A stretch of DNA of 64,000 nt. Origin: Candidatus Limnocylindrales bacterium (lineage in GTDB: Bacteria > Chloroflexota > Limnocylindria > Limnocylindrales > CSP1-4). Below the pieces are notes generated by a model that did not search any database, was not told the origin of the DNA, and saw only the letters and a list, made by a program, of their open reading frames with translations. Below are positions 1 to 64,000 of this stretch, in pieces. Location: positions 6,553 through 70,552 of the forward strand of contig JBEKPB010000010.1 in assembly GCA_049521175.1 (NCBI GenBank), read 5' to 3'. Every line of letters begins with the position of its first letter. Positions within the stretch are counted from its first letter, which is position 1. The position numbers and the translations under genes are program-made.

Positions 1-355
1 GGACGCCAACGGCCTCCGACACCGCACTTACCGAAAGCGGCGCTTGCTGCCGCATCGACCCGGCAGGACCCAGCGAAGCTGAACTCGCGGAACGGCTCGC
101 GACTGCAAGCGCTGCGAGAAGGCCTGCCAGGCCGAGGCGGGCCGTCCTAGGGACCGGTCCGTGGCGCAGCGCACATGAGACCGATTCCCGCGCCAAGCGA
201 AGCTCCCAGCGCTTGAGAGCGGATCGTCATCTGCCGGCGAAAACCCGCGAAATCCGCATCCGGTGGGACTCTGGCGTCCGACCCACCCCGACCGGCGGCA
301 CGCCCGACACGACCAGGTCATAGTGCTGCGTCGCCCTCGCCCCCACCGCCCGCTC

Positions 356-529
356 CTACTCCAGGTAATCCTTGAGCTTGCGGGAGCGGGACGGGTGGCG
401 GAGCTTACGCAGCGCTTTCACCTCGATGCGGCGGATCCGCTCGCGGGTGACGTTGAACTCCTTGCCAATCTCGTTGAGCGTCCGGGCGCGGCCGCTAGAA
501 CCCAGTCCGCCCGACGATGCCCTATCCAG
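356..529 (-). pseudogene. C-terminal remnant of a primary-type sigma-70 factor (region 4.2 only)
   Basis: Minus-strand frame reads [57 protein letters not shown] then TAG (356-358). This is the region 4.2 HTH and conserved C-terminus of RpoD/SigA-like sigmas. There is an in-frame TAG at 530-532 and no ATG/GTG/TTG start. Regions 1-3 are absent and the upstream space is the 3' end of the permease gene. Confidence 0.6.
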
Positions 530-1331
530 CTATCTCGGCACGATCTGAGAAGACCGCGGCCACCATCAGGGCCCCGATCAACCAGACAATCACCAGCACC
601 TGGGCCTGGTCGGCGGGAAGCCCGCTAGCGCCGCCGGCGAACATTCCGGGACTACTCGTGCCCGTGACGAGCGAGGCGTTGGCGACGCTGAACGGCAGGT
701 ACTTGACGATGTCGGGCAGGACGATGCTGGCAAAGCCCTCGCCGAAATAGAAGGCGATGCCTACCCCGATGCCGGCCAGCTGGCTGCGTGCCAGGGTGGC
801 GATGGTGAAGCCAAGGGCTCCTTCTTCGACGACAGCGACCCAACCCTTGAGGAGCCGCCCAGGCAGATCGCTCAGCGTCGCCGAATCGCCCAGGCCGCTG
901 GTAGAGACGTTGGCCAGGTGCGCTCCGATGATCGCCGCGACCACACCAACGGCGAACGTGAGCAGAATCCCGAAGGCGATCATCACCGCGACGGTCACGT
1001 ACGAGATCATCATGTAGCGGACGCGGCTCTCGCCCCGGGCCACCGCCGACTTGAGCGTGCCCCAGCTCCATTCGGAGCCCGCGATCGCCGCCCCATAGAT
1101 GACCGCAAACAGGCCGCCCAGCCCCGTGATGAACTGGAGGAGCCTGTCGTAGGCCTCGGGGAAGGTGACCAGAGTCTTGGCAGCGGCTTCCCGTGTCACG
1201 TTGGTGCGCTCGTTCGCCGTGGCGCCGACCGCGATGATGATGAGCGCCAGTAGGCCGATCAGTAGCCCGAGGGTGACCCAGCTGGCGGGTCTTCGGACGA
1301 GCTTTCGCAGCCCCGAGAAGAACAGCCTCAT
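522..1331 (-). CDS. ABC-2 type transporter permease
   Basis: 269-aa ORF with multiple hydrophobic helices. ATGA overlap (1328-1331) with the upstream ATPase gene. Stop is TAG. Confidence 0.8.
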
Positions 1332-2335
1332 GCCGCGGTTCCCTTTCCTGCGGTCGCGGCGCCATTGTCCGGACCGCCGAGGCCTACGAACGAACCCTCG
1401 CCGCCAGCAGCCTGTCCGCCGGTGAGTTCGAGGAACAGCATCTCGAGGTCGGTCCCCGACTCCATGCCGGAGACGTAGATGCCCGCGCCGGCCAACTTCT
1501 GGCTGACCTCCTCCGCGCGATCGGCGGCGATGTGAACGGTCAGCCAGCCCTCCTCGCGATCCGTCTCAGTGAGCCGCTCGGCCGCGAAGAGAGGAGCGAG
1601 GGTCGCGACGGCAGCGTCCACCTGGTTCGGTTGCACGCGCACCTTGACGACCGCCTGCATCGACAGGAGTTCCTTGAGCGGTCCCTCGCGGACAAGCTTG
1701 CCCGAGGCGATGATGCCGACCGTATCGGCCATGACCTGGATCTCGGCCAGGAGGTGGCTCGAGACGAAGACCGTCTTGCCCTGGGAGGCGAGTGCACGGA
1801 GCGTGTCGCGCATGGCCACGATGCCGGCCGGATCGAGCCCGTTCGCCGGTTCGTCGAGCAGCAAGAGCTTCGGATCGCTCAAGAGCGCCGCGGCGATGCC
1901 CAGCCGTTGCTTCATCCCCATCGAGTAGTCCTGGACCTTGTCGCCGGCGCGGTCGCACAGGCCCACGAGATCGAGCAGCTCCTCGATCCGCTTCGACGGG
2001 ACCGGAGCGCCGGACGCCGCGAGCTCCCGGAGGTTGGCGCGGGCCGACAAGTACGGGTAGAAGGTTGGCGCCTCCACGAGCGCCCCCACTTCGAACAGAC
2101 GATGCCGATCGCCCCGCCTGAACGGCTTTCCGAGTAGCTCGACCGTGCCACCGTCGGGGTGGATCAGCCCGGTCAGGACCCTCATGGTCGTCGTCTTGCC
2201 GGCACCGTTTGGCCCGAGGAAACCGTAGACTCCGCCCGTTGGGACCGACAGATCAAGGCCATCGAGAGCCCTGCGGGAGCCGTAGTTCTTGCGCAAGCCA
2301 CGAGTCGCCAGAGCGAGGCCGTCGGTGCCGCTCAC
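1328..2335 (-). CDS. ABC transporter ATP-binding protein
   Basis: Walker A GPNGAGKTT, signature YSMGMKQR, Walker B LLLLDEP. The track ORF (to 2578) is over-extended. GTG at 2335 is preceded by GGAGGA and overlaps the marR-type stop (GTGA). Confidence 0.9.
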   Translation of the reverse strand: MSGTDGLALATRGLRKNYGSRRALDGLDLSVPTGGVYGFLGPNGAGKTTTMRVLTGLIHPDGGTVELLGKPFRRGDRHRLFEVGALVEAPTFYPYLSARANLRELAASGAPVPSKRIEELLDLVGLCDRAGDKVQDYSMGMKQRLGIAAALLSDPKLLLLDEPANGLDPAGIVAMRDTLRALASQGKTVFVSSHLLAEIQVMADTVGIIASGKLVREGPLKELLSMQAVVKVRVQPNQVDAAVATLAPLFAAERLTETDREEGWLTVHIAADRAEEVSQKLAGAGIYVSGMESGTDLEMLFLELTGGQAAGGEGSFVGLGGPDNGAATAGKGTAA

Positions 2336-2865
2336 GCCGGTCCTCCGCCGGCATTTCGAGCCGGGCTCGTCGGTTGCGTTCCGAAATCCACGAGAGTGCC
2401 TCCTTCGGTCTGAGCCGACGGTGATGCGGCCGACAAACGCTCGGCCATGAGTCGAATTAGCCGATCGAAGTCGGCGAGCTCCTCTGTGGTTAGAACCGCA
2501 AGGACCTGGCGCATGGCCTTCCGCCGAGCACCGGCTATCTCGGCCAGCAAGCTGGCTCCTTCGTCGCTGAGCCGGCAATCGACCACGCGCCGGTCGTCAA
2601 GCCTATGGCTTCGGGTGGCGAGACCACGCCGTTCGACGCGGTCGACAAACTCGGAGGCAGTGGCGTCGGTCACGCCCATCATGTGGGCGAGCTGGCCGAT
2701 CGAGACGGGCCCCGACTGACCGAGCACGAAGAGAAGCCGCAGCTGACCGAACGTCAGGTCGTGATGGGCCCAATCGGGCGGCCCCTTCGGCATGAGCCGA
2801 CCCAGCGCCCGAACGTGAGCGTCGATATCGTCGAAAGTAACGGCATGTCCTGATACTTCGGCCAT
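2332..2865 (-). CDS. MarR family transcriptional regulator
   Basis: 177 aa with a winged-HTH pattern LTFGQLRLLFVLGQSGPVSIGQLAHMMGVTDATASEFVDRVERRGL. First gene of the marR-ABC ATPase-permease operon. Confidence 0.85.
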   Translation of the reverse strand: MAEVSGHAVTFDDIDAHVRALGRLMPKGPPDWAHHDLTFGQLRLLFVLGQSGPVSIGQLAHMMGVTDATASEFVDRVERRGLATRSHRLDDRRVVDCRLSDEGASLLAEIAGARRKAMRQVLAVLTTEELADFDRLIRLMAERLSAASPSAQTEGGTLVDFGTQPTSPARNAGGGPA

Positions 2866-3051
2866 GCTCTTACCTTATGGCAGGCTCCTAAAGGACTCCT
2901 GAAAGCGCGACTAGGCTAGCCGCGAGACTCCGGCAGATGAGCACTGCGCGTCTAATTGCCCCATCCAAACCCGGCGACCCTCTGCTGACGCAAACCACGA
3001 AGCCATCGTGTTGGCGTACGTGGCCGGCGGAATAGGCCGGGGTTGCTCGGT

Positions 3052-3432
3052 TCACTCAACCTTCGTTGTGGCCTTCCCGGCGTTCTCTTGGACCTTGTAT
3101 TCGACGATCCGGCGGATCAGGTCCCGTGGCAATGGCCGGCCGATGGGGAAGCGCGCGGAGCTCTTACCGTTCTCGTAAGGCTCGAGTTCTGCCTTGAACT
3201 CATCGACCCGGCTGGGCACCGGATACAGCCCGACGTGCTTCTCGTAGCCCGCGAAGAACACCAGATGCCGCCCATTCAGATCGAACGTCGGGATTGCGTA
3301 GCTTATCGTCTCCGTCGCCTCGGGTGCCGATGCCTTGATCAGTGCCCGCAGCTCTTGGAGCATCTTCTGAGTCTGGGGACTGAATCCCGCGATGTAGTCG
3401 TCGATGGATCTAGCAGTTGATCCGGTTGCCAT
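3052..3432 (-). CDS. DUF1801 (YdhG-like) domain protein
   Basis: Contains IDDYIAGFSPQTQKMLQELRALIKASAPEATETISYAIPTF...HLVFFAGYEKHVGLYP, typical of DUF1801. ATG at 3432 is preceded by AGGTG. The track ORF starts further upstream. Confidence 0.7.
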   Translation of the reverse strand: MATGSTARSIDDYIAGFSPQTQKMLQELRALIKASAPEATETISYAIPTFDLNGRHLVFFAGYEKHVGLYPVPSRVDEFKAELEPYENGKSSARFPIGRPLPRDLIRRIVEYKVQENAGKATTKVE

Positions 3433-3987
3433 TCTTAACACCTGCCTGGTCCCTGGGTCAGCGCGTCCGACCAACCCGGACTCGCTTGCGCAAACGCATT
3501 GCCCCGATTCGAGCGCAATTCCGGCAAGCTGGCGAGGCGGACCGCCATTGGACCGCCCTGCGAGCCAGATGGCCAGGGCGCCCGTCGCTATTCAAGCCAT
3601 GGTGTTGTGGGAGGATCCCTAGCCATAGCTCGAGGCACTCTGGTGGGAGTTAGCCAACGGCGGCGTGGCCACTCCGACGACGCGATCTAACGCTCCACGC
3701 GATCAGCCGCTTTCGCCTCGAAGGGGCCAGCGGATGCCGGCGGCACGGTGCGCGACGAAGTGGCAGCGCTGCAGGCCGCTCTGAACCAGGGCCTGGCAGC
3801 GCACGTAGACTTCCTGGAAGTATACGAAGCCGACGTGGTGAATCCCGCCATGCAGGCCGTGCTCCAGGCGACTCAGGTCGCATTGCTCCACTAGCCTCGA
3901 AGAGCCCAATGGCCGCTTCGGCAGCCTCACTTCGGGTGAGACGTCAGGTAAGGCGTGCCAGGCGGCCCTCCGCACGCTCCGCCATCC

Positions 3988-4257
3988 TCACCGCGCCGTT
4001 TCCTGCGGGTCGGGTGCTGCCGTTTGTTGGGCGTTGATGTCCGGCGTCGGGGCTGATGTCGGCGGCACGGCTGTTCCGACTGGCGTCGCCGGGGCAGCTG
4101 TTCCAACTACCGTCGCCGGAGCCGGTGTTTCGGCTGGTGTTGGACTCTTGGCTGATCTTCTTGCGTGCCGCTCGACCGACGTCAGGCCCGCATCGATCGG
4201 GTCGTCAACCCAATCGAACACGTCAAACACCTTGTTGAGCGCGTCGAGGAGTCCCAT
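3988..4257 (-). CDS. hypothetical small protein (ordered N-terminus, Pro/Ala/Thr-rich tail)
   Basis: 89-aa ORF with ATG 4257 preceded by a strong AAGGAGGG SD. No family recognised. Confidence 0.55.
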   Translation of the reverse strand: MGLLDALNKVFDVFDWVDDPIDAGLTSVERHARRSAKSPTPAETPAPATVVGTAAPATPVGTAVPPTSAPTPDINAQQTAAPDPQETAR

Positions 4258-4339
4258 TAGTCGAACCCTCCTTCAGAACGGAGCGGCGGGTACGCGATCA
4301 CGTGCCCCGGGGAACGCGCCGCAGTTCTCTCCGCTCCCG

Positions 4340-4648
4340 CTAGCCGAGATCCTCCGACTCGAGGGTCCAGTCCGTGTTGGTGCCAGGTACGGTGTGAGAG
4401 AAGAGCGCCTCTAGCTTGGCCTCGTACTGGTCGTCCTTTTGGGCCGCATTGATGCGGGTACGCAATTCCTCGACACTGGCGTACTCGGCTTCGAGGAACG
4501 CCTCGCCGAACGGGCCGGCCCATTGGGACCAGACCCGATACTCCGGGAGCCCCACCCGCGCCGCATCGTCGTTGTGGACCTTGAGCGCGGCACGGAACGC
4601 CTTCCATTCGCCAAACTTGACCTGACAGCGTATCCAGTGGCGCACCAT
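4340..4648 (-). CDS. hypothetical protein, possible dimeric alpha/beta-barrel (NIPSNAP/Dabb-like)
   Basis: ATG 4648 is preceded by GGAGGAGG. The 102-aa product starts MVRHWIRCQVKFGEWKAFRAALKVHN. The fold guess rests only on size and pattern. Confidence 0.5.
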   Translation of the reverse strand: MVRHWIRCQVKFGEWKAFRAALKVHNDDAARVGLPEYRVWSQWAGPFGEAFLEAEYASVEELRTRINAAQKDDQYEAKLEALFSHTVPGTNTDWTLESEDLG

Positions 4649-5006
4649 CGCCCGTCCTCCTCCAGGACCGGGACGGGCAGGGCTCGCCAGTGGCTCGACG
4701 CGGTCCAGGCGGCCGGGGTGCGGGCCGCGCGTCAACATCTCCCGTCGATCGGGCCAGCCTGTGCCGAGTGGCTCCCCATGACACGTGCCGTCAGTCCCGA
4801 CCTGCGCTACCCGGGCGGTAGGGGCTGACTACCCCATGGAGTGGCGCGAGTTGGGATGACCGCCGGTGATCCCTGCGTCTTGGCCCTGGGCCGGGCCCGG
4901 CGGGCTTGGGTCCGACACGCTTCCGGACCCTCCCGACGCGTCCGCCGACTTTGAATGGACTGACGATGGTTTCATCGTGTCGAGTTCAGTCGGCCGGATT
5001 CCGGTT

Positions 5007-5888
5007 CTACAGTCCGAACCGAAGTAGCGCAAGTCCGCCGAAGACGAGGGAGTAAGCCGCAAACGGCATCAGCGTCCGGCTGGTGAAGTAGCGGCTGAGG
5101 AAGCGCACTGAGACGTAGGCCGCGATCCCCGCGGCGATGCTGCCCGCGAGGACCTGACCGCGTACTCCGTCGCCGTTCGGCCCGAGCAAGTCCGGTAGCT
5201 TGTAGACGCCCGCCGCGAGGATGATGGGCGTGGCCAGCAGGAACGAGAACCGGACCGCGTCCTCATGGTCGAGGCCGCGAACCAGCCCGGCGACCATCGT
5301 GATCCCCGACCGGCTGATACCCGCGAGAAGGGCGAAGACCTGCGCCACGCCCACGACGCCAGCCTATCGGAACTCGAGCGTGTCCAGGCGTCGATCGCCG
5401 GACGGAGTCTTCTCGTGAGAGGCAACAACGGCCCGGACGGCGGCTCGACGACGCACCCCTTCGCCGGCGAGCAGGATGCAGCCGTTGACGACGAGAAAGC
5501 CCGCGGCCGCGACCGGAGTTGCGAACAAGACCCGCAGCGGATGTTCGAGGACAAGGCCGACTATTCCGGCCGGAACGGTAGCTACAACCAGGAGCCAGCC
5601 CAGCCGCTCGTCCTAGGTCTCGATCTTGCGGCGCGAGAGTGAGCCGACCAGACCGAGCACGATTCGGACCCACAGATCGCGGTAGAACAAGAGAAGGGCA
5701 AGAGCAGTCGCGACGTGCAGGCCCACGAGAAACGCGAGGAAGAACGACTCTGGGGCCGACTGCGCCGCCACGACGTTGGTCCAGCCGAAAAGCTGGGGCA
5801 GGATGACAGAGTGGCCCAGACTCGAAACGGGGAACAGCTCGGTGACACCCTGGATGAGCCCAAGGATGATGGCCTGTGCGTAGTCCAA
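5007..5888 (-). pseudogene. uppP: undecaprenyl-diphosphate phosphatase (UppP/BacA) interrupted by two in-frame TAG codons
   Basis: Track ORFs 5613..6002 and 5007..5354 are in the same frame. The 258 nt between them also translate as UppP (DERLGWLLVVATVPAGIVGLVLEHPLRVLF...RRLDTLEFR). In-frame TAGs lie at 5613-5615 and 5364-5366. Motifs GVTELFPVSSLGH and GISRSGITM are present. TTG start at 5888 follows GAGGGA. Confidence 0.85.
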
Positions 5889-6043
5889 TCTTTCCCTCTC
5901 GTATCGACTTGGCCTCGGAACCTTGCTGGGGTTAGCCGACTCTATCGGACGGGGAGCTTTCGAGTCGTGGCGCTCCGGCCCGCCGCAGCTACCGAAACGC
6001 AATCGGCGACCGATACCACGACTACGTACAGAGGCGAACTAGC

Positions 6044-6328
6044 ATGAACGTCAGAGCCATCGACCCCACGACGACTGCGCTAACCCAGGCATCGGCAGCC
6101 AGCTCCGCCCCGGGAAAGAAGCCCTCGCCGGCCGGTCCATCGGCCAAGCCTGCCCCGGCCGCGGCCCTTCCAACGCCGGCTGCAACCGTGGCTGTCTCGG
6201 GCATACCTGCGACCGTCAAGCCTGAAGATCGGGCGCTCTACATGCAGATCCTCAAGTCCGTCGGCGGCAACGTCAACGCGGCCCTGGCCGGGCTCGCGGC
6301 AGCGGAAGCCAAGGAAGCTTCGAGCTAA
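6044..6328 (+). CDS. hypothetical small Ala/Pro-rich protein
   Basis: 94-aa ATG ORF with GC-rich third positions. No family recognised. Confidence 0.45.
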   Translation: MNVRAIDPTTTALTQASAASSAPGKKPSPAGPSAKPAPAAALPTPAATVAVSGIPATVKPEDRALYMQILKSVGGNVNAALAGLAAAEAKEASS

Positions 6329-6537
6329 CATCTGGCCGCCCGAGTCGTCGAGGACGCAGGCCGCAAGAGCGCGCCGGCTCACGATCGGGCCATCGTGTCG
6401 CAGCCGCCCGACCCAGCCAAGCCGCCGAAAGAGCCGGCGTTCCACCTAGGCGTTGACCCTCGGTCGGGGCTTTGACGGCCCTCCCGACCGCCGATACTTC
6501 CTACGGAGGGCACAAGACCGCTAGCCAGGAGCTGTGC

Positions 6538-7029
6538 GTGGACGCGATATCAGCCATACAGTTGAACACCGCGCAAGTAAGCGCGGCCGGGTTGTCACCG
6601 CTGCAGTCGCAGCTGCCCGTCACGACGCCGGCAGCGGGGGCCGCCCAGGGCACGACCGGGACGACCGCGACCCACGGGCATCACCACCATCATCACAGCG
6701 GCGGGGGTGCGATGAGAGCCGCCAGCCAGCTGCTCGGCCTGAGCACGAGCGACCTCGGCTCTGCGCTCCAAAATGGTCAGAGCCTCGCCTCGATCGCATC
6801 GTCGCAGGGCGTGAGCCAGAACGCTCTCGTCAGCGCCCTGGCGGCCGCCATCAAGGGGTCGAACTCCGACCTCGCCGCGGACCAGGCCACCCAGATCGCA
6901 ACCCAGTTGGCCACCCGGACTTCAGCGACGCAGAATCAGCCGGCGGCCGGTGTGCAGCAGGCCGCGGCGAGCACCTGGGCCGTGGGGACACTGCAAGCCC
7001 CGGTCAGCACCTTCGATGTGGGCGCCTGA
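6538..7029 (+). CDS. hypothetical protein with natural His tract (HGHHHHHH)
   Basis: GTG 6538 sits 7 nt after AGGAG. Product is 163 aa and the His tract is encoded at 6673-6696. The track ORF starts at TTG 6472. Confidence 0.5.
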   Translation: MDAISAIQLNTAQVSAAGLSPLQSQLPVTTPAAGAAQGTTGTTATHGHHHHHHSGGGAMRAASQLLGLSTSDLGSALQNGQSLASIASSQGVSQNALVSALAAAIKGSNSDLAADQATQIATQLATRTSATQNQPAAGVQQAAASTWAVGTLQAPVSTFDVGA

Positions 7030-7536
7030 CACGCGGCCAGTAGCTCAGCAATCGCGGCAGAAGACCAAGCCAGCCACGCGCCCCGCCATCTCGCGAGCCG
7101 CGCACGTCGTCGCGTGCAGGGAGGGTCCGAGGTTCACGACGTCGATCCCGCCCGCCGGCGAGAAGTCGTCGCCGCCTTCTTGGCCGCCTCGCGCAACGGC
7201 GACTTCAACGCGCTCACCGCATTGCTGGATCCGGACGCCGTTCTCCGGGCCGACACCGCAGCCGTGCAGGCGGGCGCATCGGCGGAGGTCCGCGGCGCTG
7301 CCGCCGTGGCCGAAACCTTCTCGGGACGCGCCCGGGCGGCGAAACTGGCGCTGGTCGATGGCGCTGCAGGAGCTGTGTGGGCCGTGGGCGGACAGCCGCG
7401 TGTCGTCTTCGAATTCACCATTACACGCGGGAAGATCGTCGAAATCGACCTCGTTGCCGACCCCGACCGTCTTCGCCGTCTCGATCTGACGATCCTCGAC
7501 GGCCGACGAGCGGGCCCCGGGGCGCGGAGTGGCTAG
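7030..7536 (+). pseudogene. C-terminal remnant of a SigJ-type ECF sigma factor (end of region 4 plus SnoaL-like domain)
   Basis: The frame reads AIAAEDQASHAPRHLASRARRRVQGG...REVVAAFLAASRNGDFNALTALLDPDAVLRAD...VNGAAG-like...ITRGKIVEIDLVADPDRL. This matches the tail of region 4.2 and the C-terminal domain of SigJ-like sigmas. Regions 2-4.1 are missing. The same frame upstream is closed by TGA 7027-7029. A GTG at 7114 could express only the C-terminal domain. Confidence 0.6.
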
Positions 7537-7570
7537 ATCGAGACTGGCGATCGGCACTGCCCGGGCGGTT

Positions 7571-9150
7571 CTACCGGAGGTCGGCCACGACGCGGTTGCG
7601 TCCCGCCTTCTTGGCCGCGTACATGTTGCGATCGGCACGGGCCAGCAGTTCGGCCGCGGTGTCGCCGGCGTTTGCGGCCGCTGCGCCGATGCTCACGGTA
7701 AGCGGCAGGTCACCGATGATGCCGCTCCACGGGTGCGCCTCGACGGCGGCCCGTATCCTCTCGAGCATCTCCAGCGCGCCGGTGAGGCTCAGCCCGGGCA
7801 GGATCACCAGGAACTCGTCTCCGCCGAGGCGGGCGACGAAACCGAGCGACCCGTTGGGAGCCGCGTAGCCGATCGCGAGCGTCTCGATGAGCGCGCCGAG
7901 GTCGCGGATCACCCGATCGCCAACCGCATGGGATAGGGAGTCGTTGATGGCCGTGAAATAGTCGGCATCGACGGCTGCGACAACCAGCGGCAGGCCGCTG
8001 ACCACGTCGTTGAGTCGGATCGGCAGCTCCTCGTTCACGAAGCGGCGGTTCGACAGCCCGGTCAGGGCATCGGTCCGGGCCTCGCGTCGGAACTGCCTGG
8101 CCGCCTCGCGCGCCTCAGGCGTGCCGAGCATCGCTTGGCGAGTTCGCGCGGCCTCCTCCCGCTTGTTCGAGCTGAGACTCAGGAGCTCGGCGTGGAAGAT
8201 CTTGTAAGCCTCAAGGGCCTGGTCGAAGCGGCCGGCCGCGGCGTGGAGCTCGGCCTGCTCGCGCAGGACCTCAACCTCGACGCCCGTCAGGTGTCGCTCG
8301 ACGCAGATGGCCCGGCACCGGTCGAGGGTCTCCTGCGCCTGCTTCAGCCGGCCCTGCCGGCGCTGTACCTCGGCGAGGCTGAGCATCAGCTCGGCTGGCG
8401 TCACTGCCTGGACGTTCCCGCCGCCCTCCAACGCGTCGAGGGCCTCGTGCAGGGTGCGCTCCGCACCGTCGTATTCGCCGAGCAGCATTTGCACGCGGGC
8501 GAGTGTGTCCAGGAAGGTTGGATTGAGCCCCACGCCGCTGGTCTCGGCCAGGTTCCGCATCGCCTCGGCTGCACGTCCGGCACGCTGCGCGTCGCCGGCT
8601 TCGTATTCCGCATAGGCCAGGTTGTTGAGACCGTTGAGCCTCCGCTCAGGGTCGCCGATGGCGACGAAGAGCGCTCCGCCTCGCCGTATCGCTCGCGGGC
8701 GAGATCGAACGATCCCGCAACGGCGTACGCGTCGGCCAGCCGAACGAGGAAGTTGCCGCGGGTGCGCATCGGCCCGTCTTCCAGGAGCTCGACGGCCCGC
8801 AACGCGTGGTCGAGACAGGACGAGGAGTCGCCGACGCTTTCGAAGATAGACGACAGGACGAGGTGACTGCGGGCGAGCAGCGGCTGCGGGCCGTGGAGGC
8901 GAGCCCACCAGTTGACTTCGGTCGCCATGCGGGCGCCTGCGGTCACCCGTCCGGTGCGCTGGAGCATGTCTGCCTGGACGAGGCGGGCCCGCATCTGAAG
9001 GTCGATCTCGCCGGCCTTGAGCGCTTCCTGCTCGGCTTGTGCTGCGCGATCCAGCCGGGCAGCCACGCCGAAGGCGCGGTGAAACTCGAGATCGTCAAGG
9101 AGATCGGATAAACGCCCCCGCTCTCGGTCCGACGTCATGGCGCCACTCAT
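7571..9150 (-). pseudogene. TPR-GGDEF diguanylate cyclase with one frameshift
   Basis: The N-terminal TPR-like part is in ORF 8401..9150 and the remainder (RLGGDEFLV active site, 7571..8908) is in another frame. The junction ...ARERYGEAE|ALFVAIGDPERRLNG lies at about 8670-8676 and is repaired by adding one nucleotide. Confidence 0.8.
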
Positions 9151-9280
9151 TCACAGAGGTATCGGCGCGCAACTCGTCTATCCCAGGCCCGCCCACCCCT
9201 TCGGGCCACAAGCGGCGTCGCCGGGATCAGTTTAGTGTGGCCGTCCGGCGCGAGTCATGCCGGGCCGGCAGGCGGTCTGC

Positions 9281-10279
9281 TCAGACGATGCCGAGGGGGC
9301 GCTCGATGGCGGCGTCGGCGCGGAACTGGCGATCGACCAGGACTCGAATGACGTAGTCGATCTCTAGGCCGGCGCCGTCGAACGAGGGCGCCGATCCGGC
9401 CGGTATGAGCAGCCGGGCCTCGGCTGAGCCGCTCGTCAGCGTTGCGGGATCCACGTCCGCTGACGCCACGATCCCCTCCGTTCCATTAGGGGCGTTCGTG
9501 CGGCGGTGGATCTCGATCCGGGCGCCACGGCCCGAAGGCGCCGACGGCCACGAAACCTTGACGTCGACCTCCTGGCCGGCCGGCGCAGGGAGAGGCGATA
9601 CGACGTCGATGGACCCGTCGCCCGCCTGCACGCTGGCCATGAGGCTCGTGCCACCCTGTTTGCCGACCCCGGCGCGCATCAGGTCCGGATGCTGGGCCAG
9701 CGGCAGATACGTCGCAGCCCAGTGGTCCGAGCCCATCGCGACGTCCCACCTGACCTCGAGAGCCCAGGCGATTATCGACTCGCCGAGGTGGGCCGTCGGC
9801 GGACCCAGCGGCGGGGCCGGGATGGCGAATTGAGCCTCCCAGCTCGCCCCGGGCTGAAGCTCGGTGGGAATTGGCGGTTCCAGGAATGCGTCCGTGCTGA
9901 ACAGCTTGCCCTCGGTCTCGACCCAGTGCTCGGTGTAGGTGACCTCGCCCTTCGCGTTGCGGTGGTCCTGCGACTTGCGAACCTCGTCGAGGCGCAGGCC
10001 GACGAGCCGCAGATATGCCTTGCGGGCCGAGACCGCCCGATACGCCGTCAATCGGATGTGACCGGTGATGCCGTCGCCCACCTGAGCCGGCGCCTCGAGC
10101 GTGAATTCGCCACCGACCGCACCGTCGGACGGGTTGAGGAGCTCTTCGGCGCTGACCGAATGAAGCGGATGGCTGCCTTGCGAGCCGGCCAGCCGCGGCC
10201 CGTTGAGGGCGTCGAATGGGGATGGGGCCGATCCCTTGTGACCCAGTGAGATGCCGGAGATTGATATGCCAGACAACAT
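9281..10279 (-). CDS. hypothetical protein (possible Spo0M/arrestin-like beta-sandwich)
   Basis: 332-aa ORF with its ATG preceded by GGAGGG. Two beta-rich halves. The fold suggestion is weak. Confidence 0.6.
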   Translation of the reverse strand: MLSGISISGISLGHKGSAPSPFDALNGPRLAGSQGSHPLHSVSAEELLNPSDGAVGGEFTLEAPAQVGDGITGHIRLTAYRAVSARKAYLRLVGLRLDEVRKSQDHRNAKGEVTYTEHWVETEGKLFSTDAFLEPPIPTELQPGASWEAQFAIPAPPLGPPTAHLGESIIAWALEVRWDVAMGSDHWAATYLPLAQHPDLMRAGVGKQGGTSLMASVQAGDGSIDVVSPLPAPAGQEVDVKVSWPSAPSGRGARIEIHRRTNAPNGTEGIVASADVDPATLTSGSAEARLLIPAGSAPSFDGAGLEIDYVIRVLVDRQFRADAAIERPLGIV

Positions 10280-10433
10280 CGGTAACCCTCCACGGCGTGA
10301 CGGTCTTGAGCCTGAAGGCCCGCGTTGCGGAACGGCCCAAGGCTAGCATCGGCGCACGCGACGATCCGCTCGAACTGGGTGGATGATCGCACCATTCGTC
10401 CCGGTCTCTGGGGGCGCGCAAAGGTGGCAGGCG

Positions 10434-11804
10434 ATGGATGGTTTCGACTTCGTGGTCATCGGCGCGGGTGCCGCGGGCGAGGCGGCATCCTATGCGGCGC
10501 TGGAGCGCGACAAGACCGTCGCGGTGGTGGACCGCGAGCTATTCGGCGGGTCCTGCCCGTTCTGGGCCTGCGTCCCGTCCAAGTCCCTGCTGCATGCCGC
10601 GAGCGAACACCGCCACGGAACGTACCCCTGGCAGCGCGCATCGGATCGACGCGACTACATGATCAACCGCGAGGGGCGCAACTGGCCGGACGACTCGGGC
10701 CACGTCAGCGCACTCGAGAAGGCCGGCGCGCGCACCTATCGCGGCACCGCCAGGATAGTCGGCCCGGGGCTCGTTGAGGTGGCATCCGCCGGCGGCGGCT
10801 TCGAACGGCTCGAGGCCGGCACGATCGTGGTCGCGACCGGCTCGCAGTCGACCATGCCGGCCATCGATGGTCTGGCCGAGACCCAGCCGTGGACGAACCG
10901 CGAGGCCACCTCGACGCGGGAGTTGCCACGAAGCCTCGTGATCCTGGGCGGTGGTGCGACAGGTGTCGAGCTCGGCTCTGTCTTTGCGCGGTTCGGCGTG
11001 GAGACGGCCCTCGTCCACTCCCACGATCGCCCGCTCGACCGCGATCATGCCCGCGTCTCGGAGGCTGCTGCGCGGATCCTCCGCGACGACGGCGTTGAGC
11101 TCCGAATGGGTGCGCGTGCCGTTCGCGTGAGGCCCGGAGCAGGGGACCGGGATGCCCACGTGGTGGAGCTGAGCGACGGCGGTTACGTCGAAGGGGAGAG
11201 GATTCTTGTGGCACTCGGCCGCTCGTTCGGGCTCGAAAGCCTGGGTCTCGAGTCGGTCGGGTTGGACTCGAAGACGCTCCCTCGCGATGGGCGGCTTCGG
11301 GTGGGCGACGGCCTTTACCTGATCGGCGACCCTGCGGGCCCTGAGCTCTTCACGCACCTTGGCCACTACCAGGGCGGGCTGGCCGTCCGAATGGCCCTCG
11401 GCGAGGACGTCATGCCCGACTATCGAGCCATCCCACGCGCGGTCTATCTGGAGCCCGAGCTCGCGTCGGTCGGGCGGAGCGTCGAGCAGGCCCGCGCCGG
11501 GGGCGTCGACGCCTTCGAGCTGGTCGCCGACTTCGCCACGACCGCACGCGGCTACGCCGTTGAGGCCGCCTTCGGCCACCTGGCGATCGTCGTCGATCGT
11601 GCCACTCAGACGCTGGTCGGGGCGTCGGTCGTGGCTCCGGACGCCTCGGCAGCGATCCACGAGGTCGTGCTCGCAATCCAGGCCCAACTTCCGATCGCGA
11701 CGCTGGCGTCGATGATCCACGCGTTTCCGACGACTTCGCGAGGCTTCGACGGCCTGTATGCCGACGCGCTCGAGCAGCTTCGAGGGCAGTCATTGCCGGC
11801 CTGA
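10434..11804 (+). CDS. FAD-dependent pyridine nucleotide-disulfide oxidoreductase (dihydrolipoamide dehydrogenase / mercuric reductase-like)
   Basis: Contains the dinucleotide motif FDFVVIGAGAAGEAAS and the redox-disulfide-like GGSCPFWACVPSK. ATG 10434 follows AAGGTGG. Confidence 0.85.
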   Translation: MDGFDFVVIGAGAAGEAASYAALERDKTVAVVDRELFGGSCPFWACVPSKSLLHAASEHRHGTYPWQRASDRRDYMINREGRNWPDDSGHVSALEKAGARTYRGTARIVGPGLVEVASAGGGFERLEAGTIVVATGSQSTMPAIDGLAETQPWTNREATSTRELPRSLVILGGGATGVELGSVFARFGVETALVHSHDRPLDRDHARVSEAAARILRDDGVELRMGARAVRVRPGAGDRDAHVVELSDGGYVEGERILVALGRSFGLESLGLESVGLDSKTLPRDGRLRVGDGLYLIGDPAGPELFTHLGHYQGGLAVRMALGEDVMPDYRAIPRAVYLEPELASVGRSVEQARAGGVDAFELVADFATTARGYAVEAAFGHLAIVVDRATQTLVGASVVAPDASAAIHEVVLAIQAQLPIATLASMIHAFPTTSRGFDGLYADALEQLRGQSLPA

Positions 11805-11882
11805 TCCGCGAGCCAAAGAGCCCGCCGGTTGGCCGGCGGGCTCCTCGAGTCGTGGTGGCGCCTCGGGCGCCATCTACAGTGG

Positions 11883-13313
11883 TCAGGCCGAGAGTTCCGC
11901 GCCGCCGGCGGCGATGAAGTCTGAGCGAGGCTCGGTTCTGGCGAGGCGGGCGACCGCCGCGGGCAGAACGAGAGCCAGAACCGCGCCCACCGCCACCACT
12001 CCGGCACCGACCCAGACGGCCGGAACGAGTCCATCGGTGTAGGTGCGCGGCGTGGCGTACGAGCCCGCGGCCGAGAAGATCGCCCCGAGCATCGCGATCC
12101 CGAAGACGCCGCCCAGCTCGCGGATTGTGTTGTTCGCCCCCGAGGCCTTGCCTTCGTCTTCGCGCGGCACGGCGGAGAGGACCACGTTGGCGATCGGAGC
12201 GAAGAAGAGGCCCATGCCGGCGCCGCTGACGATGAATGCCGGCACGAGGCTGGCGTATGAGACGCCTGGGGCGCCAAGCGCCGCAATCCAGCCCAGACCC
12301 AACGCCATCAGCGCGAGGCCACTCACGAGTATCGGTCGAGCGCCGATTCGACCGGAGGCCCAGCCGGCGATCGGCGCGACGATGACCGGCGTGGCTGTCC
12401 AGGGCAGGATGCGGATACCCGACTCGAGCGGGTTGAGGCCCTGAACGATCTGGAAGAACTGCGAGAGCAAGAAGATCGAGCCGAACATCCCGAAGGACAT
12501 CAAGAACGAGATCCCGTTGGCCACGAGCGAGGTGCGCCGTCTGAACAGGTTCAGCGGGAGCATCGGGTGCTGAGCCCGAGCTTCCCAGATCACGAACGCT
12601 ACGATGAGCGCCAGGCCGGCGCCGATCGAGGCCACGATCTGCCAATCGGTCCAGCCGCGGCCGTTGCCATGGGTCATGCCCCAGACGATGCCGACGAGGC
12701 CGAGGCTCGCCAGCGCGACGCCGCCGAGGTCGAGCGAGCGGTCGGGTCCGTGGCTCTCGCCAAGGCGCATGCGTGCCATGACGACCGTCGCGATGCCGAT
12801 CGGTACGTTGAGCCAGAAGATCCAATGCCATGACAGGCCCTGGGTTATGGCACCGCCGATGACCGGGCCCAACGCAACCGCAAGGCCGCTGATGCCGCCC
12901 CACGCCCCGAGGGCGAGTGGCCGCCTCTCAGGGGAGATGGCACCCGACAGGATCGTCAGGGTCAGAGGCATCGATATGGCACCGCCGAGACCCTGAGCAG
13001 CGCGCGCCGCGATGAGCATGCCACTGGTAGGAGCCAGGGCAGCGGCCGCCGAGCCGAGGGTGAAGATCGCGATGCCGATGGTGAACATGCGGCGTCGTCC
13101 GAAGCGGTCGCCCAGGGCCGCGCCCATCAGGAGCAGCGCCGCGAACGTCAGCGTGTATGCGTTGACCGTCCATTCGAGATCGCTCAGTGATGCGCCGAGG
13201 TCCCGCCGGATGACCGGCAGGGCCATGGTCACCACCAGGTTGTCCAGGCTGACCATGAAGAGAGCTGTCGCCGTAATGGCGAAGGTCCAGAGGGTGGAGG
13301 TGCGACGGGGCAT
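11883..13313 (-). CDS. MFS transporter, DHA2/EmrB-like (14-TMS type)
   Basis: Starts MPRRTSTLWTFAITATALFMVSLDNLVVTMALPVIRRDLG, with many TM segments. It lies downstream of tetR. Confidence 0.85.
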   Translation of the reverse strand: MPRRTSTLWTFAITATALFMVSLDNLVVTMALPVIRRDLGASLSDLEWTVNAYTLTFAALLLMGAALGDRFGRRRMFTIGIAIFTLGSAAAALAPTSGMLIAARAAQGLGGAISMPLTLTILSGAISPERRPLALGAWGGISGLAVALGPVIGGAITQGLSWHWIFWLNVPIGIATVVMARMRLGESHGPDRSLDLGGVALASLGLVGIVWGMTHGNGRGWTDWQIVASIGAGLALIVAFVIWEARAQHPMLPLNLFRRRTSLVANGISFLMSFGMFGSIFLLSQFFQIVQGLNPLESGIRILPWTATPVIVAPIAGWASGRIGARPILVSGLALMALGLGWIAALGAPGVSYASLVPAFIVSGAGMGLFFAPIANVVLSAVPREDEGKASGANNTIRELGGVFGIAMLGAIFSAAGSYATPRTYTDGLVPAVWVGAGVVAVGAVLALVLPAAVARLARTEPRSDFIAAGGAELSA

Positions 13314-13332
13314 GATCGATCCTTTGTCAGCT

Positions 13333-13352
13333 AACTGAGTACTCGCTAAGTT
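13333..13352. promoter_or_regulatory. imperfect palindrome between tetR and the MFS gene (candidate TetR operator)
   Basis: AACTGAGTACTCGCTAAGTT shares GAGTACT and CTAAGT with the palindrome upstream of tetR. Confidence 0.4.
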
Positions 13353-13375
13353 CAGCGGAGAAAAAGGGGGAGGGG

Positions 13376-13984
13376 CTAGCACTCGACGGATTCACCTCCG
13401 ATCAGAGATCGAAGGAAGTCCTCGTAGGTGGACTTGCCGGTGACAGCTTTCGCAGGATCCAGCGCGTCCGGGGAGGTGATGCTGGCGACGACGTTGATGA
13501 GCATGCCCTCCGCGAACCAGGCGTGCACCGCCTTGGGGTCCGCGCCCGACATGTTCGCCACGGTCTGCCATAGGAGGGCGTAGTTGGTCCGAACGACAGC
13601 CTGGATGTCCGCGTCTTCACACGCCGCATATGCCTGGAGCTGGAGCCTGAGAATGGCGCGATCGGCGAGGAGCAGGCGGACATAGGCGTGGCCCATCTCA
13701 TCGAGGACCCGGTCGGGCCCGAGGCCTGCCGCCTTGGCTTTCCGTCCGGACGTCTCGAAGGCCCGTCTGGTTCGGTCGAAGCAGTCGCGCACGGCGGCGA
13801 TGAAGAGGTCCTTCTTGGTCCTGAACAGCTGGAACAGGTACGGCTGGGAAACTCCCGCGCGTCGCGCGATGGCATCCGTCGACGTGCCCGCAAAACCGGT
13901 TGCGGCGAATTCGACCGACGCAGCGGCGACGATCTCGTCGCGGCGCTCTTCGGCGGTCAATCTGGTCGAGGCGCTCATGCGCAT
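13376..13984 (-). CDS. TetR family transcriptional regulator
   Basis: N-terminal HTH EIVAAASVEFAATGFAGTSTDAIARRAGVSQPYLFQLF. Confidence 0.9.
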   Translation of the reverse strand: MRMSASTRLTAEERRDEIVAAASVEFAATGFAGTSTDAIARRAGVSQPYLFQLFRTKKDLFIAAVRDCFDRTRRAFETSGRKAKAAGLGPDRVLDEMGHAYVRLLLADRAILRLQLQAYAACEDADIQAVVRTNYALLWQTVANMSGADPKAVHAWFAEGMLINVVASITSPDALDPAKAVTGKSTYEDFLRSLIGGESVEC

Positions 13985-13985
13985 A

Positions 13986-14003
13986 ACTTAGTGAGTACTA
14001 AGT
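13986..14003. promoter_or_regulatory. perfect 7-4-7 inverted repeat immediately upstream of tetR (candidate operator)
   Basis: ACTTAGT-GAGT-ACTAAGT starts 2 nt upstream of the tetR start codon. Confidence 0.5.
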
Positions 14004-14091
14004 CAGTTGTCAAGAGGGCGAGCGGCGGTCCACGGACGAGACGAAGTCGGCGTGGGCCGTGCCGGAGCGAGTCCGGGCTCTCGGGCCGCCC

Positions 14092-15213
14092 TTATCGCAG
14101 CGTGCGCTCCGCGTATCGCTCCAAGCGTGCCAGAGCCTCGGGCATGTTCGTTCGGCCGAAGCCCAGCCGGAAATGGTTGCCCGTGTCCGCGAAGACCGTG
14201 CCCGGCAGCAGCAGCACGCCCGTCTCACGGACCAGATCCTCGGCGAACCGGTCGATCGGGGTAGCCGCGGCCAGCCGCGGAAAGGCGATGCTCCCACCGC
14301 GCGGTCGCCTCCAATCGAAGACTCCGGCCCAGCGCTCGAAGAATGCGTCCAGGAGTGGCAGGTTGGACGCCACGATGGCCCGGTTCCTGGCCAGGACGCG
14401 GTCGCGGGCCCGCAGCGCGATCAGGGCGAGAACCTCGGATGGGGCCGAGCTGCAGATCGTGGTGTAGTCCTTGAACGCGGCCAGCCGCGCCAGCAAGTCG
14501 CGGTCGCGCGTCGCCACCCAGCCGATCCGCAGACCCGCCATCGCAAACGACTTGGACATCACCCCGATGCTCACGCCAGTCGGCTGCGAATCGGCGCCCG
14601 CCGGGAGCCGGTCGGCGGGGTCGAATTCGAGGAAGCGATATACCTCGTCGACGATCAGACGCGCACCCGACTCGGCCGCGAGTTCGACGACCCGCTCGAA
14701 GGTCGATCGGTCGCTCAGAGAACCGGTCGGGTTGTGCGGCTCGTTGATCAGGATGAGCCGGGTGTTTGGCCGCAGGGCGCCCCGAATCTCTTCTGGATCG
14801 AGCCGCCAGCCGTCTTCCTCGTGGAGGCCGACGCGCGTGACCTCGGCACCGGCCGCGCGGGCGACCTCGGCCAGTGACTGGTAGGCGGGACTGACGACGA
14901 TGGCGTGGTCGCCCGGCCCGAGCAAGACCATATGGAGGGCGAATATCGCCTCTTCGGCGCCGGCGAATACGAGAACCTCGTCGGGCGAGATCGCCTCGTA
15001 CAATCCGGCAATCTCCGCTCGCAGCGCAGGGTGTCCCGGCGATTCGGTGTAGCCCAGCTTCAGGTCGTCCCATCGTCGACGGTCGTCGTCGTTGGCCAGC
15101 TCGAGAAGGTCGCGCACGGCCCAACCTTCGACGTCGGAGGCGCACAGGAGCAGCTCCGCCTTGAACTCCCATCTGGCGAAGAAGCGTTCCAGGGCGAATT
15201 CGCGAAGTTGCAC
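14092..15213 (-). CDS. PLP-dependent aminotransferase, class I/II
   Basis: 373 aa with the pyridoxal-lysine motif SKSFAMAGLRIGW. GTG start follows AGGAGAAGGAGG. Confidence 0.85.
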   Translation of the reverse strand: MQLREFALERFFARWEFKAELLLCASDVEGWAVRDLLELANDDDRRRWDDLKLGYTESPGHPALRAEIAGLYEAISPDEVLVFAGAEEAIFALHMVLLGPGDHAIVVSPAYQSLAEVARAAGAEVTRVGLHEEDGWRLDPEEIRGALRPNTRLILINEPHNPTGSLSDRSTFERVVELAAESGARLIVDEVYRFLEFDPADRLPAGADSQPTGVSIGVMSKSFAMAGLRIGWVATRDRDLLARLAAFKDYTTICSSAPSEVLALIALRARDRVLARNRAIVASNLPLLDAFFERWAGVFDWRRPRGGSIAFPRLAAATPIDRFAEDLVRETGVLLLPGTVFADTGNHFRLGFGRTNMPEALARLERYAERTLR

Positions 15214-15447
15214 GCGGACCTCCTTCTCCTGGCTAACGGTACCAATCGGGCCCGAACCAGTGCAATGGACCGAACGCCGCCGGCCGTCATCAGGTGACGC
15301 GTGCGCTCGGGCGACCGCGAGGCTGCCTAGTTCGGATGGCCCTTGACCGCGGTTTGCGGTCCGGCTGAGGATCGTGCCCGTGGTCCGTCAGACCAGGGGC
15401 ACCCTTGGAGTCTGCCCGGGGCCTCACGACTCCAGCACGGAGAAACC

Positions 15448-15915
15448 ATGACCGCGAATATCTCTGCGCCCGCAATAGACGCCATTCCCGCGCCCACCAT
15501 GAATCGCTCCGGGCGGACCGCGGTGGGGCTGCTCGTGCTGCTCGGTTTCATGGCGATCGCCGGCGGCGCGGCCCTGGTGTCCGCCCCGGACGGCAGCGTG
15601 ATGAAGTTGCCGTTGACGATGCTCGATGGGAGTCCCTTTCCTGACTTCATGGTGCCTGGGCTAATCCTCGGCGGACTCTTCGGCGTGGGTTCGTTCGTCG
15701 TGGCCGTGCTGGCCGTCCGCCGCTGGTCGATCGCGCCGTTCCTGGCCTTCGCCATCGGTTGCGGCCAGATGATCTGGATTGTCGTGGAGCTGGCGATCAT
15801 CAAGGGCATTTCGATCCTGCATCCGATCTGCTTTGGCATCGGTCTCGCGATCGCGGTTGCCTCGGTGATTTGGGGCTGGCCGACATTCCAGGGCTGGCGC
15901 GCCTCCCGAACCTAG
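15448..15915 (+). CDS. hypothetical integral membrane protein
   Basis: ATG 15448 follows GGAG. Product is 155 aa with about 4 TM helices. Confidence 0.6.
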   Translation: MTANISAPAIDAIPAPTMNRSGRTAVGLLVLLGFMAIAGGAALVSAPDGSVMKLPLTMLDGSPFPDFMVPGLILGGLFGVGSFVVAVLAVRRWSIAPFLAFAIGCGQMIWIVVELAIIKGISILHPICFGIGLAIAVASVIWGWPTFQGWRASRT

Positions 15916-16002
15916 CCAGCCGCCAAATGGCCGCCGGCCTAGCCAACGAGGAAATGTGAGGCCGACTCGGCCGCGACGTGGTCCCTCGATCGCCCAGCCC
16001 GG

Positions 16003-16494
16003 TTAGTCTTCTGGTGTCAGCTCCAGGTAGCTGCTCGTCACGAAGCCCATGTCCTGGTAGAGCGGCCGCCCCTCATCGCTGGCTCGCAGCCATATGCGTC
16101 GCACGCCGGCGGCTCTGGCCGCCTCGACGGCCCGCTCCATCAAGGCGCGGGCAAGACCCATCCGCCGCGCCTCGGGCCGTGTGTACACGTTGAGGATGTA
16201 GGCCTCGAGCCCGATCGGATTCGCCGTGCCAGGCGGATGAGGAAACCACATCAGGCCGGCGGACGCCGCAGGGCGGCCGTCGAGGTCGGCAATCCAGGCG
16301 GCGAAGTCACGGTCGAAGTGCTCACCGAGCCAGCGTTCGTTGGAGGCTCGCAGCGCACCGGGTTCGGCCCCGGGTCTCGTCCCGGCGCCGAAGACGTCCG
16401 CAAGCATGGCCAGCCGGAACTCAAGGATCGTAGCCAGATCGGCTGAGGTCGCGGGCCGAATCGAAACGCGGCCGGCCTCGAGCTGCGCTGCCAT
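16003..16494 (-). CDS. GNAT family N-acetyltransferase
   Basis: Acetyl-CoA motif region YTRPEARRMGLARALMERAVEAARAAG. Confidence 0.85.
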   Translation of the reverse strand: MAAQLEAGRVSIRPATSADLATILEFRLAMLADVFGAGTRPGAEPGALRASNERWLGEHFDRDFAAWIADLDGRPAASAGLMWFPHPPGTANPIGLEAYILNVYTRPEARRMGLARALMERAVEAARAAGVRRIWLRASDEGRPLYQDMGFVTSSYLELTPED

Positions 16495-16541
16495 GAAACA
16501 GATGATGCGCGCTCTCGGCCGGCCGCGTCCTGCGGCTGGTG

Positions 16542-17213
16542 CTACTTGATGGTCAACGTCCCATCGGAGACCACACTGCCATCCGCAGTGGTCAGCTTGA
16601 ACTCGTAGGTCCCAGCTCCCAGCGTGCTCAGGTCCGTGCTGTCCTCGAGGCAGTCAACGCCGTTGGACTGGGCAGATGTGAGGTCACTCGAACCTAGTGA
16701 GGTGCCGTTCTTGATAACGGTCAGGGTCACGGTCTGGTTGTCCAGCCGGGACTTGAAGAAGTAGTTGGCATATACCTTCGTGCCCACGGCCACAGAAGTC
16801 ACCTGATGGCCGAGCTGGCAGGTCGAGGCCCCTGAGTTGGTGGGGGCGTCAGTCGTGAAGATGACCTGGCCGGCATGGCTCGGATTGAGAACCATCACCG
16901 CGATGAGCAGGATTGCGACGACGACTATGAAGCCGCCGATCGCGGCCAGGAGCCGTCGCGGCAGGCCGCGACGTGGCGGCGCGGCAGGCGCCGGGGCGCC
17001 CCACGCAGGCGGAGCGCCATAGGGGGCTTCGGGCGGAGCGCCATAGGGGGCTTCGGGCGGAGTGCCATCCGGCGCGGCAGGCGGAGCGCCGTATGGGGTT
17101 TCGGGCGGCGGAACGCCCCACGACGGAGTCTCAGGCGGCGGAGCGCCCCAGGGCGGTGTGGCGGGAGGCGGCGCCTGGTCGTCTGGTGTCTGACCTGGAT
17201 TGTTCGGGTCCAT
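16542..17213 (-). CDS. membrane-anchored protein with Pro-rich repeat N-terminus
   Basis: Tandem PPEAPYGA repeats, one TM helix (LLAAIGGFIVVVAILLIAVMVL) and a beta-rich C-terminal domain. Confidence 0.65.
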   Translation of the reverse strand: MDPNNPGQTPDDQAPPPATPPWGAPPPETPSWGVPPPETPYGAPPAAPDGTPPEAPYGAPPEAPYGAPPAWGAPAPAAPPRRGLPRRLLAAIGGFIVVVAILLIAVMVLNPSHAGQVIFTTDAPTNSGASTCQLGHQVTSVAVGTKVYANYFFKSRLDNQTVTLTVIKNGTSLGSSDLTSAQSNGVDCLEDSTDLSTLGAGTYEFKLTTADGSVVSDGTLTIK

Positions 17214-17457
17214 TCAGTCCTCTCCCTGCCTTGGCGTCTGGTTGCCTTCGGTCGCTCGACGCTCGTAGGAGCATACCCCGTGAGCCAAGGCTCGTTGCCG
17301 GTTCTGCCGATCGAACCCCCGATCGAGTACGGGCCGGCCCGGCATCCGGTACTCGGGCGGCCGGGCGACTGCCGCAACGGCTGTCGTGCTACGGTCGGGT
17401 GGACGCCGCGCGCGACTGTCTGTGAGGCGATCGAATTCAAGCCTGGAGGTCGAGCGG

Positions 17458-18411
17458 ATGCGACCCTTCTTCGGTTATCACATGCCGAGTTTCACGTTCC
17501 CCGGCGTGGCGGATGCGGACCTCTTCGACAAAGTCGTCGAGCTGGCTCAGACCGCCGAGAAGTCCGGCTTCGACATGGTCACGGTCATGGACCACTTCTA
17601 TCAGATCGGAGCCGTAGGGACCGAAGAGGAACCGATGCTCGAAGGCTACGCCGCACTCTCCGCTCTGGCCATGCGGACGGAGCGCGTTCTTCTCGGGACG
17701 ATGGTCACTGGGGTCACTTACCGCAACCCGGCTATGCTCGCCAAGACGGTGACCACCCTCGACGTCATCTCCAGGGGTCGGGCGGTGCTCGGTATAGGTG
17801 CGGCCTGGAACACCTCCGAGCATGCCGGATACGGCATGGAGTTCCCGGCCATCGGCGAGCGTGAGGATCGGCTCGAGGAAGCTCTGACGATCGCCAAGGC
17901 GATGTTCACCGAGGAGCGGCCAAGCTTCGAAGGCAAGCACTATCGCATCGACCGTGCGCTGAACCGACCGCGGCCGATCCAGGCCGGCGGTCCGAAGATC
18001 CTGGTTGGTGGCGGCGGTGAGAAGCGGACTCTGAAGCTCGCGGCGAGATTCGCGGACATCACCAACTGGTTCGGCACCCTCGAGGAGGCCCGCCCAAAGC
18101 TGGCGGTGCTTGACCGCCACTGTGAGGCCGCAGGTCGCGATCCCGCCGAGATCCTGCGAACGGTCTCGGTCCCGATCGTGGTCGTGGATGCCGAGCGCGA
18201 CAAGGCCGCGGCGACGGCGGCGATCCCCGAGGAGCGGCGCGGGTCGTTCGCCGCGGTGACTGTCTCGGAAGGTGCCGAGACCGTCCGACGGTACATGGAC
18301 GCAGGCTTTGGCGGCTTCATCTTCCGGAACGCCGTGGCGCGAACACCGGAGGCAGTGGAGCGCCTTGGCGAGCTCGTGAAGCTCTCCAGATCGGAAGGGA
18401 TCCCGGCATGA
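17458..18411 (+). CDS. LLM-class (luciferase-like) F420-dependent oxidoreductase
   Basis: ATG 17458 follows GGAGG. Contains FDMVTVMDHFYQ...GIGAAWN..EH..YG, typical of this family. Confidence 0.8.
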   Translation: MRPFFGYHMPSFTFPGVADADLFDKVVELAQTAEKSGFDMVTVMDHFYQIGAVGTEEEPMLEGYAALSALAMRTERVLLGTMVTGVTYRNPAMLAKTVTTLDVISRGRAVLGIGAAWNTSEHAGYGMEFPAIGEREDRLEEALTIAKAMFTEERPSFEGKHYRIDRALNRPRPIQAGGPKILVGGGGEKRTLKLAARFADITNWFGTLEEARPKLAVLDRHCEAAGRDPAEILRTVSVPIVVVDAERDKAAATAAIPEERRGSFAAVTVSEGAETVRRYMDAGFGGFIFRNAVARTPEAVERLGELVKLSRSEGIPA

Positions 18412-18806
18412 AGACAGACGTGGACATCGAGGCTCTCCGCAAACGTCTGACGCCTCTCCAGTTCGCCGTGACGCAGGAGGCCGCCACCGAGCGGCCGTTC
18501 ACGGGTGCCTTCTGGGACAACCACGAGGATGGCGGTTACCGCTGCGTCGTCTGTGGCGAGGTCCTCTTCAGCTCGGGCGAGAAGTACGACTCACGTTCCG
18601 GCTGGCCAAGCTTCTACGACGTCGTCGACAAGTCAAAGGTGGTCACGCGGTCCGACAGGTCCATGGGCATGACCCGGACCGAGGTCCTGTGCGCCAATTG
18701 CGGCGCGCATCTGGGCCACCTCTTCGACGATGGGCCGCGGCCGACGGGTCTGCGCTACTGCATCAATTCGGCCTCGCTCGATTTCGAGAAGCGGGGAGGG
18801 GAGTAG
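18408..18806 (+). CDS. msrB: peptide-methionine (R)-S-oxide reductase
   Basis: Contains CVVCGEVLFSS...GWPSF...CANCGAHLGHLFDDGP...RYCINS. ATGA overlap with the preceding gene. Confidence 0.92.
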   Translation: MKTDVDIEALRKRLTPLQFAVTQEAATERPFTGAFWDNHEDGGYRCVVCGEVLFSSGEKYDSRSGWPSFYDVVDKSKVVTRSDRSMGMTRTEVLCANCGAHLGHLFDDGPRPTGLRYCINSASLDFEKRGGE

Positions 18807-18817
18807 CGGGCGGATCG

Positions 18818-18865
18818 GTCGGGCGCGGGCTGCCACCCCGGCCGCGGGGTACCCGCCGGCCCGAC
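18818..18865. terminator. GC-rich hairpin between convergent genes
   Basis: GTCGGGC (18818-18824) pairs with GCCCGAC (18859-18865), with further internal pairing. It lies between the msrB stop and the convergent 18914 gene. No clear U-tract. Confidence 0.35.
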
Positions 18866-18913
18866 GAGTCCCCGGATCGTAGCCGCCCCTCATCGCCCGG
18901 GAGCCGGTTCTCT

Positions 18914-19276
18914 CTAGCGGGCGGTGATCGTCACCTTCGACGCGCTGCCCGTGATCTCGATCTCGTAGCGATCCGGCGAGGCGTCCGCCCCGGGCGTTTG
19001 TATCGACATCGGACCGGCAGACTTGTGCGACCGCCCGTCGATCGTGACCTGGCTGACGCCGCCGCGAATCTCCAGCCCTGCAGCGACGCCGATCGGCCTC
19101 TCGATCGAGATCCGGCTCAGGCCGCCGGTGACCGTGATCGGCACAACTCCGGCCGGACGCGCCAGGATCAGCAAGGCGGCGAACCACCAGTCGGTGCCGC
19201 GAGGCGGCGCCAGGACCGCTCCCGTGACAGGGCCGCGTGACGACTCGCGCGGCTGCGTCACGATTCTCCATAGCAC
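18914..19276 (-). CDS. LiaF/DUF2154 (toastrack)-like C-terminal domain protein, possibly N-terminally truncated
   Basis: Pattern ITVTGGLSRISIERPIGVAAGLEIRGGVSQVTIDG...YEIEITGSASKVTITAR. The first usable start is GTG 19276. The long track ORF upstream is antisense to the hydrolase gene. Confidence 0.4.
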   Translation of the reverse strand: MLWRIVTQPRESSRGPVTGAVLAPPRGTDWWFAALLILARPAGVVPITVTGGLSRISIERPIGVAAGLEIRGGVSQVTIDGRSHKSAGPMSIQTPGADASPDRYEIEITGSASKVTITAR

Positions 19277-19339
19277 CCGCGTGTTGCGGCTACGATGATC
19301 GACAGCCGCGGCAACGGCCGCGCCCAGCAAGGCGAGTCG

Positions 19340-20218
19340 ATGGCTGTACCAACGGAGACTGCGACGGGCGCCGAGGCAGAGCCGGAGGCCGCCGCGCCGA
19401 GATCCAAGTGGCCGGCCGCCGACGGCACCCCGCTTCACGTCCGAAGATGGCCTTCGCGCGGCGAGGTCTGGGCGACGGTCCTGATCATCCACGGCATCGG
19501 CGAGCACAGCGGTCGCTACGAACGGACCGGACGGCTGATGTCCGAGGCCGGCCTGGACGTCCACGCCTTCGACCTGCGCGGCCATGGGCTGTCGGGCGGC
19601 CGCCGCGTCTACGTTCGGAGCTGGGACGACTTCCTCGACGACGTCGAGACGAGGCTGGCTGCGATACGCGAGCCAGGTCGACCCACGGTTCTGTTCGGGC
19701 ACTCGATGGGTGCGCTGATCGCGCTGACCTATGCCTGCTCGAACCGACCCGCGCCGGATCTGCTCGTCCTGAGCGCCCCGCCGCTCGAGGCCAGCGTTCC
19801 TGTGTGGCAGCGCGTCCTGGCGCCGGTTCTCGGCGTCGTGGCTCCGACGATCGTCATCGCCAACCCGATCACCGGCGAACAGCTGGCCCGCGATCCATCC
19901 GTAGGGGTCGCCTACTTCGCCGATCCACTCGTCCAGCCCCGCTCTACGACCCGTCTCGGCGCTCAGCTGATGAGGGCGATGAAGCTGGCCCGCTCGCAAT
20001 CGGCACGCCTCGCCATCCCGACGCTCGTCATCCATGGCGGCGCCGACACGCTCGTTCCCACCGCCGGCAGCGAGCGACTGGCAAAGCTGCCTTGCGTGGA
20101 ACGGCGCGTGATCCCGGAGCTCCACCACGAAACCCTGAACGAGCCAGAGGGACCACAGGTCGTGGCCGGCATCGTCGAGTGGCTGCGGACCCAGGTGGGG
20201 CGCGAGGGCTGCCCCTAG
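19340..20218 (+). CDS. alpha/beta hydrolase (lysophospholipase / monoacylglycerol lipase-like)
   Basis: Contains HGIGEHSGRY and the nucleophile elbow GHSMG. The start could also be ATG 19295. Confidence 0.8.
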   Translation: MAVPTETATGAEAEPEAAAPRSKWPAADGTPLHVRRWPSRGEVWATVLIIHGIGEHSGRYERTGRLMSEAGLDVHAFDLRGHGLSGGRRVYVRSWDDFLDDVETRLAAIREPGRPTVLFGHSMGALIALTYACSNRPAPDLLVLSAPPLEASVPVWQRVLAPVLGVVAPTIVIANPITGEQLARDPSVGVAYFADPLVQPRSTTRLGAQLMRAMKLARSQSARLAIPTLVIHGGADTLVPTAGSERLAKLPCVERRVIPELHHETLNEPEGPQVVAGIVEWLRTQVGREGCP

Positions 20219-20270
20219 GATCGGGCGTTTCCGGCTGTCCGTACGGTGCGCCATCTGGCACCATTGAGGA

Positions 20271-21503
20271 ATGAGTGTGGACATCAGGGCCTGCCCGCCG
20301 GAGCGGTTCAAGGAACTGCTCAAGACGGCCGAGATCGGATACAGCGAAGACGTGCCGGAAGACATGATCGGCCGTGTCGAGCGCGTCGCCGACATGGAGC
20401 GCTGGTTCGCCCCGTTCGACGGCGACCGGATGGTCGGCACCAGCGGCGTCTTTAGCCTGCGGATGACGGTGCCGGGCGGCGAGCTCGCCACCGGCGGCAT
20501 CACCTGGGTGTCGGTGCTGCCATCGCACCGCCGGCGTGGGTTGATGAGCGGGATGATGCGGCTCATGATCGACGACTGCCACCGCAGGGGCGAGCCGCTG
20601 GCCGCGCTGTGGGCGGCCGAAGGGGCGATCTACCAGCGCTTCGGATTTGGTCTGGCGACTTTGTGCATGAACCTCGAAGCCGAGCCCATGGCCGTCGGGT
20701 TTGCTCGCGACTGGCCTCGTGAGGGATCGTTCCGTCTCGTTCCCGCCGGCGAGGGGCTCGAGCTTGTGGCGCCGGTCTATGAAGCGGTCCGGGCCCAGAG
20801 AGCAGGATTCCTGGCCCGCAATCCCGACTGGTGGACCAGCGTGCTCCCGCTCGTCGAGAAGGACGCCAAGGGAGGCGAGGCGCGCCGGTTGGTCGTCTAT
20901 GAGACGGCGGACGGACCCGAGGCCTATGCGGTCTACAAGATCAAGGCCGAGTGGAACACAAGGGGTCCGGCCGGGACGCTCATGGTCGAGGAGGCGATCG
21001 GGTCTACTCCTCGCGGGACGCGAGAGATCTGGCGCTACCTTCTCGAGGTCGACCTGGTCAGGACGCTGAAGACCTGGCGCTTGCCGTTCGATCACCCGCT
21101 CTTCATGCTGGCGGCGGAGCCGCGGCGTCTCGGCACTTCCGTAGGTGACGGGCTGTGGCTCCGGATCGTCGATGCGGCGGCGGCCCTGGAGGGCCGGACG
21201 TACGGAATCGACGGCGCAGGGTCCGGAGCCCTCACCTTCGATCTCAGCGACGACTACTGCCCGTGGAATGCTGGGCGGTGGCGGCTCGATGTTGCCGAAG
21301 GGCATGCCCACGCGACGCGGACGGACCGGGATGCAGATCTCGCCCTCGACGCAAACGACCTGGGGGCGCTCTTCCTGGGGGGCTTCAGCGCCGAGGCGCT
21401 CGCCGGAGCCGGCAGGGTGGTGGAGCTGCGGCCGGGGGCACTGGCGGTGGCGGATGCGCTATTCCCTGCGGCAATGAAGCCCTGGTGCCCGCAGGAGTTC
21501 TAG
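20271..21503 (+). CDS. Eis-like GNAT acetyltransferase (GNAT plus SCP2-like C-terminal domain)
   Basis: 410 aa. Contains GITWVSVLPSHRRRGLMSGMMRLMIDD and the family-typical C-terminal ...PWCPQEF. Confidence 0.75.
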   Translation: MSVDIRACPPERFKELLKTAEIGYSEDVPEDMIGRVERVADMERWFAPFDGDRMVGTSGVFSLRMTVPGGELATGGITWVSVLPSHRRRGLMSGMMRLMIDDCHRRGEPLAALWAAEGAIYQRFGFGLATLCMNLEAEPMAVGFARDWPREGSFRLVPAGEGLELVAPVYEAVRAQRAGFLARNPDWWTSVLPLVEKDAKGGEARRLVVYETADGPEAYAVYKIKAEWNTRGPAGTLMVEEAIGSTPRGTREIWRYLLEVDLVRTLKTWRLPFDHPLFMLAAEPRRLGTSVGDGLWLRIVDAAAALEGRTYGIDGAGSGALTFDLSDDYCPWNAGRWRLDVAEGHAHATRTDRDADLALDANDLGALFLGGFSAEALAGAGRVVELRPGALAVADALFPAAMKPWCPQEF

Positions 21504-21551
21504 TCGGGGGGGCCCGCCGATGGGGCGCTGAACGATCGGCTGACGGCGAGA

Positions 21552-21731
21552 TCAGGGCTCGAAGCGGATCGGCTGGTTGTTGCCCGAAGGCGCGCAGACG
21601 TCGCACAGCGTCAGGCAGTCTTCGATCAACGCGGCGCGACGCCGCCCGCGCCCGCCGTTCAGCACAACCGGATGCTTGCAGACAGAGCATCGGAGCGGTT
21701 TCGCGTCGGCGCGATCGCCTCTGTTCGACAT
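21552..21731 (-). CDS. possible small zinc-ribbon protein
   Basis: 59 aa with CSVC...(22)...CDVC. This is the only ATG-initiated part of the long track ORF 21552..22391, and the true extent is uncertain. Confidence 0.3.
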   Translation of the reverse strand: MSNRGDRADAKPLRCSVCKHPVVLNGGRGRRRAALIEDCLTLCDVCAPSGNNQPIRFEP

Positions 21732-22161
21732 CCCTTGGCACCAACTGACGGCTTGGGCAACCCCCGTTGTCTGGCGGCCGGGCCGAGGCGGGGCGCGCAA
21801 CCGCTCTGGCGCAAGTCTGTCGGCCGTCCACCCACGGCCGAACGTCCCGCGTGTGCACCAGGCGGGGTGACGATCCTCCGCCGCCGTCCCGATCCGAACG
21901 GATCTGCCCGAGTACGCCTCATGCGCGGTCCGATGGGAGGGCGAACTCTGCGACGTCTTCCGTACGGGCAAATAGTAGACGGGGCCGATTGTGGTTTCTC
22001 GGTCGCCACGCCAGGCGGCGTCCGTCTCCGTGGCGCAACGCACCGTTTCGCCAGGCGAACCCAGACACAACCCGTCGGGAACCGCCAGCCCGCCGGCAGC
22101 GTCTGAGGCGCGCTCCGCATTCGATTCGATGACTGTTCGCTCCACCCCGAGGAGGCCCACG

Positions 22162-22842
22162 ATGAACCCCAGCCCGAAGATCACCCGTCCAACCCGATCG
22201 ATCCTTGCCGGCCTCTTCCTGGTCGGGATCGTTGCCCTCGCGGTCGGCTGGACCGCCGGGACCGTGGCGGCGTCGAACGGCCCCCACCCCGCGGCGTCGA
22301 CGTCCGGCACGCAGTTGTCGGGCCAGAACGACCTCGGCGCCCCGGGGGTGGCGACGACCACGAACCTGCCGGCGCCTGCCGGCGGCGCCACCTCGTCGGG
22401 CGGGACCGCCTCGACCGGCTCCGCGGCCGTGCTGTATCCGGTGCCCGGCTACAATTCGCTCGGGGTGGCGCCGCAGGGGACGATCCTTGCCGAGGGCACT
22501 GGCACGGCCGGCATGAAGCCCGATGGCTCGGATAAGGCCGCGGCTCTCAAGACTGCGGCCGTTGCCGCGCTCGCGGACGCTCGGGCCGGGGCGCTGGCGG
22601 CTGCGGCGGCGATGGGCGTAGGGCTCGGCGACGTTTACTCGCTCAGCATCTCGTCGAATACCAGCTACGCGTACCCCACGCCTGAGTGTGTGGTCCCGCC
22701 GATGGTCCCGGGCGCGGGCAGCGGCGCGGCGTCGTCGGCGGGGCCGGCGATCTCGCCCGTAATCTGCGGAGGAGTCAACGCCACGGCTCCGACCTCGGCC
22801 CAGTTGGTCGTGACCGTTATCGTCGCCTACAAGTACGCGTAG
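22162..22842 (+). CDS. SIMPL (DUF541)-like secreted/membrane-anchored protein
   Basis: ATG 22162 follows GAGGAGG. It has an N-terminal TM or signal anchor. The Ala-rich helix ...AAALKTAAVAALADARAGALAAAAAMGVGLGDVYSL resembles the SIMPL domain. Confidence 0.5.
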   Translation: MNPSPKITRPTRSILAGLFLVGIVALAVGWTAGTVAASNGPHPAASTSGTQLSGQNDLGAPGVATTTNLPAPAGGATSSGGTASTGSAAVLYPVPGYNSLGVAPQGTILAEGTGTAGMKPDGSDKAAALKTAAVAALADARAGALAAAAAMGVGLGDVYSLSISSNTSYAYPTPECVVPPMVPGAGSGAASSAGPAISPVICGGVNATAPTSAQLVVTVIVAYKYA

Positions 22843-22918
22843 ACGGAGGCCCGCCAGAAACGAACTCGCCGCCGCGGGTTCCGCGACGGCGAGTGTGTGC
22901 TCGTTCTGGCGCGAGCCG

Positions 22919-23560
22919 TCACTCGGCGAATGAGAACGGCGGGTACGGTACGGGGAGGAACAGCACGTAGGCTTGCACCCGGACCGTGTAGCGCATGAAG
23001 CCTCCATACAGGGAGGCGGCCCAGCGCGGGTAGCCGCCTGTGACCAGGATCGGGATCCACAGCACGAGGAAGCTGAGGCCAACGAGGATCGCGGCGAAAG
23101 CGATGACGATGAAATGCGGGATCGCCAAGATGAGCCGGACGAGCCAGCCGAAGAGCGGGATGCCCCACAAGCGGTTGATGTTCAGGTCCTGGAGGTTGAA
23201 CTCGACGTCGATCGGGGTTGGAGCGCCCGGCTCGAGCGGCGGATAACCGCCCGGCATCAGGAAGGCCACATAGCCGCCAACCCGGGTTCCGCGTTGGATG
23301 TACTCAGACAGCAACGTGACCGCGATCCCGGGAACGCGACCCAGGATCAGGATTGGGATCCAGCCAAGGAAGATCCAGAAGCTCAGGAAGATGCCTAGGA
23401 CCCACAAGACGACGAAGTGTGGGATCGCCAGGATGGCTCGGACCATGACCCCCACGAAGGGGATGCCCCAGAGGCGATCGATGTCGCGCTCCGGGGTGAC
23501 GGTCAGCTGTATCGGGTAGCCGCCGAAGTCTGGGGCGGCTGGAGCCGGGGCAAAAGCCAT
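22919..23560 (-). CDS. DUF4389 domain membrane protein (two tandem copies)
   Basis: Repeated motif RLWGIP(F/L).G..VR.ILAIPHF(V/I)V occurs twice. Confidence 0.7.
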   Translation of the reverse strand: MAFAPAPAAPDFGGYPIQLTVTPERDIDRLWGIPFVGVMVRAILAIPHFVVLWVLGIFLSFWIFLGWIPILILGRVPGIAVTLLSEYIQRGTRVGGYVAFLMPGGYPPLEPGAPTPIDVEFNLQDLNINRLWGIPLFGWLVRLILAIPHFIVIAFAAILVGLSFLVLWIPILVTGGYPRWAASLYGGFMRYTVRVQAYVLFLPVPYPPFSFAE

Positions 23561-23754
23561 CGCATAACCCTCGCTGAGATGAGTGACGTAGGCGTTTTCA
23601 GGATAGCCGCGAGATCGTGCAACGGATAGCGGCACTCGTAGCCCACGGCGCCCGTGGAGAGCAAGTCACCGGGGCTCGGCCGGTCGTCGGGGATCCGGCT
23701 CCGCCCTGGTCTCCGGAACGGCTGCGCTCGTAGCGCGGCCGTTCCGAGGCGCGG

Positions 23755-24069
23755 TCAGCTCTCGGCGGAAACGCGCTCGAGATCGACGGCGCGAACGCGC
23801 CGGGTCTTGCCGGCGTCCGTGCGAACCATGGCGGCGGGGATTATGCTGCTAACCAGCGATTCGACGACAGCGAGCTCGCCTGCGTACAGCCCCGTGCCAC
23901 CGATCCGGACCCGATGGCCAACCGCAACGTCGTCTCTGACATCGAGAGCGGCGAGGTTGATAGTGGCCACGGTCGACCGGACATAGCCCGGATCACCCGG
24001 TAGACCGGCGTTTCGGGGCTGCTTGGTTGCAGTTCGGGCTACCGGATAGGTCACCTTGCGTTTGCGCAT
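23755..24069 (-). CDS. hypothetical protein
   Basis: 104 aa, with its ATG 5 nt after the helicase stop (coupled). No family recognised. Confidence 0.45.
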   Translation of the reverse strand: MRKRKVTYPVARTATKQPRNAGLPGDPGYVRSTVATINLAALDVRDDVAVGHRVRIGGTGLYAGELAVVESLVSSIIPAAMVRTDAGKTRRVRAVDLERVSAES

Positions 24070-24074
24070 CGCGA

Positions 24075-25367
24075 TCAGCGACTCCCAGCTGCGGCAGAAA
24101 GTTGGGTTCGGGGGGCGGAGGTTGCAGTCGAGACACCAGCGGGGCGAGACCACCGTCCTGCTCCCATGGATCCCGGGGCTCGACCGCCGCGGGAGCGGCC
24201 GGCGGGCGCCGGCTCGCGGTCTGGATCGGGCAGATACTCTTCGACCACGGCGCAGGGGATCGACTTGCGGAGCAGGCGCTGGATCCCACGGAGCTCGTCG
24301 ACCTCGTCGGGCGAGACCAGAGAGATTGCCGTTCCGCTTGCGCCGGCACGTCCGGTTCGGCCGATACGGTGGATGTAGTCCTGCGGCTCGAACGGAAGCT
24401 CGTAGTTGACGACGTAGGGCAGGTTCTCGATGTCGAGCCCCCGCGAGGCCACGTCCGTCGCGACGAGGACCTTGACGTAGCGGCCGCGGAATGCCTCGAG
24501 GGCTCGCGTCCGCTCGGACTGGCTGCGGTCGCCGTGGATCGCGGAAGTGCTTACACCCCGCCGATCGAGGTACGACGCCAGCCGGCTGGCACCGATCTTG
24601 CTGCGGGTGAAGACGAGGACTTGCTCCATCGAATCGCGCTGGATCAGGTGGATCAGCAGGTCGGCCTTGCGATGCTGGTCGACCGGGTAGAGGACCTGCG
24701 TCAGGTTGTTGGCGACGCTGTTGCGGGCCGCAACCTCGACGATCTCCGGTTCGTGGAGGAACTCGCCGGCGAGACGGCGGACGTCGTCCGAGAAGGTGGC
24801 CGAGAAGAGCAGCGTCTGACGCTGCGCTGGGATGAAGCCCATGATCTTGCGGACGTCGGGCACGAAGCCCATGTCGAGCATCCGGTCCGCCTCGTCGAGG
24901 ACGAGGACCTCGACCTGCGAGAGGTTCACCGAGCGCTGGCCGATATGGTCCAACAGGCGGCCTGGCGTCGCCACCAGGATCTCTACGCCCTTCCAGAGCA
25001 TCTTGATCTCGGGGTCGATCCGGGTGCCGCCGTACACGACGGCGGATCGCAGCGACGAGCCGTGGCTGTAGGTCTTGACGGCGTCGGCGACCTGGACAGC
25101 GAGCTCGCGCGTCGGGGTCAGGATGAGCATTCGCACGGGATGTCTGGCCGGAGAGAAGCCGGCGTTGGCGTGGCCTCGAAGGCGCTCCAGGATCGGCAGC
25201 ACGAAGGCGGCCGTCTTGCCGGTTCCGGTCTGGGCGGCCGCGAGAACGTCGCGGCCATCGAGGATGAATGGGATTGCCGCGCTTTGAACGGGCGTCGGCT
25301 CCGTGTAGCCCTCTCTCGCGACTGTGGCGAGAAGGTCGGCCGAAAGACCGAGGTCTTCGAAGGTCAA
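24075..25367 (-). CDS. DEAD-box ATP-dependent RNA helicase
   Basis: Motifs AQTGTGKTAAF, VLDEADRMLDMGF, SAT and HRIGRTGRAG. TTG start follows AGGAG. Confidence 0.92.
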   Translation of the reverse strand: MTFEDLGLSADLLATVAREGYTEPTPVQSAAIPFILDGRDVLAAAQTGTGKTAAFVLPILERLRGHANAGFSPARHPVRMLILTPTRELAVQVADAVKTYSHGSSLRSAVVYGGTRIDPEIKMLWKGVEILVATPGRLLDHIGQRSVNLSQVEVLVLDEADRMLDMGFVPDVRKIMGFIPAQRQTLLFSATFSDDVRRLAGEFLHEPEIVEVAARNSVANNLTQVLYPVDQHRKADLLIHLIQRDSMEQVLVFTRSKIGASRLASYLDRRGVSTSAIHGDRSQSERTRALEAFRGRYVKVLVATDVASRGLDIENLPYVVNYELPFEPQDYIHRIGRTGRAGASGTAISLVSPDEVDELRGIQRLLRKSIPCAVVEEYLPDPDREPAPAGRSRGGRAPGSMGAGRWSRPAGVSTATSAPRTQLSAAAGSR

Positions 25368-25602
25368 ACGATTGCTCCTGAGTGCGTCAATCTGACGCGG
25401 GATTCGATCGGGGCGGGCGAGACGGATTGGATCCCGCGCTCACCGGGCGATCGACGTGAGGTGCCGGCACCCATGTGGCATGCCGACGGCAGACGCTGCT
25501 GCAGCGTGTCCGAAACAGCGATTGACTGAATTATGGTAACACCCGCGCGATCTCGAACCGGCCCGGACGGGCCAGATCTGATGGCGTGGCGGACGCGGAC
25601 GT

Positions 25603-26775
25603 TCAGGCTCCGACCGCCGCGAACTTCGTGGTGGATCGACCCAGCCTGGGCGCGGACGCGCTGATGGCCCTATCGAAGATGCGCCGGTACTGGCTGCCGA
25701 CCTCCCACCACACCATGCCGCGGCTGTGTTCGTAGGCCCGCCGGCCCATCGCGGCGCGAAGATCCGGATCCCGCAACAGTTCGATGAACGCATCCGAGAG
25801 AGCCCCGGTAGATCCGAGCGGAACGAGCCGGCCGCGATCGCCGGAGAGCATCTCGGTTGCGTAGGCGTATGGGGTGGAGACGATCGACTTGCCTGCCGCC
25901 ATCGCGTAGGAGAGCGTCGCGGCGATCGTGCGATCGAGGTTTGGATAGGGCGTCGTGATCACGTCGGCGGCCTCGAGCCAGTTGCCGAGCTCGACGCGGC
26001 CCACGAACCTGTCGACGAACTTCACGTTCTGCGTCAGGCCGAGGGCGTTCACCTTGGCCTCGAGTCCGGCCCGATACGACTCGCCGTCGTTCGCTCGGCT
26101 GTTCGGCTCGGTTGCGCCGAGGATCACGTAGCACGCATTCGGCACGGCCTCGATCACGGCAGGCATGGCATCGAGAACGGCTTCGCAACCCTTGCCGGGC
26201 GCGAGAAGGCCGAAGCTCAGGATCACCGCGCGGCCCTGAAGGCCCAGGCGCGGCTTGATCGTATCCGCGGCCACCTGCGGAAGATGTGGGACGCCATGCG
26301 GAACGACGTCGAGCCGGTCCGAGGTCACGCCGTAGGCGCTGGCCATTGCCGACGCTGCGGACTCGGACATGACGATCGTCGCGGAGGCGTAATCGACCAG
26401 CTGAGTCAGGATCGATTGTTGCGCCGGGGTGGGCCGCACCGGCACATCGTGCAGGGTTGCCACCAGCGGAACGCGGAGAGGTCGTGCGAAATCGAGCACG
26501 AAACCGCCGTTGTCGCCGCCCCAGATGCCCGCGCTATGTTGAATGCAGACCACGTCAACGCCGCAGTCGTTGAGCGCCTCCGCGACGTAGGCGTAGTCCG
26601 CCTGAACGTCGCGCCGGATCCGATGCCGCACCTCGGCCGGGTATGGGCCGACCTCGCCCGCTGGATGTACGGCGACGATCTCCCGCTCTCCGACAGTTGT
26701 GGCCAGATCGTAGGTGAAGGTCGCGACGCCACACTGGCGTGGCGAGTAAGTAGATACGAAGGCTGTCCTCGAGAT
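25603..26775 (-). CDS. GT4 family glycosyltransferase with no canonical start codon
   Basis: The track ORF starts at GTG 26631. The conserved N-terminus ISRTAFVSTYSPRQCGVATFTYDL continues 48 codons upstream, to ATC 26773-26775. An in-frame TGA lies at 26788-26790 with no ATG/GTG/TTG in between. Confidence 0.7.
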   Translation of the reverse strand: MSRTAFVSTYSPRQCGVATFTYDLATTVGEREIVAVHPAGEVGPYPAEVRHRIRRDVQADYAYVAEALNDCGVDVVCIQHSAGIWGGDNGGFVLDFARPLRVPLVATLHDVPVRPTPAQQSILTQLVDYASATIVMSESAASAMASAYGVTSDRLDVVPHGVPHLPQVAADTIKPRLGLQGRAVILSFGLLAPGKGCEAVLDAMPAVIEAVPNACYVILGATEPNSRANDGESYRAGLEAKVNALGLTQNVKFVDRFVGRVELGNWLEAADVITTPYPNLDRTIAATLSYAMAAGKSIVSTPYAYATEMLSGDRGRLVPLGSTGALSDAFIELLRDPDLRAAMGRRAYEHSRGMVWWEVGSQYRRIFDRAISASAPRLGRSTTKFAAVGA

Positions 26776-26854
26776 GGGTTGCTCCCGTCAGCTTTGGCGG
26801 TTGAATTGGCGCCCCTGTGTCGGACGGGACCCGGTCCGCTCTACCGGGTTGCTT

Positions 26855-26882
26855 GCGGCCCGAGGCGTTGACCCCGGGCCGC
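26855..26882 (-). terminator. stem-loop downstream of csp
   Basis: GCGGCCCG (26855-26862) pairs perfectly with CGGGCCGC (26875-26882). It starts 15 nt after the csp stop. No clear U-tract. Confidence 0.4.
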
Positions 26883-26896
26883 TTTGCCGGCTAGGA

Positions 26897-27100
26897 CTAG
26901 GCCGCGCTCACCTGAATGGCGCGCGGGCCCTTGGGGCTGGTCTCGACTTCGAACGAGACGCGCTCGCCGCCAACTAGGCGGTCGAAATCGAGGGGAGCCT
27001 GGAGGCCGCCACGATGGAAGAAGTATTCCTTCCCGTCTTCGGCGGCGATGAATCCGAAACCGCGTTCGGACACGACCTTCTTGATGGTCCCGGTGGTCAT
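26897..27100 (-). CDS. cspA: cold-shock protein (CspA family)
   Basis: 67 aa. Starts MTTGTIKKVVSERGFGFIAAEDGKEYFFH (RNP1/RNP2 motifs). Confidence 0.95.
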   Translation of the reverse strand: MTTGTIKKVVSERGFGFIAAEDGKEYFFHRGGLQAPLDFDRLVGGERVSFEVETSPKGPRAIQVSAA

Positions 27101-27240
27101 TTGCTGACTCTATTCTCTTCCCGAACAAGACGGCAGACGCACGGTCCGTTCGAGAAGGAAGGTCGACCACGCGGAGCGCTGCGGCAAGTGGCCGCAACGC
27201 ATCCACGGTACTCGCTTTGGCGGGATAGCACAACGACTGG

Positions 27241-27651
27241 TTGGCCGAGCCCCGTCACGCGCACCTGGCACAAAGCTTGACCAAACGAGGCCGCGGTCCC
27301 ATCGTGGCTACCAGTCGACCAGCGCCGGGTCGCGACTACGTCGCCCGCAGCGCACGGCAGATTGGATCCCCCGTGTCTCGCAGAAGCTTCCGCACCGCCG
27401 ATGCGCTCATCGTGGTGAGCACCGACGGTTACTTCGACGTCTTTCCGCCCGTCGATCGCTCGCCGAACGACAAGCCCAACTACCGCGGCGTCCTGGCCGA
27501 GCTGGGACCGTCGGTCCGCGGCTCGGACGACAGGCTCTCCGTTCGTCCGGAATCGGTTGCGCTGAACGCCGCCGTGGCGACGTGGGCCCGCAGCCACGGC
27601 GCCGCCGCAGTCCGCGGCGAACTCGGTCTGGGTCGCAACGGCAAGGCTTAA
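27241..27651 (+). CDS. hypothetical protein (weak call)
   Basis: The ORF has GC-rich third positions in its distal two thirds, a TAA stop and no SD. The start (TTG 27241 or GTG 27373) is unresolved. Confidence 0.25.
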   Translation: MAEPRHAHLAQSLTKRGRGPIVATSRPAPGRDYVARSARQIGSPVSRRSFRTADALIVVSTDGYFDVFPPVDRSPNDKPNYRGVLAELGPSVRGSDDRLSVRPESVALNAAVATWARSHGAAAVRGELGLGRNGKA

Positions 27652-27723
27652 CCGCAGCCCTTCAGGCTGAACTCCCGCCCCGCCGCTCCACCCACCGATC
27701 CCAACACCGAAAGGACGACCGAA

Positions 27724-27978
27724 ATGGCCGACGAAACACCCAAGACTGCGCCCGAAACGACGAGCGCCGAACCGTCACGCAGCAAGTCCACCTATCGCGC
27801 GGCCGCTCCATCCGCTTCGGCGGTGGACAGCCGATCGAATGGCGGCTCCGGCGTCCAGCGGAGCCACCTTCGCAACCGCAAGGCCTGGCTGAAGGGCCGT
27901 TCCCGTGCCGGCCAGACGTGGACCCAGCGCAAGGTCGCCAGCGTCACCTATTGCCCGGCCAAGGTCCGCGCGAGCTAG
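27724..27978 (+). CDS. hypothetical small basic protein
   Basis: 84-aa ATG ORF with reasonable GC3 and a weak AGGA upstream. Confidence 0.35.
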   Translation: MADETPKTAPETTSAEPSRSKSTYRAAAPSASAVDSRSNGGSGVQRSHLRNRKAWLKGRSRAGQTWTQRKVASVTYCPAKVRAS

Positions 27979-27985
27979 CCAGGCA

Positions 27986-28074
27986 GTCGCTGAGAAGCGC
28001 GGTCGGTCGCTGAGAAGCGCGGTCGGTCGCTGAGAAGCGCGGTCGGTCGCTGAGAAGCGCGGTCGGTCGCTGAG
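27986..28074. repeat. 20-bp tandem repeat, 4.4 copies
   Basis: GTCGCTGAGAAGCGCGGTCG is repeated head-to-tail four times exactly, plus a partial copy. It is flanked on both sides by CCAGGC. Confidence 0.95.
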
Positions 28075-28236
28075 CCAGGCGCCGGAAGGCGGCCGAGGCG
28101 CGCCCGGTCGCGTGGCTCTGGATCGCCGCACAGATCGCGCGCCGCGCCGGGCGCCCCGCCCGGTTGACTAAGTCGGGCCCGCCCGGCACGCTCGCTCCCA
28201 TCCGGCCGATCGTGGCCCGGAGACTTGGGAGGAGCC

Positions 28237-29138
28237 ATGCCAGCGCACCCGGGACCACTCGGCTTTCGGCTATCGCCCGTCCAGGCCGCCGGTCTCGACT
28301 GGCCGGCTTTGTCTGCGGCCTGGTCCGTCGCGGCCGAGAGCCGCATGTTCGATGCCGGCTGGACGAACGACCACCTGACCGACGCGAGTCGGACGCGCGG
28401 CGGTCCGGCGATGGAATCGATGACGACACTTGCCGCGCTCGCAGCCCGGTCACCGGGCCTGTGGGTCGGGGTGGCAGTGGCGTCGAATACCTTCCGCCAC
28501 CCGCGGTCCTCGCCAAATCGGCCGCAGTCATCGACGACGTCACCGAGGGGCGGTTCGTCCTGGGGCTCGGCACGGGCTGGCAGGAGGGCGAACACGACCA
28601 GTTTGGCATTCCGCTGCCGCCGATGGCCGAGCGGTTCGACCGCTTCGAGAGCGCGGTCGAGGTGCTGGCCGCGCTCTTCTCGGACGCCGCTCGTCGACCG
28701 CCCGGGGTAACACGACCGGATCCGTTCTATCCGCTTCGAGACGCGACGCTGGAGCCGCCGCCGATTTGCGCCGGCGGACCCTCGCTTTGGCTCGGAGTCG
28801 GCAGGCGGCGCGGAATCGCGCTGGCGGCGCGGCTGGCGGACGGCTGGCCGATGCCGGGCAATCGACCGGACGACGTGGCCTACTTCTCCGAGAAGCGTGA
28901 CGAGATCCGGCGTGCGCTGGAGGCCGCGGGGCGCGACCCGGATGCGTTCGTGTTCGCCGGGCAGCTCACCGCCGGCGGAGATGTAGGTCAGCTTCGCGAA
29001 GCGCGCGCGGTCGCCGAATCGTTCATCCGGGCCGGGGCCAACCATCTGATTCTCGCCGTCCCGGCGTCGGACGGACCGGACGGGATGGCCCGAATGGCGG
29101 CCGAGGTGGCCGCACCACTGCGCGACGCGATCGGCTGA
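28237..29138 (+). pseudogene. LLM-class F420-dependent oxidoreductase with one frameshift
   Basis: The N-terminal 93 aa are in ORF 28225..28710 (ATG 28237 follows GGGAGGAG). The rest is in ORF 28164..29138. The junction NTFRHP|AVLAKSAAVIDDVTEGRFVLGLGTGW lies at about 28501-28507 and is repaired by adding one nucleotide. Confidence 0.8.
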
Positions 29139-29150
29139 GGACGCGTCGTC

Positions 29151-30368
29151 ATGGGGATCGCGACTTCGATGGATGCGAGGCAGCTACTGCTGCGGCGTTC
29201 CGCGTCGCAGCTCCTGGACCGGCGGATCGATGGCGAGCCCGAGACCGCGGTTCGAACGCTGCTGGCCGTCCAGGCACAGGATCGGATGAGCTGGAGACTG
29301 GCCCTTCGGGCCCGGGTGGCCAGCATCACCGCCGACCACGTGAACCGCGCCCTGACCGAGAAGCGGTCGCTGATAGTCGCCTGGCTGAACCGCGGGACGT
29401 TGCACCTGGTCTGCAGCGAGGACTACCCGTGGCTGCTGGCTCTCACGGCGCCGACTACGGTCAATGCCAACGCCCGCCGTCTCTTCCAGGAGGGGCTGCC
29501 GCCGGGGGACGTCGACCGTGCCGTCGCCTTCATCGAACGATCGCTTGCGACGGAAGGACCGCTCACGCGGACCCAGCTGCGCGACCGCTTGATCGACCGC
29601 GGGTTCCGCGTCGAAGGCCAGGCGATGGTCCAGCTGCTCTTCGCGACGGCGAACCGGGGAGTGGCGGTGCTCGGTCCGATGGCGGGTGTGCATCACGCGT
29701 TTGCGCATGCCCGCGAGTGGCTGGGGACGGCAGCGGAGCCGCTTGCGGGCGAGCGGCGCCAGCTTGCCCTCGCCGAGCTGGCACGCCGCTACCTCGTCGG
29801 CCACGGACCGGCCACGGAACGAGACCTGGCCAAATGGGCGGGCCTGCCGCTCCGAGACGTGCGGAGCGGGCTGCGGTCGATCGGCTCCGGGCTCGTGGAG
29901 TTGGACGGCGGTCTGCTCGAACTCGCAAATCGTGGTTCGGCGACACGAGACAGCGCGGCGGGTGCCTGGGTGCGCGGTTCGGCCACCGGCGCGTGGGGCA
30001 CAGCCAGCGCGCGAGGCACCGCCGGCGCGCGGGGCACAGCCGGGGCGCGCGAGCCGGTCGACGGCTCACTTCCGCCGCGACTTCTCCCGGCTTGGGATCC
30101 GTGCCTGGTCGGCTGGACTCAACGCGAGCCGTTCCTCCGCCGCGAAGACGAAGCTCCTGCGATACCGCCGGGCGGCGGCCTGTTTCGGCCGGTGGCGACC
30201 GTCGACGGCGTCGCCGCCGCGACCTGGGGCATCAACCGCGAACGTGACCGAGCCACGATCCGTATTGAGCCGTTCAGGGCGCTCGACGCCGACGTGCAGG
30301 CGGCGCTTGCGGCCGAGGCCGAGGACGTCGCCCGCTTCGAGGGCCTGACGCTCGTCGGCCACGCTTGA
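29151..30368 (+). CDS. winged-helix DNA-binding protein, YcaQ/AlkZ-like DNA glycosylase family
   Basis: Contains LLAVQAQD...LIVAWLNRGTLHLV and C-terminal family motifs. It also carries an in-frame Gly/Ala/Arg low-complexity insert. Confidence 0.6.
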   Translation: MGIATSMDARQLLLRRSASQLLDRRIDGEPETAVRTLLAVQAQDRMSWRLALRARVASITADHVNRALTEKRSLIVAWLNRGTLHLVCSEDYPWLLALTAPTTVNANARRLFQEGLPPGDVDRAVAFIERSLATEGPLTRTQLRDRLIDRGFRVEGQAMVQLLFATANRGVAVLGPMAGVHHAFAHAREWLGTAAEPLAGERRQLALAELARRYLVGHGPATERDLAKWAGLPLRDVRSGLRSIGSGLVELDGGLLELANRGSATRDSAAGAWVRGSATGAWGTASARGTAGARGTAGAREPVDGSLPPRLLPAWDPCLVGWTQREPFLRREDEAPAIPPGGGLFRPVATVDGVAAATWGINRERDRATIRIEPFRALDADVQAALAAEAEDVARFEGLTLVGHA

Positions 30369-30463
30369 CTCGGCCACCGTTGCGACCGTCAGGTGCGACC
30401 CGGTTTGACCGCGGTGCACTCCCGTCGACACTTGTCGGCGTGAGCACGACGAGCCACGACACC

Positions 30464-31126
30464 ATGAGCGAGACCGGCGCAGAACGGCTGCAGCTTGCGG
30501 ACTGGCGCCGTGGAATCGGCGAGCTGTACGCCGAGGTTCGTGGGTTGGCCGCGCGAGATCCGGCGGCCGCGCACGCTCGCTGGCAGACCGTTCGCGAGGC
30601 GCTCTATCGGGACCATCCTTCTTCGCCCGTGCCGGCGAACCGGCGGTCGGAGTTTCGGGCCCACCACTTCCCGTACGACCCGCGCCTGCGCTTCGAGCTC
30701 CCGCTGATCCCCGACGACGGCCTCGTCCCGGAACCAGCGCCGGCCAGCGCAGGCGTGCTGGCACTGAGACTGCCGATCAGCACGGGGCAGCCGCTCGGGT
30801 TCGAGCGGGTCGGCCGGCTGCGGATCCCGTTCGCAGCCGGCGCACGGTGGCTGACGCTCTTCTGGTTGCCGGAGTACGCCGGCGGTCTGTTCCTGCCATT
30901 CCGCGACGCCACCAATGGCCGCGAAACCTACGGCGGTGGACGCTACCTGCTCGACACCGGCAAGGGCGCCGACCTGGGAGGCGACCCGGAGCGCGGCACG
31001 GTCGTGGTCGACTTCAACTTCGCGTACCAGCCTTCGTGCGCGTTCGACCCTCGTTGGTCGTGTCCGTTGTCGCCTCCGGAGAACCGGCTGGACATCGAGA
31101 TCGCCGCCGGCGAACGGCTGGTCTGA
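30464..31126 (+). CDS. DUF1684 domain protein
   Basis: Contains YGGGRYLLD...VVDFNFAYQPSCAFDPRWSCPLSPPENRL. Confidence 0.7.
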   Translation: MSETGAERLQLADWRRGIGELYAEVRGLAARDPAAAHARWQTVREALYRDHPSSPVPANRRSEFRAHHFPYDPRLRFELPLIPDDGLVPEPAPASAGVLALRLPISTGQPLGFERVGRLRIPFAAGARWLTLFWLPEYAGGLFLPFRDATNGRETYGGGRYLLDTGKGADLGGDPERGTVVVDFNFAYQPSCAFDPRWSCPLSPPENRLDIEIAAGERLV

Positions 31127-31243
31127 GTTCGGGTGCCGACTTTCGGCCGAACGCCGACTCTCGGCTGAAATGCCGGCCGGGGGCGACGTAGGCGCCAGGA
31201 TGGACTGACCCATGCCCATCGGCGTACCTGTCACCATTCCGGC

Positions 31244-31942
31244 ATGAGCCCAAGCCGGAGCCTTCGCGACCTGCCCGGTCCCCAGGCGATTCTCTTCGAC
31301 CTCGACGGAACGCTGGTCGACACGGTCCACCGACGGATCGATGCCTGGCGTGAGGCCTTGCGGCAGCACGGTGTCGTTGCCGATGTCGATCGACTGGCAG
31401 GCCTGATCGGATCCGACGGCCGCCGGATGGCTCGCGAGGTCTCACGCGATGCCGGGCGGCAGTTCGACGACGCCGAGGCGCAGGTCGTAGACAACCTCAG
31501 CGGCGCCATCTTCGACGAGTTGAACAGGACGCCGGTGCCCCTTCCCGGTGCGTCGGAGCTGCTGACCGCGCTTGAGCTGAGACCCTTCACCTTCGCCATC
31601 GCGACCTCGAGCCTGCCCGGGCAGGTTGCGGCCTCGGTGAAGTCGCTGGCGCTACCCGCCGAGCCGCCGATCGTGGACGGCAGCCACGTGGTCCACGCCA
31701 AACCCGCTCCCGACCTTCTGCTGGCCGCGGCAGCTCAGCTGGGGGTAATGCCGGGGCGGTGCTGGTACGTGGGCGATTCGACGTGGGACATGCTGGCCAG
31801 CGCCGCGGCGGGCATGATCGGCATCGGCGTCACGACCGGTGCCGCAGACGCGGATGACCTGATCGTCGCAGGCGCCTCCCTCACGATCGAAAGCCTGACG
31901 GTCCTGCTCGCCGAGGTCCGGCGGCGCGGCCTGACGACGTAG
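31244..31942 (+). CDS. HAD family hydrolase (phosphatase)
   Basis: Motif I ILFDLDGTLVDT and motif IV YVGDSTWDM. Confidence 0.8.
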   Translation: MSPSRSLRDLPGPQAILFDLDGTLVDTVHRRIDAWREALRQHGVVADVDRLAGLIGSDGRRMAREVSRDAGRQFDDAEAQVVDNLSGAIFDELNRTPVPLPGASELLTALELRPFTFAIATSSLPGQVAASVKSLALPAEPPIVDGSHVVHAKPAPDLLLAAAAQLGVMPGRCWYVGDSTWDMLASAAAGMIGIGVTTGAADADDLIVAGASLTIESLTVLLAEVRRRGLTT

Positions 31943-32079
31943 GTCGGCCGGCGAGAAGCCGCCGGCCCAGTGGCGGACCAAGATCGCGGGATGTCGTCCG
32001 GTCAGCACCGCAGAGCCGAGACGCAAGAACCGGGCCGCGGGGGTGGCCCCGGGCACGGTCGAGCTGGGTGCCGATGCGC

Positions 32080-33546
32080 TTAGCTCTTGGCGGACGGATC
32101 GTCGATGCGGCCCATGAAGAGGACGGCGCCCGACCAATTGTCCTGGATGAAGTACAGGAACGGCTTGTTGACGTGGAACTGCACGTGGACCGGCGACGGC
32201 TCAGGGCCGGGGCCACCCATCGTGGCCCCAATCGAAACGGTGACGGCAGCCGCCGTCGTGCCCTGCTCGACGACATCGATGTTGGCCTGGTGGATGACCT
32301 TCTTGAGCATCAGCGGCTCGTCGTGGGTGATGCCCGAAAGGTCGGCTTGCAGGGAGAAGGCGGTCGGCATCCCCATCGCCGAGAGAGCACCCGCGAGGTC
32401 GACCCTCGATTCGGCCGAGAATCGGGGCAAGGTCAGGTCCACGTCGTAGCCGGCCATCGAAGTCGAGATGCTGCTAAGCCTCGCCGCCGTGAGGCCTTTC
32501 ACGAACGACGCCATGTCGTCGGGAACGACGATGGTCATCGCCATGGTGCCGCCGAGCCCGAGCAGAACCGATCGATAGCCCGCTCCGACGGAATACATGA
32601 GGTTGGTATCCATCGCCATCGTTGGAACCGATACCCTGGACCCATCGCTGCGGGTGAATGGCAGCGCCTTGGTCGCCTTGGGATCGAACTGGGTCGACCA
32701 ACCGGCCTTGAGGTAGATGGCGTTGGCCAGGGCGATGCGCGTGGTCTCGTCTACGTCGCCCGGCTGCAGAACCGCCGGGATGCGGCCTATGGTCTTGTCA
32801 CTCGCCCATTTGTTGATGATGAGGCGAGCCGCCTCTGAGTCGTTCACGAAGTCGACCAGCCCCAAGCCAGCTCCGAACCCGGAGCTGAGTGCATCCAGAT
32901 AAGCCTGCTCCAGGTTCATTCCCTGCTGCGAGAAGACGGCGTTGGAGACGTCCAGCTCCGCCACCGGTGTCTGGCCGGTGTGGTCGGGCGTGGCCTGCGG
33001 GTCGTTCGAGGACCAACCCGAGTCGTCGTATCGGGTGTCTGACTGCAGGGTATTGATGAGCGCCACGACCTCGTCGGCCTGGCCGGTCGCGCCGAAGTTG
33101 TGCAGCACCGTGTCCATCTCGGTTGCGGTGACGCCCCGTGCCCCAGGCAGGACCATGGCCAGGGAGAGCGCGATGCTCGTCGGCGACGCGCACAGGTTGC
33201 CGGATGAGCTGAGCCGGCGGAGCAGGTCGAACCCGAAGTCGTTGATCTCGCTGCCCGCCAGGACTCCGTGGTCGTCCGCCGGAGCCAGCAATCCGAGCTT
33301 GCCCATGGCCGTCGCGAACTCACCCGGAGCCAGCGAGCGTGAAGGCCCTTTCGAGGGGGACAGGGAAGGCCACTCCGTCAAGGACGGCGACGGCCATTGG
33401 GTGGGCCAGGCCGACGTCTGCGGCCATGGCGTGCCCGATGCCCCCGCAGTCGGTGTCTGGGTGGTTGCAGCCGTGCCGCATGCCCCCGCCACGATGATCG
33501 CAACCAATGCCGCGCCGGCGGCGCGGAGCTTCGTCTGAGCCGACAT
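32080..33546 (-). CDS. serpin family protease inhibitor, predicted lipoprotein
   Basis: Hinge/RCL VEQGTTAAAVTVSIG... and NKPFLYFIQD near the C-terminus. ATG 33546 gives MSAQTKLRAAGAALVAIIVAGACG (lipobox-like). Confidence 0.8.
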   Translation of the reverse strand: MSAQTKLRAAGAALVAIIVAGACGTAATTQTPTAGASGTPWPQTSAWPTQWPSPSLTEWPSLSPSKGPSRSLAPGEFATAMGKLGLLAPADDHGVLAGSEINDFGFDLLRRLSSSGNLCASPTSIALSLAMVLPGARGVTATEMDTVLHNFGATGQADEVVALINTLQSDTRYDDSGWSSNDPQATPDHTGQTPVAELDVSNAVFSQQGMNLEQAYLDALSSGFGAGLGLVDFVNDSEAARLIINKWASDKTIGRIPAVLQPGDVDETTRIALANAIYLKAGWSTQFDPKATKALPFTRSDGSRVSVPTMAMDTNLMYSVGAGYRSVLLGLGGTMAMTIVVPDDMASFVKGLTAARLSSISTSMAGYDVDLTLPRFSAESRVDLAGALSAMGMPTAFSLQADLSGITHDEPLMLKKVIHQANIDVVEQGTTAAAVTVSIGATMGGPGPEPSPVHVQFHVNKPFLYFIQDNWSGAVLFMGRIDDPSAKS

Positions 33547-33966
33547 CGACCGGGCCGGCACCGGGCCTCTCCGCCAAAACCCTCTCCCCAACATCTCGCC
33601 CTCTTTCGCTCGGCGACCCCGGACTCTCGAGGTCGTGTCACTAGGACGCCATTGTCTCTCGCCGCGTGGCGGCGCGGACAAGTGGCGGCTCGAACGTCCG
33701 CCTTATACGGCGCCGCGAGGCGGCCCGAACGCTCGCCCCGCGAGCGACGCCACGGAATCCCGGTTTACCGACCCGGGCGGTACTAGGTTGAAGCGGTCTC
33801 AGGTTGGACCGGGTTGTGGGCTTCGCAGCGCGATCGACACGCCCGCCGGACTCCGATCTCTCTCGTGGTTAGTGCGCCTGACGGTCGTAGACTGGCGCGC
33901 TCAGCCGCCCTGTCACGGCGCGGTTCGACATAACACCGCCTCCACCGGTATCTCGAAGAATCGGGC

Positions 33967-34092
33967 GCCGCCCGTGAGGATCGGGACGCCGCCCGTGAGG
34001 GTCGGGTTGCCGCGAGGGTCGGGTCACCCGTGAGGGTCGGGTCGCAGCGAGGGTCGGGTCGCAGCGAGGGTCGGGTCGCCGCGAGGTCGAGC
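33967..34092. repeat. degenerate 17-21 bp tandem repeat, about 7 copies
   Basis: Units are related to CGAGGGTCGGGTCGCAG (for example CGTGAGGATCGGGACGCCGCC, CGTGAGGGTCGGGTTGCCG, and CGAGGGTCGGGTCGCAG twice). Confidence 0.85.
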
Positions 34093-34274
34093 CGCGGCGC
34101 CCGCGTCGCGCCGAGTCGGCACCCTGCCACGCGGCACCAGCAAAGCCGTGCCGTCCTGAGTTGAACTCGGCGCCGCCGGCTCCGTGGCGCGCGGCGCTGC
34201 CAGACCGTGGCGCGCGGCCCCTAACGCGGGGCGCCGCCAGACCGTGGCGCGCGGCGCCTCCCGCGCCGACGCGA

Positions 34275-35324
34275 TCAGGCCGTCTCTTCGGGGACCCGTG
34301 TGCGCAGGACGATGCTCGTGAACGGGACTCGGAACACGCGGAAGACCTCGATCGAGACCAGGAACCCGGCGAAGAGGAAGATCACGCCGAGGAGCTCGCC
34401 GACGAAGAACCCGCTCGTGTCGCCGAATCGGTTCAGGCCGCTGGTGATGGCCGGGATCAGGCCGCCGAGGGCGATGAGCAGCGTGGCGGGAACCCGGCTG
34501 TTGAGCCGGCCGGTCACGAGCGCGGCGATCGCGCCCGGGATCGACGCCGCCAGGTTCACGACGATCGCGAACGGGGCGAGCGCCAGATTCGCGACGAACC
34601 AGACGGGCGATTGGCCGCGAGTCAGCGAGTAGCGGATCACGCGCCGCTTTGGCATGAAGATGTACGTGCTGTAGATGCCTCCAAGAGTCAGCGCGAACGC
34701 TCCGGTGATGTTGAAGAAAGGCGTGAGCAGTCGGAGGTAGCCGGGGAAGAGCGCCCCGGTCGGGATGTGGGTGGCCGGATCGACGACCCAGCCGGGGGCC
34801 GGAAGTGAAACAGTGACCATCATCAGCGCGGAAGCCACGGTCCCGCCGACCATGACCGCCGCCGCGAGCCGAGGCCACGTCTCGCCGCCCCGGAACGTGT
34901 CGACGACGATCGCCGCCGCCAAAACCGCGGCGATCCCGAAGTAGAGGATCGGGGCAACGCCGCTGTCGGCGTAGTTGTACTTCGACTGCGTCAGCGCGGT
35001 GAAAAGACCCGCCAGGAAGAGCGAGCCCGCGAAGGCGTAGCCGAATCTGGTCTTGCCGAGCAGGAGCACGGTGCCGAGCCCTAGCCAGCCCGCCACCCAG
35101 ATGGCGCCGATCAGATACCAGACCCGATACAGCGGCTCGGACCAGCCGAAGGCTCCGCCGAGGAACTCCGTGCCGGCGCTCAGTCCGTACCACAGCATCC
35201 CGATCGCCCAGACTGCCTGGTACGACCTCCGCCGCTCCCGCCACTGATCCGCGAGCAGGGCGAAGAAGACGAAGCTGAGCAGAGACGAGCAGAGTGGCAG
35301 GACGACGTTGAGATTCATATGCAC
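34275..35324 (-). CDS. hypothetical polytopic membrane protein
   Basis: 349 aa with about 10 hydrophobic helices. No family recognised. Confidence 0.65.
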   Translation of the reverse strand: MHMNLNVVLPLCSSLLSFVFFALLADQWRERRRSYQAVWAIGMLWYGLSAGTEFLGGAFGWSEPLYRVWYLIGAIWVAGWLGLGTVLLLGKTRFGYAFAGSLFLAGLFTALTQSKYNYADSGVAPILYFGIAAVLAAAIVVDTFRGGETWPRLAAAVMVGGTVASALMMVTVSLPAPGWVVDPATHIPTGALFPGYLRLLTPFFNITGAFALTLGGIYSTYIFMPKRRVIRYSLTRGQSPVWFVANLALAPFAIVVNLAASIPGAIAALVTGRLNSRVPATLLIALGGLIPAITSGLNRFGDTSGFFVGELLGVIFLFAGFLVSIEVFRVFRVPFTSIVLRTRVPEETA

Positions 35325-35466
35325 CCCACAGTGGCATCCGCCGTCGCCGACGGTCTTGTCCGCCGCCGATTATGGCTCACGGCCCCCAGGCTGGCTGCGG
35401 CCCGTGCGATCGGGGATCAGCTGGCGGTTCGGCGACGGCGGCCCAAGGGCCGGTGCCGCGGCGAGG

Positions 35467-35919
35467 TCAGCGCCGCCGCCGCTCGCGGGCTAGTTCCTGC
35501 AGGCGGTCGTCGGAGATGCCGAAATGGTGGGCGACCTCGTGACGCACCGTGTCGGCGACGCCACGGGAGAGCGCCTCGGGATCCCGGTAGAGCCGCAGGT
35601 GGGGACCGCGGAAGATCGTGATCTTGCTGGCCAACGCGGCGTTCTCGGCGCCGTATGAGGTGCGCGGCACACCCGTGTACAACCCGAGCAGGCCCGGCGC
35701 TCCGACCGATCGGAGCTGATCGTCGGTCGGCTCGTCCTCGACCACGATCGCCACGCTGCCGAGCCGGTCGCGGAAGACGTCGGGCAACGAGTCGATGGCG
35801 GCCACCACCAGCGCATCGAAGGGGTCGATCGGCTCCTCGGCGGTCGAGTCGGCGATCTCGTCGGGGGCTGAGCGGTCGAGCCCAAAGGCCTCGATAGGCT
35901 GATCGTAGTCGGGCGGCAT
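35467..35919 (-). CDS. metallopeptidase family protein (Zincin_1/DUF1025-like)
   Basis: HEVAHHFG zinc motif near the C-terminus. ATG at 35919. Confidence 0.7.
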   Translation of the reverse strand: MPPDYDQPIEAFGLDRSAPDEIADSTAEEPIDPFDALVVAAIDSLPDVFRDRLGSVAIVVEDEPTDDQLRSVGAPGLLGLYTGVPRTSYGAENAALASKITIFRGPHLRLYRDPEALSRGVADTVRHEVAHHFGISDDRLQELARERRRR

Positions 35920-36101
35920 GACGCCATTATCGGGTCCCGGCCGGAAGGGCGGAGATCGCCCAGCGTCCACGGTTAGCGGGTCCGCTGTTGCCGGCAGCCG
36001 GCCCGCCACGCCGATGCACCGCCTCGGGTACGATCAGACGACAGGCCGTGCCGGTGCCGTCGCCGAACGACGTCGCCCGACGGTCGACTCCGTGAGGCTT
36101 C

Positions 36102-36725
36102 ATGGCAAGCAACTTCGACGCCGTCGTGTTCGATCTGGGCGGCGTCCTCATCGACTGGAACCCGCGCCACCTCTATCGCAAGCTCTTCGATACCGACGAG
36201 GCCGCGATGGAGCGGTTCCTGGCCGAGGTCTGCACGCCGGAGTGGAATTCGCGGCTGGACGCGGGCCGCCCATTCGCGGAGGGGGTGGCCGAGCTGGTCG
36301 CACGTCACCCGGATCAGGCCGAGCTGATCGCTGCCTGGCAGCTTCGCTGGGGAGAGATGCTGGGCCCGGCGTTCGACGGGACGGTCGCGATCCTCAAGGA
36401 GCTGCGGCGCGCGGGCCTTCGAACCTATGCCCTGAGCAACTGGTCGGCCGAGACCTTCGTCGTGACGCGGCCGCGCTATCCGTTCCTCGACGAGATGGAC
36501 GGCATCCTGATCTCGGGCGAGATTGGGGTCGGCAAGCCGGACCCGGCGATCTTCCGCGAATTCCTGGCGCGCTTTGGACTCGCAGCCGAGAACGCCATCT
36601 TCATCGACGATTGGGATCTGAACGTCCAGACGGCTACCTCGCTTGGAATGATCGCCGTCCAGTTCACGGACGCGGCTCGGCTGCGCACCGATCTCCGCCG
36701 CCTCGGTCTGCCGCTGTCGGCCTGA
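36102..36725 (+). CDS. HAD-IA family hydrolase
   Basis: Contains AVVFDLGGVLIDW and the motif IV region IFIDDWDLNV. Confidence 0.75.
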   Translation: MASNFDAVVFDLGGVLIDWNPRHLYRKLFDTDEAAMERFLAEVCTPEWNSRLDAGRPFAEGVAELVARHPDQAELIAAWQLRWGEMLGPAFDGTVAILKELRRAGLRTYALSNWSAETFVVTRPRYPFLDEMDGILISGEIGVGKPDPAIFREFLARFGLAAENAIFIDDWDLNVQTATSLGMIAVQFTDAARLRTDLRRLGLPLSA

Positions 36726-36733
36726 GCACGGCC

Positions 36734-36913
36734 GCCGCCTCGCCCGTGCCGGCCGCCTCGCCCGTGCCGGCCGCCTCGCCCGTGCCGGCCGCCTCGCCGG
36801 TGCCGGCCGCCTCGCCGGTGCCGGCCGCCCCGCCCGTGCCGGGCGCCTCGCCCGTGCCGGCCGCCCCCGCTCGTGCGGGCGCCCCGCCCGTGCCCGCCGC
36901 CTCGCCCGTGCCG
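36734..36913. repeat. 18-bp tandem repeat, 10 copies
   Basis: GCCGCCTCGCCCGTGCCG is repeated head-to-tail. The first three copies are identical and later copies carry 1-6 substitutions. It starts 9 nt after the HAD gene stop. Confidence 0.95.
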
Positions 36914-37024
36914 GGCGCCCTACCGCCGTCTGCAGGTCCACCGCCGGCCATTTCCCCGGACTTCCGGGTCGGTTCCCGGGCGCTTGCGGGCGCGTAGACT
37001 GGCCGCGGCCACGTAGGACGGGGA

Positions 37025-38329
37025 GTGGGGACGACGATGCCGGTCGGACGTTGGGGTTGGGGATTGGTCCGCGCGCAGTACGGCGCCGCGCACGGGGCGG
37101 GCCGCGCAGCAATCGTCGCGGCGGCGGCCGTCTGCACGATCCTGCACATCGGTTCGGCGCTATGGTTCGACGTCGCGCACTGGGCTCTCGCCAGGTTCGC
37201 CGCAGATCGGTTCGGCCAGCGGGCTCGAGCCGGACTGCCGATCGGCTTCGCGGTCGTCTTCATCCTTGCGATCGGCGCGTGCGGCGCGGGGACGACCGGA
37301 GGTTCGGGTCAGTCGACGATGTCGCCGGGCATCGTTGGCGCGGCCTCGCCGTCATCGGAGTTCACGGCGCCGGGCACGCCCGCGAGCGTAGCCATTCCGA
37401 CAGCCTCGTCAGGTGCGACGCCGGCCGACGGCGACGACGAAACCGGCCCCAACTCACTCTCCGTATCCTCCTTCACGCCAGGCCCAACGGGCGTCCCGCT
37501 CGCGACGTCCGGGCCGATATCGACCGCCGACCGACTGCCAGGCGAGCCCGACCCGGCTCTGACGCCGGGCGCTCTCAACCCGAGCGTCACGCAGGCGACC
37601 ATTCGATCGACCGTCTGCGTCTCCGGTTGGACCGCGACGATTCGGCCCCCGAGCGAGTACACGACCGGGCTCAAGATCGAGCAGATGACGCAGTACGGCT
37701 ACTCGGACACATCGACAGCCGACTACGAGGAAGACCACCTGATCTCGCTCGAGCTGGGCGGGTCGTCGACCGATCCACGCAACCTCTGGCCCGAGCCTTA
37801 CACAGCCAGCCTGGCCGATGGCCGACCGACCGGCGCGCACGTCAAAGACGGCTTCGAAACCAAGCTCAAGAACGAGGTGTGCTCCGGGACGATCACGCTT
37901 GCGCAGGCCCAATCCGAGATCGGCGACCACTGGGTCCACGCTTACTACGGGATCGCGATCGCCTCCGGCACGCCAACTGCGGCGCCATCGCAGACGGTAG
38001 TGGTCACGACGGCGCCGACCGCCCCGCCGGTTTCTTCGCTCTCCGTCAGGATCACGAGCTTGCCGGCATCGATCAACCATGGCGCGAACGCGACGATGGT
38101 TGCGGTCACGTCGCCCGGGGCTACCTGCAGCGCCAGCGTCACCTACGCCTCGGGAACCGTCTCGGCCGCCGCCGGGTTGCAGACTCATCCTGTGGCCGGC
38201 TCAACAGGCCAGGCTTCCTGGACGTGGAAAGTGGGCACGAGCACGAAGCCCGGAACGTCGACGGCTATCGTGACCTGCTCGCTGGGCGGCACCATTGCCT
38301 CCGACTCGCGGGCCTTCGAGGTCACATGA
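37025..38329 (+). CDS. exported (lipobox-bearing) protein with HNH-like nuclease domain
   Basis: FILAIGACG lipobox, then TPGALNPSVTQATIRSTVCVSGWTATIRPP...DYEEDHLISLELGGSSTDPRNLWPEP (about nt 37577-37955). A Thr/Ala-rich C-terminal domain follows. The start (GTG 37025 or ATG 37037) is uncertain. Confidence 0.6.
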   Translation: MGTTMPVGRWGWGLVRAQYGAAHGAGRAAIVAAAAVCTILHIGSALWFDVAHWALARFAADRFGQRARAGLPIGFAVVFILAIGACGAGTTGGSGQSTMSPGIVGAASPSSEFTAPGTPASVAIPTASSGATPADGDDETGPNSLSVSSFTPGPTGVPLATSGPISTADRLPGEPDPALTPGALNPSVTQATIRSTVCVSGWTATIRPPSEYTTGLKIEQMTQYGYSDTSTADYEEDHLISLELGGSSTDPRNLWPEPYTASLADGRPTGAHVKDGFETKLKNEVCSGTITLAQAQSEIGDHWVHAYYGIAIASGTPTAAPSQTVVVTTAPTAPPVSSLSVRITSLPASINHGANATMVAVTSPGATCSASVTYASGTVSAAAGLQTHPVAGSTGQASWTWKVGTSTKPGTSTAIVTCSLGGTIASDSRAFEVT

Positions 38330-38388
38330 GGCAGCCGGCTCGACTGCCGGGATGGCGGTAGTTTCGCCGTCCGGCGCTTGCGCGCCCG

Positions 38389-38931
38389 ATGACACTGCCC
38401 CGTGCCGCGCTTCCCGTCGCATGGCAAGATGGTTCCGTGGCTGCCGCAAGCGAGTCTAAGGATGGAAAGGGACTCTCGGGAGCCGCCGTTCCGTTCAAAC
38501 AGGACTACGCGGCGACTCGTGAGATGGTCATTCGCGCGGGGCGATATGTTCGCCGAGCCCGCGACCTTGGCTTCACCCTCGACTTCTCCGACACGAGCAT
38601 AGAAGCCGCGGAACTCTTCGGCCTCGAATTGTGGGCGATGCTGCCCGGCGGGCTCTCGGACGCCCAGGCTCACGATCTCAGGGCACGGCTCATATTCGAG
38701 CTGGGTGCCTACTTCGGCGAGACGTTCATTCGGAACCACGGCGGTCGATGGGGCTGGGCGGTCCTGTTGGGCCGCCGGGTCTTCGCATTGCAGACCAGCT
38801 CCGGAGTCACTGCGTTCCCTCCACGCACGGCGAGGAAGCGCCTGCAGGGCGAAGAGTCCGAAACTCTCGCCACGCTATACGAGTTCTTGTCCCGGTCGCA
38901 CCCAAAGTCGCACCCGAAGACCAAGCGTTGA
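38389..38931 (+). CDS. hypothetical cytoplasmic protein
   Basis: 180-aa ATG ORF 60 nt after the nuclease-domain gene. No family recognised. Confidence 0.5.
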   Translation: MTLPRAALPVAWQDGSVAAASESKDGKGLSGAAVPFKQDYAATREMVIRAGRYVRRARDLGFTLDFSDTSIEAAELFGLELWAMLPGGLSDAQAHDLRARLIFELGAYFGETFIRNHGGRWGWAVLLGRRVFALQTSSGVTAFPPRTARKRLQGEESETLATLYEFLSRSHPKSHPKTKR

Positions 38932-38980
38932 GCACCCTTTCCGCGGCTGCCCGTTAGGCCGAGGCATCAGGAGCGCGCCC

Positions 38981-40115
38981 TCAGCGCAGCCGGCTGAAGA
39001 ACGTTCGCGTGTCGGCGACGAGCAGATCCGGCGCCTGTGAGCGGCGTAGTGGCCGGCCGTGTCGTACACATTCCAGGAAACGATGTTCGAATGGTGGCGC
39101 TCGGCCAGGCGCCGCGTGGCGTGCATGTCGTCACGGAATTGGGCGAGGCCCAGCGGCACCGTCGTCCGTTCGGTGGGATCTCCGGCCAGCGCCTGCTCGT
39201 AGTAGATGCGCATGGTCGACGCGACCGTGCCCGTCAGCCAGTGGATCATGACGTTGGTGAGCACGTAATCCGGATCGAGGCCGCCTCGATAGATCAGGCT
39301 GTGCCAGGCCGCCAGCCCGACCGGCGAATCGGCCAGGGCGTGGGAGGGCGACTGAGGTTGCTGCGACTGGAGCCGTCGTAGGCGTCGAGAACCCGGTGAT
39401 ACCACGCCAGGCCCTCGATCGATGCACGCTCTGCTTCCACTGCCGGGTCGAGATCGGCGTCGTCCTCGGGCGACTCGAAGATATGGGTGACGTGGACGCC
39501 GACGACCGATGCCGGGGCCTTGAGACCGACGATCGGCGAGATGACCGCGCCCCAGTCGTTGCCGGCGGCGCCGTACCGCTCGTACCCGAGCCGGCGCATC
39601 AGCTCCACCCACGCCGCCGCGATTCGAAACGGGTTCCAGCCCCGCTCGATGGTTGGCCCGGAGAAACCGAAGCCCGGCAGCGACGGGACCACGAGGTGGA
39701 AGGCGGTTGCCGGATCGCCGCCGTGTGCCCGCGGGTCGGCCAGCGGCTCGATTATGTCGAGGAATTCCGCGACCGATCCCGGCCACCCGTGGGTGAGGAT
39801 CAGCGGCAGCGCCCCGGGCTCGGGCGACTTCACGTGGAGGAAGTGGACGTTGTGGCCGTCGATCGCCGTGGTGAATTGCGGATACGCATTGAGCCGTGCC
39901 TCCCACGCCCGCCAGTCGTACGTAGTCTTCCAGTAGTCGACGAGCGGCTTGAGGACGCTCAGCGGAACGCCGTAGTCCCAGCCGGCGCCTTCGATCTCCT
40001 GCGCCCAGCGAACCCGGTCGAGTCTGTGCTGGAGGTCGTCGAGATCCGCCTGCGGTATCTCGATCCGATACGGCCGAATCTCGCCTGAGTCCTGTCGGTT
40101 ACCGCCGGTCGCCAT
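38981..40115 (-). pseudogene. epoxide hydrolase (EH N-terminal domain plus alpha/beta fold) with two frameshifts
   Basis: The N-terminal 270 aa are in ORF 39294..40115 (HGWPGS, NDWG). The middle part ([23 protein letters not shown]...) is in ORF 38875..39906. The conserved end GHYAAH|EAPDLLVADTRTFFSRLR-TGA (38981-38983) is in the third frame. Shifts lie at about 39365-39376 and 39034-39039, each repaired by adding one nucleotide. Confidence 0.8.
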
Positions 40116-40209
40116 GCGGGAAATCTACACAACGGAGGTGCTCTCCGGGCCGCGAGTGGCCGAGGTACCGCCTATCGAGTCGACGGGCTCGGGGTCCGGG
40201 CCGCCGGGA

Positions 40210-40605
40210 TCAGCGCCCTGAGAAGTAGTCTCGCATGGGGTCGAAGTAGCTCTCCTGCCACCCGCCACGCTCGTAGCCGACCTGCCCGTCCGGGACGTTT
40301 CGGTGGTGCAAGGTGAGCCTGGTGCCCCCTTTGACCGGCTCGAGCAGCACTTCTATCTCGGAGTCCGGGTCCGAGTCGGAGAACTCGGTGGTGCGCCAGG
40401 TCTGGACGATCCGCCGGCCTGGCTCCAGCGAAACGGTCCGGCCCGTGATGTACCCGTGCCACGCCGTGAAGGCCCCTCCCGGTCGCGGGTCCACCGTCGC
40501 TTCGGCGAAGGTCATCGCGGTGTGGCCCTCGCTGCTCATCCAGGCGTCATAGATAGCCTGAGGCGATGCCGGCAGGACCGCCGAAACTTCGAACTCGTAG
40601 GCCAT
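40210..40605 (-). CDS. SRPBCC superfamily protein (AHSA1/Aha1-like)
   Basis: 131 aa starting MAYEFEVSAVLPASPQAIYDAWMSSEGH. ATG follows GAGGTG. Confidence 0.7.
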   Translation of the reverse strand: MAYEFEVSAVLPASPQAIYDAWMSSEGHTAMTFAEATVDPRPGGAFTAWHGYITGRTVSLEPGRRIVQTWRTTEFSDSDPDSEIEVLLEPVKGGTRLTLHHRNVPDGQVGYERGGWQESYFDPMRDYFSGR

Positions 40606-40678
40606 CGGGCACCTCGTCTGAATGCGCGGCTCGGGCGGACGCCAACGGAGCGTTTGCCCGCCCAAACCGGCATTGTGA

Positions 40679-41017
40679 CTACATCAGGCCGACGACGTGG
40701 CCTTCCGGGTCCGTGAAGAGCGCGATCGTCGTTTCGGGGGCGACCTGGGTGAGCGGCATGATCACTTTGCCGCCGAGCTTCTCGATGCGCTTGAGCGTCC
40801 CTTCCGGGTCGTCGGCGTGCACGTAGAAGGTCACCTGCCCGTCGCCGCCCATCGGGGCCTTGCCGATGCCGGCGGTGAGCCCGCTCTCGTCGCGGTGCAT
40901 CCCGTAGCCGTCCAGGTTGTTGGTGTCGAGGCTCCAGCCGAACGCGTCCGAGTAGAACTTCTGGAGCTTGGCGCCGTCGCGGCCAACGACCTCGACATGG
41001 ATCACATGAGCAGCCAT
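40679..41017 (-). CDS. VOC (glyoxalase/bleomycin resistance) family protein
   Basis: 112 aa containing VIHVEVVGRDGAKLQKFYSDAFGW...FTDPEGHVVGL. ATG follows GAGGGG. Confidence 0.7.
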   Translation of the reverse strand: MAAHVIHVEVVGRDGAKLQKFYSDAFGWSLDTNNLDGYGMHRDESGLTAGIGKAPMGGDGQVTFYVHADDPEGTLKRIEKLGGKVIMPLTQVAPETTIALFTDPEGHVVGLM

Positions 41018-41197
41018 TCTGTCGATCCCCTCGCTTGCATCTGGGTTCGAACGGCCGTGTCTCTGGGTCGTCCTGCCCAACCGACGAGCCGGACCCGGTC
41101 GGATCGACATCGGCGGCCCAGAAGTCGCCGCTGAGCCGAGGACTCCTCGATCTGGCCCGCCCGCTGCGACGATCGGCGGTAGCGGCTGCCGATCGAC

Positions 41198-42178
41198 TCA
41201 GGGTCTCGCGGTCGTCCCGGCGATCGGGGGACTCGCGGCGCGTTCGCCTACGTCGTCGAGCCGCAGACGAGTCCATGCGGCGCCGATGAGCAGCACCTGG
41301 AAGGCCAGGTGAAGCCAGGCCAGAGTGGCGAAGACGGCGGCTACGCCACCGAAGACGGACAGCGCGCCGGTGAGGAGCGGTGTCACGTACACGAGCAGTT
41401 CGGTCAGGCCGGTCAGGACGAGCCCGACCACGAGAGCCGGCAGGCGCAAGACCGATATCGGAACGTTCGTGTTCGGAACGACTCGATACACCACGCCCAC
41501 GACGATGACGACTACGACCGCGGTCAGCAGCGGAAACGCGACTGTCGAAAGCGCCCGGCCTGCGTCGCCTTGCGGGCCCACGTTGATCTCGCTAACCACC
41601 AGCCTCTGGATGGCTGAGATCGCGATCCCCGACAGCAGCCCGCCGAAGAGGAGCAGGACCGACACGAACCCGCGGAGGATCCGGTCCAGAGGTCCGCGGG
41701 CTGGAGCCATCGCGAAGATCCGGGCGAGGGCCTGGTCGAGGGCGCCGTAGAAGTGGCTCGCGCCCCAGGCCAGGACCGCAAGGCCGACGATCGAGAAGGC
41801 ACCGGCATTCGCGGCCACGCTGTTCAGGCCGTTCAGGGCGACCGGCGCCAGGGGGGCGAACTGGCCGGTCAGACCGTCCACGATGCGCCGCCGGTCCGTC
41901 TCGGCCGGAACCAGATAGCCCAGCAGGCCGACACAGAAGAGAAGTCCCGTCAGGCCGGCGAACAAGGCGCTGTAGGCCAACCCTTCCGCGAGCAGGCTGC
42001 CGCCCGCGTCGTTGTAGACGCCGATGGCGGCTCGCGCACGGCGAACCGGAGGCAGGTTGAGAACGAGGCCATACCGACGGCGGACCGACGCCAGCCGAGC
42101 TACGGGCGGATCGGGCTTGCGGGCGGACGCTCCAGCGGGGTCGGAGGTGGCGGCTGGACGCTGTCCTGGTTGGGCCAT
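41198..42178 (-). CDS. YihY/BrkB family membrane protein
   Basis: Contains GGSLLAEGLAYSALFAGLTGLLF plus 6 TM segments. ATG at 42178. Confidence 0.75.
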   Translation of the reverse strand: MAQPGQRPAATSDPAGASARKPDPPVARLASVRRRYGLVLNLPPVRRARAAIGVYNDAGGSLLAEGLAYSALFAGLTGLLFCVGLLGYLVPAETDRRRIVDGLTGQFAPLAPVALNGLNSVAANAGAFSIVGLAVLAWGASHFYGALDQALARIFAMAPARGPLDRILRGFVSVLLLFGGLLSGIAISAIQRLVVSEINVGPQGDAGRALSTVAFPLLTAVVVVIVVGVVYRVVPNTNVPISVLRLPALVVGLVLTGLTELLVYVTPLLTGALSVFGGVAAVFATLAWLHLAFQVLLIGAAWTRLRLDDVGERAASPPIAGTTARP

Positions 42179-42362
42179 GCGTCGTCCTCCGCGCTGTCGG
42201 GTCGAGCTTCGTCCCATGCATTGTCGCGACCCGGTGGCGCAAGCGCTCGCTGAGCGCGCCGTCCCCGGGCAACCGGAACCGCACCGCGGAAGTCTCATCT
42301 GGCGGCGTTGCCGCTCCTCGCCCGGTGCCGGGACGGCCAGCGTGTGCCAGCGCGCTGAGTGC

Positions 42363-42395
42363 TTGACATCGTGAGTGATCACGATATATCGTGAT
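42363..42395 (+). promoter_or_regulatory. sigma-70-like promoter overlapped by a perfect 18-bp palindrome (candidate PadR operator)
   Basis: TTGACA (42363-42368), a 16-nt spacer, then TATATC (42385-42390). The palindrome ATCACGATATATCGTGAT spans 42378-42395, 41 nt upstream of the padR-type ATG. Confidence 0.55.
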
Positions 42396-42436
42396 GCCAC
42401 GCCGACACAACGGATCGGCGACAGGAGAGATCAGAG

Positions 42437-43105
42437 ATGTACAGGAATACTGGCAATCAGGGGCGGTTTGAGGGTGGCCGGTGCCACGGTCGCGAGTTCG
42501 ATGGCGGGCCCGGCGGACATGGCCCGGCCCGTGGACATGGCCCGGGCTCAGGCGAGTGGCGAGTCGGTCACAGACTGGGGCGTCGGTTCCCGTTTGGCTG
42601 GAGCGGCATGGCTGGCGGCGGCCCGGCGGTTCGTCGGGGCGACGTTCGGAGCGCAATCCTGGCCGTCCTCGCGGATGGCCCAATGCATGGCTACCAGATC
42701 ATGCAGGAGCTCGGGGAGCGGAGCGGCGGCGCCTGGCGTCCCAGCGCGGGCTCTGTGTATCCGACCCTACAGCAGCTCGAAGACGAGGGCCTGGTTCGGG
42801 GCGAGGAGCAGGAGGGCCGACGAGTGTTCACCTTGACAGACAAGGGTCGCGATGCCGCGACGAAGGCGCAGGCAGCCGCGGCGCCGTGGGAGATAGGCGA
42901 CCAGACCGGCAGGGACATCGGCCGCCTCGCAATGCAGGTCGCCCGAGCGGCGATGCAGGTCCATCAGGTCGGTACTCCGGCGGCATTCGCCGAAGCCAGC
43001 CGAATTCTCGTCCAGGCTCGTCGAGACCTCTATCGGCTCCTGGCGGAGGACGAGGGGGGAGAGGACCGATCCGGCGGGGAAGAAGCGTCTCCAGACACGA
43101 TGTGA
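42437..43105 (+). CDS. PadR family transcriptional regulator with Gly-rich N-terminal extension
   Basis: Contains RRGDVRSAILAVLADGPMHGYQIMQELGERSGGAWRPSAGSVYPTLQQLEDEGLV. ATG follows AGGAGAGA. Confidence 0.85.
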   Translation: MYRNTGNQGRFEGGRCHGREFDGGPGGHGPARGHGPGSGEWRVGHRLGRRFPFGWSGMAGGGPAVRRGDVRSAILAVLADGPMHGYQIMQELGERSGGAWRPSAGSVYPTLQQLEDEGLVRGEEQEGRRVFTLTDKGRDAATKAQAAAAPWEIGDQTGRDIGRLAMQVARAAMQVHQVGTPAAFAEASRILVQARRDLYRLLAEDEGGEDRSGGEEASPDTM

Positions 43106-43230
43106 CGGGCACGGCTCGGCGAGTCTGCGGCCGGCGAGACCGGTCGGGTAGCACCAGAGGCGAGGCCGGATCCCGCTCGACTGCCTCGACGATCGGGCGA
43201 CCGCGCCAGTGGCGGGCCACCCCCTGCCGT

Positions 43231-43740
43231 TCATCCGCCGCGCAGCCTGGCCGCGATGCCGTCGGTCCAGGCGTCGATGGCCGTCCAATCACGCCAGTCA
43301 CCCTCGGGCATGAACCGCCGGCTGACGAATCGTTCGACGACGCTGAGATCGCTGCTCTCGAGCGTGGCCCGATCGAGGGCTCCGGCGAAGACTCGATGGT
43401 CGACCGGCCGGATCCACCGTCGGAGACCGGCGATCTCCTTCGGCTCGATCGGGTCACTTGACTTCGCCCATTGCCCGATGGGTCCGACGCTGAAGAGCCA
43501 GACCGGGCGAGCCGAAAGGGCCGCCTTGCTCCGCTTCATCAGCTTCGCCGCCTGCTTCATCCAGTGCTGGCCGTAGACGCCACTGCCGATGACGTATGCA
43601 GCGGCACCGGGCAGATCCCGGAGCTGTTCGGCCCCCGCGAGCTCAACGTCCAGGCCGGACGCGCCGAGCCGTGCGGCGATGCGCTCGGCGATGCCGCGCG
43701 TGGATCCCAACCGGCTGCCGTAGATGACCGCGACTCTCAT
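43231..43740 (-). CDS. flavodoxin-domain protein (HemG-like)
   Basis: Starts MRVAVIYGSRLGSTRGIAERIA. ATG 43740 follows GAGGTGAG. The track ORF starts 3 codons earlier at a GTG. Confidence 0.6.
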   Translation of the reverse strand: MRVAVIYGSRLGSTRGIAERIAARLGASGLDVELAGAEQLRDLPGAAAYVIGSGVYGQHWMKQAAKLMKRSKAALSARPVWLFSVGPIGQWAKSSDPIEPKEIAGLRRWIRPVDHRVFAGALDRATLESSDLSVVERFVSRRFMPEGDWRDWTAIDAWTDGIAARLRGG

Positions 43741-44420
43741 CTCGCTCACCTCGCCCCGCCAGAAACCCGGCCGTCTCGCATGCGCACGACCCGGTCGCAG
43801 TCCTGCTTCGCGAAGGCCTGGCTCGGCTTCTGACCGAGGCCGGCTTCGAGGTCGTCGGCCAGTGCGGAACCGCCGAGGCGCTCATCGAGCTGGTTCGTGA
43901 GACCCGCCCCGATCTCGCGGTCGTCGACATCCGCATGCCGCCGACGCACACGCGGGAGGGTCTCGTTGCCGCCGATGCCATTCGGCTGGAGCACGGCGGG
44001 AAGGTCGGCGTCCTGGTTCTCTCGCAATACGTCGAGACCGAGTTCGCGCTGCGGCTGGTGACCGAAGGAGCAGGCGGAGTCGGCTATCTGCTCAAGGATC
44101 GGGTGGCCGACGTCGCCGATTTCGCCGACGCCGTCCGCCGAGTGGCGCGCGGCGGCTCGGTGATCGACCCGGAGGTCGTGGCTCTGCTCGTCAACCGGCG
44201 CCGAGCCCGCGGCCCTCTCGATGAGCTGACGGATCGCGAGCGCGAGGTCCTCGCTCTCATGGCCGAGGGCCGCTCGAACCAGGCTATCTGCGACCGCCTA
44301 TTCGTGACGCCCAAGACGGTCGAGGCCCACATCGCCAGCATCTTCTCCAAGCTCGAGCTCGCTCCCGCCGCCGACGACCACCGCCGCGTGCTCGCCGTCC
44401 TGGCGTACTTGCGCAGGTAG
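43728..44420 (+). pseudogene. NarL/LuxR-type response regulator lacking its N-terminus and start codon
   Basis: The open frame from 43728 reads ...AHDPVAVLLREGLARLLTEAGFEVVGQCG...DLAVVDIRMPP...(receiver) then EREVLALMAEGRSNQAICDRLFVTPKTVEAHIASIFSKL (LuxR HTH). The first strand with the acidic pair is missing. The first ATG/GTG/TTG is at 43935, inside the receiver domain. Only 35 nt separate it from the divergent flavodoxin gene. Confidence 0.65.
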
Positions 44421-44484
44421 GAGCCTGTAGCAGCAGTCTCCCGGGTCGATCTCAGGCTCGTGGCTGGCGGGCCCGGCCGAGTCG

Positions 44485-45657
44485 TCAACCCTTGATCACG
44501 CCCAGCGGCGTGAGCCGGATAAGCGGGTGGAGCAGGTCGGAGGACGCCGTCATCACCTCTTCGATGTCCTTGTAGGCGAAGGCAGCCTCCTCGGCCACGT
44601 CCCGTGGCGAGGAGCACAGCAGCTCCACTCCCAGCTTCTTCATCTCCGCATAGACCTGGTCCGGCGACTTCTGTTTGCGCGCCGCGGTGCGGGACATCGC
44701 CCGACCCGCGCCGTGCTGGCAGGTCTCGAAAGCCTGCGGGTTGCCGAGCCCGGCGGCCACGTACGACGCCGTGCCCATGGAACCCGGGATCAGCACCGTC
44801 TCGCCGGCCCGGGCACGGACCGCGCCCTTGCGGTGCACGATGCCGTTCCGCCCACCGTGGTTCTCCCACGCCGCGTAGTTGTGGTGGATGTCGACCACTC
44901 GCTCCCAGGACGTCATCGCGGTGGCGCCCCGGAACGCAGCCTCGGCCGCGGCCATCATCCGCGCCCGGTTGACCTCGGCGAAACGCAGGGCGTATTCCAT
45001 GGCCGACCAGTACGCCTCGTATTCGGGCGTGCCGGTTGGGAGGGAGGACAGCTGCCTGTCGGGAAGCGGGGTGTGCCAGCGCTCGTTGAGCGCGAGAGCG
45101 CGCTTGTAGTACGCGTCGCAGATCGTCTTGCCCAGGCTTCGCGAGCCCGAGTGGAGCATCACGTAGACCCGGCCCTCGTCGTCCCGCTGGACTTCCAGGA
45201 AGTGGTTGCCCGATCCAAGGGTGCCGAGCTGGTCGATCGCGTGGTCGAACCAGGCCTTCTCGATCGACGCCGGCAGCTCGAGCCCGATCTCTCGTTCGGC
45301 TTCGACACGGTCGACATGGTGGCCGTGCGAGCGCAAGCCAGTGGGGACCGAATGCTCGATCGCCTCCAGCACCCGATCGAGCCGCCCGCGCTTGAGCTTC
45401 TCGACCGTGACGTCGGTTCGGGCGAGCGAGACGCCGCAGCCGATGTCGACCCCGATGCCGTAGGGCACGACCGCCGCGTCGGCGAAGAGCACCCCGCCGA
45501 TGGGCATGCCAAACCCCGAGTGAGTGTCGGGCATGAGCGCGATGTGGCTGATCGCGAACGGCAGGTTGGCCAGGTTGACGGCCTGGTCGTGGGCGCCCGG
45601 ATCGAGGCTGGGCGCCCAGCTCAGGATTGGGATTCGACCCTCGTCGAGGACCTTCAT
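44485..45657 (-). CDS. rtcB: RtcB family RNA ligase
   Basis: 390 aa containing HIALMPDTHSGFGMPIGGV...GVDIGCG...GSGNHF...SMGT...HGAGR. Confidence 0.9.
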   Translation of the reverse strand: MKVLDEGRIPILSWAPSLDPGAHDQAVNLANLPFAISHIALMPDTHSGFGMPIGGVLFADAAVVPYGIGVDIGCGVSLARTDVTVEKLKRGRLDRVLEAIEHSVPTGLRSHGHHVDRVEAEREIGLELPASIEKAWFDHAIDQLGTLGSGNHFLEVQRDDEGRVYVMLHSGSRSLGKTICDAYYKRALALNERWHTPLPDRQLSSLPTGTPEYEAYWSAMEYALRFAEVNRARMMAAAEAAFRGATAMTSWERVVDIHHNYAAWENHGGRNGIVHRKGAVRARAGETVLIPGSMGTASYVAAGLGNPQAFETCQHGAGRAMSRTAARKQKSPDQVYAEMKKLGVELLCSSPRDVAEEAAFAYKDIEEVMTASSDLLHPLIRLTPLGVIKG

Positions 45658-45725
45658 CGAGCCCGTCCTCTTGCGAGCCGGCGACGCATGGCCGCTCCTG
45701 CCGCTTCGCCCGCCAGGGCAGCGAC

Positions 45726-46217
45726 CTAGTCGGAAGGTTGTCCTTGGTGCGAGGCGGGCAATGGCTCCAGGACCACGACCGCCGTTTCAGAGGATCGCAG
45801 GGGGGCATACGCGTCGACGTCGGTCCCCACGTCGCGCCACCTGGCCCACAGGCGTGAGCGTTCGTCCCCCTCCGCCGCGCGGGCGCGCACCGCGCGTGAT
45901 CCATCGGCCAGCTCGACGCTGGCGTCGGGATGCGCCTGGAGGTTGAGCCACCAAGCCGGCTCGCCCTCTGCCCAGCCGTTCATGGCCAGGGTGACCAGGT
46001 TCGGCCCGTCCTCGTAGTAACCGAGGATCGCGATGCGCTCCCTGCCCGTGCGGCGCCCGATCGTCTTGAGGCGCATCGTGCCCCACTTGTCCGTCTTCGG
46101 ACGCCACAGGCCGCGTCGGCCGCCGGTGAGGCGATATATGGCACGGTGAACTAACCATGCGGAGCGGACGAACCATCGTGGAGGGAGTCGCGGGCTTCGA
46201 TTCGGGCTTCCGGACAT
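45726..46217 (-). CDS. deazaflavin (F420)-dependent nitroreductase family protein (DDN/DUF385)
   Basis: Contains HRAIYRLTGGR...LKTIGRRTGRERIAILGYYEDG...NGWAEGEPAWWLNLQAHP. ATG 46217 follows AGGAGG. Confidence 0.7.
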   Translation of the reverse strand: MSGSPNRSPRLPPRWFVRSAWLVHRAIYRLTGGRRGLWRPKTDKWGTMRLKTIGRRTGRERIAILGYYEDGPNLVTLAMNGWAEGEPAWWLNLQAHPDASVELADGSRAVRARAAEGDERSRLWARWRDVGTDVDAYAPLRSSETAVVVLEPLPASHQGQPSD

Positions 46218-46329
46218 GTGACCGTCCTCCTGCGGACCGACATCGTCCGCTGGTGCGGCGGCCCGTGCAAGTGGCAAGTGTCCAGTCGAACTCGACAACG
46301 GGGCTTCCGAGGGGCGACGGTCCGAGTAC

Positions 46330-46776
46330 CTAGACGGCCTGCACCCAACGCGAGAACTCGCGCACCGTGCGTGGGCCAATCTGGACAGCGGCCCCTCGCT
46401 TGAACGACGTGCTGCCGAAGATGTGGACGTACCCGCCGAAATCCGAGGGCAGGTAGAAGTCGCCGTACTTCAGCATCGCCACTCGCGCCGCGCCCAGCCG
46501 CCCGTAGAAGTAGCCGAACTCGAACAGGACGTTCTGGTTTGGCACCTGAACGGTCTTACCTCTCACGGTCGAGTCGGCCTCCGGCGAGAAGACCATCAAC
46601 GCGGCGTCCACCTCATTGCCGATCGCGTCGAGGTCCTCGAGCAGGGTGCGCCCGGGAGTGAAGGCGTCCCACCACGGCAGGAATCTGAGGGTGGGCCCGG
46701 TGAACCTCTCGACCACCGCCCGTGCCTGCGACCTGGCTGCCGACGAGGACCCGATGAACAATGTCGTCTGAGGCAC
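46330..46776 (-). CDS. stand-alone TIR-like nucleotide-binding domain protein (COG4271 / CAP12-PycTIR-like)
   Basis: Pattern LFIGSSS...VDAALMVFSPE...VPNQNVLFEFGYFYGRLGAARVAMLKYGDFYLPSDFGGYVHI matches the TIR-like effector domain. GTG 46776 sits 7 nt after AGGAGGG. The track ORF extends to ATG 46890. Confidence 0.6.
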   Translation of the reverse strand: MPQTTLFIGSSSAARSQARAVVERFTGPTLRFLPWWDAFTPGRTLLEDLDAIGNEVDAALMVFSPEADSTVRGKTVQVPNQNVLFEFGYFYGRLGAARVAMLKYGDFYLPSDFGGYVHIFGSTSFKRGAAVQIGPRTVREFSRWVQAV

Positions 46777-46863
46777 GAACCGCCCTCCTGCTCTGGACCC
46801 CTGCAACCGTTCCTGTCTAGTTTCCGGCTCCGGGAATCCCTTGACAATGGTCCCGGGCCGGGT

Positions 46864-46909
46864 GATCATGCGACTTGATCGATAGATCATAGAACATGAT
46901 CATACGATC
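46864..46909. promoter_or_regulatory. AT-rich divergent intergenic segment with five GATC sites and TGATCA-type palindromes
   Basis: GTGATCATGCGACTTGATCGATAGATCATAGAACATGATCATACGATCAAG lies between the TIR-like gene and the wHTH-nucleotidyltransferase gene. The function assignment is inferred only from position and symmetry. Confidence 0.35.
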
Positions 46910-46935
46910 AAGAGATATGGTCACGGAGGCACCGG

Positions 46936-47487
46936 TTGCCCGTTCCGCTTCTATCCGGGGCAGTCGAGAGCGTCTGGAAGGTCATGGCGCTGAGCCCCGA
47001 GCGCCCGTTCTTCCAGCGCGAGCTAGCCCGATTGACCGCCGAGCCGTACAACGGCGTCGTCCAGGCGCTCCGCCGGCTGGTCCGAGATGGGCTCGTGACG
47101 ACCGGTTCGGTCGGCGGCAAGCCGGCGTTCTACGCCAACCGCATGGACCCTTACTTTGACGAGTTCCAGCGCATCGCCCTCAAGAGCCTCGGAATACCGG
47201 AGGCGCTGGACGCGCGCGGAGTCGTGGCGGTCAAGGTGGCCGTATTCGGGTCATTCGCCAAGGGGGTGGCCGGCCCTCAATCCGACCTCGACGTGCTCCT
47301 CGTCGGCAGCGAGCCCTCATCGGGCGCCGCCACCGCGGCCCTGGCGGAGATAAGCCGGAAGTTAGGCCGTCCGGTCAATGTCGTCGTCTATGACCATGCC
47401 CGATACCAGCAGGAACGAGAGGATGCGTCGAGCTTCGTGGCGGCGATCGCGAACGCCCCGATCGTGAATCTTCGCGGGACTCTCTGA
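46936..47487 (+). CDS. winged-helix plus minimal nucleotidyltransferase (MNT/Pol-beta superfamily) protein
   Basis: N-terminal wHTH-like RELARLTAEPYNGVVQALRRLVRDGLV. NTase motif VAVFGSFAKGVAGPQSDLDVLLVG. The start is TTG 46936 or ATG 46984. Confidence 0.7.
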   Translation: MPVPLLSGAVESVWKVMALSPERPFFQRELARLTAEPYNGVVQALRRLVRDGLVTTGSVGGKPAFYANRMDPYFDEFQRIALKSLGIPEALDARGVVAVKVAVFGSFAKGVAGPQSDLDVLLVGSEPSSGAATAALAEISRKLGRPVNVVVYDHARYQQEREDASSFVAAIANAPIVNLRGTL

Positions 47488-47643
47488 TGCGCCCGTTCGC
47501 ATCGGTTGCGGCACTTCTCGACCGCTTGACGGACTCAGCCGCGGCGACGCGGGGCGTGAGGTCCGCCGGCACCCATGGAGCTCCCGGTGATCGACAGGTG
47601 ATCGGCCCCGGGTAGCCTCCTCAGCGGTGAGCCCGAATTGACG

Positions 47644-47680
47644 TGCTGCGTAGCGCACTCCATGCTGCGGTAGAGCGCAC
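47644..47680. promoter_or_regulatory. direct repeats upstream of the XRE gene (candidate operator)
   Basis: TGCTGCGTAGCGCAC (47644-47658) and TGCTGCGGTAGAGCGCAC (47663-47680) are preceded by TTGACG (47638-47643). They end 16 nt before ATG 47696. Confidence 0.35.
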
Positions 47681-47695
47681 GGACTGGATGGACTC

Positions 47696-48085
47696 ATGCA
47701 GACGACATTGACCAGTCTCATCAAGGAGCGAGGGCAGACGTACGCGTCGATCGCCCACCGGACCGGTCTCCAGGCGCGAACGGTCCGAATGATCGCCACG
47801 GGCGAGACGCCGATGGACCGCGTCACGGTCGGGACCGTCCGGCAGATAGCAGCCGCCCTCGGCGTGACTGCCGCAGACCTGATCGAGCCCGCCTTGCCCT
47901 ATCCGGGCGACCCGGCACTCTCGCGGTCCGATCGCCTCTCGCATGCGATCCGCGAGGTGATGTGGGGGACCACGGCGCCCGAAGCCTACCCGTCGCCGGT
48001 CGAGTCGCTGGACGATCCGCTCGCCCATGTCCAGCCGGCCGACTTCTTCGCCGGAACCCAGGCCATCGATGCCGATCGGGGCTGA
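47696..48085 (+). CDS. XRE family HTH protein
   Basis: Starts LIKERGQTYASIAHRTGLQARTVRMIATGETPMDRVTVGTVRQIAAALGVTAADLI (HTH_3-like). Confidence 0.7.
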   Translation: MQTTLTSLIKERGQTYASIAHRTGLQARTVRMIATGETPMDRVTVGTVRQIAAALGVTAADLIEPALPYPGDPALSRSDRLSHAIREVMWGTTAPEAYPSPVESLDDPLAHVQPADFFAGTQAIDADRG

Positions 48086-48812
48086 AGCATATCGGCGGGT
48101 CGAGCCAGACGCCGAGCTTTCGTGCGGGGACATCGCCTACCTGACGTTGGCTCGTACCCGCGAACTGGGGGAGGCCCCTCCCGGCAACGCATACGATCCG
48201 GTCGGGCGCGTCCCGGCCTATCCCATGCCCGCGACGCTGGCTCTCGCCCACGGGCGCGAGGTCGCCGTCGACACGATGTTCGGCCTGGTGGTCACGCACT
48301 CGTGCGAGATCGACCGCCAGAAGAACCGTGGCGCAGACGAGGGCCACTGGGACTGCCGCCTCACCGTCGCACCGATAGTTCCGGAGCCACGCGTTCGGAT
48401 ACGTGGCGATACCGCGACGGAAACCGCCGACTGGGATGCGATCGCCGCGAACGTGCCCGTCGCCTCGCTCTATCTGCCTGGCGTGGCCGATCTTTCGGCG
48501 ATGGATCCGGAGCTGCCGGCGATGCCCTGGCCGCGCGCCTTCGCCGACCTGCGCGGTCTCTCGACAGTCTCACGGCAAATGGTCCGCGCCGATCGGCTCA
48601 TGGGGCTCTCGCCCGATTATCTCGGCGTGCTGCAGCGTCAGCTAGTCCGGTTCTTCGTCTGGCGGGATGTCGCGCGGCACGAGCAGGTGGAGGCGATGGT
48701 CGGCCGCCGGATCGTGTCGGCCATTCCTGCCAGCCCAAAGGGCGACCGCTTGGCCGTGGCGTTGACGGCCGACGACGGCAGCTCGATCACGGTGGAGTTG
48801 CTGGCGAGGTAG
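48069..48812 (+). CDS. hypothetical protein, overlaps the XRE gene by 17 nt
   Basis: ATG 48069 gives 247 aa. Contains GDIAYLTL...GLVVTHSCEIDRQ...RLTVAPIVPEP. No family recognised with confidence. Confidence 0.55.
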   Translation: MPIGAEAYRRVEPDAELSCGDIAYLTLARTRELGEAPPGNAYDPVGRVPAYPMPATLALAHGREVAVDTMFGLVVTHSCEIDRQKNRGADEGHWDCRLTVAPIVPEPRVRIRGDTATETADWDAIAANVPVASLYLPGVADLSAMDPELPAMPWPRAFADLRGLSTVSRQMVRADRLMGLSPDYLGVLQRQLVRFFVWRDVARHEQVEAMVGRRIVSAIPASPKGDRLAVALTADDGSSITVELLAR

Positions 48813-48985
48813 GCGCGCTGTGCGTGCGCCGACGGCTCAGAGGCTAACGCGAAGCGAGCGCCCGCGCCGTGTCGACGGCAAGGGGAGATTCGTACCGGTC
48901 TAGTGGGGTTTGACGGCGTGTAGACTCGGGGGCGTCTCGAGTCTGCTCCGCGAGGAGCGATGCAACGCTTGGGGTAGGGGACACG

Positions 48986-49801
48986 ATGGGGGAACTCGCC
49001 ATCGAGAGGAGCGCCAGGGCTCCGATCCGCGACGCCTTCAACGGCTGGTTCGTCACCCACGAGGTAGCGTGGGAGCTGGCGATGGCGGCGCTAGCGATCG
49101 TCTACGTGGCGCTCGGGTTCATCGTCGACGAGGCGACCTCCGAGCGCCCGGAGATCGCGGCAGCTGAACTCATCCTTACCGGCATCTTCGTCCTCGAATT
49201 CGGCTCGCGCATTCTCGCCGCTCGCAGCCGGCTCGCCTACTTCCGCGGCCACTGGATCGATGTCATCGCCCTCGCGCCCCCGATCCGCGTCGCCCGGGTC
49301 CTTCGGCTGCTGCGACTGCTTCGCCTCGTTCGAGCCTTCGCCGGCATCTATCGGGCCGGGATGCACGTCCACGGCCTGGCTCGACACAAGGGCTTCGCCT
49401 GGCTGCTGCTCGCCTGGCTCGGCGTCATGGCCGTCTGTTCGGCGTGGCTTTACATCGCCGAACACGGCGTCAACAAGGCGATCGACTCGCCGTTCGACGC
49501 GCTCTGGTGGGGCGTCGTCACCCTCACCACCGTCGGCTACGGCGACGTCACCCCGCTGACCACCGAGGGCCGCATCGCCGCCATGGCCCTGATGCTCCTC
49601 GGCATCGGCCTCTTCGGCGCCATCACCGCCACGATCACGAGCTACCTGCTTTCTCGCGACAGCCACCACGACCCGGACCACTCTCTAGCGGGCGACCTCG
49701 AACGGCTGGCGGCACTACATCGCTCGGGAGACCTGACGACGGACGAGTTCGCCGCCGCGAAAGGGCTGTTGATCAAGCATCCAAACAGCGGGCCGACATA
49801 G
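48986..49801 (+). CDS. voltage-sensor-type K+ channel with C-terminal SHOCT domain
   Basis: S4-like RVARVLRLLRLLRLVRAF and selectivity filter TTVGYGD. C-terminal LERLAALHRSGDLTTDEFAAAKGLL is a SHOCT-like short oligomerisation motif. Confidence 0.85.
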   Translation: MGELAIERSARAPIRDAFNGWFVTHEVAWELAMAALAIVYVALGFIVDEATSERPEIAAAELILTGIFVLEFGSRILAARSRLAYFRGHWIDVIALAPPIRVARVLRLLRLLRLVRAFAGIYRAGMHVHGLARHKGFAWLLLAWLGVMAVCSAWLYIAEHGVNKAIDSPFDALWWGVVTLTTVGYGDVTPLTTEGRIAAMALMLLGIGLFGAITATITSYLLSRDSHHDPDHSLAGDLERLAALHRSGDLTTDEFAAAKGLLIKHPNSGPT

Positions 49802-52102
49802 ATGTCAGGCGAGGATTGGAACCACGAGGTTACGGGGATCGTGGCTGACGCTCGCGCGTCCTTTGAGGTCCCGCCAGCCGTATTCAACCTGCGATCTCTG
49901 GGTTGGAAGTCATTCCAGGACCTGTGCGGTACCGTCCTGGGCGTGGTCTTGGGACAGACCGTTCAGCAGTTCCGGCCGACACGCGACGCAGGACGGGACC
50001 TCGCCTTCGAGGGTACCTGGAAGCCAATTGGCGGCGAGGTGCTCTCAGGCAAGTTCGTCGTCCAATGCAAGCACAAGGCGGACAAGGCCTTCTATCCATC
50101 AGATCTTGCCAAAGATCTGCCAAAGGCGAAGGCGCTCGTCCGGGCCGGTCGGTGCGAAACGTACGTTCTCATGACCAACGCGCCAATGACCGCGGCTACA
50201 GCCGGTGATATCGAGGATGCTCTCAGGAAATGTGGGGTTGTGCACCCCTTTGTCGTCGGGGGGGATCTGCTGGATCGATACATTCGAGAGACGCCGCGGC
50301 TGAGGGCCCTGGTGCCACGCCTGTACGGGCTTGGTGATCTCACGCAAGTGCTCGATCAGCGCAGATATGACCAAGCGATCGCTTTGCTTTCATCCATGCG
50401 CGATGAGATATCGAAGTTCGTTGTGACCGAGCCATACCGGAGGGCCGTCGAGGCACAGATGGAGCACGGGTTCGTGTTGCTCTTGGGCGCACCTGCTTCT
50501 GGCAAGTCGATGATCGCATCGGCTCTCGCGGCCGCCTCGATAGATATGTGGGGGTGTCGACCCATTCGGGCCGAAACGCCAGACTCTTTCATTGCATCCT
50601 GGAACCCCAATGAGCCCGACCAATTCTTCTGGTTCGACGATGCCTTTGGCTCGACTCAATACCGACAGCGACGTGCCGATGAGTGGAATGTGGTCCTACC
50701 GCAGCTTAGGGCGGCCATCAATCGTGGGGCCAGGTTCGTCATGACCTCACGAGACTACATTTGGGCTGATGCCCGTAACGACCTGAAGCTGAGCGCCTTC
50801 AGTCCTCTTGAGACGGGCCAGGTCGTGATTGATGTGCATGACCTTACTCCTGACAACAAGCGGCACATCCTATACAACCACCTGAAGTACGGCCAGCAGC
50901 CCAAATCTTTCCGCACCGCGGTCAAGCCTCTTCTCGAGCCAGTCGTGAGCGTCACGACCTTTCTGCCCGAGGTGGCCCGTCGACTTGGCGATCCCAACTT
51001 TACCAAGAGGCTGAAGCTGACTCAGGCCGAAGTCATCCGCTTCTTCGATCATCCCCTAGATCATCTGAAGGAGGTGGTGGCCGGGCTCGCTGCTGCCGAG
51101 TTTGCAGCCCTAACCCTATTGTTCATGGCTCAAGGTGAGAGATCGGCGCCGATTACGCCATCAAAGGACGAACTTGGCGCACTGCGCCGTCTCGGAGTGA
51201 GCCTTGCTGACGCCTTGGATGGTCTTCAGGCCCTTCGGGGAAGTCTTGTCGTACTCGGACCAGGCTCTTCGTCCCAGAGGAGCCTTCAGTGGTCTTTCAA
51301 GCATCCAACGATCGCGGATGCCGTGAGGACAAGAATCGCGGCGCGATACGAACTCCTTGAGATCTACCTGATGGGAGCGCCCGTGGCCGCGCTAGTCTCC
51401 GAAGTAACGTGCGGCAACACTCGAATCCCGGGAGCCCTAGTCATCCCAGAGCGCTTCTTCGCGCGAGTGGCGGCTAGGTTGAAGGAAGCGGAGCCCTCAT
51501 ATGAACTGAAGCTCGCAATCGCCAACTTCCTCGTCACCCGGTGCAGCAAGGACTTCCTAAGACTCCACGCCGGCGACCTACGAGATATCGAGATTGAGCC
51601 CGATGAGCCCGGTAGCGTCAGAATCGCCGGAAGGCTCAAGCGCCTGGGGCTTCTGTCAGAAACGACTCGCACCAAGATGGTTGCCCACTTCCAAGAACAA
51701 GCCGTTGATAACCTCGACTTACGCATTCTGACCGACGAGGCAGTCACGCAACTTGTCACGCCCTCCGAGCTCGAGGAAACAAAGACAATGCTTAGGGCCG
51801 AGGTGATAGATGGACTTCGGTGGTATATCGATGCCCAAAGGGATAACTACGATGGCGCGGAAGACCCAGACGACGTCGTATACGGCGTCCGCCTTACCCT
51901 CGAGGCGTTGATCGAGGAGTTCCCCGAAGACCAGGAAGTCGCTGCTGCCGTTACGGCGGCAGAACAAGACACTGACCGGCTGTATGAGAGCCTGCAGGAA
52001 TCATGGAGCGTTGGACCGGATGTGGACGACGATGATTGGCGCGACTACCGTGACTCCGCCAACTGGGTCCCGTCCTCGATATTCGATGACGTTGACGAAT
52101 AG
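49802..52102 (+). CDS. Mrr-cat (PD-(D/E)xK) nuclease fused to a STAND-type P-loop NTPase (NLR/Avs-like)
   Basis: The N-terminus GRDLAFEG...KFVVQCKH fits the D...(Q/E)xK Mrr-type core. Also present: Walker A GAPASGKS, Walker B FFWFDDAF, FVMTSRD, and winged-helix-like WSFKHPTIADAV. An approximately 260-aa helical C-terminal region ends in an acidic tail. The ATG directly follows the channel gene TAG. Four counted 60-nt lines give 50-62% GC, versus 72% in one counted channel-gene line. Confidence 0.75.
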   Translation: MSGEDWNHEVTGIVADARASFEVPPAVFNLRSLGWKSFQDLCGTVLGVVLGQTVQQFRPTRDAGRDLAFEGTWKPIGGEVLSGKFVVQCKHKADKAFYPSDLAKDLPKAKALVRAGRCETYVLMTNAPMTAATAGDIEDALRKCGVVHPFVVGGDLLDRYIRETPRLRALVPRLYGLGDLTQVLDQRRYDQAIALLSSMRDEISKFVVTEPYRRAVEAQMEHGFVLLLGAPASGKSMIASALAAASIDMWGCRPIRAETPDSFIASWNPNEPDQFFWFDDAFGSTQYRQRRADEWNVVLPQLRAAINRGARFVMTSRDYIWADARNDLKLSAFSPLETGQVVIDVHDLTPDNKRHILYNHLKYGQQPKSFRTAVKPLLEPVVSVTTFLPEVARRLGDPNFTKRLKLTQAEVIRFFDHPLDHLKEVVAGLAAAEFAALTLLFMAQGERSAPITPSKDELGALRRLGVSLADALDGLQALRGSLVVLGPGSSSQRSLQWSFKHPTIADAVRTRIAARYELLEIYLMGAPVAALVSEVTCGNTRIPGALVIPERFFARVAARLKEAEPSYELKLAIANFLVTRCSKDFLRLHAGDLRDIEIEPDEPGSVRIAGRLKRLGLLSETTRTKMVAHFQEQAVDNLDLRILTDEAVTQLVTPSELEETKTMLRAEVIDGLRWYIDAQRDNYDGAEDPDDVVYGVRLTLEALIEEFPEDQEVAAAVTAAEQDTDRLYESLQESWSVGPDVDDDDWRDYRDSANWVPSSIFDDVDE

Positions 52103-52183
52103 TGCGGCCACCACTGAGTTGGCAGACGACTAGTCAACAGCCCTGCGAAGTCTATCGTGGCGTTTGCCTTGAGCGACCTCGCC

Positions 52184-52318
52184 CTATTTGTGCTTCTTGC
52201 TCGGAGTCTGGCTGAGCGCACTGCCCGCTACTTCCTTGACCTTCGGCGAAGACTTGGGATTCGTCAGCAGCTTGCTCGCGTCGGAGGCAACCTTGGGGCT
52301 CGTGGTCTTGTTTGCCAT
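52184..52318 (-). CDS. small Lys/Ser/Pro-rich protein (44 aa)
   Basis: MANKTTSPKVASDASKLLTNPKSSPKVKEVAGSALSQTPSKKHK. The ATG is preceded by GAAGGAGCAAGGA and lies 30 nt downstream of the nrdJ stop. It is below the length cut-off of the ORF track. Confidence 0.45.
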   Translation of the reverse strand: MANKTTSPKVASDASKLLTNPKSSPKVKEVAGSALSQTPSKKHK

Positions 52319-52348
52319 TCCTTGCTCCTTCGGTGAGTGACTCGATCT

Positions 52349-55300
52349 TTACGAGCAGCCGCTCGTGGAGCCGCAGTTGAGGCACTTGTAGCAGCTGCCG
52401 TTGCGGACCATGATCGAGCCGCATTCGGCGCAGGAGGGGGCGTCGGCCTGGGCCGCGAACGTGACCTGGGCCTTGCCGATGCCGAGGCTGCCGAGGGTGA
52501 CGCGGGCGGCGGCACCGTTGCCATTTCCGTTGGAGTGGCCGTTGTTGGCCCCTGAGCGAGGGGCGTCGTTCGGCCACTCTCTGGCGGGCGGCGGGGTGGG
52601 GGATTCGGAGCCCGGAGCTGCAACTGCCGTCGTTGGGCCGGCTTCGCCGGCATTGCCACTCGGCGCGGAAGCCGGCGCTGCGGCGCCAGATCCACCACTT
52701 CCTGAAGTCCCGGCGCCACCAGAATCTGCGGAGGACGAACCGCCGAGACCGAGGTTCAGCGGCTGCACCGAAGATTCCGCGGTCGCCGACCGGTCGACCA
52801 GACCAAGCGCAGCTCGTTCTTCGGGCGGCAGGAACCGCGAGCCCATCCAGCGGAAGATGTAGTCGATGATCGACTTGGCGATGGGAATCTCGGGATTCGA
52901 GGTGAAGCCCGACGGCTCGAAACGGACGTGGGCGAACTTGTGGACCAGGTCGTGCAGCGGCACCCCGTACTGGAGGGCGACGCTGACCGTGGTAGCGAAG
53001 GTGTCCATCAGGCCGCTGATCGTGGAGCCTTCCTTGGCCATCTTGAGGAAGATCTCGCCCGGCTGGCCGTCGTCGTAGAGGCCGACCGTTATGTAGCCCT
53101 CGTGGCCGGCGATGTCGAACTTGTGGGTGAGGGCACGGCGTTCGTCGGGGAGGCGGCGTCGGTACGGCTTCGGCTCGACCGGAGTCGGGGCTGCGACCGG
53201 CGCCGCCAGCTCAACCTCCTTGTCCTTCTTCTTGCCCGTCGAGAGGGGCTGTGATCGCTTCGAATTGTCGCGGTAGATCGCGATCGCCTTGAGGCCCATC
53301 CGCCAGCCCTCAAGGTAGACCGTCTCGATCTCGTCGGGCGTGGCCGCTTCGGGCATGTTGACCGTCTTGCTGATCGCGCCAGAGAGGAACGGCTGGACCG
53401 CCGACATCATCCGCAGGTGGCCCATGTAGTGGATGGAACGAGTGCCGTTCATCGGCTTGAAGGCGCAGTCGAAGACCGAAAGGTGCTCGGGCTTGAGCTC
53501 CGGGGCGCCTTCGATCGTCTCGCGGTCGTTGATGTAGGCCACGATCGAATCGACCTGCTCGGGCGTGTAGCCGAGCTTTCGCAGGGCGGCCGGCACGGTC
53601 TGGTTGACGATCTTGAGGAAGCCCTCGCCGACCAGCTTCTTGTACTTCACCAGGGCGATGTCCGGCTCGATGCCGGTGGTATCGCAATCCATCATAAATG
53701 AAATAGTGCCGGTTGGGGCCAACAGACTGGTTTGTGCATTTCTAAAGCCGTATAGGCGGCCCAAAGATAGAGTGTCGTCCCATATATCTCGTGCAGCGCG
53801 GTGCATGTCCGTGGGGACGCTCTGCTTGTCCGGGATGCCGTGGGCCGCGTCGCGATGCTTCTCGATGACGCGGAGGAACGGCTCCTCGTTCTTGCTGTAC
53901 TCGGCGAACGGGCCGCCGTGGTCGCGGGCCACGATCGCGCTCTGGCGGTATGCCTCCGCGGTCATGATCGAAGTGATGGCCGCAGCATATGCCTGGCCTT
54001 CGGGGGAGTCGTAGGCGAGGCCGCGGCTCATCAGCAGCGCACCGAGGTTGGCGTAGCCCAGGCCGAGGGGCCGGAACCGATGCGAGTTCTCCTCGATCTT
54101 GGGCGTCGGGTAACTCGCGTTGTCGACGAGTATCTCCTGGGCGGTGATGGTGACGCGGCAGGCGTACTCGAAGCCCGCCACATCAAATTCGCCGTCCTCG
54201 CGCACGAACTCCATCAGGTTGAGCGACGCTAAATTACAACTAGAATCGTTAATGAAGCTGTACTCACTGCAGGGGTTAGTGGCGTACTGCCGGGCCGAGT
54301 TGCTGACCGGGTTCCAGTCGTTGATCGTGGTGTCGTACTGGATGCCCGGGTCGCCGCAGACCCACGCCGCCTCGGCCATCTCGCGGAAAAGGTGGCGGGC
54401 CTTGTAGGTGTCCATTGGCTTCTCGTCGACCACGGAGCGCGTGGTCCACGTGCCGTCGTCCACCACGGCGCGCATGTAGTCGTCGGTCACGCGGACCGAG
54501 TGATTGGCGTTCTGGAACGCGACAGAGCCGTAGGCCTCGCCGGTGAAGGACGGGTCGTAGCCGGCCTCGATCAGGGCCCAGGCCTTCTTCTCCTCGCGGA
54601 GCTTGCAGTTGATGAACTCCTCGATGTCGGGGTGGGTGACGTCGAGGATCACCATCTTCGCCGCGCGGCGGGTCTTGCCGCCCGACTTGACCACGCCGGC
54701 GAACGCGTCGTAGCCGCGCATGAAGCTCACCGGGCCCGAGGCGGTGCCGCCGCCCGACATCTTCTCCTTGCTCGATCTCAGCGTGGAGAGGTTGGAGCCC
54801 GCGCCCGAGCCGAACTTGAACAGCATGGCCTCGGTCTTGGCCAGGTCCATGATCGAGCTCATCGAGTCCTGGACCGAGTTGATGAAGCAGGCCGAGCACT
54901 GCGGGTGCTCTTCCACGCCGACGTTGAACCAGACCGGCGAGTTGAACGCCATCTTCTGGTGGACGAGCAGGTGTGTCAGCTCGGCCTGGAACGCGCGCAG
55001 GTCTTCGTCCGTGGCGAAGTAATGCTGCGTCTCGGCCCAGCCGGCGATGGTGTTGACGACGCGGTCGATCAGCTGGCGGACACTCGTTTCGCGGCCGGCC
55101 GTGCCGACGTGGCCGCGGAAGTACTTGCTGACGACCACGTTCGTGGCCAGCTGGCTCCAGAATGCCGGGACCTCGACGCCCTTCTGCTCGAAGACGTTGA
55201 CGCCCTTCTCGTTGCCGATGCTGGCGGTCCGGATTTCCCACTCGATCTCGTCGTAGGGGTGGACGCCCGGCGTGGTCCAGCGGCGCGGGAAATGGAGGCC

Positions 55301-55555
55301 TTTGACGCCGATGCCGGTGAAGCGGCCGTCGGGGAGCATCGGGCCCGTGCCTTCAGCCATGACGGGGATCGTGGTGGCCGTGGCTGGGGCCGTGGCTCCG
55401 GCTGCGGCTCCGCTCGCTGGGGCTGCGGCTCCGGCTGCGGCTCCGGCCGGCGGGGTCGCGGCGGCCGTGGCTTCGGGGGTCGCGCTCGCGGGGGCGCTCG
55501 CTGCGGCTCGACTCATTTCCTGCACCTCTCTGGGCTCTGACTGGTGTTCGTTCAT
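52349..55555 (-). CDS. nrdJ: adenosylcobalamin-dependent ribonucleoside-diphosphate reductase (class II)
   Basis: 1068 aa. Contains TNPCSEY (thiyl-radical Cys loop) and LLAPTGTIS. A C-terminal Gly/Ser/Ala linker is followed by a CxxC...CxxC zinc ribbon. The alternative start ATG 55516 has a better SD (GAGGTGCAGGAA). Confidence 0.95.
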   Translation of the reverse strand: MNEHQSEPREVQEMSRAAASAPASATPEATAAATPPAGAAAGAAAPASGAAAGATAPATATTIPVMAEGTGPMLPDGRFTGIGVKGLHFPRRWTTPGVHPYDEIEWEIRTASIGNEKGVNVFEQKGVEVPAFWSQLATNVVVSKYFRGHVGTAGRETSVRQLIDRVVNTIAGWAETQHYFATDEDLRAFQAELTHLLVHQKMAFNSPVWFNVGVEEHPQCSACFINSVQDSMSSIMDLAKTEAMLFKFGSGAGSNLSTLRSSKEKMSGGGTASGPVSFMRGYDAFAGVVKSGGKTRRAAKMVILDVTHPDIEEFINCKLREEKKAWALIEAGYDPSFTGEAYGSVAFQNANHSVRVTDDYMRAVVDDGTWTTRSVVDEKPMDTYKARHLFREMAEAAWVCGDPGIQYDTTINDWNPVSNSARQYATNPCSEYSFINDSSCNLASLNLMEFVREDGEFDVAGFEYACRVTITAQEILVDNASYPTPKIEENSHRFRPLGLGYANLGALLMSRGLAYDSPEGQAYAAAITSIMTAEAYRQSAIVARDHGGPFAEYSKNEEPFLRVIEKHRDAAHGIPDKQSVPTDMHRAARDIWDDTLSLGRLYGFRNAQTSLLAPTGTISFMMDCDTTGIEPDIALVKYKKLVGEGFLKIVNQTVPAALRKLGYTPEQVDSIVAYINDRETIEGAPELKPEHLSVFDCAFKPMNGTRSIHYMGHLRMMSAVQPFLSGAISKTVNMPEAATPDEIETVYLEGWRMGLKAIAIYRDNSKRSQPLSTGKKKDKEVELAAPVAAPTPVEPKPYRRRLPDERRALTHKFDIAGHEGYITVGLYDDGQPGEIFLKMAKEGSTISGLMDTFATTVSVALQYGVPLHDLVHKFAHVRFEPSGFTSNPEIPIAKSIIDYIFRWMGSRFLPPEERAALGLVDRSATAESSVQPLNLGLGGSSSADSGGAGTSGSGGSGAAAPASAPSGNAGEAGPTTAVAAPGSESPTPPPAREWPNDAPRSGANNGHSNGNGNGAAARVTLGSLGIGKAQVTFAAQADAPSCAECGSIMVRNGSCYKCLNCGSTSGCS

Positions 55556-55953
55556 CTTCGGGGCGTCTTCAGCGGTTCATGTTCTTGGGAGCGGCGCGGG
55601 CGGCGGTGGAGTGGATTGGCGAGTGGCTTCGTGTGTGGCGTGGCGCGGAGTCGGGCAACCGGAACGACCGACACTGCTCTGATGGGCAGTCGCCGCTTGT
55701 TCCTCGCATCTGCGGGCCGGCCGACCTCCACGTCTGTCGCCGGTCCGCCCATCCCTTCGCCGGTTATCCGTGCCGATCGCCGCGAGTCGGGCGGCGTCCG
55801 GGTCTCGAGTGGCCGGTCGAAGTGGTGGTGACGATAGCTGCGAGTGCTCTGGCGATTTGCCTCCCGACGGGGGCTTGGGGCGCCGATCCGGCCGACTCTC
55901 CGTGGCCTCGTCGACGCCTTCCGGGTCCTCTCGGCAACCCGGCCGACCGATGG

Positions 55954-55983
55954 AATGTACGCCTGCCGTCCTGCCACAGTCAA
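55954..55983 (-). promoter_or_regulatory. candidate sigma-70-like promoter for nrdJ
   Basis: On the minus strand, TTGACT (55983-55978), an 18-nt spacer, then TACATT (55959-55954). It lies 9 bp downstream of the NrdR-like box and implies a leader of about 390 nt. Confidence 0.35.
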
Positions 55984-55992
55984 GTCCCAAAA

Positions 55993-56040
55993 CCACAACA
56001 TCTTGTGGTATCCCGTTGCTTGCAACCACCATATCTAGGT
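55993..56040 (-). promoter_or_regulatory. NrdR-box-like palindrome plus a second degenerate box about 31 bp away
   Basis: Box 1 is CCACAAGATGTTGTGG on the gene strand (55993-56008), about 12 of 16 matches to the published acaCwAtATaTwGtgt consensus. Box 2 (56024-56039, CCTAGATATGGTGGTT) matches about 9 of 16. Centre-to-centre distance is 31 bp, as expected for tandem NrdR boxes. Confidence 0.5.
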
Positions 56041-56191
56041 CGCGGGCTGCCGTCGGTGGAGATCCGCCACGGGCACGTGGACCGGCTGCGGACGCCGTGT
56101 GGACGCCGTGTGGACCGTCCGATCGACCTTGTCCACGCCGCTCTCCGAGGGCACCGCAAGCGGCCTTGTCGTGGGTCGTGTGCGGCATCTC

Positions 56192-56212
56192 TAGAACGAG
56201 CGTTCTATTCTA
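56192..56212 (-). promoter_or_regulatory. LexA (Cheo/SOS)-box-like palindrome adjoining a TAGAAT -10 hexamer
   Basis: TAGAAC-GAGC-GTTCTA (56192-56207) has the GAAC-N4-GTTC core of Gram-positive/actinobacterial SOS boxes. On the minus strand TAGAAT (56212-56207) overlaps it by 1 nt. Confidence 0.4.
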
Positions 56213-56254
56213 CCACAGAGCGAGGCGGTCGGACTTCGTGTGGTGCGGCGCGGT

Positions 56255-56403
56255 TCGTGGCCCGTGGCACCGAGCGGATGCCCCGGAGGCGCCGCCGGCG
56301 ACTCCGGACCGCCTTGCTGCCCGCTGCCACGGCGGGTCGTGGCCCGTGGCACCGAGCGGATGCCCCCGGAGGCGCCGCCGGCGACTCCGGACCGCCTTGC
56401 TGC
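56255..56403. repeat. two direct copies (66 and 67 bp, period 82 bp) of a GC-rich repeat with an internal hairpin
   Basis: Copies at 56255-56320 and 56337-56403 read TCGTGGCCCGTGGCACCGAGCGGATGCCCCGGAGGCGCCGCCGGCGACTCCGGACCGCCTTGCTGC and differ by one extra C. Each contains CCGGAG...CTCCGG. Confidence 0.9.
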
Positions 56404-56426
56404 ACTCGGCCGTCTTTGGTCACCGC

Positions 56427-57311
56427 CTACTTTCCGCGGTTTACCGATGGGGGCGGTGCTAAATCGGATGGTGGCACGCGAGGGCCCGCCTTTGGACTCA
56501 GTGGCGCCCGCGTGTCCCGTTCCGAAGCACCCTCTGAGCGTGGCTGCGGCGCGTTGGCCCCGCGCCGAGTCGCTCGAACCCGCCTCGTGGGCAGAACGTT
56601 CCGCATAGCACCGCCTCCGTCGGTATCTCGGAGAAACCAGACGCCGCGGAGGTTTCCGACGGGCCGACCGACCCAGTGATGCACGGCCCACGTTCGAAGC
56701 GGTAGCGATGCCGATACCAGTCCGGAATGGCGGTGCACGAGGTCGCGATGCGTCGAGGCGTCAGGCAGGAGCAGGACCACTCCAACAAGACGCGGCTGCC
56801 AACCACGAGCAACCCGCATCGCCGCGGGCACGACCCTCGATTTCATGTCGAGGATCCGGAGCGTCTCCTCGAGCCTCGTGATCTCGGTCTTGACCTCGAC
56901 GATCAAAAGGGCGTTGCAGTCCTGGCGCCACGCCAGCACGTCGACCGAACCTCGCTCACCAAAGCGGTTGAACGATTCCTCACTGCGGACCTCCCAGCCC
57001 AGTCGCGTGAGGAGCTCGACAGTCCGGTTCTGGAGCAGGGCGTGCCTTCGATCAAGAAGGCGGTCGAGCTTGGGACCACGCCACCGCGGTGCCAGTGCGA
57101 TGTCGGCGTCGAGAACTTCCGCTACCCGGCAGTACGTGTCGACCGACAGCGAGCCAAATCGCCCGCACTCGATATCCGACACGGTCTGCTGCGAGACCCC
57201 GGCGCGGGCGGCGACGTCGGCCTGCCGCAGTCGCATCTCGACGCGGATGGCCCGGAACGTGTTTCCGATGTGGACACGGTCCATCGGCGGAGGATGAGCG
57301 GCGGCGCTCAC
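56427..57311 (-). CDS. XRE-HTH protein fused to a PD-(D/E)xK (YraN/restriction-endonuclease-like) domain
   Basis: N-terminal LRQADVAARAGVSQQTVSDIECGR, then GERGSVDVLAW...ALLIVEVKT (D...ExK pattern). Start is GTG 57311 or ATG 57284. There is a long basic C-terminal tail. Confidence 0.6.
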   Translation of the reverse strand: MSAAAHPPPMDRVHIGNTFRAIRVEMRLRQADVAARAGVSQQTVSDIECGRFGSLSVDTYCRVAEVLDADIALAPRWRGPKLDRLLDRRHALLQNRTVELLTRLGWEVRSEESFNRFGERGSVDVLAWRQDCNALLIVEVKTEITRLEETLRILDMKSRVVPAAMRVARGWQPRLVGVVLLLPDASTHRDLVHRHSGLVSASLPLRTWAVHHWVGRPVGNLRGVWFLRDTDGGGAMRNVLPTRRVRATRRGANAPQPRSEGASERDTRAPLSPKAGPRVPPSDLAPPPSVNRGK

Positions 57312-57375
57312 CGGCGGCTTAGCGTCCGACCGACGCTATCGCGAGGAAGGCTTCGGCTTCAGCGGCGGTGGCGAA

Positions 57376-57442
57376 GCCGACAAGGCGGTCCGGAGTCGCC
57401 GGCGGCGCCTCCGGGGGCATTCGCGCGGTGGCGCGGGCCACG
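57376..57442. repeat. inverted copy of the 56.3-kb repeat
   Basis: CCGACAAGGCGGTCCGGAGTCGCCGGCGGCGCCTCCGGGGGCATTCGCGCGGTGGCGCGGGCCACG is roughly 85-90% identical, by eye, to the reverse complement of the 56255-56320 unit. Confidence 0.8.
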
Positions 57443-57467
57443 CCCGGCGCCGCAGCGATCGCGAAAC

Positions 57468-58067
57468 CTACCGGCTGGTGCTCGGTCGACGGCGGCCGTT
57501 GCCGCGCTTGCGGGTGGCGCCGCGGCCGGGCGACCAGCGCGGAGCCTCCGAGTTGGAGTCCGTGGCCGCGGATGGGTCCGGGCTCGAGCTCGCGCCAACC
57601 CGCCCCGACGGCGCCGCGCCAAGGCCGGGCGGGGTTGCGGGACGACCGGTTGCAGGTGCCGAGAGTCGCTGGCGGCCGAGTCGGTCGATGAGCCAGCCGT
57701 TGCGGACAGTCCGACCGCCTGCGCGCCGGACCGTCCCGGAAAGCTCGATGTCGTCAGTCACGACGAGCAGGCCCGCCGCCCGGCCGGCGGCCTCGTCGGC
57801 AACGCGTGCGATGACTTCGTCGGCCGTGAACCGGCCCGAATACCGAACCTCCACCCCGGAGGCGACTCGTCGCGAGACCAGGCCGTGTTCGGGCGACCCG
57901 TCGAGCACCACCACGACGGCGACGCCGGCTGGAACGATCGCCCGCAGCCGGCCGATCAGGGCCGCCGCGGGGAGTGGCGCCGGCGACCGCCGGAGCGCGT
58001 GGAGAACGTTGGTGCCGTCGACGACCAGCCGATCGACCCCCTCGAGGACGCGTCGGTCGTCAGGCAC
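57468..58067 (-). CDS. NYN/YacP-like (PIN-related) RNase domain protein
   Basis: Contains RLVVDGTNVLHAL...VVVVLDG...EVRYSG...ADEVI...LVVTDD. GTG start. Confidence 0.6.
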   Translation of the reverse strand: MPDDRRVLEGVDRLVVDGTNVLHALRRSPAPLPAAALIGRLRAIVPAGVAVVVVLDGSPEHGLVSRRVASGVEVRYSGRFTADEVIARVADEAAGRAAGLLVVTDDIELSGTVRRAGGRTVRNGWLIDRLGRQRLSAPATGRPATPPGLGAAPSGRVGASSSPDPSAATDSNSEAPRWSPGRGATRKRGNGRRRPSTSR

Positions 58068-58125
58068 GAGCGCGACCCGGCTTGGTAGGTCCGAGAGCAG
58101 GGGCGGCGGCCGGGGCAGGGGCGGC

Positions 58126-58210
58126 GGCCACGGCGGCCACCACGGGGGCGGCGGCGAGGGCGGGGGCGGCCAGAGCGGCCACGGCGGCCACCACGGGGGC
58201 GGCGGCGAGG
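58126..58210. repeat. exact 34-bp direct repeat, period 51 bp
   Basis: GGCCACGGCGGCCACCACGGGGGCGGCGGCGAGG occurs at 58126-58159 and 58177-58210, just upstream of the NYN gene. Confidence 0.9.
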
Positions 58211-58288
58211 CCAGGGCGCGCAGCGGCCGCGCCCATCGCTAAGCGCGCCGGCACACGTGACCTGCGTCGCTCAGGTAGCATCCTCGCC

Positions 58289-59140
58289 ATGTTGCTTCTC
58301 GTCGACCTCGATGGTGTGGTCTATCGCGGCGCCGAACCCGTACCCGGCGTAGCCGCCGTTCTTGCCGCTCGGGCGGCAGCCGGCGACGAAGTCGTCTACG
58401 TCACGAACAACTCTATGTGGTACCGCGCCGACTACGTTACCCGGCTCGAGGGCATGGGCGCGCCCGTTTCGCCCGATCGGATCATTTCGTCGGCTCGCGC
58501 CACCGCCCTCTACCTGCGCGACCTCCAGCCGCCGGTGAGGCGCGTACTCGTGGTCGGCGGCGCCGGTCTGATGCATGAGCTCCGCGACGTCGGCATCGAA
58601 GTCGTGCCCTCCGGCGACGCGGCCGAACTCTGGCAGGCGAACGGTCGAGACGCGGGCGCAGCGGTCGGATCGGTCGATACGGTGGTCGTCGGGCTCGACA
58701 TCGACTTCACCTACGGCCGGCTCGCCTGCGCCGCGGAAGCCATTCGGGACGGGGCAAGGTTCGTGGCCACGAATCGAGATCCCGTCTATCCCCACGAGAA
58801 GGGCCTGATGCCGGGCGCCGGGTCAGTGGTGGCAGCCATCGAGACCGCGTCGGGTCACAAGCCGATCTCGATCGGCAAGCCCGGGCCGCTGCTCCTGGAA
58901 GTAGCCGCGCACGCCGTCGGAGTCGACGTCACCGAGGCCGTGATGATCGGCGATAGCCTGGTCACGGACGTTGCGGCGGCCCAAGCCGTGGGGGCGCGGT
59001 CGGTGCTGATGCTCACCGGGATAACGACCCGAGCTCAGGTCGTGGCCCACACGGCCGATGGCCCGACCGAGATCGCCGCCGACGCAACCGAGCTGGCCGA
59101 GGTTCTCGACCGACTCGCTCGCTCACCGTCGCCGGCCTGA
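58289..59140 (+). CDS. HAD-IIA family hydrolase (NagD-like phosphatase)
   Basis: Starts MLLLVDLDGVVYRGAEPVPG...VTNNS...GKP...MIGDSLVTDV. The track ORF is over-extended upstream. Confidence 0.8.
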   Translation: MLLLVDLDGVVYRGAEPVPGVAAVLAARAAAGDEVVYVTNNSMWYRADYVTRLEGMGAPVSPDRIISSARATALYLRDLQPPVRRVLVVGGAGLMHELRDVGIEVVPSGDAAELWQANGRDAGAAVGSVDTVVVGLDIDFTYGRLACAAEAIRDGARFVATNRDPVYPHEKGLMPGAGSVVAAIETASGHKPISIGKPGPLLLEVAAHAVGVDVTEAVMIGDSLVTDVAAAQAVGARSVLMLTGITTRAQVVAHTADGPTEIAADATELAEVLDRLARSPSPA

Positions 59141-59207
59141 CCCGCGACAAACGCGACTCGTCCGGCGTCTCCGGGACGGGCCTCGGCGGTGTAGCATCGC
59201 CGGGATC

Positions 59208-60329
59208 ATGACCACGCCAAACCTCCCCCCGCGTGACGCCACGGGTTGGGGCCTGCGCCCGATCGAAGAGGTCGACGTGGCTGGCTACGCCTCCGGGTTC
59301 GACCTTGACGGTGACCTCTCCAACCCTGGGCATGAGGATTACGAAACCGGCTTGGGCGATCGATTCCGAGCCCTGGCGGGGCGCGCCCTCGTTCGAACCG
59401 CCTGGCTGGTCCTCGCCGCCGCGCTGGCACTCGGGTCTGCCGGGATCGTGGCTGCCGTTGAGCGCTCGCCGTCAACGGGGACGCGGCCGGAGCTCACGTG
59501 GGGCGCGGATCAGGCACTCTCGACCAGGCTCAACTCCGCGGTCCGAGACCTGACCACGCTCAAGGATGACGTCGATGCCCTGGGACAGGAGGCGCGCAAT
59601 ACGCTCTCGAGCCTGGCTCAGGTGAATCAGGCCGGTCTGCAGTCAGCCTGGGACCGGGGCTCGAATGACTTGAGCTCGATCGATTCCAGCGCGGCCAACC
59701 TGAGCGAGCAACTCCAATGCGGGTCCTGGGATACAAGTCTCCAGGATCGGCTGATCCGAACGAACAGCCCGGCCATAGTCGACCGCTACCACCAGGTCTG
59801 CATCGCGATCGCGTCGGTGTCGCCGCTCCATGACGACTGGCAGGCGATGGTAAGCAGCAGCAAGACAGCCATTCAGGTGGCCAACGACATCGAGAACCAC
59901 GATTCGATGGCCGCCGAGGCCCTCCAGCTCGCCACCGCCGGCCGCTACCCGGATGCGCTGGCGAAGATGACCGGAGCGAGCCAGGACATCGCCGACGCCA
60001 GTTCGATCGCGGCCTATCTGGCCAAGGTGACCGACGTCTCGACCCTGACGGAGTGGCTGGATCGGACCACGCAGATGGACAATGCCCTGACGACGCTCTG
60101 GCAGGCGATGGTCGCCTCGAAGGGCGTGGTCACCAAGCAGGTGACGGCCGCTCTCAAGAACGTCAACGACGCCGAGGCTCTGCTGCCAAACGACTCGTCG
60201 GTCATGCAGGTCGTCCTGTATGAGGTGGCGGGCGACCTGACATCCCACGGGATCTCGATCGAGACGGCGCGGGGAGCGCTGGCGAACGCGCTGACGGCGC
60301 TGGTGGGCGGGACGGTCTTCGGCGCGTAG
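59208..60329 (+). CDS. hypothetical single-pass membrane protein with a large helical ectodomain
   Basis: ATG 59208. One TM helix (TAWLVLAAALALGSAGIVAAV), followed by about 300 aa rich in A/L/S/D/Q. Confidence 0.6.
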   Translation: MTTPNLPPRDATGWGLRPIEEVDVAGYASGFDLDGDLSNPGHEDYETGLGDRFRALAGRALVRTAWLVLAAALALGSAGIVAAVERSPSTGTRPELTWGADQALSTRLNSAVRDLTTLKDDVDALGQEARNTLSSLAQVNQAGLQSAWDRGSNDLSSIDSSAANLSEQLQCGSWDTSLQDRLIRTNSPAIVDRYHQVCIAIASVSPLHDDWQAMVSSSKTAIQVANDIENHDSMAAEALQLATAGRYPDALAKMTGASQDIADASSIAAYLAKVTDVSTLTEWLDRTTQMDNALTTLWQAMVASKGVVTKQVTAALKNVNDAEALLPNDSSVMQVVLYEVAGDLTSHGISIETARGALANALTALVGGTVFGA

Positions 60330-60349
60330 CGGCGACGAGCCGTGGCCAC

Positions 60350-60359
60350 GGGGGGGGGG
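60350..60359. repeat. G10 homopolymer
   Basis: Ten consecutive G in the 231-nt intergenic region upstream of pepA. Confidence 0.95.
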
Positions 60360-60560
60360 TCCGGGGAGTGGCTCCGGGAGCGGCCAACGGGTCGCGGCCG
60401 GTGCCGCTTGACCGCGGGAGCCGCGGCAAGGTCGGGCCCTCCAGGCGCCTCGGACGAGCGTCGAGTCGGTAGACTTAGCCCCACAGTCACGACGCCGGAG
60501 CACTCGCCCGGCGATGGGTCAGCGGCGCCCCGATGAGCCGCGCGGCCGGAGGGCCAACCA

Positions 60561-62072
60561 ATGCAGTTGCGCGTCGTCGTCGATCAGCCGTGGGATGTCC
60601 CGGCAGACGTACTCGTCGTCCCGTTCGTAGGCGATCCGGCGTTCGAGGGCGTCCTCGCTGAAATCGACAAGCGCGCCGGGGGCGAGCTGGCCGCTCTGGC
60701 GGCCTTCGGAGAGCTCAAGTGCGAGCGATACGGGACGGTCGTCACGGCCGCCGGAGGGCTTCGGGCCGGCCGGCTGATGGCCGTCAGCGCAGGCGATGCG
60801 AAGACCGTTTCCCGGCAGGTGGTGGTCCGAATCGGGTCGGCGGTCGAGCGCCGGCTGGCCGGCCGCACCGTCAAGACGCTCGCCATCTGGCTGGGCGACC
60901 TCGGAGATCGGATCGACGGGGGAGCGGTGGCCGTCGCAGAGCTGGTCGCGCGCGGCGTCGTCGAGGGCTCGTTCGAGCCGGCCGTCATCTACCGCGATGG
61001 CTACAAGAATGTCCCGCCCGCTCTCGACGAGTTGATCCTGGTCGCCCCCGGCGCCGACGCCGCCGCGCTGAAGCGAGCGGGCGAGCGCGGCGCGATTATC
61101 GGCGAGGGAACCAACCTGGCCCGGCGCCTGGACAACAGGGCGGCCAACGACATCAACCCCGTGGTGCTCGCCGGAGAGGCCCGTGCCATCGCCGAACAGC
61201 ACGGTCTCGCGATCGACGTGATCGAGCCGGCCCGCGCGGCCGAGCTGGGGATGGGCATGTTCCTCGCGGTCGGGTCGGGCAGCGACAACCCGCCGCGGAT
61301 GATCGTGCTCCGATCCGGCGAGGAGGGCGCGAAGGACGCCGCGGGCCGGCGGCTGGCCATCATCGGCAAGGGCGTCTGCTTCGACTCCGGCGGCATCAGC
61401 ATCAAGCCGGCGGATCGGATGGAAGAGATGAAGATGGACAAGACCGGTGCCTGCACCGTGATCGCGGCCATCGCTACCGTCGCCCGACTGGCTCCCGGTA
61501 CCCCGCTGCTGGCCATCGCTCCGGCCGTCGAGAACATGCCCGGCTCGCACTCCGCCCGACCAGGCGACGTGGTCAAGGCCATGAACGGCAAGACCGTCGA
61601 CATCATCAACACCGATGCCGAGGGGCGTCTGATCCTGGGTGACGCGATGTGCTACGCGGAGAAGCTCGGCGCATCGCATCTGGTCGATGTCGCGACTCTG
61701 ACCGGCGCGGTGAGCCGGGCTCTGGGCGATCAGATGACCGGCGCCTTCGGCACGCCACAGGAGTGGTACGACGCCGTTGCCGCGGCCGGCGAGCGGGCGG
61801 GGGAGCGCTACTGGCAGCTGCCGCTCATCGACGAATATCGCAAGGAGCTCGAGAGCACCTACGCCGACATCGTCAACTCCGCTTCCGCCGAGGGCGGCCT
61901 CGTCAAGAGCGCGGTGTTCCTGCGCGAGTTCGCGACCGTGCCGTGGGTCCACCTCGACATCGCCGGCACCGGGTATTTTCGCAAGAAGACGGCCTATGCC
62001 CCGGCCGGCGCCACCGGCGTGTCCCACGCAACGCTCGTGGAGCTCGCCCTCGCCGGCGCAAGGAAGGCGTAG
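60561..62072 (+). CDS. pepA: leucyl aminopeptidase (M17)
   Basis: Contains NTDAEGRLILGDAMCYA and GKGVCFDSGGISIKP. ATG follows GGAGGG. Confidence 0.92.
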   Translation: MQLRVVVDQPWDVPADVLVVPFVGDPAFEGVLAEIDKRAGGELAALAAFGELKCERYGTVVTAAGGLRAGRLMAVSAGDAKTVSRQVVVRIGSAVERRLAGRTVKTLAIWLGDLGDRIDGGAVAVAELVARGVVEGSFEPAVIYRDGYKNVPPALDELILVAPGADAAALKRAGERGAIIGEGTNLARRLDNRAANDINPVVLAGEARAIAEQHGLAIDVIEPARAAELGMGMFLAVGSGSDNPPRMIVLRSGEEGAKDAAGRRLAIIGKGVCFDSGGISIKPADRMEEMKMDKTGACTVIAAIATVARLAPGTPLLAIAPAVENMPGSHSARPGDVVKAMNGKTVDIINTDAEGRLILGDAMCYAEKLGASHLVDVATLTGAVSRALGDQMTGAFGTPQEWYDAVAAAGERAGERYWQLPLIDEYRKELESTYADIVNSASAEGGLVKSAVFLREFATVPWVHLDIAGTGYFRKKTAYAPAGATGVSHATLVELALAGARKA

Positions 62073-62079
62073 GCCGGGC

Positions 62080-62769
62080 GTGTCGTTCGCCGCGACCGTG
62101 GCACCGATGACGATCGGCGGCAACGAATTCGACGCGCTCATCGCAGTCTTCGGTCTCGGCGGGCTGGTTTGGGGCCTGGTCTCGGACCGCATCGCGGCTC
62201 GGTGGCCGGCTCACGAGGACGGGACCGTCCGGGCGGTGGACTGGCGGACTCTGGTCGTGGTGATCTTCGGGGCCGCGGCACTGGCCGCAGTCCCGGCCCG
62301 CTTCGACGACCTCGCCGAGCGGATCCTGTTCGGTGGCTTCTTCGCCGTCTGCGTGCTGCTGATGGCGACCGATCTCGATCAGCGCCTCATGCCCGACGAG
62401 CTGACCCTGCCGTTGATCGCCCTCGGAGCGCTCGCTCTCGTCTGGGGCGGGAATTCGCTGGTTTCCCGATCTCCCGCGTGGATGGCCGTGGTGGGCGCCA
62501 TCGCGATCCCCGGTTTGATGCTGGCGGCGTCGCTGCCGTTTGGCGAGGGCGCGTTCGGCGGCGGCGACGTCAAGTTCCTGGTTGGGGCCGGCCTTCTCCT
62601 GGGGCTGGTGCGGATCGCTCTGTCGGTCTTCTCGGGCGTGATTCTGGCCGGGGTCGTCATCGTGCTCCTGTTGATCGCGCGGCGGGTGACCCTCAAGAGC
62701 TACATACCCTTTGGGCCGTTCTTGATCGCAGGCGTGGTCTGGGTGGCGCTGCTCCCAGCGGCTTCCTAG
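62080..62769 (+). CDS. A24 family prepilin peptidase (no methyltransferase domain)
   Basis: Catalytic Asp contexts LMATDLDQRLMPD and GGGDVKFL, with 6-7 TM helices. Start is GTG 62080 or ATG 62107. Confidence 0.75.
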   Translation: MSFAATVAPMTIGGNEFDALIAVFGLGGLVWGLVSDRIAARWPAHEDGTVRAVDWRTLVVVIFGAAALAAVPARFDDLAERILFGGFFAVCVLLMATDLDQRLMPDELTLPLIALGALALVWGGNSLVSRSPAWMAVVGAIAIPGLMLAASLPFGEGAFGGGDVKFLVGAGLLLGLVRIALSVFSGVILAGVVIVLLLIARRVTLKSYIPFGPFLIAGVVWVALLPAAS

Positions 62770-62842
62770 CGCAAGCGATCGGCCGCCGCATCGGCGGGCT
62801 CCCTACTGGGCCGCGGCTTCCCGCGCCAGGTTCGCCGCGGCG

Positions 62843-64000
62843 TCAGGCCGCGACGGTCGCGCGACGGGTGTCGCAGTTCGGGCAGTAGTACGTGGTGGCA
62901 TTCATCGAGCTCTTCTCGACGCCGAGCAGATCGGCCAGAGGCTCTCGGAGCCCGTCCACCCGCACCTTCGATGCCGGATACCCGCAGGTACACCATTCGA
63001 CGCTCTCGCCCGCGGCTGGGTCGAACTGGTGCTGCTCGGCGAGGAGCGTATCGAAGGTTTCGTGCTTGTCGTCGTCGGTGCCCCTGCCGTCGAGAACCGC
63101 AAGGGCCTGCTGGACCAGATCGAGGTGCGCGAACGGTGCGCTCCGACGTGCGTTCAGCGTCGCCAGAGCCCCGGCTGCGCCGACCCGATCGCGCCAGTTG
63201 GGGGCGCTGCGGAGTATGGAATCGAGGGCCTCGATGGCGGGCTCGCCGATCTCGATGCATTTGTCCCATCGGGACTGGGCGGCCCAGAAATGGGCGGCCG
63301 TGGCGGTAGCGTCCATCGGGTACCAGCCGAGGTGGGCCAGCGCGGCGATGATCTCGGCCCGCTCGAGGGCGTCCTCGGTCTCGAACGCGGAAACGAGCAA
63401 CGGGACCGCCGTCTTGCCGCATTCCCCGGCGTGGCGCCACTCGCGCAGCGCGACCCAGTAGTGGGCGCCCGTGTCGTCGTTCGGGGGATTCCAGCCGATC
63501 TCGGACAGGCCGCGTGCGGCCGCCCGGCGTATGGCCGGGGTCTTGTCCTTGAGTGAAGCGGTGAGGCAGTCGGCCACGGCCGGGGAACCGATGTGGGCGA
63601 GTCTTCGGACCGCGAGCTCTCTGACCTCGGTGTCGTCGTGCTCGAGGGCGGCCTGGAGTGGTTCGATCGCCGCGGCGTTGCACAAGACGTCCAGGGCCTG
63701 CGACGCGGCCCGCTCCACTGCCAGGCTGGAGCGTCCGTCCGACTTCCCGCGGACCTGTTCGTGGGCCAGCACGACGATCAACGGCGCCACCGCCCGCACG
63801 TCCCCGATCGCCTGGAGTGCTCTGACAGAGGCGACCCGCACGTCCTCGTCGGCGTCCATCACGGCCTTGGTTAGGGTCTCGACGGCATTCACGTCACGGA
63901 TCCGGCCAAGCGCGGCGGCCGTGGCCCGGCGCGCGTCCTGGTCCGGATCGGTCATCAGCCGGCGGTAGACCGCCGGGGCGGCAGTGGCGCGAACGTCGGG
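62843..64000 (-). CDS. HEAT/PBS-lyase repeat protein with C-terminal zinc ribbon (5' end outside the window)
   Basis: Repeated D..VR..A..ALG.IGD..AV..L units. The C-terminus has WCTCGYP...YYCPNCD. The reading frame remains open to the window edge. Confidence 0.6.
   Translation of the reverse strand, partial: PDVRATAAPAVYRRLMTDPDQDARRATAAALGRIRDVNAVETLTKAVMDADEDVRVASVRALQAIGDVRAVAPLIVVLAHEQVRGKSDGRSSLAVERAASQALDVLCNAAAIEPLQAALEHDDTEVRELAVRRLAHIGSPAVADCLTASLKDKTPAIRRAAARGLSEIGWNPPNDDTGAHYWVALREWRHAGECGKTAVPLLVSAFETEDALERAEIIAALAHLGWYPMDATATAAHFWAAQSRWDKCIEIGEPAIEALDSILRSAPNWRDRVGAAGALATLNARRSAPFAHLDLVQQALAVLDGRGTDDDKHETFDTLLAEQHQFDPAAGESVEWCTCGYPASKVRVDGLREPLADLLGVEKSSMNATTYYCPNCDTRRATVAA

Follow-up and report, generated by a model that had tools for sequence, protein, structure and literature searches.

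What does a compact, low-GC gene encode that lies between a K+ channel gene and the ribonucleotide reductase gene nrdJ in a Candidatus Limnocylindrales genome? The window, a 64,000-nucleotide stretch of contig JBEKPB010000010.1, carries at this site an intact open reading frame of 766 codons (49802..52102, ATG start) on the plus strand, to which all features of the protein given below also belong. The translated frame, Pfam, PADLOC and an AF2 model (pLDDT 85.4 and pTM 0.71 at full length) describe a protein consisting of an Mrr_cat nuclease domain, an nSTAND3 STAND NTPase and a helical C-terminal domain. With a probability of roughly 65%, we interpret it as a single-protein NLR-like (Avs-type) anti-phage sensor-effector, which was horizontally acquired into a defence hotspot beside nrdJ. 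This reading is based on the architecture, the fold, the invariant motifs, the precedent of Avs proteins, a defence-rich context, a foreign base composition and the replacement of alleles at the site.

GC content is 0.586 in the gene (GC3 0.670) and 0.681 in the remainder of the window, in agreement with the low GC noted in the original prediction. In a 1-kb composition profile, the value is 0.58 across 50-52 kb and approximately 0.68 to both sides, and genuine adjacent genes show GC3 values of 0.82-0.90 compared to 0.67 for the STAND gene. The ATG at 49802 directly follows the TAG that ends the channel gene upstream, and no clear ribosome-binding site precedes it. Promoter and terminator scans at the gene were uninformative. 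The N-terminus (aa 1-29, 49802..49888) is variable and probably disordered (pLDDT 35-37 for aa 1-23), and residue conservation among the homologues starts at about aa 27. The true start codon is therefore uncertain, with a GTG at 49844 as an alternative.

The predicted effector is an Mrr-type PD-(D/E)xK nuclease domain (aa 30-165, 49889..50296). Its Pfam Mrr_cat match (aa 30-133) only narrowly clears the gathering threshold of 21 with 22.8 bits, but PF04471 is also found among the precomputed annotations of several homologues, PADLOC models of the REase type match the N-terminus, and a Foldseek search connected the nuclease region with MspJI and Cap4. The assignment relies on Pfam, PADLOC and the fold, because searches of PDB sequences with the single protein (phmmer), a full-length profile and an N-terminal profile retrieved nothing meaningful. 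The catalytic core D62-x-G64-x-D66 ... Q88-C-K90 (49985..50071) overlaps with the block GRDLAFEG...KFVVQCKH (aa 64-91) highlighted originally, and its residues D62, G64, D66, Q88 and K90 are invariant in an alignment of 119 homologues. An N-terminal Mrr_cat domain with invariant D66, Q88 and K90 is the effector arrangement expected of Avs proteins in the broad sense. Position 39 counts against this reading, since it is occupied by Gln throughout the family where an acidic residue of helix 1 is common in the fold.

A highly conserved linker, LRxLVPRxYGLGDLxxxLDxRxYxQA (aa 166-205, 50297..50416; pLDDT 64-66), with invariant L167, R168, V171, P172, Y175, G178, D179 and Q191, joins the nuclease to the NTPase. 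The latter matches Pfam nSTAND3 (PF20720) over aa 206-362 with an E-value of 1.8e-38 and 132 bits (threshold 27.2), covering positions 1-154 of the 155 in the profile, and PF20720 is carried by all 120 homologues listed. The P-loop nucleotide-binding domain (NBD; aa 206-345, 50417..50836) shows an alternating strand/helix pattern in the model. It contains the Walker A motif GAPASGKS (aa 229-236, 50486..50509; G229, G234 and K235 invariant), the Walker B motif FFWFDDAF (aa 275-282, 50624..50647; W277, D279, D280 and F282 invariant) and a TSRD motif (aa 315-318, 50744..50755), in which R317 is invariant and T315, S316 and D318 are nearly so. We take this arginine to be sensor-1-like, as is typical of STAND NTPases. 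The following helical domain (HD; aa 346-445, 50837..51136) is all-helical in the model and has ILYNH and FLPExARR motifs with invariant I356, Y358, N359, H360, P389, E390 and R393. In the winged-helix domain (WHD; aa 446-515, 51137..51346), the model places strands at 483-487 and 495-499 and a helix at 502-513, and the motif W497-x-F-K-H501-P502, with W497, H501 and P502 invariant, may be analogous to the MHD motif. Thus, alignment and model together reveal the features that define a STAND protein: the NBD-HD-WHD order, both Walker motifs, a sensor arginine and a conserved winged-helix His.

The motifs quoted in the original prediction, including GAPASGKS, FFWFDDAF, FVMTSRD (aa 312-318), the winged-helix-like WSFKHPTIADAV (aa 497-508) and the acidic end DVDDDDWRDY...IFDDVDE (aa 740-766), are all present in the translation. 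Given the significant nSTAND3 and Mrr_cat matches and the invariance of the residues in 119 homologues, they go beyond chance resemblance. This invariance was counted in sequences with an overall identity of only 40-58%, and the conserved catalytic and nucleotide-binding motifs point to purifying selection on function.

A Foldseek search of PDB with the full model found Avs4 (8dgf, 1.5e-7) and Avs3 (8dgc, 2.6e-7) as the best matches, as the original prediction of an Avs-like protein had anticipated, with the Dark apoptosome and the plant NRC3 resistosome among the further top matches; in a viral library, the top match was an NLR-like phage protein. Like the present protein, EcAvs4 and SeAvs3 combine an N-terminal PD-(D/E)xK nuclease (Mrr or Cap4) with a central STAND NTPase and a C-terminal alpha-helical region, and they are encoded by single genes in defence islands. 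The Cap4 or Mrr nuclease domains of Avs3, Avs4 and Avs7 form active sites upon tetramerisation (bioRxiv 10.64898/2026.08.25.746987). However, no sequence similarity to Avs3 or Avs4 was detectable by phmmer or a profile search of PDB, the NTPase is of the nSTAND3 clade, unlike theirs, and the protein has 766 residues compared to 1534 (Avs4) and 2004 (Avs3) in the deposited chains. The part after the WHD comprises approximately 220 aa plus a conserved acidic tail, whereas Avs3 and Avs4 have a long TPR solenoid.

The NTPase family PF20720 is shared with Avs5, and PaAvs5 is predicted to adopt a closed autoinhibited conformation with its C-terminal region folded onto the ATPase (bioRxiv 10.1101/2025.07.08.663546). 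Avs5, Avs6 and Avs9 are grouped together by structural similarity to SAMD9/9L; they are much larger, with TPR, Sel1, PPR or OB sensors, and use SIR2 (NADase), PNP or AlbA_2 effectors instead of Mrr. The present protein showed no Pfam match to SIR2 and no match to the PADLOC Avs5 model. A scan of PADLOC-DB v2 at E ≤ 1 matched no AVAST (Avs1-5) model, which counts against the Avs-type reading; its sole hits were PDC-S73, two Aga REase models and TRIP13. PDC-S73, itself a candidate defence system, was the top match in the defence database, in favour of the original prediction, with an E-value of 4.8e-24 (profile positions 4-340 of 752 to aa 28-371). Its profile length is close to that of the present family, and it shares the Mrr and NTPase half, but its HD/WHD and C-terminal half do not align. 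Because the alignment is limited to profile positions 4-340, the family is best regarded, at the level of sequence, as a sister of PDC-S73 and not as a member.

The nuclease fold and the D...QxK catalytic motif are also those of Mrr and other Type IV restriction endonucleases, and the protein might be a Type IV (modification-dependent) or McrBC-like NTP-dependent restriction nuclease, which protects without killing the host. The helical C-terminal or Mrr domain would then directly recognise foreign or modified DNA, and the NTPase would provide a switching or translocating activity. Type IV restriction enzymes have Mrr_cat as their catalytic domain, and in addition to the MspJI match, some of the more distant plasmid homologues (H22-H30) are annotated as "restriction endonuclease", restriction-modification systems are frequent neighbours of the gene, and the sensor lacks the size needed to wrap around a phage protein as the Avs TPR sensors do. 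However, Type IV Mrr proteins have an N-terminal winged-helix DNA-binding domain followed by Mrr_cat and lack an NTPase switch, whereas here the nuclease is N-terminal and followed by an NLR-type switch, so that only the catalytic domain corresponds. The NBD-HD-WHD module has its best fold matches among Avs3, Avs4, Apaf-1-like and plant NLR proteins and not among McrB or helicase motors, a Pfam scan detected nothing recognisable as a domain that binds DNA or modified bases (SRA, winged-helix Mrr-N, YTH and similar), and the characterised Mrr-STAND fusions (Avs4) work by trigger-induced oligomerisation (bioRxiv 10.64898/2026.08.25.746987). We consider a restriction function unlikely.

Sensing in the Avs-type reading would fall to the C-terminal all-alpha domain (aa 516-738, 51347..52015), which was modelled separately with a pLDDT of 85.2. 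It has no Pfam match, including TPR. At approximately 220 aa, it falls well short of the TPR sensors in characterised Avs proteins, which agrees with the short region described originally and counts against the Avs-type reading. A Foldseek search of PDB with this domain alone gave no match below an E-value of 0.14, and the weak matches were to generic helical repeats only. When its profile was searched against 1.8 billion representatives, 1040 clusters (50% identity) were found, and the domain is confined to the present architecture, where it invariably forms the C-terminal part of proteins no longer than 835 aa; many short matches look like contig-end fragments. That it recognises a phage protein is an assumption, because it is small and has no structural relative. 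It is followed by an acidic spacer of low confidence (aa 739-756, 52016..52069; pLDDT <50), variable in length and sequence, and by a conserved tail ending in SSIFDDVDE (aa 757-766, 52070..52099) with invariant F761, D763 and D765. The family consensus of the tail is R-S-I-F-D-D-[VI]-D, and the motif occurs in approximately 75 of 80 genome loci. The tail appears to dock on the N-terminal nuclease/NTPase modules, because its pLDDT, about 85 at full length, falls to 43-52 in the model of the C-terminal domain by itself. What is new here, as far as the model goes, is a helical C-terminal domain of approximately 250 aa which has no PDB fold match and ends in an invariant tail.

The constancy of this tail across phyla within a variable helical domain suggests another possibility, in which the protein acts as a guard or bait: the acidic tail and/or the conserved linker would sense a phage factor or a perturbed host process by being monitored for binding, displacement or cleavage, and the trigger would not be a structural phage protein caught by the helical domain. 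The modelled docking on the N-terminal half is compatible with this, as is the host-factor dependence of Avs7, which incorporates EF-Tu according to a 2026 survey (PMC13581612). In a subclade, the protein may cooperate with an adjacent SMC-like ATPase, since an SMC/LmuB-like gene is located directly upstream in the same orientation, often overlapping, in 11 of 80 loci. Nevertheless, this reading is pure inference, with no covariation signal (the tail being invariant) and no partner in the majority of loci, and a simple autoinhibitory latch accounts for the invariant tail equally well; a guard or bait function is therefore a doubtful alternative. It is likewise improbable, in our estimate, that the R-S-I-F-D-D-[VI]-D peptide, and not a large repeat sensor, detects infection as a latch or bait on the nuclease/NTPase half, with the switch firing when the tail is displaced, captured or cleaved by a phage or perturbed host factor.

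The family is uniform, with a length of about 755 aa and more than 2300 database clusters, and its distribution is wide and patchy: homologues are found in at least 415 species of many phyla and on 37 plasmids, on which the full-length matches listed are annotated as "hypothetical protein". E. coli genomes searched with the DNA of an enterobacterial (Huaxiibacter) copy contained no homologue. The NCBIfam scan of the 766-aa protein returned no family match, and in the searchable literature, nothing turned up on PDC-S73 or the Mrr_cat/nSTAND3/helical C-terminal architecture, nor any report of phage defence or trigger-induced oligomerisation by such proteins. Of the original suggestion of an undescribed subtype, the uncharacterised status stands, but the family is very large and already included in PF20720 and partly in PDC-S73; it is uncharacterised rather than unseen. 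Compact STAND proteins are not rare, because only 34,990 of 178,641 defence-clade STAND proteins in the 2026 survey have at least 400 aa C-terminal of the NTPase (PMC13581612). The survey covers 589 clades and 684 sensor clusters, and Lee et al. 2026 defined Avs7-Avs24 and 90 sensor structural clusters using sensors of at least 400 aa (PMC13581612). With approximately 404 aa C-terminal of the Pfam NTPase domain, the present protein is borderline with respect to this cut-off.

Most annotated contexts of the homologues contain defence or toxin-antitoxin genes, so that the look at defence islands proposed originally came out in favour of the prediction. The neighbours include type I restriction-modification, SLFN_AlbA_2, GIY-YIG, AbiE (with AbiEi/AbiEii 4 bp upstream of a conjugative plasmid copy), Fic, a helicase with a RecB-like nuclease, SIR2 with an ATPase, HipA, HEPN, HNH, OLD-TOPRIM with UvrD, nSTAND5, TIR_2 and methyltransferases. 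Besides the LmuB-like (Lamassu-like) genes, OLD-like (OLD/Gabija-like) genes occur in 7 of 80 loci. Within the window, 3 kb upstream of the STAND gene, there are a CAP12/Pycsar-type TIR gene and a PDC-M05A-like nucleotidyltransferase. PADLOC families matched around the STAND homologues numbered 249, compared to 79 in a size-matched control around nrdJ (~3-fold), although single-model PADLOC matches carry a substantial background, which counts against the defence reading, as do several housekeeping neighbourhoods. Even the commonest neighbour family recurs in no more than 14% of 80 loci, which points to a single-gene system.

The housekeeping neighbourhoods, together with stable inheritance between the window and a related genome (L001) and the capacity of STAND clades to switch between defence and non-defence roles (PMC13581612), would fit a STAND ATPase in signalling or regulation or a selfish addiction module carried by mobile elements, with the nuclease in another role. 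We regard this as very improbable, given the intact and invariant nuclease triad, neighbourhoods rich in defence and toxin-antitoxin genes, the lack of Pfam matches to HTH or other output domains of regulatory STANDs, and a hotspot allelic turnover typical of immune genes.

This turnover is seen at the site itself, which is bordered upstream by an Ion_trans/Ion_trans_2 K+ channel gene with a SHOCT tail (48986..49801, plus strand; Pfam) and downstream by the conserved class II (B12-dependent) ribonucleotide reductase gene nrdJ (52349..55555, minus strand; translation). NrdJ of loci L085-88 is 85% identical and has Ribonuc_red Pfam domains. The channel gene is syntenic in L001, and a 185-bp remnant of it is left in L085 and L005. 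In the related genomes L085, L005 and L006, the site between nrdJ and the channel remnant holds a 43-46% identical allele in the opposite orientation. This marks the site as a defence hotspot where divergent members of one family take each other's place. Horizontal acquisition, as originally proposed, is supported by the low GC3, the spread over at least 415 species and many phyla, the 37 plasmids and this allele replacement. Counting against it, the 85% orthologue in L001 is as diverged as its surroundings (80% nucleotide identity in the STAND gene and 83% in the flanks), which indicates that the gene has been in this lineage for a while and was passed on vertically. No tRNA and no convincing flanking direct or inverted repeats were found around the gene, no integrase was present among the scanned window ORFs, and scans of the surroundings of nrdJ and of the 3' end for RNA elements were negative. 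A functional link to nrdJ was rejected, as 80 loci with NrdJ at 55-73% identity had no STAND or channel gene nearby; its adjacency is a lineage-specific insertion site. Finally, although the channel stop codon adjoins the STAND ATG with no terminator in between (in an uninformative scan) and a channel gene also accompanies the STAND gene of L001 and L004, with a remnant in L085, a co-transcribed, translationally coupled two-gene unit with the channel as co-effector or regulator is hardly credible, as two other genes separate the pair in L001, the channel of L004 lies beyond a GIY-YIG gene and is encoded on the other strand, L085 and L005 keep an intact STAND gene with the channel remnant only, and approximately 75 other loci have no channel.

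According to the Avs-type reading, the protein would persist in the uninfected cell as a closed nucleotide-bound monomer with the C-terminal helical domain folded back, and the RSIFDD(V/I)D tail, docked on the nuclease/NTPase half, would keep the Mrr domains apart and inactive. Release from the closed state would come with a signal of infection, most probably the binding of a conserved phage protein to the helical domain of approximately 220 aa, whereupon the nSTAND3 NTPase would bind ATP and promote oligomerisation. The Mrr domains could then pair to form active PD-(D/E)xK sites (D66/Q88/K90), and indiscriminate DNA degradation would stop the phage and kill or arrest the cell. The protein thus probably kills phage-infected cells by abortive infection; the kind of trigger, the formation of oligomers, the DNA substrate and the role of the tail as a latch are the steps that we infer.

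According to the 2026 survey, Avs proteins read most of the core phage proteome, and systematic work has centred on sensors of at least 400 aa, leaving most defence-clade STANDs unexamined (PMC13581612). The present gene is a clean representative of a very large family of compact STAND proteins, the 1040 clusters described above. Its trigger and the role of its tail, once found, would reveal by what means a minimal NLR detects an infection, and they could yield a small portable nuclease switch. If true, sensing by the tail would represent a guard/decoy-like mode of which no example has so far been described among NLR-like proteins of bacteria, and it might explain how many of the short-sensor STANDs that are unclassified in the survey function (PMC13581612).

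The gene at 49802..52102 (+), with the coordinates and the length of 766 aa given in the original prediction, is an intact ORF with an ATG start in both the ORF list and the translation. All sequence features quoted there were recovered in the translated protein, including GRDLAFEG...KFVVQCKH (aa 64-91), GAPASGKS (aa 229-236), FFWFDDAF (aa 275-282), FVMTSRD (aa 312-318), WSFKHPTIADAV (aa 497-508), and the acidic C-terminus ...DVDDDDWRDY...SSIFDDVDE. The low GC content of the gene is also real (GC 0.586, GC3 0.670), compared with a GC of 0.681 in the remaining window and a GC3 of 0.82-0.90 in the neighbouring genes identified by codon-position GC. In the 1-kb profile of the window, GC dips at 50-52 kb, where it is 0.58. 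Uncertainty is limited to the start codon, with GTG at 49844 as a possible alternative: the ATG directly abuts the TAG stop codon of the upstream K+ channel gene, and conservation in the family starts at about aa 27.

In Pfam, nSTAND3 (PF20720) matches aa 206-362 of this STAND protein at 1.8e-38, and Mrr_cat (PF04471) matches aa 30-133 at 1.1e-4 with 22.8 bits, barely over the gathering score of 21. NCBIfam contains no family match, and searches of PDB sequences, profiles included, returned none. In the confident AlphaFold2 model built with 119 homologues (pLDDT 85.4, pTM 0.71), the nuclease domain has an alpha/beta fold and spans aa 30-165. A linker (aa 166-205) connects it to the P-loop domain (aa 206-345), after which come a helical domain (aa 346-445), a winged helix (aa 446-515), an all-alpha C-terminal domain (aa 516-738), a disordered acidic spacer and a short ordered tail. 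Foldseek comparison of this model with the PDB placed Avs4 (8dgf, 1.5e-7) and Avs3 (8dgc, 2.6e-7) at the top, with the Dark apoptosome and the tomato NRC3 resistosome ranking next, and the nuclease part matches MspJI and Cap4. The top fold match in the viral library is an NLR-like phage protein.

The STAND protein belongs to a large family of striking uniformity. At E <= 1e-3 it has matches in more than 2304 clusters, and the best 120 of these matches have about 720-790 aa (with two shorter exceptions), 87-100% query coverage and 40-58% identity. Relatives are encoded by at least 415 species-level genomes, and the hosts are found in Acidimicrobiales, Chloroflexota, Nitrospirota, Acidobacteriota, all classes of Pseudomonadota, Bacteroidota, Cyanobacteria, Planctomycetota and Verrucomicrobiota. 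Family matches are also present on 37 plasmids (15 conjugative); among those listed, the annotated full-length matches are named "hypothetical protein" and the more distant partial matches carry other names. In a phage search, the family was essentially absent from phages. Culturable hosts with a homologue include Huaxiibacter chinensis (L022), Vibrio atypicus (L031), Stenotrophomonas (L060), Ralstonia (L034) and Flavobacterium piscis (L061). Alignment of 119 sequences revealed invariant D62, G64, D66, Q88 and K90, which represent the Mrr D...QxK core, as well as invariant G229, G234, K235, D279, D280, R317, W497, H501 and P502. The linker sequence LRxLVPRxYGLGDLxxxLDxRxYxQA (aa 167-192) has the highest conservation in the protein, yet the lowest in-domain model confidence.

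The C-terminal domain was modelled confidently on its own (pLDDT 85.2) and has no PDB relative in Foldseek (best E 0.14, generic helical repeats). A search with its profile matched 1040 clusters built at 50% identity, 353 of them at E <= 1e-30; the domain is always C-terminal in these and the full-length matches have 740-835 aa. The best 150 profile matches contain no other architecture, and the domain is thus a clade-specific module. An invariant R-S-I-F-D-D-[VI]-D motif (F761, D763, D765) marks the extreme C-terminus of the family; about 75 of 80 genome loci encode it, either terminally or within about 10 residues of the end. This tail has a pLDDT of 43-52 when modelled with the C-terminal domain alone versus about 85 in the full-length model. 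Because its confidence is high only in the full-length context, the tail is predicted to pack on residues 1-515 and not on its own domain, which would place it on the half of the protein that holds the catalytic modules.

In the window, the STAND gene is located between the K+ channel gene (48986-49801, +; Ion_trans, Ion_trans_2 and a C-terminal SHOCT domain in Pfam) and the convergent nrdJ gene (52349-55555, -), whose translation is a class II ribonucleotide reductase. The site at the nrdJ 3' end is variable, as seen from comparison of the window (~40.1/42.9-52.3 kb) with the homologue-carrying genome loci L085, L005, L006 and L001. L001 and L002 have a STAND orthologue 85% identical to that of the window in a syntenic locus. 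Two added genes between the channel and STAND genes of L001 are missing from the window, one (8636-9397) encoding a 253-aa protein with an HSDR_N_2 domain (type I restriction R-subunit N-terminal, nuclease-like) and the other (9419-9856) a 145-aa protein with no domain match. In L085-L088 and L005, conservation extends over nrdJ and the genes on its far side (NrdJ of L085-L088 shows 85% identity over 1006 aa), the channel gene is reduced to a 185-bp remnant (L085 and L005), and between nrdJ and the remnant lies a family member only 45% identical to that of the window (43-46% among the L085, L005 and L006 alleles) and in opposite orientation. L006 carries a third allele (67% identical to the L085 type, 43% to that of the window), also oriented opposite to the window's, between nrdJ and a block located 12 kb away in the window; where the window has ~12 kb, this locus has nothing but the STAND gene. 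All alleles at the site have a GC of 0.59-0.63, below the 0.66-0.69 of the flanks. Together these features are characteristic of a defence hotspot whose alleles turn over. The site shows neither a tRNA nor an integrase, nor are there flanking repeats. An Ion_trans/Ion_trans_2-SHOCT channel also flanks the STAND gene in L001 (7645-8616) and L004 (13116-13898, -; 47% identity, strand opposite to the STAND gene) and is absent from about 75 other STAND loci; it most likely belongs to the core sequence flanking the hotspot, although it may co-travel with the STAND gene. A functional link between the STAND gene and nrdJ was rejected, with 80 loci encoding NrdJ at 55-73% identity having no STAND or channel gene nearby.

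NrdJ itself has an Ala/Thr/Pro-rich low-complexity N-terminus (~60 aa) and a ~110-aa Gly/Ser/Ala/Pro-rich stretch followed by a CxxC...CxxC zinc-ribbon-like C-terminal end. The ~0.9 kb upstream of nrdJ (55556-56430) lacks ORFs whose codon-position GC is typical and has no Rfam match, but L085 shares part of this stretch. Elsewhere in the window, Rfam identified a c-di-GMP-II-GCG riboswitch aptamer variant at 4667-4749 (-) (RF03170, 56.1 bits, E 1.7e-7, over the gathering score).

A small defence-like cluster is located ~3 kb upstream of the STAND gene. It includes a 186-aa CAP12/Pycsar-effector-type TIR protein (46330-46890, -; PF10137 at 1.5e-20; PADLOC CBASS TIR effector, PycTIR and PDC-S35), a divergent nucleotidyltransferase gene (46936-47487, +; PADLOC candidate PDC-M05A, 6e-33), a Cro/C1-type HTH gene (47696-48085, +) and an unannotated ORF of 261 aa (48027-48812). 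A CAP12-type TIR gene is also found near the STAND homologue of L094. The same variable region contains an RtcB RNA ligase gene (44485-45657, -; Pfam 6e-114). Since RtcB repairs cleaved tRNA and rRNA, its proximity to defence-type genes may not be accidental.

In other genomes, STAND homologues have neighbours that include type I restriction-modification, SLFN_AlbA_2, GIY-YIG and AbiE genes. AbiEi/AbiEii lies 4 bp upstream of a homologue on a conjugative Bradyrhizobium plasmid, and Fic, a helicase with a RecB-like nuclease, and SIR2 with an ATPase are found beside homologues on Piscirickettsia plasmids. Further homologues adjoin HipA and a resolvase; HEPN, HNH and OLD-TOPRIM with UvrD; a CAP12-type TIR, an integrase and a terminase; or nSTAND5, TIR_2, methyltransferases and type I restriction-modification genes. 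Clustering of 525 neighbour ORFs from 80 loci revealed no partner gene in more than 14% of loci. OLD/GajA/AriA-like ATPase-TOPRIM genes adjoin the STAND gene in seven of the 80 (L020, L032, L036, L048, L060, L074, L079), and in L009, L011, L033 and L089 the gene directly upstream encodes a HipA-like kinase. A co-oriented gene for an SMC/LmuB-like ATPase (680-1060 aa) is present in 11 of the 80 loci (L013, L017, L024, L035, L039, L045, L066, L069, L029, L067, L081), mostly directly upstream and often overlapping by a few bases; in L069 it is not upstream, and in L017 an opposite-strand gene intervenes. In L017 and L066 the STAND gene follows an apparently complete Lamassu A-C-B operon, and each of the remaining SMC-like loci encodes one long SMC-like protein that is extended at the N-terminus. 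The arrangement may represent a functional pairing in one subclade. For comparison, 139 neighbour ORFs (48.9 kaa) match 249 PADLOC families at 1e-8, and 113 control ORFs (48.8 kaa) from the nrdJ surroundings of unrelated loci match 79, mainly generic helicase/AAA cross-hits. The defence enrichment near STAND genes is real but should not be overstated, and certain homologue neighbourhoods are plainly housekeeping.

Architecture, conservation, fold, distribution and context support the interpretation of the gene as an Avs-/NLR-like defence protein, and are the observed basis of the best-supported model, in which it is an Avs-type switch that aborts infection. We assign this whole model a probability of about 0.65, and the narrower claim of a defence gene a higher one. 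The protein would exist as a closed monomer until an infection cue at the C-terminal domain releases it; the nSTAND3 module would then drive ATP-dependent oligomerisation, pairing Mrr domains into active sites that would degrade DNA and abort infection. The trigger, oligomer, substrate and latch role of the tail are inferred. Several of the steps have a precedent: Avs5, with the same Pfam NTPase, has a predicted closed form with the C-terminal region folded onto the ATPase (bioRxiv 10.1101/2025.07.08.663546), and in Avs3, Avs4 and Avs7 the Cap4 or Mrr nuclease active sites arise on tetramerisation (bioRxiv 10.64898/2026.08.25.746987).

It is unlikely that the protein is instead a Type IV-like NTP-dependent restriction enzyme sensing DNA directly, and a tail-centred guard or bait mechanism, or cooperation with the SMC-like neighbour, is equally doubtful. 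A non-defence role is highly improbable. The least probable proposal is that the STAND gene and abutting channel form a functional pair, against which their variable arrangement in relatives argues.

Like Avs4, the proposed Avs-type switch has the Mrr-STAND-sensor order and would work alike; it shares an NTPase clade with Avs5, but has no SIR2 effector. None of the AVAST models in PADLOC matches it even at E <= 1. The best PADLOC match, PDC-S73 (4.8e-24), is a single-gene candidate, predicted only, and aligns only over the nuclease and NTPase half of its profile (positions 4-340 of 752). The sensor of the STAND protein is small and lacks a structural match, and the protein belongs to none of the named types compared here. 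A 2026 STAND survey (Lee et al. 2026, PMC13581612) has 589 clades and 90 sensor families and excluded sensors below 400 aa, a cut-off at which this family is borderline. The family is already computationally catalogued, yet uncharacterised. An Mrr-STAND gene in a defence hotspot is unsurprising to a specialist; what makes this protein a reasonable experimental target is that its family is large and compact and has an invariant tail, which appears to dock on the catalytic half.
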